DNA of 63,770 nucleotides, counting the filler, from Folioceros fuciformis (Eukaryota), in NCBI GenBank assembly GCA_049999805.1. It is 20 parts of 20 records of this genome, joined end to end, with 100 filler letters (N's around TTAATTAATTAA, not from the genome) between each part and the next. Parts side by side here need not be neighbours in the genome. Positions count along the whole stretch, not along the records: positions 6,656 to 9,149 come from JBNGIO010002348.1; 19 more parts are not named here. The stretch is one strand, 5' to 3'. Under the pieces are notes generated by a model. It was not told the DNA's origin and ran no database searches. It was given only the letters and a program-made list of their open reading frames with translations. How positions within the stretch are numbered: position 1 is the stretch's first letter; every line of letters starts with the position of its first letter. Of this stretch, positions 1-63,770 are shown one piece after another. The translations under genes were made by a program, and so were the position numbers.

Positions 1-139
1 TAATATAGATGGAGAAGGGAGCTCAGAATCATAAATGTTGCTTGAATGTAAATTTGAATGAAATATATTATTATCATTATAAAAATATTCAAAGTAAGTA
101 CCCTCAAAGTAAGTGGTCCATACCCAAGGCAAATTCTTA

Positions 140-680
140 TTTCCTTTGCGTTGGAGCTTAAACAGGTCACGGTGATCAGTTGGATAACACTCAATGGGTT
201 CATGCAAGGTGGTGTCCTTCTACAAACAACACAAATTTGCTAAGTTCTTCGTATGAAGTTGGCACCATAGGTTTTTCTAGCCAATATCGCCTTTCAAACC
301 ACAGTGTCCACTTTTCCGCCACCTTGTTGTCCACAAACTACGGTTGCCGGACGTAGGGTCGTTGTGGAGGATTGTTTTGCCCACATCTTGAACACACCCT
401 CGCGTGCCCACTGCTGTGCCGCAGTACCACAACGTCCTCCACCTCCAGAGCAGGCATCTTGCCCTTCTCATGTGGAGCCTCCATCTTTTCAGTATCGCAG
501 TGTCTTTCTAAATCGCTTGCTTGCCGCCTTCACGCTTGGGTGGAGCAACTTGATCGCCTTATAACAGACCTTCTGTTATTCTTGGCGGTTCAAGGTTTGT
601 CTTCCCCAAGCGCTTGCAGCGAATCTCTACCCCGTTACCTGTTTGGACCTTGAAGCGCCACTACCATCTAGTGCATTAGT
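140..680 (-). pseudogene. Possible decayed extra ORF downstream of the gypsy pol
   Basis: Stop-interrupted frame (KMEAPHEKGKMPALEVEDVVVL...CSRC...WTLWFERRYWLEKP) on the same strand as pol. TATA-like TTATAAA near 785-791. Confidence 0.3.
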
Positions 681-939
681 TGCCTCGGTAAAAGTGAAGC
701 CCTATTTCACTGCTTCGCCTTTCATCTACTGACTTCAACTCATCATTCACTAATCATTAATATGAGTTCCTAGCTAATCCTGCTTTATAAGCCTGAAGTT
801 GTCGTTGTTGACAACACAAAAACAGTCAAACACGTTTCACTGATGCACATCCATTGGCCCCGGATTCTCACCTCTGCTCCCGGCAAACTCCCTTCACATC
901 CCAATCTCTTGATCTCATGGTGTGCTATTCAGTTTCGAT

Positions 940-2419
940 TTCCGCGCCAACTACTAGCATTTTGAATAAAACCATTCCCCTTCCGTCACGGCCAGGAGCG
1001 GTAGCTCAACACAAAATATGTGATGTCCTCAATTGCATTTGTCACATACTAGCAGCAGCTCTTCATCGGTTGTTTGACCACACTGTTCACAATGAAAATC
1101 TATCAACGGATTCCAAGCCTGCGGTTGTAGCTTGGTATCCAAGTTGGGTAGATGGCAAGGAGCCAAGTGTTTGAGATGCTCCTTACACCTTTGTTCGTCC
1201 CACGCTTCCAATTCAATTACGCCAGATTCCCCCACATTCACAACTTGTAAAATTAAACGACCAATGCTCATATCAAGAGTGTTGGCAGGCTGGTGCCGCA
1301 AATACACAAAGTCACCCACTTCGAACTTTTGAGCTTTGAGCTTCCACGATCCACCTCTGGTGAAAGCGCATCTCAACTAGTCTCGATGTTGTGCTATGGC
1401 CAGGTTGTCCATCGCCATTCGTAATACCCTACGCAGTGTGTGTGCTCTATTGATCAACTCCTGCAGACATTCTTGAGAGTTTAAAGCCCAGTCCACTGGA
1501 TTGGAGTACAAATGAGCCACAATATTTGGCAGTACTGCATTTCGCCCGAACATGATGAAATATCGATTAAACTTGCTCAGCACTGCCTGAACACTTACCC
1601 TATAGCCCTAGACCACATAGGGCAATAATTCGTCCCAACACTTGGGTTCCGCTTCTCTGCAGTATTTTCTCAACACATTCTTAATTGTCTGGACTAACCT
1701 TTCTGCTAACCCATCTGCTTGTGGATGATCTTGTGAGCTACGACGGTGGCCAATGAGACTCCTGTCAAGCAATGCCTGGAACTCTCCTCTGAACTCATTC
1801 CCTTGCTTAGTCAATATTTCCGCACAACTTTCAAATCGACTCAGAACGCACTGTAAGAACGCCCTGGAGGTATAATGAGAGGTCCTCGCAGGCAAAAACG
1901 CCACCTCCACCCATTTTGAAAAGTGCTCGGTCATCAACATGCACTACTTGTTACCTCAAGCAGTGGTGGGGAGCTCAAGCATAAGATCGACGGACCACCT
2001 ATAGAACAAACCGCGTATGGGAAGTGAATGCAACACAGGATCTTGCCCGCCAAACCTCACTTTCACCTCGTCACAAGCAGCACACTTGGAAACCATTTGT
2101 TCAACGTCATTGTACATGCCTGCCCAGGAAAATGCGGCCTTGAGCATGTGATGAGTCCTTTGACTCCAAAGTGGCCTAGCGTGATGTGTACCTTTGTTAT
2201 AACACCTTCTCTGCTCGCCGATGAAGGCACCTCCTTAGTGACATTTTGGTCAGTGACAAATATCTTGCCGTCTCTCCATGAATATCGACTTATCCGCTTC
2301 AGCAACTTCTTCATGGTGCTTTCTTAGATGCCGTTAAGGTGACCATCTTTTAGTAACTATATGCACTGGCTGCATTTCCATATGTCCTTTCCAGACTCAA
2401 CGAGTTGACTAGGATCCCT
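940..2419 (-). mobile_element. Decayed Ty3/gypsy integrase with C-terminal PHD finger
   Basis: Zinc-binding region (HITLGHFG...CAAC), catalytic core (WSVDL, EHFSKWVE, HPQADGLAERLVQTIK), SH3-like VGDFVY, then CEQC-x-CDKC-x-HIFC-x-WFYSKC. Several stops and frameshifts. Confidence 0.9.
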
Positions 2420-2710
2420 TGTAACACTGATCACCAAGGCTAGGTAGTAACTTGGTGCAAATTTCTTCACAACCTCGTCTTGACGAGCTTCTGTTCTATC
2501 CTCACAACTTACATCGAGGTTCCGACTCAGCCCATCAGCATTGTGATGAGTTCTCCCTGCACGATGTCTATCGAACCTATAACCGTCAACCGGCGTACTG
2601 GTTCACGGGACACGGCCTTATAGGCCTCACACACACATACACATGTATCTTTAATCTAAGCTTCTTCCTCTACACTGTGTGCTACCGATCCTACGCTATG
2701 GTATCAGAGC
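2420..2710 (+). mobile_element. 5' LTR (probably copia) plus tRNA-iMet primer binding site, nested in the gypsy pol
   Basis: TGTAAC begins where gypsy coding similarity ends. TGGTATCAGAGC at 2699-2710. Confidence 0.75.
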
Positions 2711-3189
2711 CACGCTATGGACTCTGCCAAGCCTCCATCACGTGTGTGTAAAATCTGCAAGTCCGAGTGCTGCATCAAAAATCTGGCTCACGAGCACTTT
2801 AGAGTTGTGATAGCATCACTCAGGATCTCACTCACCCGATTTGGAAGTCTGGGAGACGCATTCTTGGCGGACGCCGTCAATCACTACTACTCGTAGTGCA
2901 AATGCGCTCTCTGCTAAGAATTTGAATTAGTCCTAATGGATCCCCACACTCAATTGAGTAGGCTGCAGTTTCTTGCACGTATCACGCGTCCTGATCTGTC
3001 TTTTGCTCTGCACAGCGCAATTCAACACAATCAGTTAAATGTGTCACCTACCCAGAGTGCAATTAATCCACAGGGGTCCAAGTCTGTAGTCACGGCAAAA
3101 AAGAAGTTAGATCAGTAGCACCAGGTCATCTGTGCACATATCCCTGTGTCCTTGCACACACTTGGATACAGGTGTAGATACCCTGGAGC

Positions 3190-3289
3190 NNNNNNNNNNN
3201 NNNNNNNNNNNNNNNNNNNNNNNNNNNNNNNNNTTAATTAATTAANNNNNNNNNNNNNNNNNNNNNNNNNNNNNNNNNNNNNNNNNNNN
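3190..3289. other. Artificial contig spacer (first of 19)
   Basis: 44 N + TTAATTAATTAA (stop in all six frames) + 44 N. The same spacer starts at 6556, 9150, 12043, 13595, 15018, 16930, 19611, 27924, 30679, 34291, 40466, 45403, 48920, 51372, 55120, 57682, 59896 and 61699. Confidence 0.99.
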
Positions 3290-3403
3290 CCGGTGTAAGG
3301 CCTGCCCACAAGAAGCACCTTCGGATCCGAGTCCTGGGTAACCGCAAGCCTTGAAGCGGAGCTCCGGGGCTCGGAGAGCGCGAAGGACACGGCTTCCTGG
3401 GAG

Positions 3404-4969
3404 ATGGCATTGCAGCCCATGGCCTCTCCATCCGGATCCACGGAGGAGCTGGAGAGCGGGCCGGCGACGGCCGGCAACACCATCAAGGACGTCGATCACG
3501 GGCCGCCAACCACGTACCTTCAGCGCCGCCTCAACGTGTTAAACTTCAAGCGGCCCGACCTGGACCTGCTCAGCGAGGTCAGCGGCGCGCTGGGCGATCT
3601 GGGAACGTACGTGCCCATCACGGTGGCGCTCACGCTCTACAACCACATTGACCTGGGCACCACGCTCATCTTCAACGGCTTCTTCAATGTCCTCACAGGC
3701 CTGATGTTCGACGTGCCCATGGCGGTGCAGCCCATGAAGTCCATCGCGGCGGTCGCGCTCAGCACCAACAAGCTCACGGTTAACCAGATCATGGCGGCGG
3801 GCCTCTCCGTCTCCTTCATCCTCGTCTTCCTCGGCCTCTCGGGTCTCATGACCATCGTCAACTGGCTCATCCCACTGTCCGTGGTGCGGGGCATTCAGCT
3901 CACCCAGGGGCTACACTTCACCTTCACCGCCGTCAACTACATCCTCCACACGCAGGACTTCTCCAAGTCTAAGGCAACGGGGCCCAACCGGCCCTGGAAA
4001 GGATGGGATGGCCGGGTTCTGGCCATCTTCGCCTTCTGCTTCGTCGTCATTGTAAGCGGCGTGGGCGGGGAGTTCGGGAAGACAAAAAAGAAGACGAGCA
4101 CGGGCAAGGAGTCGTACGACGAAGAGTCAAACCAGGCCTTCGCATGCGCGGCCGCCAAGTCCAAGCACAGCAGCAGCCTGCCCAGTAGGCTGGCCAGGAA
4201 GGTAGCCGAGCTCAACGCCAAATTCTTCAAGACGGACGAGGAGATGGCGGAGGAGGACGCCCAGGGGAAGGGGCTGGCCACGGTGCCCTCCTGCCTCATC
4301 ATCTTCGTGCTGGGGATCATTCTGGCGTTTGCGCGCTACCCTAGCGTGGGCAGGAGCCTCAAGGCGGGGCCGGCTACCCCCAAGATCACGCACCCTACCG
4401 GCCACGACTGGCGGGAGGGTTTCATCCGGGGAGCTATCCCGCAGCTGCCGCTTTCCGTGCTCAACTCTGTCATCGCCGTGGTGAAGCTCTCGCAGGATCT
4501 CTTCCCTTCGAATCCGGATGTAACCTCTTTGCGCGTCGCCACCTCCGTGGGGATGATGAACATTGTGGGGTGCTGGTTCGGGGCGATGCCAGTCTGCCAC
4601 GGTTGCGGCGGGCTTGCTGGCCAGTACCGGTTTGGCGCTCGCACAGGGCTGTCCGTAGTCATGCTGGGCGCGGGTAAGATGCTTCTGGGCTTGCTGCTTG
4701 GGAGTTCGCTGACCGCGGTGCTGCAGCGCTTCCCCGTCGCGCTGCTGGGGGCGCTGCTGCTGCACGCGGGTATCGAGCTGGCCATGACTGTGCGGGACAT
4801 GAACTCGCGCAAGGACATATTCACCGTTCTCGTCATCACCGCAGTGGGGACACAGTGGAACAATCTCGCTTACGGCGTCCTATGTGGATTGGCCGTGGCT
4901 CTAGTGTTCAAGGCGAGGGCCATCAAGCTCAAGGTTGTGCTGCATCCTCGCAGCAAGCCCGAATCCTGA
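3404..4969 (+). CDS. MOT1: Molybdate transporter, MOT1 family (intronless, 521 aa)
   Basis: Family motifs GDLGTYVPI, PMAVQPMKSIAAVA, PQLPLSVLNSVIAV and MPVCHGCGGLAGQYRFGAR. Many hydrophobic segments; intact, GC3-rich ORF. Confidence 0.95.
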   Translation: MALQPMASPSGSTEELESGPATAGNTIKDVDHGPPTTYLQRRLNVLNFKRPDLDLLSEVSGALGDLGTYVPITVALTLYNHIDLGTTLIFNGFFNVLTGLMFDVPMAVQPMKSIAAVALSTNKLTVNQIMAAGLSVSFILVFLGLSGLMTIVNWLIPLSVVRGIQLTQGLHFTFTAVNYILHTQDFSKSKATGPNRPWKGWDGRVLAIFAFCFVVIVSGVGGEFGKTKKKTSTGKESYDEESNQAFACAAAKSKHSSSLPSRLARKVAELNAKFFKTDEEMAEEDAQGKGLATVPSCLIIFVLGIILAFARYPSVGRSLKAGPATPKITHPTGHDWREGFIRGAIPQLPLSVLNSVIAVVKLSQDLFPSNPDVTSLRVATSVGMMNIVGCWFGAMPVCHGCGGLAGQYRFGARTGLSVVMLGAGKMLLGLLLGSSLTAVLQRFPVALLGALLLHAGIELAMTVRDMNSRKDIFTVLVITAVGTQWNNLAYGVLCGLAVALVFKARAIKLKVVLHPRSKPES

Positions 4970-6655
4970 TCGTCCAAAGCCTTGCTGTGGGCCTGAATGC
5001 CTCCAAAACGCGGCTGGTCTTCGTCCGTTTCCCTATACATATACAGTGTGTGCAAGGGTTTGCTGTTGCAGGTACACACATTTTGAAACGCATGTGTGTG
5101 CCAGTGCTGCTTCACCTCGAAGACTGCCCACCAACTGTTACCGCATAGACTATGTTGTTGCGATCTTTCAATGTATCTACCACCTACTACCATTCTACTT
5201 GTTGCAGTACATTACATAGTGGTGTGAATGCCCGGAAGTATCAGCGTCTATGCTGTACTCCACAATCCACGACACGACACGCAACGCAAGTTTCTTCAAT
5301 TGTTTCGTACTTCCGTTTCCCTCTAGAAACGGAGTTGTCAAATTCTCAGCTTGCCTCGTTTGATTTCTGTACAAGTCACTTGTGCCTGCTTTCTCCAGCC
5401 GGGAAACACCTTTCTACCAGTAGAGACACGTGCTTCTCACTGCATACGTAGCCGTTCCCTTTCACTCGCGGAAGTTTTGCCAAACAGCTGCAGGTGGTCC
5501 AGTCAATTCCGCCTACTCGATCGAAACTGTATCGCATCGTCCCATTTCCATATTCTACGCTTTGCAAGATCCGGGAATGCAGGAGGTACTTCACATCAAG
5601 CTTCTGCTGCAACTGCGAACAGCAAAAAGGCCAGATTTTTTAGCATACCTACCCAATCCAGAAGAGTCTGCTCGGCTGTCGTAGCCCCCAAGCTTAGCTA
5701 TACGCCAAATGGACGCGCTTGTGTAAGAAGGCCGCTGTTAAGCATCACGTTGCGTAGATATTCGATGGGGTGCCTAGAGGCAGTGGATAGGTGGTCCAAG
5801 TGGACTGCAAGCACGCCAGGCATGTCCAAGTTGTTCCGCTTGCCAGAAATCCAAGATACACATTTCCATGTCATACGTCCTCCGTTCCTTTCTCCAAGCC
5901 AGAATCCAAAGAACTTGGACCTGGAGAGGTGGGGAGTCAGCACATTACACGGCGACCAGTGATCACTCTGCCGCAGGAAGGCAAGTTCATTTATGGGTAC
6001 CACTGCAGCGGAGGGGTAATGGAAATGACCGTTGTCCGGATCGATAAAACCTCCTTGCGCTCTACCGACTGCGTCTGCTCTAGGACGGCTTGTCATGTAT
6101 CCATTGCATGAAGCTATATGGGAGCTGAATGATCAATTCAGCGAAAGAGCCACACTCATCACTGCATTGATCAAAGCCCCGCACAGTCGTGGGTCCTGAA
6201 GAAGGAGGACGAAGTTTATTGTAATGCATCTGGGTCTGTCGTTGTCAAATTCTACAAATTCTGTGATATCGGTGACGGCCGTGATTCTGTACTTTTCTGC
6301 CACCAAGCGGAGCTGCAGCGCTTACCGAAAATAACGGCGGTTTGCTGAAGCCTGCCTTCCATGCCTTACAAGGGTTCGACCTTGCGTGTGTACACTCTCC
6401 ATACCTGTCGCAGTTCTCCACTCTGTCTCCAGGCAACAAACAGCCTTGGATCAATTACATGGCCGGCTTCACACTTCTATGTACGCAACCAGGCGTGCTG
6501 GCGTCGCAAAACTTTTGCCTCAGTCACGGCCTAAGACACGAGGACAGGATAATGGNNNNNNNNNNNNNNNNNNNNNNNNNNNNNNNNNNNNNNNNNNNNT
6601 TAATTAATTAANNNNNNNNNNNNNNNNNNNNNNNNNNNNNNNNNNNNNNNNNNNN

Positions 6656-7140
6656 AGAGTGGAAGAACCTGATGTTGTTCTCCTTGAGGAACAATTTGCT
6701 CACAGCCAGCGTGCCGGAAGCCATTGCCAGCTTGACGAAGCTCACCAACTTCACCATCTTCAACAACCTGGTGAGCGGGCCCTTCCTGCCGACCTTCGGC
6801 GCCAGCAGCCCGTTAAAGGACTTTGAGATAGCGTCCAACAACTTCTCCGGGCCCGTGCCCTGGGCCACATGCAACAGCGGCCAGCTAAGCACCTTCGCCA
6901 TCGAGTCCAACGCCTTCTCCGGGCCCTTCCCAGCCTCCTACGCCAACTGTAGCTCCCTCCACGGCCTCCGCATCGACAGCAACTACGTAAGCGGCAGCTT
7001 CCCCAAAGACCTCTGGGGTAGCCCCAGACTGGACTTCATCGACCTGTACAACCATCTCTTGAATGGCAGCATCCTGCCGGAAGCAGGCGCCTCCCCGAGT
7101 CACACCATGCTATTGATCAGCAACAACCGCTTCTCCGGCC
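6656..7140 (+). pseudogene. LRR receptor-like kinase ectodomain fragment (LRR-XI/HAESA-like), truncated by an insertion
   Basis: Plant LRR units (SNNFSGPVP, SNAFSGPFP, NCSSLHGLRIDSNYVSGSFP, LLISNNRFSG). LRR periodicity and high GC end abruptly at about 7140. Confidence 0.85.
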
Positions 7141-7542
7141 CGCCAAAAACAGCTTCCCTCCCGAATGAGGACTCTGATTCGCAGAAACCTATACATCCTT
7201 AATCGCGACCAGGATACACTACCGCTTGAAAATAACGAAAACTTGTTAGATGTTTAGATAAAAGTATTAAGTACAAACTGGTATGATAACTTTTGTATGT
7301 AGCGGCACACAAGTTTCGCTTTCCACTTGCCATTTATGTGACTTTGGTATTGTGCGCCGGTCTACAGGCGCACTTCCGCTTGTTTTAGGCCGATTGACTG
7401 GCAGTCTATCTCGCAACCCTTTTTGGAAAATGCAGATAGATATCGACAGGTGATAATTTTCAAACATAGGGTCACCTGATATGAGGTATAGCTCAAACAC
7501 TTGGCACTTTACATGGAATTGGATAACATGTGAATTACGTGA

Positions 7543-8489
7543 TACCCGCCATATTGCAAAGTTTTGTCATGTATTTGAATGCAATGACACCCACAAATTT
7601 GTTAGTACTTTTGAAAAAATTGATGACTACGTTTATACTCAACACTCTTTTAGGCCACATTTCGGGTTCTCTTGACAAAAATGCATGAAAATGTGGATAT
7701 CTGACACGAGTTTTCAGCGCCAAAATCTCGCGAAGCCCAAAATGGCGGAATACGCGTGTTTGGGTCAGGCAGTGTTGTATTTAACTGTTGGAAGTGCAAT
7801 TCACTCTGAAGCTCAGGACACAAAAAAGCTCCATTATTCGCGAATCAGGGATTCCTTCTTCCCCGAGTTATAAGGCAAGGTGTTGTGGTGAAGAAACATT
7901 TGTTCCACTCGGCAAATTCTCTAGTTATCTCGTCGTATCAAAAGCCCCTTGGTTTAATGGGTATGTTGGTGAATATGTTCTTCGCTGAAGGGGACTTGGT
8001 AGTGGATGCTTGCGTAGGATCTGGGTCATTTCTACAATTTGCGATTCAAAGAGGAAGGCATGTTGTCGCAGTGGATTTTGATATAAGATGTACCACTTAC
8101 ATCATGCAGCGGGTGAATGGCATAGGCTGTTTAGGCCATACTCTGATGAGGAGATCAGCACAGAGCATTTCTTGCACGGGCCCACTAAGTTTTGGGCCAA
8201 AGAAGTCTGCGCGGATGGTAACATGGATCGTCGGATGCAAGTATTCAGTTTGTTGGGAAATCAAGGAGAGATTCTTTCACAATCAGATGACAGACCAGCG
8301 GAAGACCTTTATGATATGACTATATGGAATGAGAATGGAACAATTCCGCCTCAGACTGTGGACAACCCGCATTTCTCTGTTATAGATGTGGAGGGGGATA
8401 ACTTCGGAGACATAGAGGGCCAGCAACTTAAAGACGTAGATGTTGTTGTCGATTCTGAGGCCAATCGAGACGTTCATGTTTTTGTTTAA
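7543..8489 (+). pseudogene. Decayed DNA amino-methyltransferase (N6-adenine/N4-cytosine, beta-class N6_N4_Mtase-like)
   Basis: YQKPLGLMGMLVNMFFAEGDLVVDACVGSGSFLQFAIQRGRHVVAVDFD matches motifs X-I-II (QKPxxL...GDxVLDPFxGSG...GRxxxGxE/D). Candidate motif IV remnant YPPY at 7543-7554 in the same frame. Stops and frameshifts; acidic tail in a shifted frame. Confidence 0.75.
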
Positions 8490-8610
8490 AGGTGATGTTG
8501 AGAGTAGTGGAAGTGGATGGTATAATATGATTATGAACATATTTGACTATGTCATTTTTCAATCCATGGGATGCAGATAGACATTTTCCTATCCTTTGAA
8601 CATAGACTTA

Positions 8611-8632
8611 GTGCACCGGTAGACCGGTGCAC
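8611..8632. repeat. Perfect 10-bp-stem hairpin
   Basis: GTGCACCGGT-AG-ACCGGTGCAC. Confidence 0.9.
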
Positions 8633-8776
8633 CGAAAGTAAGATGAGTAAAACGAGCGTAAGCGAGAGTATACAAACAACTTTCATAAGAAATAATTAGT
8701 TACAATCTCAGTGTCAAAAACATTTAAATACTGTCTATGTGTCTTTTGGCTAGACAACCTTAACCCGATAACCTAA

Positions 8777-9149
8777 TGTGGACTCCACATCCTGAATAGG
8801 TCCTTGGAAAATGGTAGGATTTCTCTTTTTGGGAATCTCTAAGTGAACCCTGTGGTGAAATAGTTAAAAGATTAGGAAAGATTAGTAGCTAGATTAATGG
8901 GGAGGTGAGATGTGTCTTTGAAGGGTTGCTGGAATGATCTGAGAGAAGGGATGGAATGATTTGAGAGAGGAGGGAGAGGGTTGAGAGGCACTGACCATTT
9001 TGGTAGTCTTGAGAGGTTGGTCAATTTTGGTAAGGGCACCCAGTGGTGTCCATGGGACACAACCCCTTTCAGGTCAAAACTAGGTTTGGGTCAAAGTTAG
9101 GGTTAGGTCAGAGTTAGGTTTAGGTCAGAATTAGGGCCGGCTTAGGTCA
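8777..9149 (+). mobile_element. Gypsy LTR 5' end, type D
   Basis: Starts TGTGGACTCCACAT as at 33983 and 44168. TTAGG-like array at about 9078-9149. Confidence 0.8.
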
Positions 9150-9249
9150 NNNNNNNNNNNNNNNNNNNNNNNNNNNNNNNNNNNNNNNNNNNNTTAATTA
9201 ATTAANNNNNNNNNNNNNNNNNNNNNNNNNNNNNNNNNNNNNNNNNNNN

Positions 9250-9361
9250 GTCGCCCCAGGGACTACCTCCCTCTGGACTACTCTTGGTTACCCACCGGGC
9301 TACCCTCCGTTGCTTTTCGAGCTACCTCCGTCGCCTGACGGTCTACCACTCGTGGGTCCCA

Positions 9362-9397
<36 letters not shown>

Positions 9398-12042
9398 GTT
9401 CCTTCTCTCTAGGGTTTTCTCTCCCTAGGGTTTCCTCTCTCCCTCCGGGTCGTTCCTACCCGACTAATTACCTCCTGCCCACGCATCCCCTTTTGTGCTT
9501 CCCATCCTTGGTTCACCACAAAACCGCCTCTCTCACCTCAGGAACAAGCGCACGCACACATGAACAGCAGCAATCTGTTGGACACATTCCACCCGCGTGA
9601 TCTCACACCTTAGATACACCCCCTGCAGTCTCAATTCAGCTTCTTCACAGCCTCTCCAGTCTCATCGCGACCAGTCACACATACACACCACGTCTCATTG
9701 CACCCCACACACATTACTCACCTCGCCTCCAAGGTTTCCCCGGCTTTGTTCTCTCTTACCCCACTCACCAGTTCTCTGTATACATTCTGCCCGTCTTAAC
9801 AGTCGTCGAATCACTTCCACTCCGCTTCACTTCCTGTTTCCACTCCTTTTGGCTTCCTTTTCGCATTCGCTCTTACCCACTACTCGGCCACTCGCTCCTC
9901 CTCCTTCTCACACACGCACACTCTCGCGCTCTCCTTTCTCCGGTTCTTCAGTCTTCTTTCTCAGTGATGCCCCTCCTGGGCTCCTATTAACGTTGAGGAA
10001 TGGTGAGGTACCAGGGCTAAGGGAAGAGGAGTCCCTTCCACTCCGAACTCGCGGATTCGGCTCCGACACCCGCACCACCCCACGTGATCACCTCAAGGAT
10101 AGCTGGGGAGCTTCTCTCCCACTCGGCGAGGCTCCTCCTCCTGATTCGTCCCCGGACCTGATCACGGAACGCCCACCACCTACACCCGCACCCGAGGTTG
10201 CTACGTGCGCTCGCTTGCCTGGACCTCCTGTCTGGCAACGGCCATTGCTAGGTCCCTGCAAGGTCGACTGTTCGGCTGGTTCTTGCTGATTTCTTAGGCC
10301 TTCAAACCGGCCTCTTGTACACGGTGATGGCGGTTTTTTCCGCCATAAAGTCTATCAGGCAGGGGAGCTGCGCTCTTAAATTCTAAGCGACTTAGGTCCA
10401 AATGAAGCACGCTAAAAAAATCCTATTCTAGCCTGCATTTACTATCGCCCTTTCCCACGCCGCTGGCGGCTTCCTCCTGGCCTTCGCACGTCACCCCTTT
10501 CCGCTCCTCCTCTCGCTCTTCTGCCCCTCCGTTGGTCCGGCAGATCCTCCCAGAGGATCTCCACATCACCGTTGCTACTGCTGGACCTGGCTGGCGGCAC
10601 AGGTGGGTCCCGCCGCTGTGGTCCACCACTCCTCCTCCTTCTCTGGTTGTTGAGGACAGCCACAGGCCCCCGTTCTACCCAGCGCCAGGCCTCCTCTTCC
10701 ATCAGTTCCTCCAGAATTGCCTTCGCATAGCAGTGGAGCAGTCTTGTCACCCACCAGCTGTAGTGGTAGAGTCCCAAGCGCATCCTCAACTGCAGGCCGT
10801 AGCACCGCGTCCCTCCTGTGCCCATACGTACATACAGAAACAGCTTCAGAACCCTGGCCCCTTCTACATACAGGCCTGGCACATAGGAGGCCTCCTCCTC
10901 ATACTGCAGCACAATCCGACCTTCTGTCATAACGAGGTGCTTACCCCGTCCTCCCTTGGGCTACCTCGGGTTGCCTGCTCCCCCTCCTGCTGGGGTACCT
11001 GAAGGTTCTCTTCCTCCCCAGCTGTTGCCTCCTCCGGCTCTGTCCTCCTGGTACGGGTCACCCTCCTGGAGCACCTAGGGGGCAGGCGCCCCTACTGCTT
11101 CCTCCTTCGTTTCCAGGGTTGGTTCTTCAGCTATCATGGGCCTTGCTGGGAAGCCGGTAACCCCGTCGGCTACCTGACTACCGTTCCCCTGGTTTGGCTA
11201 CCGGTAGCCCCTTCTACTATCGGGGTCGCCGACTGACTCGCACGCCCAGCCTTGCCCTTCCCCTTCACTCTCTCTCTGGCCTCATCCCGCTTCCGCTTGT
11301 ATCTGTCAGCCAACTTCTGAGCCTGCTCCACAGCGGCTATCTCCATCTCTTATGCCCTAGCCATTTCCTGTTGCATCTCCAGGTTAGTCTCGTGAGCCTC
11401 CCTCACCTGAGCTAGCAGGGTCCCCTGTTGCTCTTTCAGCGCCTGCATTTCAACCCTCGCCTCGCGCGCCTCTTCCTCGGCTTGAGCCTTCTCCCTGTCC
11501 AGGACCCACTGCTTCTCCTCCAGCAGTTGCCGCGCCGTCTCTGACTCCGCCATTTGCCTCCTTGCTTCAGCCTCTCGCTCACGAGCCTTCTCCTACTTTC
11601 CCCGAGCCTCGGACTCTCGCTCCGCTTATACACTTAACTAGGTCAGGGCCCTAGCAGCTTGATCCAGGAGGTATGCTTGGGCTTGCACCATCGCAGCAAT
11701 CAGCCCGAGCAGGTCCACCTCCTACACCCCTCCAGTGCCCATTCTTCTCGCCGTGATTTGTCTGCCCAGGAATTCTCGCAACTTGTCCAGGTCCCCCACT
11801 TGCAACCTCTCTCTGAGGCCTGCACCTGAAAATATCCTTCCACCTTGAGAAACCCTCTTGTGCTGAAACATGCCCTAACTTATCCTCCTGTCTGGAGGAA
11901 ACTGTGTCGGCTGCCATCACCTGATCCTGTGGCTCCTCGGGTCTTGTCTCACCCTGACCTTGCTCCTCCAACCTTCGGTCCTTGATTCCCTGGATAGCTG
12001 GTTCTCGTTCTGCCTCCTGCTGACCCGTCTGCTCCAGGGCTG
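9250..12042 (-). mobile_element. Type B element: 3' part of accessory ORF (coiled coil + conserved C-terminal domain) and downstream LTR-like region
   Basis: Near-identical to about 49098-50770 and homologous to about 37330-39300. Peptide YEEEASYVPGLYVEGARVLKLFLYVRMG. (CT)n tract near 9367-9394. Confidence 0.8.
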
Positions 12043-13494
12043 NNNNNNNNNNNNNNNNNNNNNNNNNNNNNNNNNNNNNNNNNNNNTTAATTAATTAANN
12101 NNNNNNNNNNNNNNNNNNNNNNNNNNNNNNNNNNNNNNNNNNTTGTTATAGCCAGTAACAATGTGAGATGACCTATGATTTACTTGGCAGATGATCTACA
12201 AGATCTGCTACCGCGATTCTTTGTCATTGCTGCGCCAGGCTATCGTAAACTCGAAAGCATTGTAGGGTTAAGTGAGGAGGAATCTTGGTATGAAAAACTG
12301 CATAGCACGGCAACGGCGGTAGACAATTTCGATTATTCATCCAAACAAAAGGATGAGTGACTTGCTGTCAAAGAATATGTCTCACACCAGCGCGCCCAGT
12401 AGCTGATCATAGTAATCTTGCAGCTATGATACCATAAATGATTGGAAGCACACATCGTGACATGTAGAACTAGTCTTGTCCCAGAGGCTGGTGTGCGTGA
12501 GAAGACAACGTTTTGAATCAAGAAAAGAAAATACATATACAACGAAGTTGTAACCGTTTTGTAATTAGGAATTAATTTAAACTACTCGCTAATCCAGCTA
12601 GAATAAACTTGCCGAATATTTCACATTTGGACTGAACTAGTGATATTGATAATATCTCAATAACGCCTATACCCTTATTCGATGGTGACTAACTATCCTC
12701 CTCAGTTCCCTCTCCTCCCTCTTTGTAAGACACCGCACCGGTTGCCTGCACACACTCATATTATCTATGAGTAGCACTCCCATAGGACTTACTATGACTA
12801 CCAAAATGCACTGCACAGCAGACACATGCAAATCATTATGCATAGTCCTATGATAGATGTGCACCTCCCTCACCACTTCCCCTAGTCCCCTAAATTGGCA
12901 CTAAAGAGTAACATAGGTGCTTGTGGAATAAGGCAACATGTAAACCCTACTACAGACAAACTGGTTGTCGTGCATGGCTGGGGGAGTAGGGGTAGGCATG
13001 ACAAGCACAGTGCGCATGCATGCATGTGCGTACTACGCACATGCTGCAAGGGGCTGAATAATGAAGGACTTGTACATGCGGTGAAGTCTGATGACCTAGA
13101 TCTTAACCGTTCCCGATTGCGCTAAATAGCATTTTTTGCAAATGAGCACTACCTTTTGCATAACATCCTTTCTCAAATGTCATGCCTTAAATTATGCCTA
13201 CTCACCGACTAATGGTCTAGGTGCCAGCTGATTGACGCCCGAAACTCCTTTGTTGTATGGTACTTGAGTCTACACTAGGCCCAATTGGAACAAAAATACT
13301 AAAACTTCAAAACTCTACGGACACTCATATACAAACACGAAATCATACACTACAACAACTCTTGCGAGCCTTTGTTGGTCGTCTGTGTCAAAGTTGTCAA
13401 TCTCTTCCAACTCCTTTATCCACACAATCACCGTTTTCCTTGGGTTCTTCGGAAGCCGGCAGTGATAGCCAAACCGCCTCCAACATCGTCTACT

Positions 13495-13594
13495 GTAGAG
13501 GAAAAAGACTTTCGGAACTCCCATTTTGAGAGACAGAATGTGCAGGTTGTGATTTTTTTTTGTGAAAAAGCAAGTGAACCGACTTAGCTTGTGA
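13495..13594 (+). repeat. Conserved upstream module of type B elements
   Basis: AACTCCCATTTTGAG-N-GAC-N-GAATG-N-GCAGGTTGTGA(T)nGTGAAA matches the reverse complement of about 51113-51200. Confidence 0.75.
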
Positions 13595-13694
13595 NNNNNN
13601 NNNNNNNNNNNNNNNNNNNNNNNNNNNNNNNNNNNNNNTTAATTAATTAANNNNNNNNNNNNNNNNNNNNNNNNNNNNNNNNNNNNNNNNNNNN

Positions 13695-15017
13695 TTTCTA
13701 AATGGGGACTTGGAGGAAGACATTTACATGGAGCAACCCCAAGGCTATGTAGTTATGGGCAAGGAGAACATGGTTTGCAAATTGAAGAAAGTTCTTTATG
13801 GATTGAAGCAGGCTCCAAGAGCTTGGTATCAAAAGATTAACTCATATCTTTTGGAGCAGGGTTTTCGGCAATGCACATCAGATGAGAGCATCTACATTTT
13901 TGAGGTCTTCCAAAGTAAGGTAATCTTAGCCATATATGTGGATGATCTTATCTTGTTGAGTCCATCTTTAAGCAGTATTGATAAAGTGAAGGAGATGTTG
14001 TCAAAGAAGTTTGAAATGAAGGACTTAGGGAACATCAACTATTGTCTTGGAATTGAAGTGCGGAGAGATAGGGCAGCATGTATCATCAGGCTTGGTCAGC
14101 AAGGGTATGTTGAGGGATTATTGGAGCGATTTGGAATGATGGATTGCAAGCCTATTGGGACCCCTCAAGATTTAGGTGTGAAGTTGTGTAAGGTTGACTA
14201 CTCATCAAATGATGGGGAGGAGCATGAGATGAGTAACATCCCATATAGGGCAGCAGTTGGAAGTTTGATGTATGCCATGGTAGGAGCACGTCCAGACATT
14301 GAAAAGGCAGTAGGAGTAGTGAGCCAATTTATGCAAAGCCCTGGAAAGCAACATTGGATTGCGGTGAAAAGGATCATGCGATACTTGAGAGGTACAAGTG
14401 ATATGTGGTTGGAATTCTCGGGTGGAATCAAATGCCATAATATTATTGGGTATTGTGACTCCGATTGGGGAAGTGATCTTGATGATAGAAGATCCACTAC
14501 AGGATATACTTTTATTTTAGGAGGAGATGCCATTACCTGGAATAGTAAGAAGCAACCCACGGTGGCCATATCGACAGTTGAAGCTGAGTACATGGCATCC
14601 ACACAAGCCACCAAGGAGGCCGTATGGTTGAGAAAGCTCATGGAGGAGATTGGTTATGAACAATTGCATCCGACCACTCTTAGGAGCGATAGTCAAGGAA
14701 GTATGGCCTTGATCAAGAATCCAGTGCATCATGCAAGGACAAAGCATATTGACATTCAACATCACTTTGTACGTGAGAAGGTGAAGTTATTGGAGGTTAC
14801 TTTTGAATATTGCAACACTGAGGAAATGGATGCAGATTTCTTAACCAAGGCAGTGAGTAAGTTCAAGTTTGAGAAATGCAGGGGACTACTTGGACTCAAG
14901 CAAACTCAAGTGCGTTGAGTGGGAGTGTTAAGCATGATTAATGTTGAGATTAATTAATTAGTGCTAATCTAGCTTATTGAGTTTGTACTAATTAGTGGTA
15001 AGAGTGATTAAGGTTAT
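13695..15017 (+). mobile_element. Ty1/copia RT-RNase H, PPT and start of 3' LTR
   Basis: Open frame to 14918 with LYGLKQAPR, YVDDL, GYCDSDW and RTKHIDIQHHF. Purine tract GAGTGGGAG, then TGTTAAG at 14926. Confidence 0.95.
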
Positions 15018-15117
15018 NNNNNNNNNNNNNNNNNNNNNNNNNNNNNNNNNNNNNNNNNNNNTTAATTAATTAANNNNNNNNNNNNNNNNNNNNNNNNNNN
15101 NNNNNNNNNNNNNNNNN

Positions 15118-16482
15118 GGCTTAGTACGGGAGTAAAACAGGGTATTTATACTCAAGAGGCTCCTGGGCCCTTGGTGTTTTAATAGGATTGAGTGACAGGA
15201 CCAAGGAGCAGCGTGTTCAGGAGTGTCCTTGGCCCTTGGTGGTTCAAGGGTACTCAAGGTCTATATATGCACCCCTCCCCCCCTGAAAATAAGAAGTAGG
15301 AAATGGGGTAGGGGCTTAGGTAGTTGTGGACTTAGGCAAAAAATCGGAGTGTGATGACTGGGCGACGGTAGTCGGTTGGGCGACCGTTGTGGAAGGGGAA
15401 CCGGTGGTAGCCCAACCGACGATAGTGGAATGGGAACGGCAATATAAAACCCTAGAGAGAGGCAGGGGGAAGTCTGGGTAGTAATCAAGGCAGGAACGTC
15501 CGGGGGTTAGAGCGGGAGAGCGAGTAGCCACGAAGCGCGACGACGGCCGGGGGTGGAGTGCAAGCCTAGGCAGTTAGCAGAGAGGGCGGAGAGCTTGGCG
15601 ATCACGAGTGTAGGAGAGCATTAGGGTTCGGAGTACGGGGGAAAATCAGGCAAGATAAGGTCGCGACCAGAGTTGCTGCTAGGAGTAACGGTACTTGAGT
15701 AGGAAGGAGAATCCTTTGTACCAAAGATCGATGTGCTCCTGTGGCCCAATATGGAGCACTGGAGGGCCAGAGCCGGAGGACTGGTCGGAGAACTAGGCCT
15801 CGGGTTCATGACCCAGAGGTGGAACCATGCGGCGCCGCAACTGGTCAAGGAGTGCGCCCTGAAGATGAGAGAGCCCATTGGAGAAGAGGGAATCCGCGGC
15901 AGACCCTAGGGGTGGAACTTGGAGTTGGTAAGGCGGGTGTATGGCCGCGATTAGCAGGAAGAGGGAGGACTGGTGCTGGAGTCCCTGAAGAAACGAGGTG
16001 GCACAGCGGGGGCCCAGAAGCTACTCAAACCAGGCACCAAGAAGGAAGCCAATGGGTGGCTGGTTCGCGACATGGCCAACCCTCAGCTGATGGGTCTGGC
16101 CAGGTGGTTCCTATGTTTCCTGCAGGTTCGCACGCAAGATTATCTGTCCGACCAAATGCTCCTGTTTGTGCACGAGGTAGTCAAGGGGAGCAAGGTGGAC
16201 TGGGGGAAAATCCTGTACGCCAAGATGGACGAGGAGAGGTAGAATCCAACCTCGTCCTCTCCTCGGCCTTCAATGATTTCTCCCTTTCTAATTCATATCT
16301 ACTGCTATGCTAACCTCGTGTCTAAGCTGGAGGTGCTCACCTCACTGCACATGTGGAGACCGATAAGGGACGTGAAGTGGAAGCCCGCTGAACCAGTAGG
16401 AGCCGACTCCAGCAGCTGGGAGTCAGGCAGTGCGGATAGTTCGAAGGAGGGGACCCCTACCACGCAGAAGCGGAAGGCAGGG
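15118..16482 (+). mobile_element. Type B element: promoter region and N-terminal domain of accessory ORF (decayed)
   Basis: TATAAAACCCTAG at 15443. Frame reads LGLGFMTQRWNHAAPQLVKEC...IRGRP*GWNLELVRRVYG...NGWLVRD...VDWGKILYAKMDEE...SPFLIHIY. Its 3' part overlaps the copy at about 39540-39730. Confidence 0.75.
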
Positions 16483-16929
16483 TGTGAACCTCCAAAGTTT
16501 GGGGTAGTAGTTTGTTTTGGTTGAAAAAGGGTTAATACTGGTATGGTTTGGTTTTCTTTTTCAACTTATTTTCCCTAATTTCCTTGATTTTCTGGTCATT
16601 TTTCCTATTTTTCTGTGTGTTAATTAGGTTAATTGACCAGGAAATAGTTGGTTTGGTTATAAGAGTGGGTATAGGTTTGGTCCCAGAGCTGGGAAGGTTT
16701 AGGTTCGGTACCAGGCCATAGGGTTGGGTGATTAGTTTAATATTAATTAAAGATATATAATTAGTAAATGATTAAATAATAATAAAATAATAAAAATAAT
16801 AAAAATAATATAATAATGGTTTGAACATAGGAAGGGGTATCTGGGTGTGTCAGGGTCTGACGATAGACTGGCTGATTGCTTGGCTGGCATGAACGGCTGT
16901 GGAGGCCATGCCCTAGCTAGAGCTAGAGG
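16483..16929 (+). mobile_element. LTR terminus, type A, inserted into the type B ORF
   Basis: TGTGAACCTCCAAAG start shared with 48596, 56872 and 63308. Interrupts the ORF at KRKAG. Confidence 0.85.
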
Positions 16930-17029
16930 NNNNNNNNNNNNNNNNNNNNNNNNNNNNNNNNNNNNNNNNNNNNTTAATTAATTAANNNNNNNNNNNNNNN
17001 NNNNNNNNNNNNNNNNNNNNNNNNNNNNN

Positions 17030-19548
17030 ACAAACTGAAGGCCCTCAGGAGCGAGAGTGGCGGTGAATATATTGCAAGAGATTTCCTCAAGTTTTGCAAG
17101 CAGCGAGGCATTGTCAGGCAGTTTACAAATCCGCATACGCCACAGCAGAATGGAGTGGCCGAAAACAAAAACTGGGGTCTGGAAACCATGGCCTCCAGCA
17201 TGTTACAGTATGCACAGCTGTCCAAATGCTATTGGGCTGAAGCTGTCGCTTATGCAGCCTACATTCAGAACCGAATATCTCACAAATCCGTACCTGGTGC
17301 CACGCCATACGAGCTATGGACGGGAAGCAAGCCTAGTGTATCTCATATGCGTGTCTTCGGTTCCAAGGCGTATGCACAGATTCCTAAAGACATCAGACGA
17401 AAATTCGAGCCAAAGTCAAGCCCCTTCATATTCGTTGGTTTTACAGAAGGCGTAAAGGGGTTTAAGCTGCTCAACAGGCAAACTAGACAAACCGTCCACT
17501 CCCGTGATGTAGTATTTGTCGAAGGTGTAGAATCTTTGCATACAGTGGGAGCAGATGTCGGTGACTGGCAGCTCTCAGATGAAGACTCACAGGATGAGGA
17601 CCAGGAGATCCTTGTTGGCGATGTCCTTGTGCCATTGCCAGCACCACAGACTGCAGCTCCACAAATACCTGCAGCACCGCAGTCTGTACGCCCACAAACA
17701 CGCACCAGATTCCAAGCACCTCCGCAGTCACAACTATCTGCACAGCAAAGACGGAGATTAAAGCATGCACATCTGGAGCCTAGGACATCTAGCAGAACAC
17801 GAAGGCAGCCTGAATTCTACGAATCTGAAGATTTCAGGCACCCCAAGTCGCATTTAACATATTGCTTGGCCTCCTATTCTGCTTGGTATGAACCTCCAAC
17901 ATATAAGGATGCATTGTCGTGCCCAGATGCACAGTTGTGGCAGAAGGCCATAGACTCGGAGCTGAGCTCCCTATATGAGAACAAGACTTGGGTCTTGACC
18001 AGTCTCCCACCAAATAGAAAGGCAGTAGGGAGCAGATGGGTGTTTAAAGTTAAGCTCCGGGCAGATGGCACCGTTGAGAGATACAAGGCAAGAGTTGTTG
18101 CAAAAGGCTACTCCCAAATTCCAGGAATAGATTACGATGATACCTTTAGCCCAGTGGTAAAGCTGACCACACTCAGGTTGTTCATTGCCCTGGCCGCGGT
18201 CAATGATTACGAATTGGAGCAACTTGATGTCACAACAGCTTTTCTGTATGGAAACCTGCAAGAAGACATTTTTATGCAAGTACCGGATGGCGTCAGCATC
18301 CCCCCTGACCTGCAAAACCCAGTCTGTAAGTTGCTCAAATCGCTGTACGGTCTAAAACAGAGTGCAAAGGCATGGTTTGGGAAGATAGATACCTTCCTTC
18401 AGGAGTTAGGGTACGCAAGCTTGAATGCTAACACCAATGTATACATGAGACGTGAAGCAGGTTCCTTCATAGCTTTGGCCATATATGTAGACGATATCAT
18501 AGTCCTTAGTAATTCGCCTCGGCTGATCTTCATTCTCAAGCGTCAGCTGAGCAGCGAGTTCAAGATCAAGGAAGCAGGGGCACTTACTTTCTGTCTAGGC
18601 ATGCAGTTGCAGCGAAATCGAAAAGAGGGCACGATTTTCCTGCATCAAACAAAATATGCCATGCAAATCTTAGAACGATATGGAATGACTAAATGCAAGC
18701 CTATCTCTACACCTGTAGAATAAAACACAAAGTACAAAGCTCAGGTTGGAAGCATACCTGAGGATGAAGCAGCCATCGTGGATCAGTATTCCTCCAAGAA
18801 CGGGTCAGTCATGCATCTTATGATAGGCACAAGGCCTGATTTAGCTTTCAGTAGCGGGCTGACCTCAAGATTCGTCTCCAACCCAAATTTGAAGCATAAT
18901 GATCTGATGACGAGGCTGTATAGATACATTGCAGCCACCGTGGACTAGGGCATCCTATATAGCTCAAAGGCACACAAAGCATTGCAAATGGTCGCCTACA
19001 GCGATGCGGACTAGGCCGGAGACTCTGACAGCAGGAAGAGTATCTCCAGCTACGTTACCTTGCTAGCTGGAGGCGCCATTGGCTGGAGCAGCAGGAGGCA
19101 GCCGACTATTGCGCTCTCTTCGACCGAAGCTGAGTACAAGAGCCTCACTGAGGCATGCAAGGAGGTCACCTGGACAGTGGGAGCGCTCACCGAGCTTGGT
19201 GTACCACAGACCCTACCGGTGACTCTACTCTGTGACAATCAAAGTGCTATAGCCTTGACTATGAACCCCAGGTTCCACGCGCGCACCAAACATATAGAAA
19301 TTCAGCACCATTACATAAGGGAAGTTGTAAATGCTGGAACAGTCAGAGTTGAGTATTGCCCGATAGAGCTAATGACAGCAGACATCTTGACGAAGGGGCT
19401 CGGACGCGTGAAGCACTATCGACACGCAGCTGGGCTCGGACTCCGCGCATCAGGCAAGGACTTGAGGTGGAGCTCGGCTCCGGATCCAGTAACCGGGAAG
19501 GGCAAGGCGATGGCGGCGCGCGAAGACAAAGACGAAGATGAAGACTGA
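17030..19548 (+). mobile_element. Ty1/copia integrase-RT-RNase H (premature stops)
   Basis: TPQQNGVAE, RYKARVVAKG, LYGLKQSAK, YVDDI and RTKHIEIQHH in IN-RT-RH order. Stops near 18721, 18946 and 19012. Confidence 0.95.
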
Positions 19549-19753
19549 ACCCTGATTCAAGTTTCTTATAAGTTAGAGTACTTTATGTAAATAACTTGAC
19601 TATACTAACCNNNNNNNNNNNNNNNNNNNNNNNNNNNNNNNNNNNNNNNNNNNNTTAATTAATTAANNNNNNNNNNNNNNNNNNNNNNNNNNNNNNNNNN
19701 NNNNNNNNNNGAATTGGAGTGTGATATGGACGGTTCGGTTCGGTTCTTTGCAG

Positions 19754-21530
19754 GGCGTGCCTCGTGGATGCCGCGCTGGAGTCGGGCCAGATTTTTAAGG
19801 ACGCTGGCTTCAACTACATCAAGGAGGCCTGGGACAAGGGGGGCACGTTGCACCTCATCGGCCTCCTCAGTGATGGAGGTGTGCATTCCCGGAGCGACCA
19901 GCTGCTGGGCATCATACACGGGGCTTTCGATCATGGGTGCAAGAAAATCAGGGTTCATGTGCTGACAGACGGTCGGGATGTGCCTGATGGAAGCAGTGTT
20001 CAGTACGTGGGCCAGCTTGAGAAGGAGTTGGAGCACCTCCGGGGTCAGGGCTGTGATGCCCTCATCGCCTCTGGAGGGGGACGTATGTACGTCACCATGG
20101 ATCGGTACGAGGTGAGGTTCCCATGAGGCTCACAGTGTTCTTCAACCGCCTGGGTTTTCCATCCGTGGTTTGTTTCATCACCCAGGCCATTTATTGTTCC
20201 TGTTTGCGCATGCTTGTGTAGGCTGACTGGAAGATTGTGGAGCGTGGTTGGCATGCACACGTCCTGGGGGAGGCACCTTACAAGTTCGAGCACGCGCTGG
20301 ATGCCCTGGAGGTGATCAAGAAGAGAGACCCCAAAGTGAATGACCAGTACTATCCCCCTTTCGTGATTGTGGACAAGAAAGGGAACCCGGTTGGACCCAT
20401 TGTGGACGGAGATGCCGTGGTCATTTTCAACTTCCGTGCTGACAGAGTCATTGAGATCAGCAAGGCTTTTGAATACCCTCAGTTCGACAAGTTTGATCGC
20501 AAAAGATTTCCCAAGACCCACTTTGTAGGGCTCATGCAGTATGATGGGGATCTGAAGCTTCCTTCACGCTTCCTGGTGGCTCCTCCCGTCATTGAGAAGA
20601 CATCTGGACAGTACCTGGTGAAGAACAACGTCAGGACTTTCGCTTGCAGGTGAGCGTGATGCAGCATGTGGTGCAGTATCCTGCTCCCGAATTGGTGATG
20701 TTGGTGGCCTGACGCTCGGGTCTTGGTGCAGTGAGACTCAGAAGTTCGGACATGTCACCTTCTTCTGGAATGGCAATCGATCAGGAAAGCTGGATGATGA
20801 GCTGGAGCAGTACTACGAAGTGACCAGTGACAATGTTCCCTTCAACCAACTACCCAAGATGAAAGCTGCAGAGATCACCAAGGCTGCAAAGGATGCCATT
20901 CTCTCAAAGAAGTACGACTATGTTCGCATCAATTTTGCAAACGGCGACATGGTTGGCCACACGGGCGATCTGGAGGCGGTCCTTGTGGCTTGTGAAGCGG
21001 TGGACAAAGGTGTCAAGGTATGTGTGTGTGTCTCTCTCTCGTGATTTTCCACTGCCATGGCTGAGGAGGGAGCAGGCTCGCTGATATTTGCCTGATTGTT
21101 ACGATGCAGGAACTGTTGGACGCAGTGGAGAAGGCAGGAGGCATCTGGCTTTTGACTGCCGACCATGGAAACTGCGACGATATGGCTCAGCGAAAGAAGG
21201 ATGGCTCTCCATTACGTAATGCAGAGGGCAAAGTTGAACCTTTGACCTCTCATACCTTAGCACCGGTACATCTCAGTCCCTGAACCTCCTCGTGGTTTCT
21301 GTGTCAGGGTGCAGCCATTTATTTCTGAGACAAAGTGTCGGAAGGTAATCCATGTTGGTGCGTGTTTGTAGGTTCCCATCACATTTGGGGGTCCAGGGCT
21401 CCCACCCTCCATCAAGTTCCGCACTGACTTACCAAATGCAGGACTGGCGAATGTGACGGCAACGTACATGAACCTGCTGGGCTTTGAGGCTCCGACGGGT
21501 TACGAGCCGTCGCTTATCACCCACCTGTAG
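19754..21530 (+). CDS. iPGAM: 2,3-bisphosphoglycerate-independent phosphoglycerate mutase, last five exons (5' end missing)
   Basis: GT-AG exons 19754-20111, 20222-20649, 20732-21017, 21110-21265 and 21372-21530. Motifs LSDGGVHS, DGRD, FNFRADR, SETQKFGHVTFFWNG, NGDMVGHTG and TADHGN. Confidence 0.96.
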
Positions 21531-22541
21531 ATAGCTTATGACAGCAAGGAAAGCAAAAGCCAAGTTTGAACCGCGGCGTGATTATTTTTCTTTCTCTACA
21601 TCGACTTCTTCCTTCTTTTCATCGGAAGGGGGACGATGGATTCGATGTTTGCAGGTGCGATACGTCTCAGAGATCGGATACAATCTGGATACATATCTGC
21701 ATCTGTACATCAGAATATATATATGGTGGGGGCAACCGTGTCAGAAGGATCAGACAAATAGGTCAACAGAGTACTCCCTTGGCGTCATCTGGTTGTAGCA
21801 ATTCCGCCGGGCCATGACAAATGTTACTCGACGCTAAAGCTATGACAGCCATCATTTAGAAATCGGAATCCTTCAACTGCTCTTGCTGGCTAGCAACCAC
21901 AGGTCATGGCAACTTACATAAATATCCACTTCTGACGGATGAAATCTTCCGGTCAGATTCACCTCATGAACTGGAGACATAACACATCCTCGAGAAGCGT
22001 CCATGTGCTGAGTTGAGATGAGTGGAGTGGAAGCTGTACACGGTTTAGGGTTACCATCTTCAAGGAGTTCCGTACCTGGTGGAAGGAGAAATCAAGAGCT
22101 CAACTGCAACACACACAATCTAGACGGACGACATAATCTGGCTGGAAGCTTGCGAAAGAGTTCTTGTCCATCACCCATCCCAGTCTTGTTAACAAACAAG
22201 GCACACTGTAGTGAAGCCTGCAACCTTGTTCCTTCAAAAGTGATCTTCACAAGAGACAGAGACCATTCTCACGTGCTATATCCTCTACGACACGAATCAA
22301 AATTCAGAAAGATGATGTGTTCAGCTGCTCGGAATCTCGGTCTGTCTACACAACATAGACTCTAGGGGGAGGAGACACGGTTGCGAGCGATCGAACACCG
22401 TTGCGCACGTACCGTTCCAGGCCAGCAAGCAGGAAGGTAGGCAAGTGGGTTCTCCGGCAAAAGGCACAGGAGGTGTGGCAACTTGGAGCTTGGACCTGCG
22501 GGAAGCCTCTGTGTGTGTAACACTTCTGGAGTCTCCCCCTG

Positions 22542-23810
22542 TCACACCGATGCCAGCCAATCGGGTTCGAACGGAAAGCGGACCAACTGGTACGCCCAAC
22601 CTTGACCGAGGTAGGGCCCGAACAGCAAGCGCTCCCAAGTGTCTTGACCAAAATTATACACAGCCATTTGCAGGGAGCCAACAAAGATCCTGGAAAAGAA
22701 GAGGCGCTCCTTGTCCGCGACACACATGAAGCTATCCCCACAAGGCCCGCACACCTCGAACGGCATCTCGGCCAGCAGATCCCAGTCCAGCGCCTGCGAA
22801 GCGGGATCCCATTTGAACACCGAGATGTGCTTGAGGTTAGCGGGCATCTCATCACGCTCGAGCACAAACAGCAGATGGCCCTCCCAGTCCAGGACGTTGG
22901 TCACGGACTGGGCGCGCTCCCGAGGAATGATCCTGGGGCTGGCATCCCATTGCCTCCTCCGCACGTCGTAGCTCATGATGCCGCAATTTCCCGCCGCGTC
23001 CATCCCCAGGCAGTAGAGGATGCCATTGCAGTAGGCGCTGCTGCACTTAACCAAGGGGTGCAGCGGGGGCCGTCCCGCCACAGCCCACACGTTCTCCGAG
23101 GACTCGAACACATGCGTGCGCTGCTCGTCATCGTCGTCCACCACCACAATCCAGTACCTGTTGCGGGCCTTGTCAGGGATGAGGCGCAGCAGGCTGTACT
23201 CCTTCACCAGAAAGCCATACTCCTCCGGAAAATCCACGGGCACGGGGCTATGCAGCGTGTCGGGGAGCTCCCGCACCTGCCCCGAGAGCGGATTGCACAC
23301 AACGTGCAGCATCCGCTTCTCCCTGCTCACGTAGGTGAAGAGCAACAATCCCCCTGCCCCGGTGACGCTAACGTGGCCCAGAGTGTGCGGGAAGCGCGGG
23401 GGCGGCGGCAGCTTCTGCCACCTCCTGTGCACGAAGTCGTAGGCCACCGAGTCCCTCCTCCCCAGCTCCACCCTCCTCCCCCCGGGCAGCCTCGGCCCAG
23501 CCCCCCGGTCAGGCCCCTCGTCCACGTCCGCCCCTAAGACCTCGTCTGCCCGCAGCAGCACAAACAGCCCCAGATACCTGTTTTGCACCGAACGCTCCGC
23601 GAACATGGATCGGAACTCCTGCGACAGGAAGCACGAGTTCCACCTCTTGCACAGCGTTCGCGCTTGAAAGAGGCGAGACAGCGGCAGGCGCGCTATCACC
23701 CTGTCTATCAGCGGCTCCGGCAGCTCGCTCCACCTCTCCCCGCGCCGCCCGCCCCACCTCTGCTCCATCTCTTGTGCCTTCCCCGCCTCCATGTCCTCAC
23801 CAATTCCCAT
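22542..23810 (-). CDS. F-box protein with C-terminal kelch/FBA-like beta-propeller (intronless)
   Basis: F-box WSELPEPLIDRVIARLPLSRLFQARTLCKRWN, plus GAGGLL, VCNPLS and CNGILY. First in-frame ATG at 23810; the frame stays open to 24005. Confidence 0.9.
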   Translation of the reverse strand: MGIGEDMEAGKAQEMEQRWGGRRGERWSELPEPLIDRVIARLPLSRLFQARTLCKRWNSCFLSQEFRSMFAERSVQNRYLGLFVLLRADEVLGADVDEGPDRGAGPRLPGGRRVELGRRDSVAYDFVHRRWQKLPPPPRFPHTLGHVSVTGAGGLLLFTYVSREKRMLHVVCNPLSGQVRELPDTLHSPVPVDFPEEYGFLVKEYSLLRLIPDKARNRYWIVVVDDDDEQRTHVFESSENVWAVAGRPPLHPLVKCSSAYCNGILYCLGMDAAGNCGIMSYDVRRRQWDASPRIIPRERAQSVTNVLDWEGHLLFVLERDEMPANLKHISVFKWDPASQALDWDLLAEMPFEVCGPCGDSFMCVADKERLFFSRIFVGSLQMAVYNFGQDTWERLLFGPYLGQGWAYQLVRFPFEPDWLASV

Positions 23811-24442
23811 TCCCTTGGCCCCTGCGCAAGCGCAAGCGGAAGCCCAAGCCCAAGCCCCAGCCACGGCGAAGGAGCCAGCCCAGCCCACAGGAGGAGGGAA
23901 GTGGCATTCTGTACACCTGTCCGCTCCGAAACGGCCCCCGTAACGCAGCGACGCAGCCGCAGCCGCAGGCCAGGTACCGCCTACCAAGGACCCTCCTGAG
24001 GACACGGGAAGGAAAAACTCGGTCAGGAGTTAGGACGGCCTCTGCCTCTGCCCTCCAAACTTGCTTTTTTACGCTGCCTCACTTCGTCTAGCTGCAACTG
24101 ATCACACCCCTGAAGTAACCAACAACCAGTGGGCGGACGGCCCACGGGATAAAATAACACTATGTATTTACCTGGAACCGACTCCGTATTCCTTCAATCT
24201 CGGGAAGATCCCTTCGGCACTGCAGTCGTGTATCCACCTGCACCCGCGGGCCTGCGGCTGGGGCTGGCCTAATATTCTTCTCACACACACTGTACATGCC
24301 TCTTTTTCCTCTTGAGCCGTCCTTTAACCACGTACATTACCCTTTCCCTGCGTACACTACACACCTACGTACACACATTCACACACTCTTAGGTCTAAGT
24401 GCACTTTTCCAATAGAGAAACATGGGAGCTGCCACAACTGTC

Positions 24443-24575
24443 AGCCGAGCCGGGCCGGGCCGAGCCCAGCAGGGCAGAGCCGAGCCGGGCCGAGCCCAGC
24501 AGAGCCGAGCCGGGCCGAGCCCAGCAGAACCGAGCCGGGCCGGGCAGGTCCGAGCCCAGCACAGTCGAGCCGAGG
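24443..24575. repeat. GC-rich GCCGA/GCCGG/GCCCA pentamer array
   Basis: Iterated GCCGAGCCGGGCCGAGCCCAGCA units lying between the AP5Z1 3' end and the F-box 5' end. Confidence 0.9.
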
Positions 24576-24684
24576 CTTCACGAACGGTGCCCGACCGGGA
24601 TAGGAATCCCACCCGGAAATAGTACACCACCTACAAATTTTGGAGGCCGCGTTTTTCTCTGCCTCGCTCGCAAGAAAAGAAATT

Positions 24685-27600
24685 TCACATTCGCCTCCCG
24701 ATTATATCTGACAACGAGTAGTCGTGATAAGGTGGGCCTGCATACGTACAGGGTGATGAGGGCGCATGGGAAGGAAGGTATCAGAACATGAAGGAAACAG
24801 GTGCAGTTGCGGGAGGCCCATTTGTGTCTCCCCACTCTCTCACCACCAACATGTTCGCAAAAAGACGGGCTTTACCGTCACTGTCGCCGAGGATGTGGAA
24901 GGGAACGTGCGCGATTGCCTTCCTTCTGCCCTCCATCCATGATATGCTTCCAGGTCGATTGGATCCTTCCAATGGGCCCAACATGGATGCGCAAATGGCG
25001 GGTTCCTGCATGAGGCCTAGGAGATCCTGTGCCCGCCTCCAGACGATTTCGTCCAGCACCTGTTGAGATCGGGCAATCTGCCACGGTTGTAACAGTCCAA
25101 CTACACCAAGTCAACGAGATGAAATCGGTTGTGAACCATCTGACGTGAAAAATGATGAAAACCACCGGCATACACAGAGGATGGACGGATAAAACCCACC
25201 TTTTGAAGAGACACGCGAGCTCTTGCAAAAAGCTCCCTGTGGCGGGTTGCAAGTTTTGCAATAGCTGTGACAAGGAAACAAAGCAAACGTGCCTGGGCGG
25301 GCGTCCCTGCTGGAGCGCCGTTTACTGCTGTGCCTGCAAGGGGTCCTTTAACCGCGGCTGTTGTCGCTGTTCTTGCTACTCGACTGTAGACCCCCAACAC
25401 AACCCACATGAGCAAGGAATACGTAACATTCCAACACTGAACGAGCGTGGTTACGGCAACACCTTGAGGAAAGATTCTCGTACAATAGTAGTTCCAAGGA
25501 CTCGAATAACTCCCGAGCTTCGGCTTTGTAGGAATCTCCCCCACCTCCATATTCCCCGACCGCCCAACAAAGCTGCAAAGCTAATTCTGCCTGCCAAAAT
25601 TGCAACGCCTATTCAATTCTTGCCACTTGTGGAAAACAAAAGCAAAAGGATGCCATGCACATGTCTGTCGAAAAGGAAAAAAGGGATAAGTGAGAAACAC
25701 GAGGAAGGGCGTACCTTGTCAGCATCTGTGTGTTGCTGCCCAAGCCTGTCTATGATTGGCTTCTGCGGGAAAGACAACGCACAGCTGCAGTTCAAGAGAA
25801 GAAGCAGGGAAAACTGAAACCAAACCGCCGGGACATCAAAAACCTTCCAATATCTACTGAACAGTAACACCTTGCAACCAAACTAACATGCATGCATTTG
25901 TGGTACAATTATGTTGCAGTCTGGGAGGAACACACAGTTACGATTAGACTATCATAAGATTGGTGGGCAGGAACCTTTAGGATTGCTACAAAATGTGGCG
26001 ACTTGTTAAAAGTGTTCAAGATGAACTCCATGCACCGTCGATGCATCTGGTGCCAACAAGAAAAAGAAACCAGGTTGAATTGTGAGTTTGCTTTCGAAGT
26101 ATATGTTGCTGAAAGCCAACACGTTAAGAGATTCGACATCCGCAGACTGTACTGCCGGAAAAAAAGAGCCACGATGGTGAGCTTCGTACCTCCCTGGAGA
26201 GTACGTCATCGGGGAACATGGCATTCACACGGGTGAACACTAAAGGTAGTACTGCACACTGCATTGCTGTTTAAAACAGGCAATCAACGCTTAGAATTCC
26301 AAAGTGCATCCCTTAGAATCCATTCAAACGAAAACACAATACAAGGTAAGAACCATACGCTCATTGACATCCCGCAATGAAATAGCAAAGTAGACATCAA
26401 GCATGAGGGGTGACAGGTCCAGGGCAGACTGAAGCCTGTCAGATGTCTTGGATCCTCGAAGTACTGCTAAAGCTTCAGCCATTCCTTCAATGGACCAATG
26501 CCGCTCCTGCTTGTTCAACATAAGTTTGCTGAGACTTGGTCAGAACCGGCAATGTATATCAGCCTGTTTCAAGAGAAATGCCACATACACGAACCGCACA
26601 AAACAACCACGACCTCTTCTGGATTACTTACAGGAAGGCCCTCGTTTTCATCTTTCAAGAGGTCAGCAAACAGAGAATGTGCTTCCTTCACTGCAAAGCT
26701 GGCTTCGTCCTCCTCCGAGTCAGTCCCTTGATCATCAAAGGTGGGCGCTCCAATGTACGCTTGATCCATTATTTTCAAAAGTGCCTGAGAAACGCAGTCT
26801 CAGATAGGACTTCAAACCTCTTGACAGGAGGCCTCAGACCCTTACATCAGCTGTCTCCGGCCGTGTCCGAACAGAAGACAAGGACGCCGTGGTAAGCCCT
26901 CCACTTCGCTGTTCCAGGTCCTCCAGTGCAAGAACCAGCGCTGCAATGAGATGAAAAGAGAATGAAATAAGAGAGGGATCTGAGGACTAGAATGCACTCG
27001 CCATTTAAGTGAGACGTACTATTCCAGCCTGATAAAGACCATGCGTATTCACATTAGGTGTTCAACTTACTAGGAAAGTCTAGTATGGCCGGGAATATGG
27101 ACAAGAACGAAGAAGGCCCGATCAAAGCAGAAAGTAGCTTGAGGAACGGCTTGCTGAACCTGCAAAAATGGCGGTGGCCTTGCTTCAACGTTTCAGACAA
27201 TCCTATGTGAAGAGGTATCTTGCAAAAGTATCTCTAGAGAAGTGTTCATGAAACAAAAAAAAAAAAATGTGTACCAGGCTCGGGGATAGGCTCCTGGACA
27301 AAATTTCTATAATTAGACTAAACGAATAAACAGAACACGTACTCTTTACCTCCCCATGCTGCTACCTTGAATAGTAGAGGGTAAAACTGCAAGCAAGGTC
27401 ATACTTAGCCAAACTTTTCCATGGCATAATCGACATAAAGACAAACACCACGCATGATATTGCATGTACATAGCACTAACCTGTACGAGCACGCTTGCAT
27501 GAGAAGCCAAGAGTTTCACCTTGTTCTCATTCAGGAAATCCAGCGTTGCTATGCCAACCTCTGTGTCAGCATACTGCCTGCGGAATTATTGCACCAGCAT

Positions 27601-27840
27601 ACTTCTCGTGAGCACATTCATCTGATAAGGCACGCCAAAAGACAAATAAACTCCTGGTTGCGAGATTTCTCTACATACTGAGGCAACCAATTTAACACAT
27701 GAAGGAGCTATCACGCTCTTCAACCGGGGGCTGAGCAATAACCTGGTGAGAATCAGTCGAAAAAACGACCTAAGGCTGGGATCAAAATCATGCAACACCA
27801 AGTCTCCATAGTCCAGAAAGTACTGCAAGATGGCCTGTCA
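24685..27840 (-). CDS. AP5Z1: AP-5 complex subunit zeta-1, multi-exon, 5' end missing
   Basis: Exon peptides ILQYFLDYGDLVLHDFDPSLRSFF, FYPLLFKVAAW, LFADLLKDENEGL, LALQLCWAVGEYGGGG...ARELFESLELLLYENL, VTAIAKLATRHREL, VWRRAQD, and terminal GPPYHDYSLSDII with stop at 24685-24687. Confidence 0.9.
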
Positions 27841-28023
27841 AAATTCAAGCACAGAATTCCCATCAAACACTTCTGTACAGACACGATGGCATCATAATCA
27901 TGCCAGCCACCTTTGCCACATTGNNNNNNNNNNNNNNNNNNNNNNNNNNNNNNNNNNNNNNNNNNNNTTAATTAATTAANNNNNNNNNNNNNNNNNNNNN
28001 NNNNNNNNNNNNNNNNNNNNNNN

Positions 28024-29269
28024 TGAATCATTTCATGGAATGTTAGGGGCTTGGGGGGTTGGTCCAAGACGGCTTCAAAATGTAGGAGGTAGAAGCACCT
28101 GTTAGAAGAAGAGGTCACCTGGGATATTGTTTGCCTGCAAGAGCATAAGCTTTCTTCGGAGCATATCCAAAAAGTGAAGAAGCTTTTCCTTCGAGGTAGA
28201 ACAGTATGGGTGGCAGCTAGGGTAGATGAAGAAGGCGGTGGGGATTGTCCGACTCAGCGTCTATCAGCAACCAGGGGGGGCGTATCCATAACTGTTCACC
28301 CTGAGCACACTCACAACATCTTGGAGTCGGGGTAAGATGAGGGTGGTAGGTTTGTTTGGCTGGTGTTGCAAACACCTCAAGGCCCCCTCGGTGTCTATAA
28401 TATTTATGCCCCCAATGCTGCCTCTGACATGAGTAGACTGTGGAGTAGGCTGGGGGAACAATTGGATGAGCAGATCCCTTGGATGTTGGCCGGGGATTTC
28501 AACTTTGTCGAAAGAAGGGAAGATATCCGAGGGGAGAGCCTGGCAGAGTTTCGGTCGGTGCCCATGTCCTGGCAGGAGCTGAGAGACACTATCTTGGCTG
28601 TGCAAGATCCGTGGCTGGCCTTACCAGCACACCGTCAGCCGCAATCCTTGAGGTTCAGCTGGTCTAACTAGCAACAACAAAATTTGGGTGCACGCAGGCT
28701 GGACAGGCTCTATGTTCCGTCGGTCTGGCTACCACTGGTATAGTCGTACAGTATTCTTGCTGGTACGATCATGTCGGACCATCATCCAATTAGCCTACAC
28801 TTGAGGCTTGCCCCTGCCGCAGGGCGACAGAGGAGGTTTATGCAAAATTACCGGATGAACACCTCCTTACTCAAAGAAAAAGGGGTGTTCAAGGAGGTCA
28901 AAAGCATCTGGCAGGGAATTGAACAGGGGGAAGAGCCTGCTGTGTCTAGATTAATAAGTGTTAACAATGCTGCGACTAGGTTTTTGAGGAATCGGGGAGT
29001 CCAGCGTGCGAAGGGACTGTGCTAGAAAGAATGTTTTTGGAGAGAAGAACTAAGTTGGCTTCAAAGGCGGGGTGAGGAGAGGGACTCCACAATCAAAGAA
29101 GAAGCCCGGAAAATAGAGGGACAAAGCGCTTTGGCCAAGTTAGAAGAAGACATGGCTAGAGGTTGGTTCAAACGGGCGAAAGTTAAGTGGGTGAAGGAAG
29201 GGGACGGTTCGTCGAAATTCTTCTTCAACAAGGTAGCTGCGAACCGGCATAGGACGCGCATTCCTGAGG
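28024..29269 (+). mobile_element. L1-clade LINE ORF2 endonuclease (APE) region, decayed
   Basis: IISWNVRGL, IVCLQEHK, NIYAPN, AGDFN, RLDRLY, SDHHPI and KWVKEGDGSSKFFF, with in-frame stops. Confidence 0.92.
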
Positions 29270-29649
29270 TGTGGGCTTTTGGCTTCACCAATGGGTATGC
29301 ATAGAGCCCAGGGAGAGGAAAGAATTCAGACACCACGGAGAGAAAAGAATTCAAACACCACGGAGAGGAAAGAATTTAGACACCAAGAGACCAGGATGAC
29401 CCTTAGCCTACTTAGACTATGCTATTCTTGGAAGTACACCTAACAAAATTAGGAGGTGTAGATGCGACGGGGGAGAGAGATGTCATATCCTTGCATGGAA
29501 AGGATAAACAAACAATTTATCCATAACTAGATTATAACTAAAAAGCCGACACAAATGCACACCAAAACGCAGAAACTAGACAGAACTGAAATGTGTGCAG
29601 AAAGCTGGCCTCATATAGTCCAGATAAAAATGATTAATATATAAGTACA
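29270..29649. mobile_element. Probable LTR-like insertion with a 25-bp triple repeat
   Basis: TGTGGG begins where LINE coding similarity ends. GGAGAGGAAAGAATTCAGACACCAC x3 at about 29311-29386. Right boundary uncertain. Confidence 0.45.
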
Positions 29650-30778
29650 TATTACCAGCATCTCTCTGGAGCGGGCCCCCTACCCGGGTTTTGCGCTCCG
29701 TCCATTAAATATATAGGCCTGCGCAGAATACACTGCTGGACACGCACCGTGAAAACCAAATGGCGATTTATCACCCGGCGAAGGCTTTTTTCCCTTAATC
29801 AACCATCACAATGGTAACTCTAACCGCGTCGTTCCTTTTGTCCTCAACGTTACGAAGGAGGCGGCGACACCGTAAGCCGCAATTTTCCTCACTTTTCCTA
29901 CCTTAGGAAAGTCTAAACTGCGCAGTCTCGGCCTCGGTGTCGTTCGCCCTATCAGAGGCCCTTCACACAGCGCCTTGTGTCCTTATCCTTCATACTTTCA
30001 GATCCTGTAGGCTACGCTTGTCTCCTTCAGCCCATGCTTGCCACGCTCATGCTGTTAGGGCTACTCCCTGTGTCCGCCCCAGGTCTCCTTACTCTCATCT
30101 TCTCCAAGATTGCACTCCCCCGGGCGTATCAGATCCAGCCGTTTCCAGCCTCGAGTTGTGTGGCATACGGAAGATGAGGCCAAGGATTTCCTTGCACAAG
30201 ATTGCGGCGAGGTAGGGCGGGATTGCAGCGACAATTCTGCACCAGTGGATGGATCATCGACAAGACTAGGTTACAACTCAGCCGCCTCCGCATTAGCTCA
30301 AGTTGTCGCGAGGTTTCTTACAAGGTCCTGCCTGGAGAGAGTACGAGTACATGCATACTTTGGCAGCAGCTCGAAGTCCGAAGCCGCCAATGTAGACAAG
30401 ATGCCATTCTGCAGCCAGCAGTGTGCATGCAGGTGGAAAGATCTGGTTTCCACCTCTCACAGCGTCTGTCTCCTTCGTCACCAGAGGCAAGTTCCGATGA
30501 ACTTTACGTATTTTTAAACTCCGTCAGTCTTCAAAAGTCATTGAATTCGTTAGTACTGAAAGAGCTTCGTCTCATTACCCTCTGCTGGTGGCCTGGGGTG
30601 CCATTATGGGACGCGTCGATAACCTCATCAAAGCGCTACGCGTCCTCGTCGGCTTCGCCACTGTACTCTCTATTTAGGNNNNNNNNNNNNNNNNNNNNNN
30701 NNNNNNNNNNNNNNNNNNNNNNTTAATTAATTAANNNNNNNNNNNNNNNNNNNNNNNNNNNNNNNNNNNNNNNNNNNN

Positions 30779-33700
30779 TTTGGGATCACCTTGGACTGCA
30801 ACATGGTAGGGGCTGAAGCAGCAAATGTGGAAGGATAGGCTGTTGGAGTTGCTGAAGGGAAGGGCCAGGAAAAAGCCTCCCATGCCAAGAGGGGTGTGAA
30901 GGAAGGTGAGATGAGGGAAGGGGGCTGTGACCCAAGGTCTGAAGGGCCTGCTGGTGAGGATACAGAGGTCACTAGATTCACCTCTGAAGACCTATTCAGG
31001 GCATGGGGAATGAGGGAGGAAGATCCCCGAAAGCTGGAAGAAGGGTTTGGAGTCAGCTTTGCACCTGTGGAGCGTGAATGGGTGGAGGCTGATGAAATTA
31101 AGGATGTGGAGGTGTTGCCGGGCAAGGTGCTGAAGTTTTCCAAACAGCTAGATGCCAAATTGGAGGAGGGAATAAAGCAACTCCTGGCTGAGTTCATCGA
31201 TGTGTTTGCCTTTGAGGTGACGGACGTGAAGGGAATTCCCAAAGAGTGGGGGGAGCACAAGATCGACTTGGAGCCAGGCACTGTCCTCGTTCAAATTCCA
31301 CAGTACAAGATGAATCCAAAATACTCCATGAAGGTAAAGGAACAGCTGGAGCAGTACTTGAAGGCAGATGTGATTTTTCAGATTGTGAACTCAGATTGGG
31401 TGGCCCCAATCGTGGTGGTGCCCAAGAAACAGCCGGGGAAGATCCGGGTGTGCCAGGATTGGAGAAGGTTGAACAAAGCCACCAAGAAGGATCATTTCCC
31501 CTTGCCATTCATTGACAACATTCAGGATTTGGTGGCTGGCCGCATGATTTACTCCTTTTTGGATGGCTATTCTGGTTACAATCAGCTGTCCCTAAGGGAG
31601 AGTGACTGGCCATTGACAGCCTTCACAACTGATTGGGGGACATTCGCCTACAAGAGGAGTGCTTTTGGGCTGACAGGAGCACCGGGGCCCTTTATGCGTA
31701 GCATGTACAAGATCTTCAAGGATTTCCTCCACAAGTTCCTAGAGGTGTTCATAGATGATTTTTGTGTGTCTGGAGGGGTGGAGTAGCATCTGGAGCACCT
31801 AAGGCTGTGCTTGGCCAGGTGCCGTGAGACGCAGCTTTGTTTGCATTCGGAGAAATGCTATTTTGGCATGGTTGAAGGGATCTTGCTAGGTCATAGAATT
31901 TCAGCACGGGGCATTGAAGTGGACCCGGACAAGGTGAAGGTGATTGCTGCCTTGAGGGCCCCACACTCAAGGAGCTGCGTGGATTCCTTGGGATGGTAGG
32001 ATACTACCGCTGGTTCGTGCCAAATTTTGCTAGACGAGCTGCCCCTTTAACGAGCCTATTGAGGAAGGAGCAATCTTGGGAGTGGACAGCGGTGAGGGAG
32101 GCTGCGTTTCAGGACTTGAGGACCACTCTTGTGACAGCACCAACACTTAAGGGGCCTGATTGGGACAAGAAATTCCATGTGTACGTGGATGTTTCAGCCT
32201 TTGCCATTGGGACAGTCCTTAGCCAACGGGATGAGAAGGGGAGGGACTACCCAATCTACTATGCTGGACGTCAAGTTACGGAGGTTGAACGCAAGTACAC
32301 CACAACCGAGAGGGAGGCACTTGGCATGGTCTACTCTTGTCGTAAATTCCGCCACTACCTCCTCTCCTATGAGTTTGTCTTCCATGTTGATCATTTTGCT
32401 CTCAAGCACTTGGTCAACAAGGCAGACCTATCGGGCCACATAGCTCGCTGGATCTTGCTCTTGTAGGAGTTCACATTCACCGTGGAAACAAGGGAAGGGC
32501 ACAGGCATGTGGATGCTGATTTTCTATCCAGGCTGAAAATAGAGAAGGTGGTTCAGGACCAAGAAGATGATTTTCTGGATGAGGCATTTTTAGCAGACCT
32601 AGTGGAGAAGGAGAGGGCCAAACCAAATGTTAGGTTGCCAAGAGGTGAAGGTACAGCACCAAATGAGAAGGGGAGAAGAGGGCTCCGTAAGCCTTCCTAC
32701 CAAGAGGTGTCTGATTTTTTAGGCACGGGGGAATTTCCAGTTGATCTCACACGGCAGCAGCAGCGGCTGTTCTTGTACTTCACAAGGCTGGTGGTTAAGT
32801 ACAAGGGCAGGCTGTATCGCACAGGGGCTGATGGCGTGGAGAGGTTGTGGGTCAAACTTGGCCAAGTAGAGCAAGTTATCAGCTCCCTACATGAGGGAGA
32901 GGCTGGAGGCCATTATGCAGCCCATGTGACCTGCAGAAAAATTCTGGTAGCAGGGTATTGGTGGCCAACAATGCATGCTGATGCTGGAGAATTCATCAAG
33001 AGGTGTGATGCATGCCAAAGGGTGGGGAAGCCTACTAGGACCACACAATGGCCATTGGTCCCCATCCTAGCCCTAGCACCATTTGAGAAGTAGGGGATTG
33101 ATTTTGTAGGACCAATTCAGCCCAAGCCCAAGGGAAGGCAGAACCAATACATCCTGGTGGCAACTAACTACTGCACACGCATGGTGGAGGCCCAAGCTTT
33201 GCCCGTGGACACAACAAATGTGGTGGCCCAATTTTTGTTTGAGCAAATCATCACAAGGTATGGGTGCCCGTTGGAGCTGGTGAGTGATAGGGGGACTCAC
33301 TTCATCAATGAAGTGGTCAAGCACATGACTGAATACTTCAATATCAATCATAGGAAGACCACTCCCTACAACCCTGAGGCCAATGGACTCACGGAGAAGG
33401 CTAACGGGCTGTTGTGCAAGATTCTCAGCAAACTCACCGTCACCTATGCTCATAACTGGGATAGGAAACTCCATGCAGCCTTGTGGGCGTATAGGACTGC
33501 TGAGAAGGTTACTACCCAGTAGACCCCTTATCACCTCACCTATGGACACTCACCGGTCATGCCCATCGAATTTGAGGTACCCACCTTGAGAATGCAGGAG
33601 AGCAACCGATTGCATGTGGAGGAGAGACAGTTGGAGAGGTTGACCAGTTTTTTGCAGCATGATGAGGACAAGGGACAGGCGATGGCTGTTTTCCTTGATG

Positions 33701-33945
33701 TCCAAGAGAGGAGGAAGAAGTGGCATGACCAGAGGTTGCGTAAACAAGAGTATGTTGTGCCTGGAGATTTAGCCTTGCTATATGACAATAGGTACATGCA
33801 CTTTCCAGGTAAGCTTCATTTGAGATGGATGGGACCTTACAGGGTGCTGCAGGTGTATGAGAATGGGTCCATTCAACTGCAGCACCTCAACGGCCCTAAC
33901 TTGCCAACCAGGGTTAATGGCTGGCGTGTGAAGAAGTATTATTAG
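30779..33945 (+). mobile_element. Ty3/gypsy pol (RT-RNase H-integrase), non-chromovirus type, decayed
   Basis: KDHFPLPFID, FLDGYSGYNQ, FIDDF, YVDVSAFAIG, CDACQR, LVSDRGTHF and GPY. Ends VNGWRVKKYY with no chromodomain. Stops and one frameshift. Confidence 0.95.
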
Positions 33946-33964
33946 TAGTTGGTGAGGACGCCAA

Positions 33965-34290
33965 CAAATGAGAAGGGGAGTATGTGGACTCCACATGCTG
34001 AACAGACCCCTGGGAAATGATGGGTTCTCTTTTTTTTTGGATCTGTGAGTGAGTGTTGTAAAGGAAAGGTTAGAAGATTCGGTTAGATTAGAGTTAGATT
34101 AGAGTTAGGGTTAGGATTAGGTCGGACTTAGGTTTAGGAATTTGACAAGTGGAGGGTTCTGTCTAAGGTGTGCTAACTTGGTTAGGCAGTGACAGGGGTT
34201 CCGGGCCAAGGGAGTATAAGAGGCCAGGCCTGTTATTGAGGGGGGAGGTTTTTTTGGTGAGAGCTCCCTTGACCTTGTGTGCAGGCTGCT
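33965..34290 (+). mobile_element. Polypurine tract and 3' LTR start (type D)
   Basis: CAAATGAGAAGGGGAG-TA, then TGTGGACTCCACA at 33983. TTAG(G/A) array at about 34068-34138. TATAAGAG at 34215. Confidence 0.9.
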
Positions 34291-35313
34291 NNNNNNNNNN
34301 NNNNNNNNNNNNNNNNNNNNNNNNNNNNNNNNNNTTAATTAATTAANNNNNNNNNNNNNNNNNNNNNNNNNNNNNNNNNNNNNNNNNNNNGTTATGTAAG
34401 AGTCTACCGGAGGTCAACCTCCTCCAGACTTACATCGATCCCCACTTTCCTTTTCTAAACCGGGCACCTTCCCTTCCCTCTTACCACGAGGGTCCGCTGG
34501 CTTTGAGAAGTAAATACATGAGAAGGCGCTGCTGTTCTCTAAGATTAGATTAGTGTTCGAAGGGAATAATATATTGCCCAATTCTTATATGCCTCATGAT
34601 GGATGGGGTAGATGGGTTTCTCTTGTTTTTTTATCTACATACCTATCTTTCATATTTTTACATAATGCAAGATAATAAAGTAAAATTTTTCTACTTAGGA
34701 AATAAGATGGGATATTATCTACCCCAAATGAGGTGAGACAAACTACCAAAGGTGATGGGTCATCGAGGGCTATTGCTTAAAGCCACTAAGCCTAAAAACT
34801 ATCCACAACACTCAAGACATCGTGATCTTGGAGGAGGAAGGGTCACTAAGCCTAAAAAGTATCAACAACTCAAGACATCAAGATCTAGGAGGAGAAAGGA
34901 CTATATGTGACATTAGCCAATGCCCATGCACAATGCAACGGAAAACCTATTTTTTTGTGAAAAAAAAAAATCAAATTCATACAACCTGAGGCTGACAAGG
35001 GTTACAAAGGGGACACAAAGATGCCACTAGCGCTATATCTCACCACCCATGAACCCCATGACAAAGAACCACTTGTCTTGTGCAATCTCCCAAACAATCT
35101 CTCACGGTGATCTTGTTTGAGAGGTGAATCGCCCTCCTCAAATACACATATATAGCCTTAAGTTCCACCCATGTTCTGATACTATATGGCGATCAACTAA
35201 CTATTTCAAACATAGCTATATACATAATATAGATAACTATTCCTATCTAAAACAAACATTACACTTAAAAAAATATGTCAATGCATAGGTGTAAACTCTG
35301 ACCTTTGCTTCGC

Positions 35314-35395
35314 TGTCACTTGTATGATAGTAAGGACAAAGGGTGTTCTAAGATGTCACTTGTATGATAGTAAGGACAAAGGGTGTTCTAAGATG
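35314..35395. repeat. Exact 40-bp tandem duplication
   Basis: TGTCACTTGTATGATAGTAAGGACAAAGGGTGTTCTAAGA x2. An imperfect duplication of about 60 bp also lies at about 34783-34900. Confidence 0.9.
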
Positions 35396-35399
35396 CCAT

Positions 35400-36250
35400 G
35401 ACTAAGCCCATCTCCGAGGCATGTCACAAATTGCAATGTCTCCTAGCTGTCACTTTCACGACAATTGTTGTGTGAGCTGATTATTGAATTGCTTAGTGCT
35501 GCTTGGCCTGTTTGAGATCGCCGTTTGTTGTCCTCCCATGGCCGGCACACACTCCTACCAAGAATCATGTGCATGGTTAAGCAATAGAGAACAAGTAGAC
35601 AATAAGGCATGCAGAGAGGGGGGAAGGTGAGGCGGAGCACATACCTGTGTTGCCTATCAATGAGCAATGTTTCCAGCAACGCATGCTCTTGTTATTCGCC
35701 CAACAACAAGGCATCTCCTAAACATTTCGGGCGTTTGGATCTTGGAATCCATGTGCGTGGTTTAGAGGCGAGGACACCTTCAACCGAGGCGCTTGTGCTG
35801 GCCTCATCGTCGATGACAACCCATTCAATTGACGATTGGTTTCTACTAGAATCACCTTATGTCGCGGGTGGGACATTTGTCGACCGAGCTTGCAAATCCA
35901 TGGTATTTGCTTGAAGCGGCTTGTAAGTAGAAGAGGGTAGTTCAACCTCACCAAGTTTGGTGGGGTGGATGGAATCAACATTCGTTATGAAAGGGACCTT
36001 GGTGTAGGTTCCTACGAGCTCTTCTGGCATTGAAGCAATAACAACATCCATGAATGCGTCTTCTCCTATGATTTACGAGCAAGCTATTTGAGGGTCGTTG
36101 TGACATTCCATCGGTTGTATGGAATGCAGGTAGGTTGTGCATGCCAGGCACAATAGGAGCAATGTTATAGGGCACTGCCCAGGGAAAAACTCATGTTTGT
36201 TGAGCCTTGAGAGTTGTCTTCATGCTATTTTCCTCTGGTTGGTAATTTTT
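35400..36250 (-). mobile_element. Highly degraded retroelement pol-like remnant
   Basis: Only faint RT/RNase H-like peptides in broken frames. Confidence 0.3.
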
Positions 36251-36516
36251 TTGCTCTAGCCTCATTAATGAGGTGACGTGTGTCTCCACCTCCCCTTTTA
36301 GTTTCCTAATAAGCGTGCATTTGGTTCATTCCAACATAGTTGCCATATTCACATCCCTCCTTTGTCGGCCACCAACCATGCATGTTTTTGAAGCTATCCA
36401 TCCACCCTTGCTTTCCTCCTTTCCCCCATGGATTTGGGCCTAATCCCCCATTTTTTTAGTAGCGTGCATTGCACAGCTAGAGCTGCCTTTGATGGCAGAA
36501 AATTTCCATGCTAGCA

Positions 36517-39500
36517 TGTGGGGGAAAATATTGCACCCAGGGGTGTTGCGAGGTCCACACAAGCCGACTTATGCCTTCTGACAGGCGGGACCTGCTTCAG
36601 TCCCCTCTTCCTCCCTTTCCCTCTCACACGGCTCACACCTTCACGCTCATTCACGATTGCTCACTGCTTTTCACAGGACTCGAGAGCGCGTGGTTCATAC
36701 ATACCTACCCTTACCAACGCTCAGCCTGCGACCGGCACTAGCTCCTTCCATTCCCTCTAGAAATCCCTTATGCTCACGGCGCACGACGGCGTCCCCACAC
36801 ACGCACACACATCCACGACCCCTCAATCAGCCAATGCACTCTCATTCATGGTCACACCCCACTCGCAACCTCAGGCCAGACTCTCACAACTACTCACGCG
36901 TCCTTGTGCTTCAGGCTCACACACATACAGTCGTCTCTCCCCTCACGGCATCTCATCTCCGAACATAGTCATGTCCAGCTTTCGCCACCCGCTTCACTTT
37001 GATTACTCTCTGGTCAGCCACGATCACCTCGCCACAACACCACACACCCGCCATTCCGGCTCCACCACCCCTCAGCTTAGCTTCCTACACACCCCAAGCT
37101 CACACATCCAGTCACCCCAATCATTTGGTCACACAACTTCTTCCTCCTACCATCACCACTCTTGTGACCCATGTCCACTCACGGTCTTCACAACATAAGT
37201 CACTCAGCACCGCATTCTTTCTTCACCAACACACATTCATCAGCGCTCTTACTCATACACTCTCATTTCTCAATCCAACCATGACTCTTAGCACTCTTCT
37301 CCAACTCGCCCGTCCAGGGCCTCTCTCTCCTCTGAAATGGTAAGGATGGTGGGTCACCGGAGGCTAAGGGAAGGGGTATCCACTTCCACTCCAGACTCGC
37401 GGATTCGGCCTCCGGCCCCTTTACCACCCCATGCAACCGACACGGGAATAGCTGGGGAGCTCGTCTCCCACTCGAGGAAGTCTCTCCTCCCGATTCGTCC
37501 CTGGGTCCTGGTTACGGAGCATCCACCACCTGCACCCACACCCTTAGAGCACTACATGCGCTTGCTTGCCTGGACCTCCTGTCCAGCAACGGCCATCGCT
37601 AGGCTTCCACAAGGTCGGAATGTCGGGATGGTGTCTTGCTGATTTTTCCGAGGCCCCAAATTGGCCTCTTGTACACAGTAGTGGCGGTCTTCCCGCCGTA
37701 AAGTCTGTCAAGGGTCAGTCAGCGCTCTTAAATGCTGAGCGGCTTAGGTCCAAGCAACAACAATCTAAAAAAAACTAGTCTAGACTGTAATTACTATTGC
37801 CTCCTTCTTTGCTGCTAGCGCCTTCCTCCTGGCCGTCGCGCTCCTCCCCCTACTGGTCCGCCTTTGGCCCTCCTACCCCGCCGCTGGTTAGGCAGGTCCT
37901 CTCACAAGACCTCCACCTCATTGTTGCTATTGCTGGCCCTTGCTGGCGGCGACGCAGGTGGGTCCCGTTGCAGGAAATCCCTCTCCTCCCTCTGTCGCCG
38001 ATTACTGAGGATGAGGACAGGCTCCCGTTCAACCCACTGCTGTGCCTCCTCCTCTGTCAATTCCTCCAGGACTGCCTTAGAATAGCAATGAGGCAGACCC
38101 CACACCCGCCTGCGGTAGTAGTAGATGCCCATGCGGGTCCTCAGTTGTAGGCCGTAGCCTCGCGTCCCTTCTATGCCCATACGTACATACAAAAACAGCT
38201 TCAGAACTCGGGCTCCTTCCACATAGAGGCCCAACACATAAGAGGCCTCCTCCTCATAATGCACCATAATCAGACCCTCTGTCATAAAGAAGGTGCTTAC
38301 TCCTTCCTCCCTTGGGCTACCTCGGGCTGCCTGTCCCCTGCTCTCCTGGGGTACGTGAGGGTCCTCCATCCCTCCAGCTGCTGCTTCCCCCAGCTCAGTT
38401 TGCCTGGTGTGAGTCGACCTTCTGGAACGCCTAGGCACAGGCACCTCCGCCCTCACCTCTTCGGCTACCGGATTCGTGGTTTCAACTATCGGCGTCGTTC
38501 CTCCTCCATCGATAGCCCCTTCGGCTACTTCGGGTGTCGTGAGACTACCGGTAGCCCTGTCGGTGACCGGCACTGTTGTTCGGCTACCGGTAGTCATGTC
38601 AGCTACTAGTTCGGGGACTCGACTACCGGTAGCCCCTTCGGCTACCGGCGTCGCCGTCCAACTACTGCGCCCAGCCTTGCTTTTCCCTTTTATTCGCTCC
38701 CTGGCCTCGTCCTGCTCCCGTTTGTACCTGTCCGCCAGCTTCTGAACTTGTTCCATCGCGGCCATCTCCTGCTCCTGAGCCTTAGCCACCTCCTGCTGTA
38801 TCTCCAAATTAGTCTCATGGGCTACCCTCACCTGAGTTAGGAGCGATTTCTATTGCTCCACCAGCGCCTGGATCTCTGCCTTGGCCTGTCGCGCCTCTTC
38901 TTCTACTTGTGCTTTGCCCTCGCTCAAGACCCATTGTTCTTCTTTCAGGAGCTGTCGTGCCGCCTCAGACTTTGCCAGCTGTCTCCAAGCTTCTGACTCC
39001 TTTCCACTTGCCTCTGCCTCCCTCCTTCAGGCCTCGGCCTCCTTCTCTGCTTGCCTGCTCAGCCAGGTGCCCTGGCCACCTGGTCTAATACATCCGCTTG
39101 TGCCTGCACCACGGCTGAGGTTAGTTCTGGCAGATTCACCTCCTGTGACCCAACCGGAGCCATTCCCCTCTAGGTTATCCGCCTTCCCAGCAGCGCTCGT
39201 AACGTCTCCAACTCCTCTGTCTGCAGCCTATCCTCCTGAGGAATTTTTCTAAAAATATCTTTCCATTCTGGGAAAACGTCCTGCTCCGGAACGTGCCCTA
39301 ATTCACTCCTCTCCTCAGGAGGGGCCATTTCCCTCGCTGGCATCTGCTCCCGGGGTGCTTCCATTTCTTCTCCGTTCGGTTCCTGCTCTGTCAGCTCTTG
39401 GTGTGCTTGTTCCTGAACAACTCCTTGCTCCCCCTCAGATCGTTCTAGGACTATCCCTTGTGACGCTGGCCTGCTCCCTTTTCCAACAATCTGACCACTG

Positions 39501-39730
39501 ACCCGTCTCCTCTTGGCGGGAGTCTTTTTCCTTGACCCGGCCTTCCTCTTCTGCCTGGTGGGGGTCCTCTCCTCTGAACTATTCGCACCCCCCGACTCCC
39601 AGCTGCTCGAGTCGGCTCCTATTGGTTCGGCGGGCTTCCACTTTACGTCCCTTATCGGCCTCCACATATGCAGCGAGGCTAGCACTTCCAACTCGGACAC
39701 GAGATTAGTGTAGCCATAGATATGAATGAG
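36517..39730 (-). mobile_element. Type B element: most of the accessory ORF through to an LTR 3' terminus
   Basis: ORF about 39730 to 37775 with basic NLS-like KRKAGSRKKTPAKRRR, coiled coil and C-terminal domain. Terminus ...CCCCACA at 36517 is homologous to 48021. Confidence 0.85.
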
Positions 39731-40465
39731 TGTGGAGGCAAAACCCCGGGCACTGATTGCCAACGGGTTCCACCTTTAGTGGCCACACTTATCCCACTGT
39801 CGTTGAGACATTGGGTTTCGTTCCCACGAAGGAGCGATGGGGTTCCTTGCTGCTGTGGATGGAGGGTCGGACTTGATCGACTCGATGATGGATTCGAGGG
39901 CTCCCCTCTAGCTCCGATCAGGCGTAGAACAGGCCTCGCTGTCCAGCGGTCAGCTGCACCTCTCTCGGTGCCCACAAACTCACTCCAGTCACTACAACGA
40001 CTCTAACCTCTCAAATCTGCGACTTCCCTCACACACTTCACTCACTCTCTCACTCCAGCACCAACACCAGCAACTAACAATGACACCACTACCTTCTACA
40101 CTTCCCTACTGACTCCTCCTACTCGGCAAGAGTCACTAGACTAACCCCAAAGGAAAGAAAGAAGGAACACACTCCCCTCTTGGATATCTCCCCCCACAAC
40201 CTTACCAGACGCCATGAGACATGGCCGGCCTACAACACTTGACCAAGCAAGGAACAAGAGTGGACAGGTCGAGAGAAAGACACATCCTTTACAATCAAGA
40301 GCTAGGGGCAAGCCCCTACACCCTGGTCATTACACCTTGTGATCCTACCAAACACTATACAGCCGGCAACACACGGCTTGCGATCCTACCGGACGTTGCA
40401 CAGCCGGCAACACACTGTAGGTCCTAAACCAAGCAGGGACAGACCACAAGAGCTCATGAAGAGAG
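39731..40465 (-). mobile_element. LTR 3' end, type C, inserted into the type B ORF
   Basis: TGTGGAGGCAAAACCCC on the + strand; near-identical to 45503-46174 and 60919-61698. Confidence 0.88.
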
Positions 40466-40565
40466 NNNNNNNNNNNNNNNNNNNNNNNNNNNNNNNNNNN
40501 NNNNNNNNNTTAATTAATTAANNNNNNNNNNNNNNNNNNNNNNNNNNNNNNNNNNNNNNNNNNNN

Positions 40566-41452
40566 GTACGATCTGGTTAATACTGTCACTGGCCATTCTT
40601 GCCACCACTCAAGGTTGACACTCAATCCTTTCTTGAGTACTCACACCTGATAAATGTCTGAAAGAACCAGACTGCTTCTGACTGGAGTTTTACTCACAAG
40701 ACCTTAAGTCTCTTCTTCCTAAGAGCAATCTGGTGCGGAATCACGCTGCCTTGCGTGAACCAGATTGTCTCATGCTCCGTGTCCTTACAGACTCTTGACT
40801 GTCTGCCCACAAAGCTCCCGTGAGATTTCCTGTCAATTCCTTCCTTGCTGCCAAGCTAGCGTTAGCACACTTTCTTGTAGCTGCTGAGGCTATTGCAGCT
40901 GTTGCCTCCACTTGTCAGCCCTTCCACAGAGCTCTGGGGATCAACAGCTAGTCCAGTAAGCTGACAGGGCCTTGTCGCCCTTCTCCTCACTTCCTGCACA
41001 CACCGATATGAGAGTTAGCTGCCGGGACGCTTGCTGCCGATCTCCCTCCAAGCTGCTCCAACTTCTCGTAGCTGCTCTAGCTTCTGGTGTGCACTCTTGC
41101 TGCCTCTTGCAGCACCTCCTATGCCGATCTTGCACCGCCTGCACCGGGCTCTGATACCATGTCAATAGGATTGACTCCAATCTACATGCAAGTGTAGGAG
41201 AGGAGAGGAGAGAAGAGAGGGTGGTATTGGTGATCACAACCATGAAAACAATACACATCACCACTGTCTTACTATGGAGGTCCGAGGTCTCCATTTAAGT
41301 AGTACATTTAGGGCTACACAACTTCCAGGTTCAATATGGGATAATCTACACTATCCTAAGTTCACTAATAACTAGAACTAGTCTAGTATGAACCCAACTG
41401 GGATAACTAACACCACATGAGTTTAGCTCATATAGAGCTCGATAACTCAACA
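40566..41452 (-). mobile_element. Copia-type 5' LTR (41160-41452), tRNA-iMet PBS and leader
   Basis: GCTCTGATACCA at 41148-41159. LTR reads TGTTGAG...TTGACA on the minus strand. Confidence 0.8.
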
Positions 41453-42024
41453 TTAGAGCGTGGTTGGCTTGCTGCCACTCGACTTCGCCTCCGCGCCGCG
41501 TTCTTCCCCTCAATCCCACAGCATGAAGCTCCGCGCATCGGCTAACATTTTAATTTAAAATTCCAGCTTCAGCATGCCTCGGCGTCGCCATCCAGAGAGT
41601 TCTGCGCCACAAGGCAGAACCATACCACAAGCCACTAGACCCTGCAAAATTATTTGAGTCGCATCACTGCGCTCAGGAGGCCGCTCCATCACTTACAGTA
41701 GCAACCTGCTTCATCAGCACCACGCGCACCTGAAACAAGCCGCTCTTCAACATAAACATCCTCTTCAACCCTAAACATCCTAACATCACCATGGCTGTGC
41801 CTACACTTCATCTTTTCCTGCAGTAGTCATTGCAAGTCTAGAGTATTTAAAGATTTAACCAAATTGCATAGAGTCGCAATTAGAAGCACTACATCTAGAA
41901 TTGCACAATCTTAGTAATTGTAAGCAGATTACCTAGATCGCTAAAATTGTCGATCTCTGCAGTACATGTTCGCATTGATCCATTAGCAACAGCAGCAACT
42001 AGCACTAGGCGTCGCGGCCACGTA

Positions 42025-44167
42025 ATGGCGTCGCATCAACAACCTACCAATACAACATTAACTTACAACACCACGAAAGTGGATTTCAAAGACCGCGATC
42101 GCTTCACGGGAAGCGACTACGACATATGGCAAATCAGGATCCAAGCCCTGCTCGATGAGCATGATCTTCTGGGCATCGTCGACGGTACACACCCCAAGCC
42201 ATCCACAACATCAAACCCACCAGCAACTCCAGATCAAATTGCAGCATGGGAGAAGAGTGACAAACGAGCTCGCAATATTCTCATTTCAGCAATTGATAAG
42301 AACATGCTGCAACACACACATGGCCAGGCAACTTCTAATGGCATCTGGAACACCTTCAACGAGATGTTCCAGGCCCAAAGTTCAATGTCACTTGTAAATG
42401 CAACATGTCAATTCTATTCATTGAGAATGAAAGAATCTGATAGTGTTGAGCAACATATACATAAATTCAGATCTGTAAGGGCTAAGTTAGTCGCGAGTGG
42501 TACTGCCCTTACACAACTGCAAGTAGCAGTTGCCCTTCTAACCTCATTGCCTGGCTCATACAGAACGTTCGTCAACTCACAGAACACAACGCTTAGACAA
42601 GCAAGTGGTGATCTTGACTCACAATCTCAAGAGGTACATCAACAATTTTCTATCCCAGACCCTCAGCCTGTAGTCTCCCTTCCTCAGACACCACCTCTTT
42701 ATCAACCTCCTGTTTCAAGTCAGCATATAGAGGTAAACGAAACCCCAGGTACCCCTGAACCTTTTTTACCTACCACAGAACCTTTGCAACAACTTCCCAG
42801 ACGATCATCTCGCCATAGGCCTCCTCGAGATGCATGGAAGGAACCTCCATACGTACTAGGAGATACCCTTACTCAGAGGCAAAATACAGCAGTTGAAACA
42901 CCTGCAAATACTCAACAACAGCAAGCTCAAATAGCTCTTCACCAAGCATTATCGGCAATCGAAATGCAGGGAGTCCCACTTACAATAGAAGAGGCTTTTA
43001 AATCTCCAGAGTGGACAGCAGCTGCAAAAGATGAGTATGAATCCCTTATTGCTAATAAGACTTGGGAATTGACAGACTTGCCCTCGGGCAGAAAGCCCAT
43101 ATCATGTAAATGGACATTTCGGAAGAAGCTAAATCCTGACGGCATAGTGTCAAGGTATAAAGGACGACTTGTCGCCAGAGGATTTACACAGATCCCTAGT
43201 TTTGATTACGAGGAGAATCGTCTGTATAGCCCAGTTGTCAAATCAACCTCCATCCGAATTCTCTTGGCTTTTGCTGCACACTACCACCTCAACATTCATC
43301 AGGTTGACATAAAAACAGTTTTTTTATATGGGACACTTAACGAAGAAATATATATGTTGCAACCACAAGGGTTTGTGGAGGACAGCAAGAAGGTGTGCCG
43401 GCTCCTGAAGTCACTGTATGGCCTCAAACAGTCGGCTCAGGTTTGGAACGAGACCATAGATTAGTATCTAAAGAAATGTGGATTCGTTCCACTAATTGCT
43501 GACCCCAGTGTTTACCTTATGAGAAATGGAGAGAAGTTTGCCATTATGACACTTTACGTCGACGACAATTTCATTTTTGGAAATGATTCGGCTTATATAC
43601 AGAAAGTAAAAGACCTTTGACCAAGGAGTATGAAGTTTCTGACCTTGGACAGCTGAAATACGCTCTTGGCGTTCAATTTGAGAGAGATTCCAAGAATCAT
43701 ACGTTCTTCATACATCAATCACATTATGTTGAACAGCTGCTGGAACGCTTCAACCTCAAAGAGGCAAAGCCTGTTGCAACCCCTATTGCATCATGTGATA
43801 AAATATCAGCAGAAAACTGCCCTACTACTCCAGAGGAGCAAATGGAGATGGTAAATATACCTTATAGCGAGGCAATAGGAAGTATTTTGTACTTGGCTAT
43901 CTGGACTCGACAAGATGTGGCTCAGGCCATTAATATTGCCTCACGATATCTCTCAAACCCTGGAGTGGCACACTGGACACATGTTAAGCGTATCCTGCGA
44001 TACTTGAAGGGCACAAAAACACTTGGCCTTTACTATGGAAGCGATCCTAAGCAGAAGCTTACACTTACCTCCTTCTCAGATGCAGACTGGGCAGGAGACC
44101 CAGATGCTCGACAATCCACAGCCGCTTACTGTATGATGATGAATGGGGGATGCATCTCATGGGCGTG
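42025..44167 (+). mobile_element. Internally deleted Ty1/copia: gag fused in frame to the RT region
   Basis: Gag (FTGSDYDIW, WEKSDKRA, LLTSLPGSY) runs into a Pro-rich linker, RT (RYKGRLVARG, LYGLKQSA, YVDD) and RNase H start (FSDADW). No zinc knuckle, protease or integrase. Confidence 0.88.
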
Positions 44168-45402
44168 TGTGGACTCCACATGCTGAACAAACCCCTGGGA
44201 AATGATAGGTTTTCTTTTTTTTGGGATTTGTGAGTGAGTGTTGTAGAGGAAAGGTTGGAAGGTTAGGTTAGAATAGTAGCTTAGAGTGAGGGTGAGTCGA
44301 TAGGGTAGGTAGGTTGTGTGGTGGATAGGACGTGGGCTCTGGTTCCTAGGCCAAGGGTAAGTAGGCTGAGGGTAGCCGGATGAGGAACGGGCCGGCTGTT
44401 TGGCTAGCCACACTGGACGGCTGACTTGACCTGGGCGAGGCCGGGAAGTGGCGGCTGAGGCAGAAGGTATAGGAGATCGACTGGTTGATCTAGCCAGGCT
44501 AGTTGGTAGATCCAGTTGGGCGGCCAGGCAGCTGGCTGGCCGAGGGAGGAGTAGGCAGCAGCCATGTAGGCGACCTCGCTGCTGACAGGCCGCATGGCCA
44601 GACCCAGGCCGGGGTCCGGGCTGGAGCTGCGAGGCAATCAGCCGAGTAGGCCGCCGGAGCGCTGGAGGGGGCAAGGTAGGCAGCTAGGTGGAGTTGCTGG
44701 AACCCAACCAGCAGTCCACCCCGGGCTGATGGGAGGCAATCCTGCAGGTCCAGGCTTTAGGCTGGTTGGTGGATCCAGCTAGGCTGGACAATAGACCAGG
44801 CTAGAGCTCAGAACAGGCCAAGGAGGCTGGGGGCCTGGCTGGCTAGCCGGGTTTGGACCAGCAGCCCGACGACCAGGAGCGGCTGGGTTGGCCGAAGCTG
44901 GATGACTGGGGAGTCCACAGAGGCAGAGCAGCCAAGCTAAGTCCAGGCAAAAGGCAGAAGAAAGGTGACGGGCTGCTGAGGAGTCTCGACAACCGTGAGC
45001 CTGGGACGGATGCATGCGGGCTGGGTAGAATCTAGGCAATGGCCGCCTGGCTGTCATAACCAGGTAGTTGCTGGCCTGCTAGTGGCGTGGTAGGATCCAG
45101 AAGCCGGGCAGTGAGGTGCCTAGCTGGATCGAGAGGTTAGGGCCTCGGGCCTGTCGATCGGGCAGGGCTTGGTGACTAAGGATGTCCTGGCGGGTATGAC
45201 CACAGTTGGAGGGCCAGCAGACAGGGCCGCCAACAGCTAGGCACCCTGGAGGTGGGTCGGCTGGTCGATCCGGAAGGCTGGCTGGCTGGTTGGCTGGCTA
45301 GTTGGCTGGCCGGGTTGGCTGGCGGGCCAGGTGACAAACGGATGCGGCCGCCAACGCCAAGCTAGGACGGGCTGATCGGGCGGCTTGGCTGGTCACAGTT
45401 GG
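44168..45402 (+). mobile_element. Gypsy LTR 5' part, type D, inserted in copia RNase H
   Basis: First ~100 nt nearly identical to 33983 onward, followed by a GC-rich GGCT-repeat region. Confidence 0.88.
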
Positions 45403-45502
45403 NNNNNNNNNNNNNNNNNNNNNNNNNNNNNNNNNNNNNNNNNNNNTTAATTAATTAANNNNNNNNNNNNNNNNNNNNNNNNNNNNNNNNNNNNNNNNNN
45501 NN

Positions 45503-46174
45503 GTAGGATCGCGGGCAGCGTGTTGCCGGTTGTATAGTGTTTGGTAGGATCACAAGGTGTAATGACCAGGGTGAAGGGGCTTGCCCCTAGCTCTTGATTG
45601 TAAAGGATGTGTCTTTCTCTCGACCTGTCCACTCTTGTTCCTTGCTTGGACAAGAGCTGTAGGCCGGCCATGTCTCATGGCGTCTGGTAAGGTTGTAGGG
45701 GGGGAGATATCCAAGAGAGGAGTGTGTTCCCTTCTTCCTTTTGTTTGGGGTTAGTCTAGTGACTCTTGCCGGGTAGGAGGAGTCAGCAGGGAAGTGTAGA
45801 AGGTAGTGGTGTCGTTGCTGGTTGCTGGTAGTTGCTGGTGTTGGTGCTGGAGTAAGAGAGTGAGTGAGGTGTGTGAGGGAAGACGCAGATCTGAGAGGTT
45901 AGAGTCGTTGTAGTGACTGGAGTGAATTTGTGGGCACCGAGAGAGGTGCAGCTGACCACCGGACAGCGAGGCCTGTCCTACGCCTGATCGGAGCTGGAGG
46001 GGAGCCCTCGAATCCATCATCGAGTCAATCAAGTCCGACCCTCCATCCACAGCAGCAAGGAACCCCATCGCTCCTTCGTGGGAACGAAACCCAATGTCTC
46101 AACGACAGTGGGATAAGTGTGGCCACTAAAGGTGGAATCCGTCGGCAATCAGTGCCCGGGGTTTTGCCTCCACA
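45503..46174 (+). mobile_element. LTR 3' end, type C
   Basis: Ends TTTTGCCTCCACA and abuts the type B ORF tail. Confidence 0.88.
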
Positions 46175-48021
46175 ACCAGCAGCAGCAGCAGCGAGGTGGA
46201 GGTCCTTTGGGAGGACTTGCCTGACCAGCGGTGGGGTAGGAGGGCCAGAGGCGGGCCAGTGAGGGGAGGAGCGCAACGGCCAGGAGGAAGGCGCCAGCAG
46301 CAAAGAGAGAGACAATAACAATTGCAGTCTAGGCTAGTTTTTTCAAGATTGCTTTTGCTCAAAATTTAAGAGTGCTGACTGACCTCTGACAGACTTTATG
46401 GCGGAAGAGACTGCCACTACCGTGTACAAGAGGCCGGTTTGGGGCCTCCAAAAAATCAGCAAAAACCAGCCCAACATTCCAAACTTGCGGAAGCCTAGCG
46501 ATGGCCGTTGCTGGATAGGGAGGTCCAGGCAAGCGAGCACACGTAGTGTTCTGAGGGTGTGGGTGCAGGTGGTGGCCGCTTCGTGGCTGAAGTTTCGGGG
46601 ACGAATCCGGAGGAGCCTCGCCAAGGGGAGAAATGCTCCCCAACTATCCCTGTGACTGTCGCGTAAGAATGGTTAGAGCGAAGGAGGCCAGATTGGAGTG
46701 GAAGTGAAAAATCTTCCCTTAGCCTCTGGAGTTCCTATCGTTCCTTCAATTTCCGAGAGAGGAGAACGCCGAAGTGAGTGAGTTGGAGAAGGAAAGCTGA
46801 GAGACGGCAGGAGAGAGTGCTGGTTGAGAAGAGAAGGCCGAGGTGGCCGAGTCTGAGAGCGAGAAAGTCGGGAAGTGTTGAGCCCTGAATGCGGCAGGGA
46901 GAGGGAATCAGATGTGTCGAGCGTTAGAGGACGAGGTGAAGAGTCAGTGTAGACAAGCGTTGAGGTCCCGAGTCTGTGAGAAGAGGATGTGCGTGGATGC
47001 GAACTGTGAATGGGTGACTAAGTGGTTAAGGTTTGGAAACTGAATGTGAGTAAGAGAGTCGATGTGTGCGTGCGCATGAGTTGAGAGTGGAGTGGAGGAG
47101 TCATAAATCCATGTGGTGAAGGTGTGGCGTCCCAGGGGTGTGGCTGTGGCAGATAAGTGGACGATGGTAGTGCAAGTGGGTGTGAGGAGTCTGATTTGGG
47201 ATCGCGACCGTGGGCATGGGTGAGTCGAGACCGTGCTATTTAGGTTAAGCGCTATGTGTGTGTAAGCATGGAAGCGCTGTCATGTGTGGCTTAGTGTGAG
47301 AATTCGCGACAAAGCTAGAGAAAGGCAGTGACGAGCACTGTGAGTGTGTATTGTATGTGCGTGGCTGAACTGAATGCCAACAGACCCCAAGGCGGGGTGA
47401 GGAGCAGACATGAGCGGACGGAAGGGTGCAACTGTGAGGTAAGCGCGGTTGCAAGTGAGAGAGTTCCATGGCTGATCGTGGCTGCGGGAAGCGCGAGTTA
47501 GGGAATTGAGTTACTTAGAGTGAGAGAAAGAGAGGAAGAAGTAAGTGAGAGAGGGGGAGAGGAAGAAGTTAGTGAGAGAGAGCAAAGAGAGTGAGAGAGG
47601 AGAGTGAGAGAAGAAAGAGAAAGAGTGGGCCCCATTGGGGTAGCCGGTTGGGTGACCATTGTAGAGGGACAACAGGAGTAGCCGAGTGTAGCGGTAGTCG
47701 TGGAGGCGACGAGGTAGCCAAGAAATGGTAGTTGGAGTGACACCCACCCCGGTAGCCGAGTAGGTCCGTCAGGTAGTCCAGGGTCAAGGTAGTTAGGGAG
47801 GTGACGATGGTAGCCGAGTCGCGACGGGGTCGAGGTAGTTGAATAGGAGGTAGACGAGCGGCAGGTGAGTAAGACTGACCTTGGGTGGTAACTAACTTTT
47901 AGCAGCAAACCTGTGTTATTTAACACAACTCATTCCCTTGGGATCAAATCCCAGTGCTATAACGACAAAGAGGGTTTGTGTGGACCTCGCAGCACCCCCG
48001 GGTCCAATATTTAACCCCACA
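46175..48021 (+). mobile_element. Type B element: ORF tail, TTTAAGAG box, conserved block, purine-rich tract and LTR 3' terminus
   Basis: Stop at about 46337, TTTAAGAG at 46365, terminus TAACCCCACA at 48021. Confidence 0.82.
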
Positions 48022-48123
48022 GCAAGTCTTGATTCTGATGAAGATGCAAATTCTCAAGGTCATGTGACCTCCTCCAAGAACGCACGCACACGACGTAGTC
48101 GTGTCCTCTAATCACCTATAACA

Positions 48124-48595
48124 ATGGCTGGATGGGACGACGAAGAGGAACCCGGCATCAATTTTGACATGGAAAAAGAGAGACAACCTTAGATCAAATC
48201 CGATACAGACTCGGAAACTAAACAAACTGTGGTTCATAATTATGGTGACAGCTTCCAAGCGAAGGATAGATTCTACGGCAAAGACTATGACGTATGGCGT
48301 CTGAAAATGAAAGGAGCTTTGCGCAATTGGAACTTGTGGGAGATTGTCTATGAAGATGTGGAGTGCCATGTTCGGGAAATTGACGGCAAACGTACCTAGG
48401 ATGCCAAGGAAAAGAAGGCCCAAGACCTCCTCATCAATGCACTCACACAACACAATATAACGATACGACAAATCTCTGAGGGATATGTGGATCTCCAAGG
48501 ATATGTGGATCCGCTTTGCTCAATTATATTCCTCCAAGGATCATGTCATGAGCTTGCTAGCGGCTTCCCTCAATTTCTATAACCTCAAGATGAAG
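48124..48595 (+). mobile_element. Copia gag fragment
   Basis: KDRFYGKDYDVWRLKMKGALRNWNLWEIV resembles the gag at 42025. Confidence 0.75.
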
Positions 48596-48919
48596 TGTGA
48601 ACCTCCAAAGTTTTGGGTAGTAGTTTGTTTTGGTTGAAAAAGGGTTAATAGTGGTATGGTTTGGTTTTCTTTTTCAACTTATTTTCCCTAATTTTCCTTT
48701 ATTTTCTGGTCATTTTTCCTATTTTTATTTGTGCTAATTAGGTTAATTGACCAGGAAATAGTTGGTTTGGTTATAAGAGGGGGTATAGGTTTGGTCCCAG
48801 ACCTGGGAAGGTTTAGGTTCAGTACCAGGCCATAGGGTTGGGAAAGTTTGAGTCTAGGTCTGGTTATTAGTTTAATATTAATTAAAGATATATATTATTA
48901 AATAATTAAATAATAATAT
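48596..48919 (+). mobile_element. LTR terminus, type A
   Basis: TGTGAACCTCCAAAG start; interrupts the gag fragment. Confidence 0.85.
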
Positions 48920-49019
48920 NNNNNNNNNNNNNNNNNNNNNNNNNNNNNNNNNNNNNNNNNNNNTTAATTAATTAANNNNNNNNNNNNNNNNNNNNNNNNN
49001 NNNNNNNNNNNNNNNNNNN

Positions 49020-51371
49020 TGACCCACACACACACGCCCAGCGCTCGGACCTTACCAAGCCCCCTTACTTCTCCCCCAGACGACCCCTCAACCACACGGT
49101 CGCCCCAGGGGCTGCCCTTCGTTCCCCAATGGACTACTACCGTCACTTTTCGGGCTGCCCCCGTCGCCTGGCGGCCTACCGCTCATGGGTCCCACTCTCT
49201 CTCTCTCTCTCTCTCAGTTCCCTCTCTCTAGGATTTTCTCTCCCACTGGGTCGTTCCTACCCGACTGATTACCTCCTGCCCGCGTATCCCCTTTGGCGCT
49301 TCCCTTCCTTGGTTCACCACAAAATCGCCTCACTCACCTCAGAAACAAGCGCACGCACACATGAACAGCAGCCATCTGTTAGACGCCTTCCACCCGCGTG
49401 ATCTCACACCTTAGATACACCTCCTGCGGTCTCAATTCAGCTTCTTCACAGCCTCTCCAGTCTCATCGCGACCACTCACTCATAGACACCCCATCTCGTT
49501 GCACCCCACACACATTACCCACCTCGCCTCCGGGGTCTCCCCGGCTTTGTTCTCTCTTACCCCACTCACCAGTTCTCTGTATACATTCTGCCCATCTCAA
49601 CAGTCGTCGAATCACTTCCCCCCCGCTTCACTCCCTGCTCCACTCCTTCCGGCCTCCTTTTCGCATTCGCTCTTACCCACTACTCGGCCACTCGCTCCTC
49701 CTCCTTCTCACACACGCGCACTCCCGCGCTCTCCTTTCTCCGATTCTTCAGTCTTCTTTCTCAGCGATGCCCCCTCCTGGACTCCTATTAACGTTGAGAA
49801 ATGGTGAGGTACCGGAGCTAAGGGAAGAGGAGTCCCTTCCACTCCGCACTCGCGGATTCGGCCCCGACACCCTCACCACCCCACGTGACCACCTCGAGGA
49901 TAGCTGGGGAGCTTCTCTCCCACTCGGCGAGGCTCCTCCTCCCGATTCGTCCCCGGACTTGATCACGTAGCGCCCACCACCTACACTCGCACCCTTGGTT
50001 GCTACGTGCGCTCGCTTGCCTGGACCTCCTGTCCAGCAACGGCCATCGCTAGGTCCCTGCAAGGTCGACTGTTCGGCTGGTTCTTGCTGATTTCTTAGGC
50101 CTTCAAACCGACCTCTTGTACACGGTGATGGCGGTTTTTTTCCGCCATAAAGGCAGGGGAGCTGCGCTCTTAAATTCTGAGCGATTTAGGTCCAAATAAA
50201 GCACGCTAAAAAAATCCTATTCTAGCCTGCATTTACTATCGCCCTTTCCCAAGCCGCTGGGTGGTTCCTCCTGTCCTTCGCGTGTCACCCCTTGCTGCCC
50301 CTCCTCTCGCTCTTCTGCCCCTCCGTTGGTCCGGCAGATCCTCCCAGAGGATCTCCACATCACTGCTGCTGCTGCTGGACCTGGCTGGCGGCGCAGGTGG
50401 GTCCCGCTGCTGTGGTCCACCACTCCTCCTCCTTCTCTGGTTGTTGAGGACAGCCACAGGCCCCCGTTCTACTTAGCGCTGGGCCTACTCTTCCGTCAGT
50501 TCCTCCAGAACTGCCTCCGCATAGCAGTGGGGTAGTCTTGTCAACCACCAGCTGTAGTGGTAGAGTCCCAGGCGCGTCCTCAACTGTGACGTAGCCCCGC
50601 GTCCCTCCTGTGCTCATATGTACATATAGAAACAGCTTCAGAACTCTGGTCCTTTCTACATACAGGCCTGGCACATAGGAGGCCTCGTCCTCATACTGCA
50701 GCACAATCCAACCTTCTGTCATAACAGAGGTGCTTACCCCGTCCTCCCTTGGGCTACCTCGGGTTGCCTGCTCAACCCTCACGCCCTGCGCCGTCTGTCC
50801 CGTCGTCCTGGCGCTTTCTCCTTCTTCAGCCACTTCACGCTTCAAGTTACTCCCGCTCCCCGCGCTTTCGGATGCTCGACAAAGCTCCCCCTTTCTCTAG
50901 GGTTTTTATGCCTTGCCTGCTTTCTCTCCTTACCGCCCATCGGGCTACCACCAGTCCTCCCTACCTACAGACCTGGTCCTTAATGTTCTCAATGACCCGA
51001 GGGCCAAGGAGGCACTCGCTCATTCCCCTTCCTTGTCCAGGTCTCCAGTACACCCCAAACCCCGAAGCCCAAGAGGGACTTTGGGCATGAACACCCTGGT
51101 CTTATTTACCTACTAAGCCGATTCGCTTGTCCTTTCACAAAAAAAATCACAACCTGCTCATTCCGTCGCTCAAAATGGGAGTTTCAAAAGTTTTTTTTCG
51201 TTCACACTAGGCCCGAACAGATCCACCCTCTGGCCCGGCGTGGCTGCCTGCCTCTGCCCACGCTTGCTCGTGCTTGCCCGCGGTGCAGCCCCGCTGCCCC
51301 ATTCTGCCCGTGTCTGCCCGCCCTGCCTGTGCCAGCTCGCGGTACTGCACCGCTGCCCCATGTTGCCCGCG
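49020..51371 (-). mobile_element. Type B element with internally deleted accessory ORF
   Basis: Promoter-like ATAAAAACCCTAG (about 50897-50909) lies only about 150 nt from the C-terminal domain. Downstream part near-identical to 9250-10980. Confidence 0.8.
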
Positions 51372-51471
51372 NNNNNNNNNNNNNNNNNNNNNNNNNNNNN
51401 NNNNNNNNNNNNNNNTTAATTAATTAANNNNNNNNNNNNNNNNNNNNNNNNNNNNNNNNNNNNNNNNNNNN

Positions 51472-52285
51472 CATGCGTGGTACATAGACTCTGGAGCCTC
51501 GCAGCATATGACACCACATCACTCCTACTTCACCAGTCTGTAGCCAATGGAAGGTGAGAGATACGTATGCCTAGGGGATGACTCTACACATAAGATAGAA
51601 GGCCATGGAACCATAAAATTAGATCTGGAACCAGATCAACATCTGGAAATTCCAAATGTCTTATACGTACCAGGTCTAGCTAAAAACCTGGTATCGGTGA
51701 GAAAGATTGACGAATCTGGATGCTACATTTGCTTTGGTGGTAGGAGATGTGTAGTAGAAACACCAGGTGGTAAATTGATGGCCACAGGAGGTCTGCGTGC
51801 TGATGACCTCTACCACCTAAATGTGAAGAAGGATCATGTCACTGCTGCAACAAGCACAATGCACATGGTCAGGCCATCACTCACATATTTGTGGCACCTT
51901 AGGCTAGGACATTTAAACTTCCAAAAGCTAGTAAGAATGTACCAAAATAAACTTGTAGATGGCCTCAAATTGGATACCTTGTCCAATTTTGGAGTATGTG
52001 ATGCATGTGTTATTGGGAAGCATCAGCGCAGTGCATTCCCAATTGAACCAGCTGATAGAGCAACAAGAGTGCTCGAGCTGGTGCACAGTGATGTCTATGG
52101 GCCACTACCCACTTCTATTGGAGGCAAACTTTACTTCATTACCTTCATTGATGACTTCTCGAGGTTCACTGTTGTCTACTACATGCGGCTGAAGTCTTCT
52201 ACCTTGGAATGCTTAATGGAGTATAAGGCATGGGCAGAAAAACAGACTGAACAGACATTGCAAGCTCTCCAATCAGACAATGGGG
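51472..52285 (+). mobile_element. Copia protease/GAG-pre-integrase/integrase fragment
   Basis: WYIDSGASQHM, LWHLRLGHLN, CDAC, LVHSDV and FIDDFSR; cut at SDNG. Confidence 0.93.
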
Positions 52286-55119
52286 TGTTGAAATAGCGCC
52301 ACAGGCCTAGAAGGACTCCACAGTTCCTTACTTAAGGTGCACAGGATGCTACATATATAGCCTTCAGGCAGGGCAACCCTCGATAAGGTAAGCCTTAGTC
52401 TCGAGGGTGCAATATCCTAGTATATCCTGATATATCCTGATATATCTTGATAACACTTAGGTGATAGATAACTACGAGTTCAATATGGGATAATCTACAC
52501 TATCCTAAGTGTTGTATGCTCTTAATAACAATTCAGTTAGAGCTTGATTTCTAAAACTCATCCTCAAGCTCAGACTATTTGTAACACTCCAAGTAGTTCA
52601 CGAAAGTGTAAGAACTTATCTCTACCTAGCAACTTAGTAAAGATATCAGCTACCTGGTCTTCGGTCTTCACGTGCCGAAGATCTATCTCCTCAGATAATA
52701 CCGCTTCCCTGATGAAATGATAATGTACTTCTATGTGCTTTGAACGAGCATGAAACACAGGATTAGTAGCCAACCTCATGCTACTCATGTTGTCACAGTA
52801 GATTGTAACCTTGCTGTTCACTATATTTCCAAGATCATTTAGCAACTTCTGCAACCAAGCTGCTTCACATGCTGCCATTGCAGCTCCTCGATACTCTGCT
52901 TCTGTGCTTGACAAAGCAACTGTCGGTTGTTTCTTGCTTTGCCAGCTGATCATACTACTTACCAGACTGAATGCATATCCACTGGTTGATCTTCTGTCAT
53001 ACGCACACTCAGCCCAATCAGCATCTGTATATCCTGTCAGTTCAAGATGCTTCCTATGCTCATAGAGCAATCCAAACTTTGTAGTTCCTTTCACATATCT
53101 CATGATTCTTCTAATTGCATCCAAGTGCGGTTTCCTTGGGTTCTGTATGAATTGACTAATCAATCCCACTGCATAACTTAAGTCAGGACGTGTGATAGTC
53201 AAGTAGATCAAACTTCCGACCATCTGTCGATACATAGTCACATTTTCCAGCTCAGCTCCTACATCCATTTGCAGCTTGACGTTCTGCTCCAATGGTGTAT
53301 CCATCGCTTTGCAATCTGCCATGCCATACTTCTGCAACATATCCTTAGCATATTGTTTTTGGAATAGCCAGATTCCTGGAGGTGTAGACACAACCTCAAT
53401 TCCTAAGAAGTATCTGAGTTCACCAAGATTCTTCACCTTGAACTCTTTTTGCAGATTCGCCTTGACATCTGCAATACCATCTGCATCATCTCCTGTGATG
53501 ATCAAGTCGTCAACATAAACGACAAGACACACTTGTCCTACCTTGGTCTATTTTACAAACAGACTGTGATCTGCATCTCCTATCACAAACCCTCGCTCCT
53601 TCAAATAGCTTGTGATACGAGCATTCCATGCTCTAGGTGCCTGTTTGAGTCCATACAATGCCTTCTTGAGTTTGCAGACGTATGTTGGAAACTTAGGATG
53701 AACATAGCCTTCAGGCTGTTCCACGTACACTTCCTCCTGCAACTCACCATTCAAGAAGGCATTCTTGACATCCATTTGCCATAACTTCCATCCTTTAGCT
53801 GCTGCTAATGCTATGACTGTCCTTACAGTTGTCATCTTGGCTACTGGACTAAAGGTTTTCTCATAATCAAGACCATACTGTTGTGCATATCCCTTTGCAA
53901 CCAACCTGGCCTTGTAACGCTCCAGCGTTCCATCTGACTTGAACTTCAGCTTGTACACCCACTTAGAACCAATAGGAACCTTGCCATCAGGCAATTGAAC
54001 CAAATCCCACGTTCCGTTCTCAACTAATGCTAAGTATTCTTCATCCATGGCTTGACACCACTTATCATCTGTCACTGCCTCAACAAACTTGGTTGGCTCC
54101 TTACAAGCTGTGACCCTTGTCATATGCGCATAATGTTGCACATTGTAGCTTGTATAGGTGTACCTGTCAATGGGTTTCCTAACCCTCTCAGATCTCCTTG
54201 GTCTTGGTTCATTTTGAACCTACCTTGCATATTGTTGCTCCTTAGCACCTAGCGTTTCCACAGACGGAATGCCAAACTCACTGTCAATGCTCTCACTAGT
54301 TGAGGATTCATATCCCTCATTTCCAGTTTTGCTGCTTTCTACTCTCCCCCTCACTGACATATCCGGGTCAGTGGTCTTCGGTTTACTCTTCCGCAGTCTT
54401 CCAGACCATGGATTCACCGTTGGTGATCCACCATTGGTCACATCCTCACTCTTTGCTGGAGTACTCTTAACAGTACTCTCCCCTGTGGGTTCGTCATAGG
54501 GTAGTGCAACTGAGTTGCTATACCAGGAGGCTAACTCATCAAATACCACATCCCTGCTTATCAGGATCTCATGTGTGGATGGCACATAACACTTATATGC
54601 TTTCCTATTTCGTGCATACCCTAGAAAAACACTCTTCACTGCTTTAGGATCCAACTTCCTACGCTTCTCATCAGGTACATGCACATATGCAATGCACCCA
54701 AACACTTTCAAGTGCCTAATATCCGGCTTATAGCCATACAGTCTCTCAATTGGTGTAGCATCATGAATTCCTGCCGTAGGAGTTCGATTCAGTACATACA
54801 CTGTTGTCATCACTGCTTCTGCCCAATAATTATTAGGTAAGCACTTCTCATTCAGCATTGCCCTTGCTGTTTCCATGACTACCCTGTTCTTCCTCTCTGC
54901 AATACCATTCTACTGTGGTGTGTATCTGCAAGTCAGCTGTCTTCATATACCATGATCTGCAAGATACCTGTCAAACTCATTTGAGACATATTCTCCCCCT
55001 CCATCTGATCTTAGACAAGAGATGGAGCAGCTGAATTCATTTTCAGCATGCTTTTTGAAGTCCTTGAAAGATTCGAACACTTCATCCTTATGCTTCAGTA
55101 TGTACAGCCACGTGTACCT
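52286..55119 (-). mobile_element. Ty1/copia integrase-RT-RNase H and 3' LTR (about 52286-52556)
   Basis: RSDGGGEY, RYKARLVAKG, LYGLKQAPR, YVDDL and RSKHIEVHYHF, then a purine tract and LTR. Inserted into the preceding copia. Confidence 0.95.
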
Positions 55120-55219
55120 NNNNNNNNNNNNNNNNNNNNNNNNNNNNNNNNNNNNNNNNNNNNTTAATTAATTAANNNNNNNNNNNNNNNNNNNNNNNNN
55201 NNNNNNNNNNNNNNNNNNN

Positions 55220-56576
55220 TTGGAGCCAGGCAGGTGGCTGGGTTGATCGGTTAGCAGGGGTGGTTGTAGGCGAATCCAGGCAGCACAAGTGCTCGGCAGA
55301 CGGCCAGGTCCGAAGGCAGGTGATGGCAAAGAGCTCTGATAGCGCTGTGGAGGGGTGCTGAATCGAGGCAGTGCGAAGCGGGGGCTGGTGTCCAGCGAAG
55401 AATACGGGCCCCATGGTAGCGATGTGTGCAATCGGATGGGGGGGGCCGTATGCATCAGTGAGACGCGCCTTCAACCATCAGCGGTTCGGGCACCATGCAG
55501 TTCTCAGACACAGTGCAGAGATACTTTCCGGATCTGGAGAATAAGCAGCAATGGAATTGTTGACCGGTGTGGTGTTCCTGGTGCCCTCACAGAAGGAGGG
55601 GAAGCAGCTTGGGGATTGTGGGGTTGGTTCATTGCACTAGTGAGCATTTTTTGGATCATCCTAGTGCACTGGAAATTGTTCCTGTTAGCTTGCAGTCGAG
55701 GGGGAAGCCAATAGGGGGTGTTCTGAGTGACACCCCAAGGATGACAGGCCTTCCTAACAATTTGAGGGAATGGAGCATTCCACCCTGTGATCCTACGGAT
55801 TGGGGAGAAGGATTGGTCAATTTTGAAGATGTGACCACAGTACTAGAAGAAGGGGAGGTCCAAGGGGTCTGAGGGAGTTAAGAGTAGTGTTGAGAAGCAC
55901 TCCGGATTTTTGCTAGTTGTGAGAGGCTAACAATTTTGGATAGAGGGCAACCAGCGGTGTCCAAGGGGGTAACGGGCAATTAGGTGCAGGGGTAGGAGTT
56001 AGGCTTGGGTTAGGTTGGGATCAGAACTAGGTCTGACTATGTTTAGGTCTGTTTAGCTTTAGGTCAGACTTGGCTTAGGTTTAGGTTAGACTTAGGTTAG
56101 GTTTAGGTCAGAACTAGGTGTAGGTCAGAGTTAGGTGCGGCTTAGGTCAGAGAGAGACTGTTAGGTGGTTGATTGAGGTTAACCCTAGTAGACAGAGATG
56201 GAGAGGGTTGGGTGAAGGCAATATAAGAGGGCAGACCTGCCATTGAGGAGGGGGTAGTTTACGATGTGATTTCCCTTGGCCTTGGGTGCAGACTCCCGGC
56301 TTAGAGTGCTGAGCCGGTTGAGATTGAACCAAGGACTTGATTCTTCTTGCTACTAGGGGAACGTGGTGGATCCCAAGATTGCTGAGATCTGTGTGGCCGG
56401 ATCCGTAACAGTTGAACATTTTGCAGGCCGGCTGAGGTGAAGTGACAGGGCCGTGAGCCAGAAGGGCTATCCAGTCCTAGTCCCTATCTCCTTGCTTGTA
56501 GACTGCGAGAGGCAAGGCTGTTGTGTCCCAAATCCTAGGGTTGAATTGAAGAGAAGTGTGACGCTAGAAGTGTCAT
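55220..56576 (+). mobile_element. Type D-like LTR interior (TTAGG array, TATA, conserved downstream block)
   Basis: Array at about 55980-56147, TATAAGAG at 56222; homologous to about 62200-62800. Confidence 0.75.
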
Positions 56577-56871
56577 CGCTACACTTGTAGCCTTGAGAAA
56601 GCATAAATGAGTGGAACTTGTAATACCACTCCTTGGGTGCCTGTTTCAAACCATAAAGGCTCTTCTTTAACCTGCACACCATATTCTCTTTGCCCTTCTC
56701 AATAAAACCCTCTAGTTGCTGCATGTATACCTCTTCCTGGAGATCACCATGCAGAGATGCCGACTTCACATCCATCTGGACAAGTTCCATGTCATTCCTC
56801 GCAACTAGAGCAAGAACACATCGCAAGGTGGTCATTTTGACAACTGGTGAGAAAATCTCATCAAAGTCAAT
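56577..56871 (-). mobile_element. Copia RT fragment
   Basis: FSPVVKMTT, QMDVKSA and LYGLKQAP. Confidence 0.9.
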
Positions 56872-57681
56872 TGTGAACCTCCAAAGTTTGGGGTAGCAGT
56901 TTGTTTTGGTTGAAAAAGGGTTAATAGTGGTATGGTTTGGTTTTCTTTTTCTACTTCTTTCTCCTATTTTTTATTATTTTCTGGTCAGTTTTCCTATTTT
57001 TCTTTGTGCTAATTAGGTCAATTGACTAGGAAATAATTGGTTTGGTTATTAAAGTGGGTGCAGGTCTGGTCCCAGACCTGGGAAAGTTTAGGTCTGGTAC
57101 CAGGCCATAGGGTTGGAAAAGTTTGAGTCTAGGTCTGGTGATTAGTTTAATATTAATTAAAGATATATAATATTAAATGATTAAATAATATAGAATAAAT
57201 ATAAAATAATAAAATAATGGTCTGAACATAGGAACGGGAATATGTGGCGTATGTCAGTGTCAGGGGCCAGGGTCTGATGTCAGGCTGGTTGATTGCCTGG
57301 CTGGCCTGAACGGTCATGGAGGCCGTGCCCTAGCTAGGGCTAGAGGCAGGGGTTGCGGCTGCCCCCATCCCCCTCCCCCTTTCTCCCTTTCTCCCTTCCT
57401 CTTCCATTCCCTTCTTGTCCCGCTTCCTCTTCTTCCCCTTCCCTCTCCATCTCTTTGTCCTGCTTCTTCTTTTGGATCCACATTGCAGGTAGACCGGGTG
57501 ATGGGACTGAGGGCAAGCACAGAAGGAGCATGAGGCGAGCTGGAGGATTTGGCTGATGCAGGGCTAGGCCTGCCTCCATCTTCTCCCTGATTTCTTTCCC
57601 GTTCCCCTCCTACCCTGTCCCGATTTCCTCCCCAATCTACAGCCCCGCTGCTAGATCTGCCTTGCTCCCGCTGCTGTCTTG
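56872..57681 (+). mobile_element. LTR terminus, type A (longest copy)
   Basis: TGTGAACCTCCAAAG start, AT-rich block, then pyrimidine-rich tract. Confidence 0.85.
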
Positions 57682-57961
57682 NNNNNNNNNNNNNNNNNNN
57701 NNNNNNNNNNNNNNNNNNNNNNNNNTTAATTAATTAANNNNNNNNNNNNNNNNNNNNNNNNNNNNNNNNNNNNNNNNNNNNCTCTGGTCCTACAAATTTT
57801 GCCAGGTACAACAACCAGCCACACTTGGCGGCAAGGGAGTCCATCTCACATCGGCTGTTTGTGCAGGGTATTGAAGATATCCATTTGCTTTCTGTCCAGG
57901 CGACAGAAAGCTACAACTCCTCGGCAGAGAGTGAATGGATAGCTTCAACGCCTGGTACCAA

Positions 57962-59119
57962 GCTCTAATACCATGTCGTTTATGAACAGCGATTAGGATT
58001 GCATTAAGCGCACGACCGTGCTAGGAAAGATACACGACGCTAGAGTGCAAACAAGTGAACTAGCATTCAAGCGACGTTCGCGTGGTGCTCACGAGACATG
58101 GCAGTTACTAACGACTAACCGTCGTTCGTAGCTCTAGGATAGAATATGTATATATATATTTAAATTTAACCTAACTACATTGAAGCTTGTGGGAAATTGC
58201 TAATAGACTGTTGGGCATTTGCGGATATTGCTAGAGCAGTGAAGACACCTGGGGGACAGACCTGTGAGGAATAGGTGTACACTAGAGTTCTGGTGTGTTT
58301 TGCATGTGTGGAGAGTGTTGCATGTGCGTGTGGGGGGGAGTGTGGCTGATCTGTGGGGACTTGTTTCCCGAGGGTTGGCATGTGCATGTGTGAGGAGCAC
58401 TTAATAAGATCCGACTTGGCAGTCGGGAAGCCCATGGGCAAAAACCCGTGATGGAAACCCGCAGCGACACATGTGCTGGAAACTATTAGTTAGGGTTTTG
58501 GGTGGGACCCACCACGGTCGTGGAGACCAATGTCAGTCGTGGGACCAGTGACCGCGGTCGTAGAGTAGGGACCAGAGTCTTAGAGTAGGGTCCGCAGTAG
58601 TTAGGCTAACTGGGGGTAGTGGTAGGAAGCTAGCACGTAGTAGAAGCAGTAGTGGATGAGGTCCTGAGCTAGGTCAGAGTCGGTAGTAGAAGAAACTTAT
58701 GTTACTTGGTACAAATCATTCTCTTGGGAGCGAATCTCATGGCTACAACAACATAGAGGGTTTGTGTGGGCCTCGCGATGCCCTCAGACACAACATTTCA
58801 CTCCACAATCGGATCACATGATCTTGCACATTGCGCACACGTACACGTCAACCGGATTTCTAATTAGATAATACAAGCTTACAACTACAACGGACAGCAC
58901 TTAGCTAGGCTTTTATGCCTGCTACTCAAGACCTGCTGCAGCCACATCCACACATCTAGTTGTGTGTCTATCTAGTTGACTTTCTATTATATTATATTTT
59001 CTAATAATCTTCAATAAATAGTTATTAATTACCAATAACACTATTTATTAGCATCACTTAATTATTAACTAATTCCTATTTGCATGCATGTAAGTGACAA
59101 CACACAATCATGCTTGACA
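57962..59119 (-). mobile_element. Copia-type 5' LTR and PBS, with a nested gypsy LTR piece (about 58188-58807)
   Basis: GCTCTAATACCA at 57962-57973. LTR start TGTCAAGCATGATT resembles the LTR at 14926. The nested piece ends ...CACTCCACA with the shared 3' motif. Confidence 0.65.
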
Positions 59120-59360
59120 TGATTCCGCATAATCCTCAACAAAATGGAGTGGTAGAGTGCAAAATACCAAGCCTTGTTGAAGCTGCTAAGTACATGCTCC
59201 ATCATGATGACTTGCCCGTATGTTTTTGGGAGAGGCTGTTATGATAGCCACCTATGTGTTAAACATAGTTATGGTCTGGTATCAAGCCTAACCTTAGTCA
59301 TTTACGAATATTTGGTTTTTCGGTTTATGCTCTTGTTCCAAAGGCTAACTAGACCAACTT
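59120..59360 (+). mobile_element. Degraded copia integrase fragment
   Basis: PHNPQQNGVVE...LVEAAKYML. A further PBS-like TGGTATCAGA lies at 59751. Confidence 0.65.
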
Positions 59361-59995
59361 AGGGATCCACGAATTAGGGGTCCCTGTTAGCCTTCCTAAC
59401 TTCATCTGCAAATTTGTGGATGTAGCTTTGACGAAGGATTTAGCACACATTGAGGACCTTCATCAGCTTGGGGACCCACAAGAGGCCTATAGCTATTGAA
59501 ATGACTTCATTAGAATGTTGCTTATACCAACTAGGGTTAGGGCATGTTTTATATTTTTAATTTTAAATATGAATGCACCTTGTGAAAGGGTGCACCCATT
59601 GGTGGTAGTTACAGCCCTAACTTTGGTAGTTATTATTTAAAACTTATTTTCTTTTATTGTTGTTGTACTTTATGAATTATTCAATATAGAATGTATATGT
59701 TTAGGGTTGTTTAGGGTAATGTTTGATTATAGCAATTCCTAAAATTAAAATGGTATCAGATCATGTTGCCATAATCTGGAATTGGGATAATGCAAATTAC
59801 ATTGAATTTATTCTAAAAAACATGCATTTTTAATTTTATATCAATTTAAAAATACTTTCTATTTTATTAGAAATAGATTGTAAATAGAAAATATANNNNN
59901 NNNNNNNNNNNNNNNNNNNNNNNNNNNNNNNNNNNNNNNTTAATTAATTAANNNNNNNNNNNNNNNNNNNNNNNNNNNNNNNNNNNNNNNNNNNN

Positions 59996-60918
59996 GCTCG
60001 GCTCTTCCATTCATTTCAGAATGATAGGGGATCGTTAGTTGCTTTATTATGCCCCTATCCTCGAAGAACTCTTGAAAAGCATGAGACAAGTACTACTTGG
60101 CATTATCTCACCTAATGCACTTGAGCTGTCTGCTTGTTTGCCTCTCAGCGTATGCCAAGTATTTTTTTAAACAGTCGAAGACTTCACTTTTATGCTTCGG
60201 CAGAGATGTAAAAGTGAAATGAGTTCTGTCATCCTCGAAGACTACAAAGTATCTTGCTCCTCCCCAAGAGGGAGAGGACATTGGTCCACATATGTCGGAG
60301 TGAACCAGGTCAAGAGTCTTAGTAACCTTACGAGGTTTCCCACTTCCAAAGTAGGACTTGGACCGCTTTCCATGGATACAGGCAACACACAACTCCAGGT
60401 CAGGAAGTTCTGATTCTAAAATACTAGTGACCATTTTTTCCCTAAGTAGACGTCTCATTGCCTTTATGTGTGGATGACCTAATCTACAGTGCCACAGATA
60501 GGTTTGGTTAACAGGTGCCTTTGCGTCTGCTACATGTGTTGTAGGTTTAGAGGACTCTAGAAAGAAATCTAGAAGATAAAGATCATAAAGAGGTCTACCA
60601 CAGACTATAACGGTGGATGGAGACTCAACTGAAGAAATGGCACACTCTACACCCTTGAAGGTAATCTTATACAAACCTGTCTTTCCCAAAGACATTGTGC
60701 TAACGAGATTTTTTGTGAGTAGGGGGACATGCAAGGTATTTGCTAACTCAAAGGATGACCCATTCTGCAGGGTTACTACTACTGTCCCGGAACCATGGAT
60801 TGGCAACTGTGAGTTATCACCTAGAACCTCTACATGATCATGACCAGAGGGAGTTGGGGTGTATGTAACAAAAGCTCTTCTCATGGAACACATGTGGTTG
60901 GAAGCACCACTATCCAAG
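59996..60918 (-). mobile_element. Copia protease/integrase fragment
   Basis: LDSGASNHM, LWHCRLGHP, CVAC and LVHSDICGP. Confidence 0.93.
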
Positions 60919-61698
60919 TGTGGAGGCAAAACCCCAGGCACTGATTGCCAACGGGTTCCACCTTTAGTGGCCACACTTATCCCACTGTCTTTGAGACATT
61001 GGGTTTCGTTCCCACGAAGGAGCGATGGGGTTCCTTGCTGTTGTGGATGGAGGGTCGGACTTAATCGACTCGATGATGGATTCGAGGGCTCCCCTCCAGC
61101 TCCGATCAGGCGTAGGACAGGCCTCGCTGTCCGGCGGTCAGCTGCACCTCTCTCGGTGCCCACAAACTCACTCTAGTCACTACAACGACCCTAACCTCTT
61201 AGATCTGCGACTTCCCTCACTCACTCTCTCACTCCAGCACCAACACCAGCAACTAACAATGACACCACTACCTTCTACACTTCCCTACTGACTTCTCCTA
61301 CCCGGCAAGAGTCACTAGACTAACCCCAAAGAAAAGAAAGAAGGGAACACACTCCCCTCTTGGATATCTCCCCCCCACAACCTTACCTGAGGCCATGAGA
61401 CATGGCCGGCCTACAGCACTTGTCCAAACAAGGAACAAGAGTGGACAGGTCGAGAGAAAGACACATCCTTTACAATCAAGAGCTAGGGGCAAGCCCCTTC
61501 ACCCTGGTCATTACACCTTGTGATCCTACTAGACACTATACAACCGGCAACACGCTGCCCGCGATCCTACCAGACATTGTACAGCCGGCAACACGCTGCC
61601 TGCGATCCTACTAGACACTGGCAAGCCGGCAACACGCGGCTTGCGATCCTTCCAGACTTTGCACAGCCGGCAACACACTGCAGGTCCTAAACCAAGCA
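60919..61698 (-). mobile_element. LTR 3' end, type C, with four 41-bp tandem units
   Basis: Same terminus as 39731. Units GATCCTAC...CCGGCAACACGCTGCCYGC at about 61522-61683. Confidence 0.88.
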
Positions 61699-61798
61699 NN
61701 NNNNNNNNNNNNNNNNNNNNNNNNNNNNNNNNNNNNNNNNNNTTAATTAATTAANNNNNNNNNNNNNNNNNNNNNNNNNNNNNNNNNNNNNNNNNNNN

Positions 61799-63226
61799 TA
61801 CCAGACGATGGTTCCAGGCAAGAGTGTTGTCACTTTGATACACTCAAAATCGCCAAATGGGCTGCCAGGAGAATGAGTGCAGACGAAGCTGGGGGATACC
61901 ACCCCAACCAAAGGACATAAGTGGCATTCGGCTTGCCATCCGCAAGCAGCACGCCTGGTTGTTTGAAGGTAGAAAGCCTTTAGTACAGGCGTGCTCCTAG
62001 TGGGTGGGAAGCCCAATGATGGTTATGTTGGCAGAGATGGTGGGTTGTCGCTTCCGATGCCAAGCCTACAAGGTGCTCATTCAAGGGCACTAGAGGGGTA
62101 ATTTTTCCGGGTTAGGGGTCTTGGCCAGCAGAGTGGAGTGAGGGACCTGAAGGCGAAGGGGGTCTCTGAAGGGTTACAAGATGATCCAAGGGGTCCGAGG
62201 GAGTGAAGGGCATTTTTGAGAGGCACTGGTGATTGTTGGTAAGGGCAACTAGTGTCCAAGAGGTAGCGGTCAATTAGGGTTAGGATGAGGTTAGCGATAG
62301 GCTTGGTTTAGGTTGGGGTTAGGAATAGGTTGGATTAAGGATTAGGTCATAGTTAGGTTTAGGTTAGAGTTAGGTTTAGGTCAGAGTTAGGGGCGGCTTA
62401 GGTTAGAATAGGGATAGGCTTAGGTCGGAGAGAGAGACTATTGGCAGTGGACTGAGGCTATCCCTAGTAGACAGAGATGGGGGTCCTGGGCCAGGGTAGT
62501 ATAAGGGGCCAGACCTGCTATTGATTATGTGATGTCCCCAGACCTTGTGTGCAGAATTCCTGGCTTTGGGCGCTGAGCCGGTTGAGACTGAATCAAGGTC
62601 CTGATTTCCCTTGCCACTAGGGGAACGTGGAGATCCCAAGACTATCAAGATCCGTGTGGCCGGATCCGCAAGGGCTGAATGATTCGCAGGTTGGCTGAAG
62701 TAAAGGGACAGGACCGTGAGCTTGGAGGGCTATCCAGTCCTAGTATCCACACTATGCTTGAAGGCTGCAAGGAGTGAAGCCATTGTGTCCCAATTTCTAG
62801 GGAATAGCTGAAGAAAAGAGAGGAAGAGTTGGAGTGAAATGCATAAAAGTGAAGAGTGAGTTGCTGAAGTGCAGGAGTGTGTACTGAAGTGAATCTTGAA
62901 GAGCTGAAGTGAAGAGGAAAGGACTGAAGTGGGAATCTTGAAGAGCTGAAGTGAAGGAGGAAGGACTGAAGTGGGAATCATGAAGAGTTGAAGGACTGAA
63001 GATCAGGAGTGTGAGTTGTGTGAGCTGATTTGGGGAAAGGCTAGGCTTCTAGCCTTTTTGTTGTGAGTGTATGGTCAGGCCTATAGACCAGTTAATAGGT
63101 AGAAGTGTGATAGGTAGTGTTCCTTGGCACTAGTTCATTCCCTTGGGAGTGAACCATAAGACTGCAACGACAATAAGGGGATGTGTGGCCCTTTGGTGGT
63201 TCTTAGGTGCAAGAAATCACTCCACA
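61799..63226 (+). mobile_element. Type D-like LTR 3' half
   Basis: TTAGG array at about 62273-62425, TATAAGGG at 62500, GAAGT-rich repeats, terminus ...TCACTCCACA. Confidence 0.78.
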
Positions 63227-63307
63227 CACACCACCGTAGCCTCCCTGCTCGAAGCATGACTCGAGCCGGAGCCAGACTCAAGCTGCTTCCCCTCCACCTT
63301 GTCCCTG

Positions 63308-63770
63308 TGTGAACCTCCAAAGTTTGGGGTAGTAGTTTGTTTTGGTTGAAAAAGGGTTAATAGTGGTATGGTTTGGTTTTCTTTTTCAACTTATTTTTCC
63401 TAATTTTCCTTGATTTTCTGGTCATTTTTCCTATTTTTCTTTGTGCTAATTGGGTTAATTGACCAGGAAATAGTGGGTTTGGTTATAAGAGTGGGTATAG
63501 GTTTGGTCCCAGAGCTGGGAAGGATTAGGTTCGGTACCGGGCCATAGGGTTGGGTGATTAGTTTAATATTATTTAAAGATATAATATTAAATAATAATAT
63601 AATAATATTAAAATAATGTAATAATATAATAATGGTTTGAACATAGGAACGGGTATCTGGGTATGTCAGTGTCAGGGGTCAGGGTCTGACGATAGGCTGG
63701 CTGATTGCTTGGCTGGCATGAACGGTTGTGGAGGCCATGCCCTAGCTAGAGCTAGAGGCAGGGGTTGCAG
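63308..63770 (+). mobile_element. LTR terminus, type A
   Basis: TGTGAACCTCCAAAG start; near-identical to 16483-16929. Confidence 0.85.

Follow-up and report, generated by a model that had tools for sequence, protein, structure and literature searches.

Whether a plant genome carries the remains of a bacterial-type DNA amino-methyltransferase gene that could once write 4mC or 6mA is the question raised by a short contig of Folioceros fuciformis. The window analyzed here (63,770 nucleotides in all) is not one sequence but 20 short contigs joined via 19 spacers (N44-TTAATTAATTAA-N44), of which the one at 6656-9149 (2494 bases) holds both the putative methylase remnant and a plant LRR receptor-kinase exon. 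The sequence-only reading of this contig combined a SAM-binding block with a YPPY tetrapeptide lying upstream in the same frame, and took the two for a decayed, horizontally acquired gene. Our analyses support a partly different answer, which we consider probable: positions 7867-8489 would represent a dead, 5'-truncated copy of a PF01555 gene whose parent clade looks eukaryotic, carried in an amplified and likely mobile repeat, and the YPPY codons would be coincidental.

The SAM-binding block (...YQKPLGL...EGDLVVDACVGSGS...RGRHVVAVDFD) was confirmed by profile searches. It lies on the plus strand in a stop-to-stop ORF at 7810-8319, which matched the Pfam family N6_N4_Mtase (PF01555) above cut-off (E 3.7e-6, 27.5 bits against 26.7), while the second-ranked family, FtsJ, remained under its own (22.4 vs 24.1). 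The Pfam alignment pairs ORF residues 43-92 with profile positions 164-213 of 221, which is the C-terminal SAM-binding part only. HMMER searches of 1.84 billion representatives retrieved 43 matches at E<=1e-3, the best with 45% identity over 85 residues (E 3.7e-13), and a profile of the nearest relatives matched the ORF with an E-value of 1.2e-27, its positions 145-230 aligning to ORF residues 20-105. The motifs YQKP (7936-7947), motif I DACVGSGS (8005-8028) and AVDFD (8068-8082) align both to this profile and to M.MboIIA-type sequences. Matches of the 43 relatives to the window by tblastn fell at 7867-8145 only, and Pfam, family profile and tblastn place at 7867-8132 (plus strand, frame 1) the C-terminal half of a gene resembling those of beta-class amino-methyltransferases. 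A word-index search with the ORF among longer proteins gave no match, and two further searches of this kind, started from the relative P0003 and from the family alignment, contributed no more than P0044-P0048; the family is very sparsely represented there.

This copy is broken, as had been proposed. At 8133-8134 (plus strand) two extra bases shift the gene from frame 1 to frame 3, and they are missing from all four spanning contigs (X1, one; X2, two; X3, one) assembled from public sequencing runs of the same organism, which come from two studies and may include the window's own assembly data. When the break was read through as an X, the score against the family profile rose from 95.0 to 103.5 bits, a value equaled by none of 20 shuffled tails (best, 97.5 bits); the two bases could be a mutation or an assembly error. 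An earlier placing of the frameshift after QRVN, at about 8118, scored 98.5 bits, inside the shuffle range, and was wrong. In frame 3 the gene continues on the plus strand at 8136-8489, from PYSDEEISTEH... through an acidic tail to ...VVVDSEANRDVHVFV and the stop TAA at 8487-8489, with a profile alignment free of gaps through 'lpdedeeigeee' and 'klfskev'; the tail alone was not significantly similar to the tails of the relatives (p 0.12 or more). To the eye, the end of the remnant resembles the '...VPDS...' endings of these relatives. On the other side of the homology no N-terminal half was detected: a profile of this half, compared with the full six-frame set of 3335 window fragments, found nothing above noise in 7141-7866, and whole-family and subfamily profiles gave no match to the same interval.

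The label bacterial-type fits the parent gene poorly. Among 15 relatives scanned with Pfam, N6_N4_Mtase was the best family in all and exceeded the cut-off in 14. In the phylogenetic tree, 27 rows including the window formed one branch (support 96/96) apart from 10 T/SQKP rows of prokaryote and phage type, and the window grouped with P0003, P0002, P0006 and P0044 (support 91/81); the long branch of row P0001, which had been cut at the wrong QKP, is to be disregarded. The hallmarks of the clade are YQKP (HPTQKP in prokaryotic enzymes), GDW(V/I)LD-x-C-SGSG, an acidic tail and a motif IV of the form D-[L/I]-P-[R/H/Y/S]. One of the 30 relatives looked up carried an organism name, Gb_37443 of Ginkgo biloba (P0004), and every database relative looked up was a singleton or belonged to a cluster of at most three. 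The scan of prokaryote genomes yielded just three weak, generic loci, and the viral scan (IMG/VR) 19 loci of generic similarity only (26-38% identity over ~50-100 residues). Given the Ginkgo member, the plant copy described here, the intron-like patterns of ORF breaks and these weak negative results for prokaryotes and viruses, the clade appears to be eukaryotic. Two candidates were set aside: P0012 (4661 aa) was a false match with Ig-like repeats, and a locus from the metagenome scan (L020) proved bacterial, its contig carrying a class I methyltransferase of an unrelated kind.

Structural comparison places the family among DNA amino-methyltransferases. The AlphaFold model of the relative P0003, not of the window fragment, had a mean pLDDT of 62.7 (80-97 in the core), and its top Foldseek matches were CcrM, M.MboIIA, M.BceJIV, bdelloid N4CMT, M1.HpyAVI, RsrI and PvuII (E 2e-13 to 3e-10); among the matches listed, to rank 33, all were beta-class N6A or N4C DNA methyltransferases, one of them a putative DNA modification methylase. 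Accordant alignments over the full domain were obtained between the family profile and M.MboIIA (E 9e-15), M.BceJIV, DpnA, CcrM and RsrI, and P0003 is modeled with the beta-class DNA amino-methyltransferase fold. These alignments set 'vvDiPrg' of the family opposite 'viDPPYN', and none of the nine relatives covering motif IV has (D/S/N)PPY: the forms are DLPRG (four), DIPYG (three), DIPHG (one) and DIPST (one), with D and the second P conserved in all nine and R, Y, H or S (four, three, one and one) as the fourth residue. This outcome, which the sequence-only reading had itself named as counting against it, weakens the proposal of a 4mC or 6mA writer; because the aromatic residue is absent, such writing by the nearest relatives seems less likely, and intact members of the family are putative enzymes.

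The genomic context of the remnant was largely as first described. The contig opens with an exon fragment at 6656-7140 (plus strand, open from the contig start, GC 0.59) that matches Pfam LRR_8 (E 1.4e-9) and, among PDB sequences, GSO1 (E 4e-75), FLS2 (E 4e-72), PEPR1 and MIK2; by these similarities it is a plant LRR-RLK ectodomain. The LRR similarity ends in the middle of a repeat at about 7141, where the AT-richer DNA begins (GC 0.416 over 7141-8776), and the LRR ORF stays open across the junction until the stop codon at 7200-7202. The truncation of the exon and the AT-richer setting of the remnant are hence as originally seen. The remnant is not a free bacterial contaminant; it shares its contig with the LRR exon and has diverged copies in the runs of the same organism. 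Many such copies of 7141-8755 occur there, which upholds the view that the remnant is part of repeated, probably mobile, DNA. On the 2.5 kb, 363 short contigs from X1 and 498 from X2 could be placed at 90-100% similarity, with up to 11-12 different contigs over single places within the gene (e.g., 8186) and differences that are mostly transitions; summed depth does not equal the true copy number. The stretch 7141-8776 is therefore one of many diverged copies of a repeat in the plant genome, and this DNA is probably mobile, as far as copy number indicates. The interval 8490-8776 (plus strand) is the 3' flank and still lies in the moderately repeated unit, with contigs at least 90% alike in every bin.

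The alternative that survives best is that nothing here is mobile, and that the repeat comprises the last exon and preceding intron of a multi-copy host gene family, expanded in tandem or segmentally and cut by a rearrangement beside an LRR-RLK gene; other copies may then function as host genes. A paralogous contig of 260 bases (X2, record 11), differing at 18 places, spans 7049-7307 and bridges the junction, which means that the LRR-plus-repeat arrangement is itself duplicated, as in a segmental duplication. Besides, a polypyrimidine tract and AG at 7851-7867, read by eye, stand directly before the start of homology like a splice acceptor, for which reason 7141-7866 is a candidate intron in the parent gene; Ginkgo has a gene model; and hallmarks of a transposon were not found, as the contig showed no terminal repeat pair, target-site duplication or transposase. 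Transposases were likewise absent from the 19 other contigs of the window, where scanning of the 40 longest ORFs returned only copia/gypsy and host genes, and an Rfam search of 6656-9149 gave no match. Nevertheless, we judge this explanation unlikely, considering that the repetition takes in the non-coding flanks (7141-7866 and 8490-8776) as well as the coding sequence and comes in many diverged variants, that transition-rich divergence is typical of silenced repeats, and that the database relatives, in singletons or very small clusters, do not form a conserved orthologue set.

In the reading that we prefer, the parent would be a gene for a SAM-dependent protein resembling the beta-class amino-methyltransferases, in which motif IV precedes motif I. 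Approximately its last 205 codons remain at 7867-8489, the SAM-binding half intact save for the 2-base insertion and the catalytic half missing, with the repeat fused at 7141 to the LRR exon fragment. Because the catalytic half is missing and the rest is joined to that fragment, this copy cannot yield an enzyme. The parent gene was most likely carried on, or copied within, a mobile or otherwise amplifying element, as the membership of 7141-8776 among many diverged copies suggests. A 23-base palindrome at 7352-7374 (GTGCGCCGGTCTACAGGCGCACT) has a similar counterpart at 8610-8632 in the 3' flank (pair I1, 87% complementary), and the two bracket the methylase remnant; the motif occurs in the window at these two places only, giving four strand-matches against 0.5 expected, a number reached in none of 100 shuffles, and read contigs turn back at 7351-7375.

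A second alternative is the original one, in which a once-complete bacterial-type N4C/N6A gene of a horizontally acquired, 4mC- or 6mA-writing family left YPPY as its surviving motif IV, altered from DPPY or SPPY. The codons (7543-7554) are indeed present and in frame with QKP, at 132 codons before it and not at about 150 as had been stated, and motif IV of the relatives lies 145-160 residues upstream. Chance does not readily produce such a motif there, since an xPPY within 150 codons appeared in that frame in ~1% of shuffles and, when all three frames were allowed, in 2-5%, i.e., a chance of ~0.01-0.05 for a motif picked post hoc, and the family folds like DNA N6A/N4C enzymes. However, the translation around the motif reads '*IT*YPPYCKVLSCI*', with in-frame stops one and four codons before it and eight after, and the whole interval 7141-7866 (plus strand), interrupted by stops in all three frames, lacks detectable coding similarity although the C-terminal half is open over ~205 codons. 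The missing (D/S/N)PPY of the relatives and their position outside the bacterial type further oppose this view, which we hold to be quite improbable. YPPY is probably a coincidence, and the DNA that bears it shows no homology to the family and is probably intron or spacer. A frame-2 fragment of this DNA at 7676-7870 ('MWISDTSFQ...LYLTVGS'), compared by eye with 'CVWHKTNV...FITVG' of the relatives, was rejected, as its shuffle p-values (0.07 with P0006, 0.03 with P0022 and 0.13-0.89 with five other relatives) are not significant for seven tests. A four-residue motif should not be taken for a catalytic site unless the surrounding sequence supports it.

DNA methyltransferases are numerous in the giant viruses of algae, and bryophytes and lycophytes are known to harbor giant-virus insertions in their genomes, which would suit a relic of an endogenous NCLDV-like insertion bearing such an enzyme. 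Against this origin, which we regard as very improbable, stand the purely generic similarity of the viral loci, the absence of any further viral gene on the contig and the many diverged copies, which favor amplification within the genome. Finally, an assembly chimera, or a contaminant joined to plant DNA, could be suspected from the shortness of the contig and from the branching of the read graph at 7141, where loose ends (five contigs in X1 and four in X2, consensus agreement 0.93-0.95) show that other repeat copies have a different, mutually consistent sequence on the left whose 24-base consensus is not in the window, but it is scarcely credible given that the bridging paralogue leaves a chimera at 7140/7141 not shown, that runs from two studies contain parts of the stretch, that contigs identical to the window span 8191-8684 (records 6, 14 and 16), and that the relatives are not bacterial-type.

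Compared with the beta-class PF01555 enzymes (M.MboIIA, CcrM, M.RsrI, M.BceJIV and DpnA/M1.HpyAVI, which are N6A, and M.PvuII, which is N4C), the clade has the same fold, the same permuted order of catalytic half and then SAM-binding half, and in common the QKP block, the GSG of motif I and the acidic AVD-x-D. It differs in having YQKP in place of HPTQKP and D[L/I]P[R/H/Y/S] in place of (D/S/N)PP(Y/F/W), in its long acidic tails and in being apparently eukaryotic, and the window copy differs further in lacking the entire catalytic half. The eukaryotic 4mC writers of bacterial origin, MpDN4MT1a/b of Marchantia and N4CMT of bdelloids, are likewise PF01555-type proteins in eukaryotic genomes, and N4CMT is close to the family in structure (8s9m among the top fold matches of P0003, E 1.6e-11) and profile (E 5e-8). 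As described, MpDN4MT1 has TSPPY and clusters with prokaryotic N4C enzymes (bioRxiv 10.1101/2021.02.12.428880), while N4CMT has a C-terminal chromodomain and is reportedly without eukaryotic homologues (PMC8885841). Set beside these published descriptions, the clade differs: SPPY is absent from all 43 matches and the added relatives, and a chromodomain from the 20 relatives scanned.

Another parallel may be PAG2, an accessory gene with PF01555 and SET domains in red-algal Plavaka, Mutator, Zisupton and Fanzor-bearing DNA transposons, most copies of which are degenerate (bioRxiv 10.1101/2025.02.11.637652). Like the remnant, and on a comparison by description only, PAG2 is a PF01555 methylase-like gene within amplified eukaryotic DNA, but it has a SET domain, a DDE transposon and a red-algal host, whereas here SET was found in none of 20 scanned relatives, no transposase was seen and the genome is of land-plant type. 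A possible further parallel concerns the Ginkgo protein, whose 400-residue N-terminal extension gave only a weak match to DUF6551 (E 0.019, below cut-off), which we take to be ParB-like; ParB-methyltransferase fusions of phages and plasmids have a ParB-like domain N-terminal to PF01555, and the extension is absent from P0060. Among the publications searched for the clade or for transposon-borne PF01555 genes in plants, the Marchantia, bdelloid and red-algal cases alone turned up. We tentatively suggest, as a possibility on the doubtful side, that the relatives form an undescribed clade of beta-class homologues in land plants (the window organism and Ginkgo) and other eukaryotes, in which DPPY became D[L/I]P[R/H/Y] and which travels as cargo of mobile elements, like PAG2 in red-algal giant transposons, as an accessory factor marking or shielding the element. 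The DIPYG forms might then be 6mA or 4mC writers, or the DLPRG forms pseudo-enzymes that bind SAM and DNA.

To our knowledge, bacterial-type amino-methyltransferases are very rare in eukaryotes, and each of the two studied cases, sperm 4mC in Marchantia and 4mC in bdelloids, opened up a new field within epigenetics. If eukaryotes have another such clade, multi-copy in a plant genome and changed in its catalytic motif, it could either give rise to non-canonical DNA marks or exemplify a pseudo-enzyme carried by transposons. The locus itself, being a dead fragment, has little to teach, and its worth is that of a pointer to the family.

The contig also shows repeats of other kinds at its two ends. 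The LRR part contains a 72-base periodic repeat (6836/6908/7124). At 8777, as depth and loose ends indicate, a different and very abundant repeat begins and runs to the contig end at 9149, with degenerate 17-base and 6-base (GTTAGG-like) tandem units in it; its summed depth is ~3300-8100, whereas upstream the depth is in the tens to hundreds, the contigs' loose ends before 8776/8777 differ from one another (agreement 0.48-0.51), which reflects many different flanks, and the repeat matches four other contigs of the window.

The locus at 7867-8489 (+), in the 2494-base contig 6656-9149, is a pseudogene fragment and, judged by its profile match and its SAM-binding motif I, a member of the PF01555 superfamily, whose fold its relatives share and whose catalytic motif is lacking in the remnant and altered in those relatives. 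The ORF 7810-8319 (+) contains VISSYQKPLGLMGMLVNMFFAEGDLVVDACVGSGSFLQFAIQRGRHVVAVDFD and matched the final quarter (positions 164-213 of 221) of the Pfam N6_N4_Mtase profile (E 3.7e-6; 27.5 bits, with the cut-off at 26.7), while FtsJ and generic methyltransferase families scored lower, under their own cut-offs. HMMER against 1.84 billion representatives returned 43 matches at E<=1e-3, three of them at E<=1e-10, and the top match, the database protein P0001, showed 45% identity over 85 residues; tblastn of the matched proteins onto the window found a sole target, about 7867-8145. The Pfam and HMMER matches uphold the SAM-binding block proposed by the sequence-only reading.

Homology begins at 7867, where VIRQGVVVKK corresponds to the relatives' NVFRExAVExK, directly after a pyrimidine run and AG noticed by eye at 7851-7867, a possible splice acceptor that would make 7141-7866 an intron or spacer. 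Frame 1 from 7867 carries YQKP, motif I and AVDFD. Two bases at 8133/8134 are missing in all four covering contigs from three sequencing runs, and deleting them joins frame 1 to a 135-codon frame-3 ORF (8082-8489). With X placed at the break, the joined translation (...QRVNGIGC-X-PYSDEEISTEHFLHGPTKFWAKEVC) aligns gaplessly on ...Rinsleslpdedeeigeee.ladaaklfskev of the family profile, built from the nearest relatives, and gains in score, from 95.0 to 103.5 bits, a level that none of 20 shuffled tails attained; the tail alone had no significant similarity to the relatives' tails. The ORF ends with VVVDSEANRDVHVFV-stop at 8489, at a distance from the '(P)DS' motif that is, by eye, about that of the relatives. 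In the C-terminal half an open frame of some 205 codons is disturbed by a single 2-base insertion, whereas the catalytic half is absent, so that the remnant cannot encode an enzyme.

The sequence-only reading had also taken YPPY for a decayed motif IV, the catalytic (D/S/N)PP(Y/F/W) of beta-class amino-methyltransferases. Its codons (7543-7554) do share the frame of the ORF 7810-8319, but they lie 132 rather than about 150 codons upstream of QKP, and stops flank them in that frame ('*IT*YPPYCKVLSCI*'). In a search across the window's six-frame translation (3335 fragments), N-terminal and whole-family profiles matched no forward-frame fragment of 7141-7866; a dedicated profile check of 25 upstream fragments gave negative scores only, and a closest-subfamily profile found nothing in 7141-7866. 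The flanking stops and the missing profile match both speak against the assignment. About 1% of shuffles had an xPPY in this region in the right frame, and 2-5% had one in some frame or other, which is uncommon but makes no convincing case where the motif was being sought. A frame-2 likeness by eye of 7676-7870 to the relatives' 'CVWHKTNV...FITVG' blocks was rejected as not significant (p 0.03-0.89 across seven relatives).

Among the relatives, N6_N4_Mtase was the best Pfam family in all 15 scanned, above its cut-off in 14, and over the whole domain the family profile aligned with M.MboIIA (E 9e-15), M.BceJIV, DpnA, CcrM and RsrI, its match to the bdelloid N4CMT being weaker (5e-8). The structural model of P0003 had a core pLDDT of 80-97 and disordered tails, and its Foldseek matches listed to rank 33 were all beta-class DNA N6A/N4C methyltransferases. 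Since 'vvDiPrglnv' aligns onto 'viDPPYNLSK' of M.MboIIA, the D-i-P-r of the family corresponds to motif IV, which reads DLPRG in P0001, P0003, P0022 and P0045/P0060, DIPYG in P0027, P0042 and P0058, DIPHG in P0004 and DIPST in P0036. Thus the relatives lack (D/S/N)PPY and have D[L/I]P[R/Y/H/S] in nine of the nine members covering the motif: Asp and the second Pro never vary, Leu or Ile replaces the first Pro throughout, and the aromatic residue is kept in three. This aromatic residue stacks on the flipped base, and its replacement by Arg in the nearest relatives of the remnant would call their DNA activity into question. Two prokaryote-type matches carry DLPYG and DIPYN, so the D[L/I]PY form may still be catalytic.

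The relatives align in common blocks, (V/I)(N/S)xYQKP, FSxxGDW(V/I)LDxCSGSG and GRN(V/C)xAVDxD, followed by LPxExxEIG and an extended acidic tail, a set missing from ordinary bacterial and phage enzymes among the matches. The QKP block of the 43 matches reads YQKP in 19, H/Q/A-QKP in 5 more and prokaryotic T/SQKP in 10. A 38-row tree built on the 92 C-terminal residues (P0001, wrongly cut, was disregarded) placed 27 rows, that of the remnant among them, on one branch (support 96/96) apart from the 10 T/SQKP rows, with P0003, P0002, P0006 and P0044 as neighbours of the remnant (91/81). This separation and the altered motif IV leave the reading as a bacterial-type 4mC/6mA writer unsupported. Scans for the pattern yielded 3 weak loci among 185,579 prokaryotic species genomes and 19 loci at 26-38% identity in IMG/VR, none of them close. 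Only one of 30 relatives looked up bears an organism name (P0004, Ginkgo biloba Gb_37443), the others coming from unannotated assemblies as singletons or clusters of at most three. The ORFs of P0002 and P0006 begin at '...VCKG' and those of P0045 and P0060 stop at '...VELK', inside the domain where others read through, and P0059 departs from the others after 'SFGGL'; such breaks would be expected from introns in stop-to-stop gene calls. Residues 1-400 of P0004 form an N-terminal extension that matches DUF6551 weakly (E 0.019), is ParB-like by eye in one part and is not common to P0060.

The remnant belongs to neither of two known eukaryotic types: Marchantia DN4MT1 has TSPPY and clusters with prokaryotic N4C enzymes (bioRxiv 10.1101/2021.02.12.428880), and bdelloid N4CMT has a chromodomain and is reported to lack eukaryotic homologues (PMC8885841). 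The closest biological precedent by description is PAG2, a PF01555+SET accessory gene that red-algal transposons (Plavaka, Mutator, Zisupton and Fanzor-bearing) carry, mostly in degenerate copies (bioRxiv 10.1101/2025.02.11.637652); the SET domain of PAG2 was found in none of 20 relatives scanned. The literature within the library searched contained no account of the clade or of a land-plant repeat bearing such a gene, and the clade indicated by the remnant is modestly novel.

The genomic setting agrees with the sequence-only reading in that AT-richer DNA (7141-8776, GC 0.416 vs 0.59) adjoins 6656-7140, the ectodomain of a plant LRR-RLK. Parts of the contig occur in five sequencing runs from two studies, the best two, with the same organism label, containing 0.44 and 0.41 of its words. 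Contigs of four runs, which may include the assembly's own data, were placed on 6656-9149 at >=90% likeness; 363 (run X1) and 498 (run X2) short contigs fell on these 2.5 kb, with 104/96/163 and 127/145/226 in the identity classes 99+/95-99/90-95%. Differences from the window were mostly transitions, and single gene places such as 8186 had non-window letters in up to 11-12 different contigs. Window-identical contigs reached a depth of 4.5-11.7 vs a summed ~80-460 in bins 7916 to 8503, which, summed depth not being copy number, indicates many diverged copies and no more. Repetition extends to the non-coding flanks, 7141-7866 and 8490-8755. At 7141, five (X1) and four (X2) contigs run left with other, mutually concordant sequence (0.93-0.95), so the repeat normally continues past this point to the left, whereas the copy in the window is cut short here. 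With 18 differences over its 260 bases, one contig covers 7049-7307, which places the LRR-to-repeat junction in a paralogue as well; the junction is thus no accident of assembly and is not shown to be chimeric, with the proviso that the runs may include the assembly's data. These diverged copies and the paralogous junction bear out the inference of a broken copy in repeated and probably mobile DNA rather than a contaminant.

Two similar 23-base palindromes with a GTGCRCCGGTMTAC core (7352-7374 and 8610-8632), found nowhere else in the window, bracket the remnant and may be an element boundary or hairpin signal; at the left-hand palindrome, read contigs double back. Neither a transposase nor a pair of terminal repeats nor a target-site duplication came to light. 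A separate, dispersed and far more abundant repeat starts at 8777 (summed read-contig depth in thousands), with many different left flanks at the loose ends at 8776/8777; it occupies 8777-9149 and recurs in contigs 40566-45402 (its 3603-3731), 30779-34290 (its 3204-3360), 55220-57681 (its 817-932) and 61799-63770 (its 540-628). Its end consists of degenerate 17-base and GTTAGG-like tandem units, which resemble decayed telomere-type repeats.

The window is a fragmented nuclear assembly of a plant, made up of 20 short contigs (1.3-8.2 kb) and 19 spacers N44-TTAATTAATTAA-N44 (e.g., 3190-3289, 6556-6655, 9150-9249) that separate independent contigs, so features across a spacer are not genomic neighbours. 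An ORF scan, covering 40 of 121 ORFs of at least 100 aa, revealed copia/gypsy retrotransposon pieces and plant-type genes in the other contigs, among them a MOT1-type molybdate transporter (556 aa, 3299-4966, +), iPGM exons (19725-21041, +) and an F-box protein (22545-24029, -). Contigs 9250-12042, 49020-51371, 34391-40465 and 45503-48919 are GC-rich (0.57-0.58) and have in common a 1-1.7 kb repeat (74-90% identity). Long open frames rich in proline and serine occur on either strand of it, without a Pfam match.

Follow-up and report, generated by a model that had tools for sequence, protein, structure and literature searches.

What kind of element carries the long open reading frame (ORF) whose remnant lies on the minus strand of contig 34391–40465, and does that ORF sit inside a long terminal repeat (LTR)? 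The original prediction had placed it in the U3 region of a gypsy-type LTR. The window, by which we mean the whole 63,770-nucleotide stretch of Folioceros fuciformis DNA analysed here, consists of 20 short plant contigs (1.5–8 kb pieces) joined by N spacers. In this sample, a mid-copy repeat unit of ~4.5–5 kb appears to carry the ORF as its sole gene, and we describe below the anatomy of the unit, its termini, the past purifying selection on its frame and the decay of all copies seen. The LTR status of the unit, including the placement of the ORF inside an LTR, is unproven because no contig carries the unit beside a primer-binding site, a polypurine tract (PPT) with internal region, gag or pol (0/5 edges).

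ORF pieces were located, as had been predicted, on five contigs (denoted 15118, 34391, 9250, 49020 and 45503), and represent at least two subfamilies. The copies, together with the repeat that interrupts one of them, are as follows:

15751..16482, plus strand: N-terminal part of the ORF, candidate ATG to NLS region, with three in-frame TAG stops.
37793..39730, minus strand: ORF remnant of contig 34391–40465, from translations.
9250..12042, minus strand: second-subfamily copy, acidic region to C-domain, then box (10373–10380), block and tail.
49020..50779, minus strand: copy with C-domain, box (50167–50174), block and tail only; 90% identical to the 9250 copy.
46175..48021, plus strand: near-ORF-less copy, with the last ~47 ORF codons, box (46365), block, tail and terminus.
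39731..40465, minus strand: end of repeat ‘X’, ending ...CCTCCACA, inserted into the ORF; hyper-abundant and unrelated.

The composite protein measures ~830 aa (~830 codons), down from the ~900 aa first estimated, and every copy is broken; translation of the 34391 copy, which is 68–78% identical to the copies in other contigs and terminates with a TAG TAA double stop (37796–37791), revealed six premature stops and at least one frameshift. Along 37793..39730 (−), the basic NLS-like stretch noted originally is followed by an acidic region, a coiled-coil-like part rich in E/K/Q, a Pro/Thr linker, the C-domain and an R/G-rich tail. The N-terminal piece connects to this copy through 85% identity between 16288–16483 and 39730–39535, and is cut at 16482 by the start of an unrelated LTR (‘Y’). 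The contig of the 9250..12042 copy ends short of the terminus, and the ORF of the 46175..48021 copy is cut at 46174 by repeat X.

Position 39730, taken originally as the boundary of the feature, is the insertion edge of X and not the start of the unit. X is 94% identical to 45503–46174 and 60917–61598, has three different sequences beyond its end, and reaches a summed contig depth of ~1e5 vs 8–12 for the flank of the unit; its 26 loose ends showed an agreement of only 0.39. Depths were drawn from runs of 213–323 million letters of contigs with a flank depth of ~8–12, and since summed contig depth cannot rank parts of the unit, ORF/block depth ratios were not used. In one run guessed to be RNA, coverage was limited to the inserted repeat X.

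Comparison between subfamilies yielded dN/dS values of 0.11 for the coiled-coil part (63 codons) and 0.40 for the C-domain (126 codons), with frame-shifted controls on the same alignments at 0.62–3.7. This difference between the in-frame and out-of-frame values, obtained through a check that the original prediction had proposed, demonstrates that the frame was under past purifying selection; as an accessory-type gene of its repeat family, the ORF is genuine and was once selected. An ORF of this kind, unrelated to gag and pol and conserved within its family, would qualify as an additional ORF (aORF) provided that the carrier is a retroelement, as its termini suggest.

Profile and structure searches, likewise proposed at the outset, did not bear out a role as trans-activator or anti-silencing factor, in that neither the plant mobile domain nor any other family was found above threshold. 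The N-domain matched Pfam Transposase_32 (PF20167) with E=0.0018 over profile positions 4–169 of 177, nearly the whole profile, at 18.7 bits, which is far under the Pfam gathering cut-off of 45 and leaves the domain outside the family as Pfam delimits it. At E≤10, ATHILA ORF-1 (PF03078) was absent from the Pfam matches, and the plant mobile domain (PF10536) was absent for every ORF piece. Gag families gave no match to the ORF pieces at E≤0.01, nor at E≤10 in further Pfam searches; no gag or pol family of Pfam matched the ORF, and pol domains (RT–RNase H–integrase), which a Ty3/gypsy element would carry, are present on none of the five ORF contigs. A HMMER scan with the 315-aa C-part against 1.84 billion representative proteins returned 0 homologues, word-indexed searches returned none for the C-part (near lengths) or for the N-domain (near and longer lengths), and the best feature score of the C-part in the ESM Atlas, 0.79, is below lead level. 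The N-domain, with its three stops entered as X, gave no usable AlphaFold model (pLDDT 36.5); the model of the C-domain, built on a 3-row alignment, is a beta-meander too poor for structure comparison (pLDDT 54.5), and Foldseek returned no match to it in the PDB at E≤0.001 (TM≤0.28). The ORF is read as encoding a helical, weakly Transposase_32-like N-domain and a beta-rich, orphan C-domain.

Downstream of the ORF, the unit can be followed to its 3′ end and beyond:

37725..37732, minus strand: TTTAAGAG box, 58 nt past the double stop, with a T-run in front.
37346..37724, minus strand: conserved non-coding block of ~380 nt, from a four-way alignment.
36566..37345, minus strand: variable G/purine-rich tract, from alignment and composition.
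36517..36565, minus strand: 3′ terminus of the unit, a conserved motif with ...CCACA as its last letters; 88% identical to 47973–48021.
58693..58807, plus strand: divergent third terminal region ending ...CTCCACA; 75% identity over 115 nt.
34391..36516, no strand: flank of the unit, at single-copy depth (summed contig depth 6–29).

The four box positions originally listed, 10373(−), 37725(−), 46365(+) and 50167(−), are exact matches to TTTAAGAG; shuffles contain 2.17 matches and 16/100 of them reach four, and the four-way alignment places the sites at homologous positions. The box lies 58–61 nt from the conserved-frame stop in three copies and 46 nt in one, rather than at the 27–42 nt first reported. 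Both the conserved block and the purine-rich tract behind it were confirmed: between subfamilies, the block is 80–82% identical over 355–377 aligned nt, with 9–13 gap blocks and no codon periodicity, and the purine fraction of the tract is 0.64–0.70 vs 0.50 for the window. At ~36773, 256 nt short of the terminus, the tract of 36566..37345 has a TATA/telobox-like motif in degenerate form, and telobox-type motifs recur in other tails (9417, 9433 and 49236). The distance from box to terminus is 1.2–1.7 kb, mostly unalignable between copies.

The statement that no PPT + TG boundary follows the ORF stop did not hold, as polypurine runs of 20–35 nt leading directly into TGGG(A/C)CCCA are present in 3/5 tails. 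The 9250 copy has a 35-nt run at 9396–9362, then TGGGACCCA, and the 46175..48021 copy a run at 47606–47625, then TGGGCCCCA; in the one complete copy the run ends 396 nt ahead of the terminus. In a fourth tail, a run of 25 nt (36625–36601) leads into C+TG, and the fifth is without a polypurine run. Three other landmarks were considered and rejected: i) TGGCCGTTGC within the block, ~135 nt past the box, as a tRNA-type primer-binding site, which has no terminal motif in front and resembles a tRNA end only with an internal 2-nt gap, ii) an LTR start at TGTGGAG in the C-terminal codons of the ORF, which is confined to one subfamily and lies within a conserved coding motif, and iii) a reading of the terminal region in plus-strand sense, which is opposed by composition and by the T-run/TATA order, both matching the pol-anchored gypsy LTR.

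The predicted ...CCACA ends at 36517 and 48021 are present, and a third, divergent one lies at 58807; the terminal-motif pattern has two matches vs 0.01 expected, and the three termini have three unrelated flanks. Because ...CCACA adjoins single-copy DNA and the junction at 36517 is spanned by a run contig (35366–36545), it is a true element terminus. Pfam domains are absent from the ORFs of the flank 34391..36516, a copia gag starts ~100 nt beyond the terminus at 48021, and primer-binding-site-like (TGG-type) sequence follows 0/3 termini. In run contigs, the terminus is joined to other positions of the family, at 37627 and 38648, which points to nested insertions. The terminal motif is similar in form to another LTR-like repeat end in the window; a likeness to the sequence around the ATG, spotted by eye, was discarded (z<0 on testing). 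The window contains no tRNA genes and no Rfam families, and its conserved words had 0 matches in two metagenome scans.

On the 5′ side, three regions define the unit:

15118..15750, plus strand: upstream region ‘U’, with TATA + telobox at 15441–15455.
50780..51207, minus strand: upstream region ‘W/U’, joined directly to the C-domain; telobox at 50905(−), 5′ edge near 51207.
13490..13594, plus strand: second copy of the W 5′ edge, 85% identical over 86 nt and preceded by an unrelated flank.

The TATA + telobox that the ORF was predicted to have upstream are thus located on two contigs. U of contig 15118 is homologous to 51119–50780(−) (z 6.3–8.0), and the direct joining of W/U to the C-domain indicates an internal deletion of ~2 kb. 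U precedes the ORF in both contigs that reach the ORF 5′ side (15118 and 49020), and neither of the two 5′ edges is preceded by pol or a polypurine tract. The unit has TG...CA termini in unrelated flanks, three at the 3′ end and two at the TGT... 5′ edge.

Similarity between the two sides of the ORF was limited to ~310 nt of U and the distal tail of a single copy; the whole unit is never found twice on one contig, no contig is long enough to hold it so, and none spans a copy from one end to the other, as the recognition of a target-site duplication would require. U at 15285–15593 aligned to the distal tail 47525–47869 with a score of 67 vs 34–37 for the null (z 4.9–6.7), including a 46-nt core of 78% identity (E=8e-5), in a series of about 20 comparisons whose nulls are mononucleotide shuffles of G-rich sequence. 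Reversed and reverse-complement controls gave z of about 0. The alignment ends ~150 nt ahead of the ATG and 152 nt ahead of the terminus, and likeness at such equal spacing is compatible with an internal ORF between two short terminal repeats. The similarity is that of one pair: U of 15118 scored z≤1.3 against the four other tails, and U of 49020 scored z 4.3 against the 57782 tail and only 1.1 against the 45503 tail. An 8-mer common to W and the 45503 tail is a chance match.

Taken together, the best explanation, which we hold tentatively, is a non-autonomous LTR-retrotransposon-like element with the ORF as its internal region. In its sense orientation (the minus strand of contig 34391), this element would begin at the TGT... 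5′ edge and proceed through a promoter-like region of ~0.45–0.7 kb with TATA + telobox, the ORF of ~830 codons, the T-run and TTTAAGAG, the block of ~380 nt and the variable G-rich tract to a polypurine run and a segment of ~0.3–0.4 kb that starts with TGGG(A/C)CCCA and ends ...CCACA. The U region and the distal tail would be the two LTRs, short promoter-bearing terminal repeats flanking the ORF; the polypurine run would be the plus-strand primer site; and the box and block would form a 3′ untranslated part, not the R/U5 of a giant LTR. The ORF would be an accessory ORF of the kind found in Athila-clade elements, and its protein, probably nuclear, may aid the element that encodes it, e.g. by helping the replication complex into the nucleus or onto chromatin. 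Reverse transcriptase and integrase would be provided in trans by an autonomous element with similar ...CCACA ends. The missing primer-binding sites at all three termini and the missing pol or PPT at both 5′ edges look as expected of a complete small element. In favor of this reading are the past selection on the frame, the real 3′ terminus, the U regions ahead of the ORF, the U-tail similarity, the polypurine/TG junctions, the telobox-type motifs found both in U (15447 and 50905) and in the tails, and the extent of the Transposase_32 match.

Several observations count against short LTRs. The first ~300 nt of W has no counterpart downstream of the ORF in five tails (z≤1.0), the conserved terminal motif is undetectable upstream of the ATG (z<0), and the region ahead of the ORF showed no primer-binding site. 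On contig 49020–51371, the upstream region is unlike the 1.15 kb tail (z −0.5), which stops about where the repeat should begin. The ORF precedes the box in 4/4 cases, where an LTR starting at the box would predict flank before half of them, and conservation of the block equals that of the ORF, as might be expected of R/U5 or a leader. The summed depth of the C-domain, a measure that cannot rank parts of the unit, is not below that of the block; the Transposase_32 score is sub-threshold; and the contigs derive from low-coverage short reads of repeats, in which chimeric joins are possible. Much of this would be explained by a single LTR of ~4.5–5 kb that takes in everything between the TGT... 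edge and ...CCACA and is represented mostly by solo LTRs, with the ORF in U3 upstream of the TTTAAGAG TATA box, under its own TATA/telobox promoter and duplicated with each LTR. The unit would then be one non-repetitive block with TG...CA-like edges, the 5′ one in two contexts and the 3′ one in three, and the confinement of W to one side and of the terminal motif to the other, the constant box after the ORF, the R/U5-like block and the dissimilar ends of contig 49020–51371 would follow. We nevertheless consider so large an LTR unlikely. Its edges never adjoin a primer-binding site, a PPT with internal sequence, gag or pol and never repeat around anything; 1.2–1.7 kb of mostly unalignable sequence would be atypical of R/U5; neither the polypurine/TG junction nor the U-tail similarity with its matching spacing is explained; and homology to the pol-anchored gypsy LTR of the window is absent. 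Its prior is also low because a literature search on ORFs within LTRs gave, among the matches listed and judged by title and the start of the abstract, no plant LTR. Of the original placement of the ORF inside an LTR, the real terminus and the 5′ edge seen in two contexts stand, and the 0/5 edges beside LTR-retrotransposon landmarks speak against it.

The same lack of primer-binding site or pol adjacency suits a self-contained repeat of unclear class, a cassette of promoter, ORF and 3′ region amplified in another way, e.g. as part of a larger element or by segmental duplication, which we regard as improbable yet a serious contender; the unit would have no terminal repeats of its own, or the contigs defining its 5′ side would be chimeric. 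Terminal repeats are supported by one pairwise similarity at most, the contigs measure 1.5–8 kb at a flank depth of ~8–12, and the ORF has no homologue in any search run. Set against this are the sharp conserved edges with TG...CA-type ends in unrelated flanks, the terminal motif form common to another LTR-like repeat end and the terminus abutting family positions 37627 and 38648; such ends, shared motif form and nested insertions are typical of integrase-mediated insertion. Highly unlikely, in our view, is an autonomous Athila/Tat-type gypsy element in which the ORF occupies the env-like position between pol and the 3′ LTR, with that LTR starting at the ORF stop and U as spacer between pol and ORF. 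It draws on the weak Transposase_32 match and NLS, which resemble the sunflower Athila 3′ ORF, and on PF03078, related to that domain in the sunflower paper, being the ENV profile in the relevant passage of PMC2533021; purine-rich codons and then TG occur after the stop in 3/4 copies, and the T-run and TATA-like box succeed each other as they do in the pol-anchored gypsy LTR. Beyond the W/U 5′ edge, however, lie two unrelated non-pol sequences, and pol is on none of the five contigs. The sole gypsy pol of the window (30839–33945) runs into an LTR other than the unit: its stop (33943–33948) is followed by the LTR start at 33983, in agreement with the pol-to-LTR spacing first reported, and the TATAAGAG box lies 232 nt inside that LTR. 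The unit has no detectable homology to the start of this LTR, and sequence beyond the ORF stop matched none of the LTR starts of gypsy, Y and W (z≤2.4). The label ‘gypsy-type’ has no basis.

On present data, the ORF is an interesting but ordinary-looking orphan gene of a transposable element in a fragmented, repeat-rich assembly. To our knowledge, plant LTR retrotransposons carry many extra ORFs, hardly any of which has an assigned function; the present ORF is large, formerly under purifying selection, has nuclear-protein features and is apparently the sole gene of its carrier. The retroviral genes MMTV sag and HIV nef overlap U3, and would be comparable if the unit were one giant LTR, with a coding region inside the LTR and hence duplicated. 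Their LTRs are proven repeats around gag-pol-env, whereas no internal region is seen beside the unit described here. Were the unit nonetheless a giant LTR, it would provide the first plant gene located within an LTR, comparable to the retroviral genes in U3, duplicated at each end of the element and left in every solo LTR.

Among plant elements, Retand elements have Transposase_28 ORFs in antisense orientation, placed between pol and the 3′ LTR (PMC11963269). These are likewise accessory ORFs, near the 3′ LTR of non-chromovirus gypsy elements and with a putative nuclear or DNA-binding role, and differ in domain and in orientation, the ORF here being on the same strand as the T-run/TATA-like/...CA order. 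The 5′ additional ORF of sunflower Tekay 13-2, as portrayed in PMC11728184, encodes ~400 aa with an NLS, helices and long disordered proline-rich parts. It too starts directly past a promoter-bearing terminal region, combines an NLS with helical segments and low-complexity linkers, and has no sequence relatives beyond its lineage; in Tekay the ORF is followed by gag-pol, whereas here only non-coding sequence separates it from the element terminus.

If the reading with short LTRs holds, the unit would resemble TR-GAG elements and LARDs as characterized in PMC13570524, with short LTRs, a pol-less interior, one conserved ORF and dependence on an autonomous partner, although the ORF here is not GAG, which places the unit outside TR-GAG, and its LTR pair is putative. 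A pol-less carrier would parallel TR-GAG elements, with an accessory gene at its core instead of gag, and would suggest that the protein alone gives a replication advantage. The closest comparison for the protein is ORF(+) of sunflower Athila 14, reported in PMC11728184 as a 487-aa sense ORF downstream of pol with a partial Transposase_32 domain (PF20167) and an NLS. The present ORF differs in its sub-threshold Pfam score (18.7 bits vs the cut-off of 45), the lack of pol upstream, its ~830 aa, the coiled-coil-like part, the Pro/Thr linker and the orphan C-domain. Common to both is a large accessory protein of lineage-specific sequence, with a Transposase_32-like region and a basic NLS-like stretch, encoded just upstream of an LTR-like terminal region.

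Pfam searches of the window (63,770 bases; 20 contigs of 1.3–8.2 kb each, with spacers of N44 + 12 nt + N44) identified several copia RT/gag/integrase fragments and one gypsy RT-RNase H-integrase, and these matches show the source to be a plant genome with abundant nested retroelements. MOT1, LRR and F-box host genes were also detected by Pfam:

3299–4966, molybdate transporter MOT1 domains in a 556-codon open frame
22545–24029, F-box protein frame
6657–7199, LRR fragment

The studied copy of the ORF and its tail is located in contig 34391–40465, on the minus strand of which alignment gives the order ORF end, stop, T-run, TTTAAGAG box, conserved block, purine-rich tract and terminus. Across the four-copy alignment, a TAG TAA double stop closes the ORF (a single TAA in one copy), and the T-run lies between this stop and the box. 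All four TTTAAGAG boxes named in the original prediction are present at the positions given there (10373, 37725, 46365 and 50167); four sites compare with ~2 expected by chance, and at least four occurred in 16 of 100 shuffles, but the sites are meaningful because they occupy a common column of the alignment. Their distance from the ORF end, put at ~27–42 nt, measured 46–61 nt after the stop. The proposed ~400-nt block was recovered as ~380 aligned nucleotides with 80–82% identity and 9–13 indels between subfamilies; these indels and the lack of codon periodicity mark it as non-coding. The tract beyond is purine-rich as described (purine fraction 0.64–0.70 vs 0.50 in the window) and unalignable between subfamilies. 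The ...CCACA terminus likewise held, its motif being conserved in both copies that reach that far (2 pattern matches vs 0.01 expected). The terminal 115 nt recur in a third, more divergent copy with its end at 58807, and the sequences beyond the three termini are unrelated.

Contigs of public runs (one sample, low-coverage DNA) were mapped on contig 34391–40465. Summed depth was 6–29 left of 36517 and 320–527 in the terminal bin, and one run contig crossed 35366–36545 without any difference; the depth step and this junction-crossing contig show 36517 to be a genuine edge of insertion into unique DNA. The single-copy flank carries two tandem duplications, 58 nt x2 at 86% identity (34784–34899) and 40 nt x2 at 100% (35314–35395), the latter with length variants in the run contigs. 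Directly past the terminus at 48021, positions 48022–48584 hold a copia leader and the N-terminus of a gag that looks intact. We interpret this stretch as copia sequence hit by a nested insertion; the gag ATG lies ~100 nt beyond the terminus, with no primer-binding-site-like sequence between. Run contigs also connect the terminus to same-family positions (37627/36517, 38648/36517) and a tail position to a repeat, X (36817/39731), and these joins point to other nested insertions, or to deletion derivatives, at other genomic sites.

At the other end, position 39730, originally taken as the start of the feature, is the insertion edge of X and no part of the unit. To the right of 39730, 735 nt match 45503–46174 and 60917–61598 at 94% identity, and the copies of X, ending in ...CCTCCACA, are:

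39731–40465, X end adjoining the ORF at 39730
45503–46174, X end adjoining the ORF's final ~47 codons
60917–61698, X end adjoining a copia protease region, in the contig starting at 59996

Summed run-contig depth over X was ~1e5, vs 8–12 for the single-copy flank. This abundance and the three different neighbours indicate that a very abundant element inserted into the ORF; X is probably the end of this genome's most abundant LTR. In one run, 26 loose ends start at 39731, with an agreement of only 0.39. X also occurs in contigs from a presumed RNA run, among them a 5-kb contig opening with the X end.

The ORF continues upstream in the contig starting at 15118, which overlaps 39730–39535 at 85% identity and contains three in-frame TAG stops, read as the letter X for translation. 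The composite protein of the original prediction stands, at ~830 codons from a candidate ATG at 15751 rather than ~900 residues. Its order is N-domain, basic NLS-like stretch, acidic region, E/K/Q-rich coiled-coil-like part, Pro/Thr linker, C-domain and R/G tail; the NLS and coiled coil are putative labels read from composition. All copies are broken, that in contig 34391–40465 by six premature stops and at least one frameshift. Despite this breakage, the frame was formerly under selection: the dN/dS comparison foreseen in the original prediction gave between-subfamily values of 0.11 (63 coil codons) and 0.40 (126 C-domain codons), below the out-of-frame values from the same alignments (1.04 and 3.7 for the coil; 0.62 and 0.89 for the C-domain). 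The sole family hint is a possible, sub-threshold Pfam match of the upstream part to Transposase_32 (E=0.0018, 18.7 bits against a cut-off of 45, profile positions 4–169 of 177); the remaining parts had no Pfam match. Word-indexed protein searches and a full HMMER scan of 1.84 billion proteins returned no relatives, metagenome scans with conserved words from the window no match, and an Atlas look-up and two structure models of ORF parts no informative result. This ORF is a bona fide accessory gene belonging to a repeat family, an orphan that has since decayed.

Upstream of the ATG lies a ~630-nt region, U, which bears the predicted TATA and telobox (15441–15455). A U-type region also precedes ORF sequence in contig 49020–51371 (z 8.0 overall; halves 6.8 and 6.3), fused straight to the C-domain as if ~2 kb had been deleted internally. 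There it reaches ~51207, and homology to a third contig (13490–13588, 85%) starts at ...TGT.... The sequences beyond this edge in the two contigs are mutually unrelated, encode no pol and have no other match within the window. Besides its 3' edge downstream of the ORF, the family thus has a 5' edge on the upstream side, and the repeat unit so delimited is ~4.5–5 kb long. Beside the 5' edge, 51244–51371 is a G-rich tandem repeat of ~60-nt units (76% between units).

The gypsy-type label could not be upheld for this unit. The only gypsy pol in the window, lacking a chromodomain, stops at 33943–33948 and is followed by a purine-rich stretch and an LTR start at 33983, as predicted for an LTR beginning ~40 nt after pol; this start has no homology to the region past the ORF stop. 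LTR-like starts in the window are:

33943–34290, gypsy LTR start (TGTGGAC...), pol-anchored, with TATAAGAG 232 nt inside
44170–45402 and 8778–9149, the same start in two further contexts, one inside a copia RNase H region
16482–16929, 48585–48919, 56861–57356 and 63307–63770, a different start, Y (TGTGAAC...), four copies at 81–90% identity, with TATAAGAG ~175 nt inside

One Y copy interrupts the ORF N-domain, and another interrupts a copia gag. A further ...CCTCCACA end lies at 55346 on the minus strand, and is immediately followed by a sequence resembling the primer-binding site for initiator-Met tRNA in slightly degenerate form; this end is likely where the 5' LTR meets the internal region in another family that shares the terminal motif.

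Where, then, does the ORF lie? That the whole unit, ORF included, is one LTR, as first proposed, would accord with a single block with TG...CA-type ends, a box downstream of the ORF in 4/4 copies, the first ~300 nt having no counterpart past the ORF, a terminal motif undetectable ahead of the ATG, and dissimilar upstream and downstream regions in contig 49020–51371. We nevertheless consider it unlikely: none of five edges adjoins a primer-binding site, a polypurine tract with internal sequence, gag or pol, and among the window contigs the unit never flanks anything as a repeat. Contrary to the reported absence of a PPT + TG boundary past the stop, runs of 20–35 purines followed by TGGG(A/C)CCCA occur in 3/5 tails, ending 396 nt ahead of the terminus in the only complete copy, and a fourth tail has a 25-nt polypurine run, then C+TG, 84 nt ahead of it. 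U also aligns with the distal tail of the complete copy (15285–15593 vs 47525–47869; score 67, null mean 34–37, z 4.9–6.7) around a 46-nt core at 78% (E=8e-5), with reversed and reverse-complement controls at z ~0; the alignment stops ~150 nt ahead of the ATG in U and 152 nt ahead of the terminus in the tail. Together with telobox-type motifs common to U and the tails, these features would fit an internal ORF bracketed by short terminal repeats that carry promoters, the alignment being one strong pair among ~20 comparisons in G-rich sequence (other U/tail pairs z<=2.2, except the contig 49020–51371 U vs the 57782 tail at 4.3).

We give the greatest weight, tentatively, to a non-autonomous LTR-like element of which this ORF is the internal region. 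A repeat whose class is unclear, or chimeric assembly, is a doubtful but real contender, and a conventional 3' additional ORF belonging to an autonomous Athila/Tat-type element seems improbable. On balance, an internal position of the ORF is more likely than the proposed one in the U3 of a gypsy LTR.

Among the 19 of 21 matches listed in a narrow literature search for ORFs within LTRs, none dealt with plant LTRs, judging from titles and the openings of abstracts. An excerpt of PMC13570524 treats TR-GAG elements and others that lack pol. In the available sections of PMC11728184, sunflower Athila carries a 487-aa sense ORF downstream of pol, with an NLS and partial similarity to Transposase_32, itself described as related to ATHILA ORF-1 (PF03078), and Tekay elements carry 5' ORFs with an NLS and helix-plus-disorder. 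Sections of PMC2533021 use PF03078 as an ENV profile and report an Athila-clade family primed by tRNA-Asp; sense and antisense extra ORFs are reviewed in PMC7264820 and PMC11963269, all of them located in the internal region.
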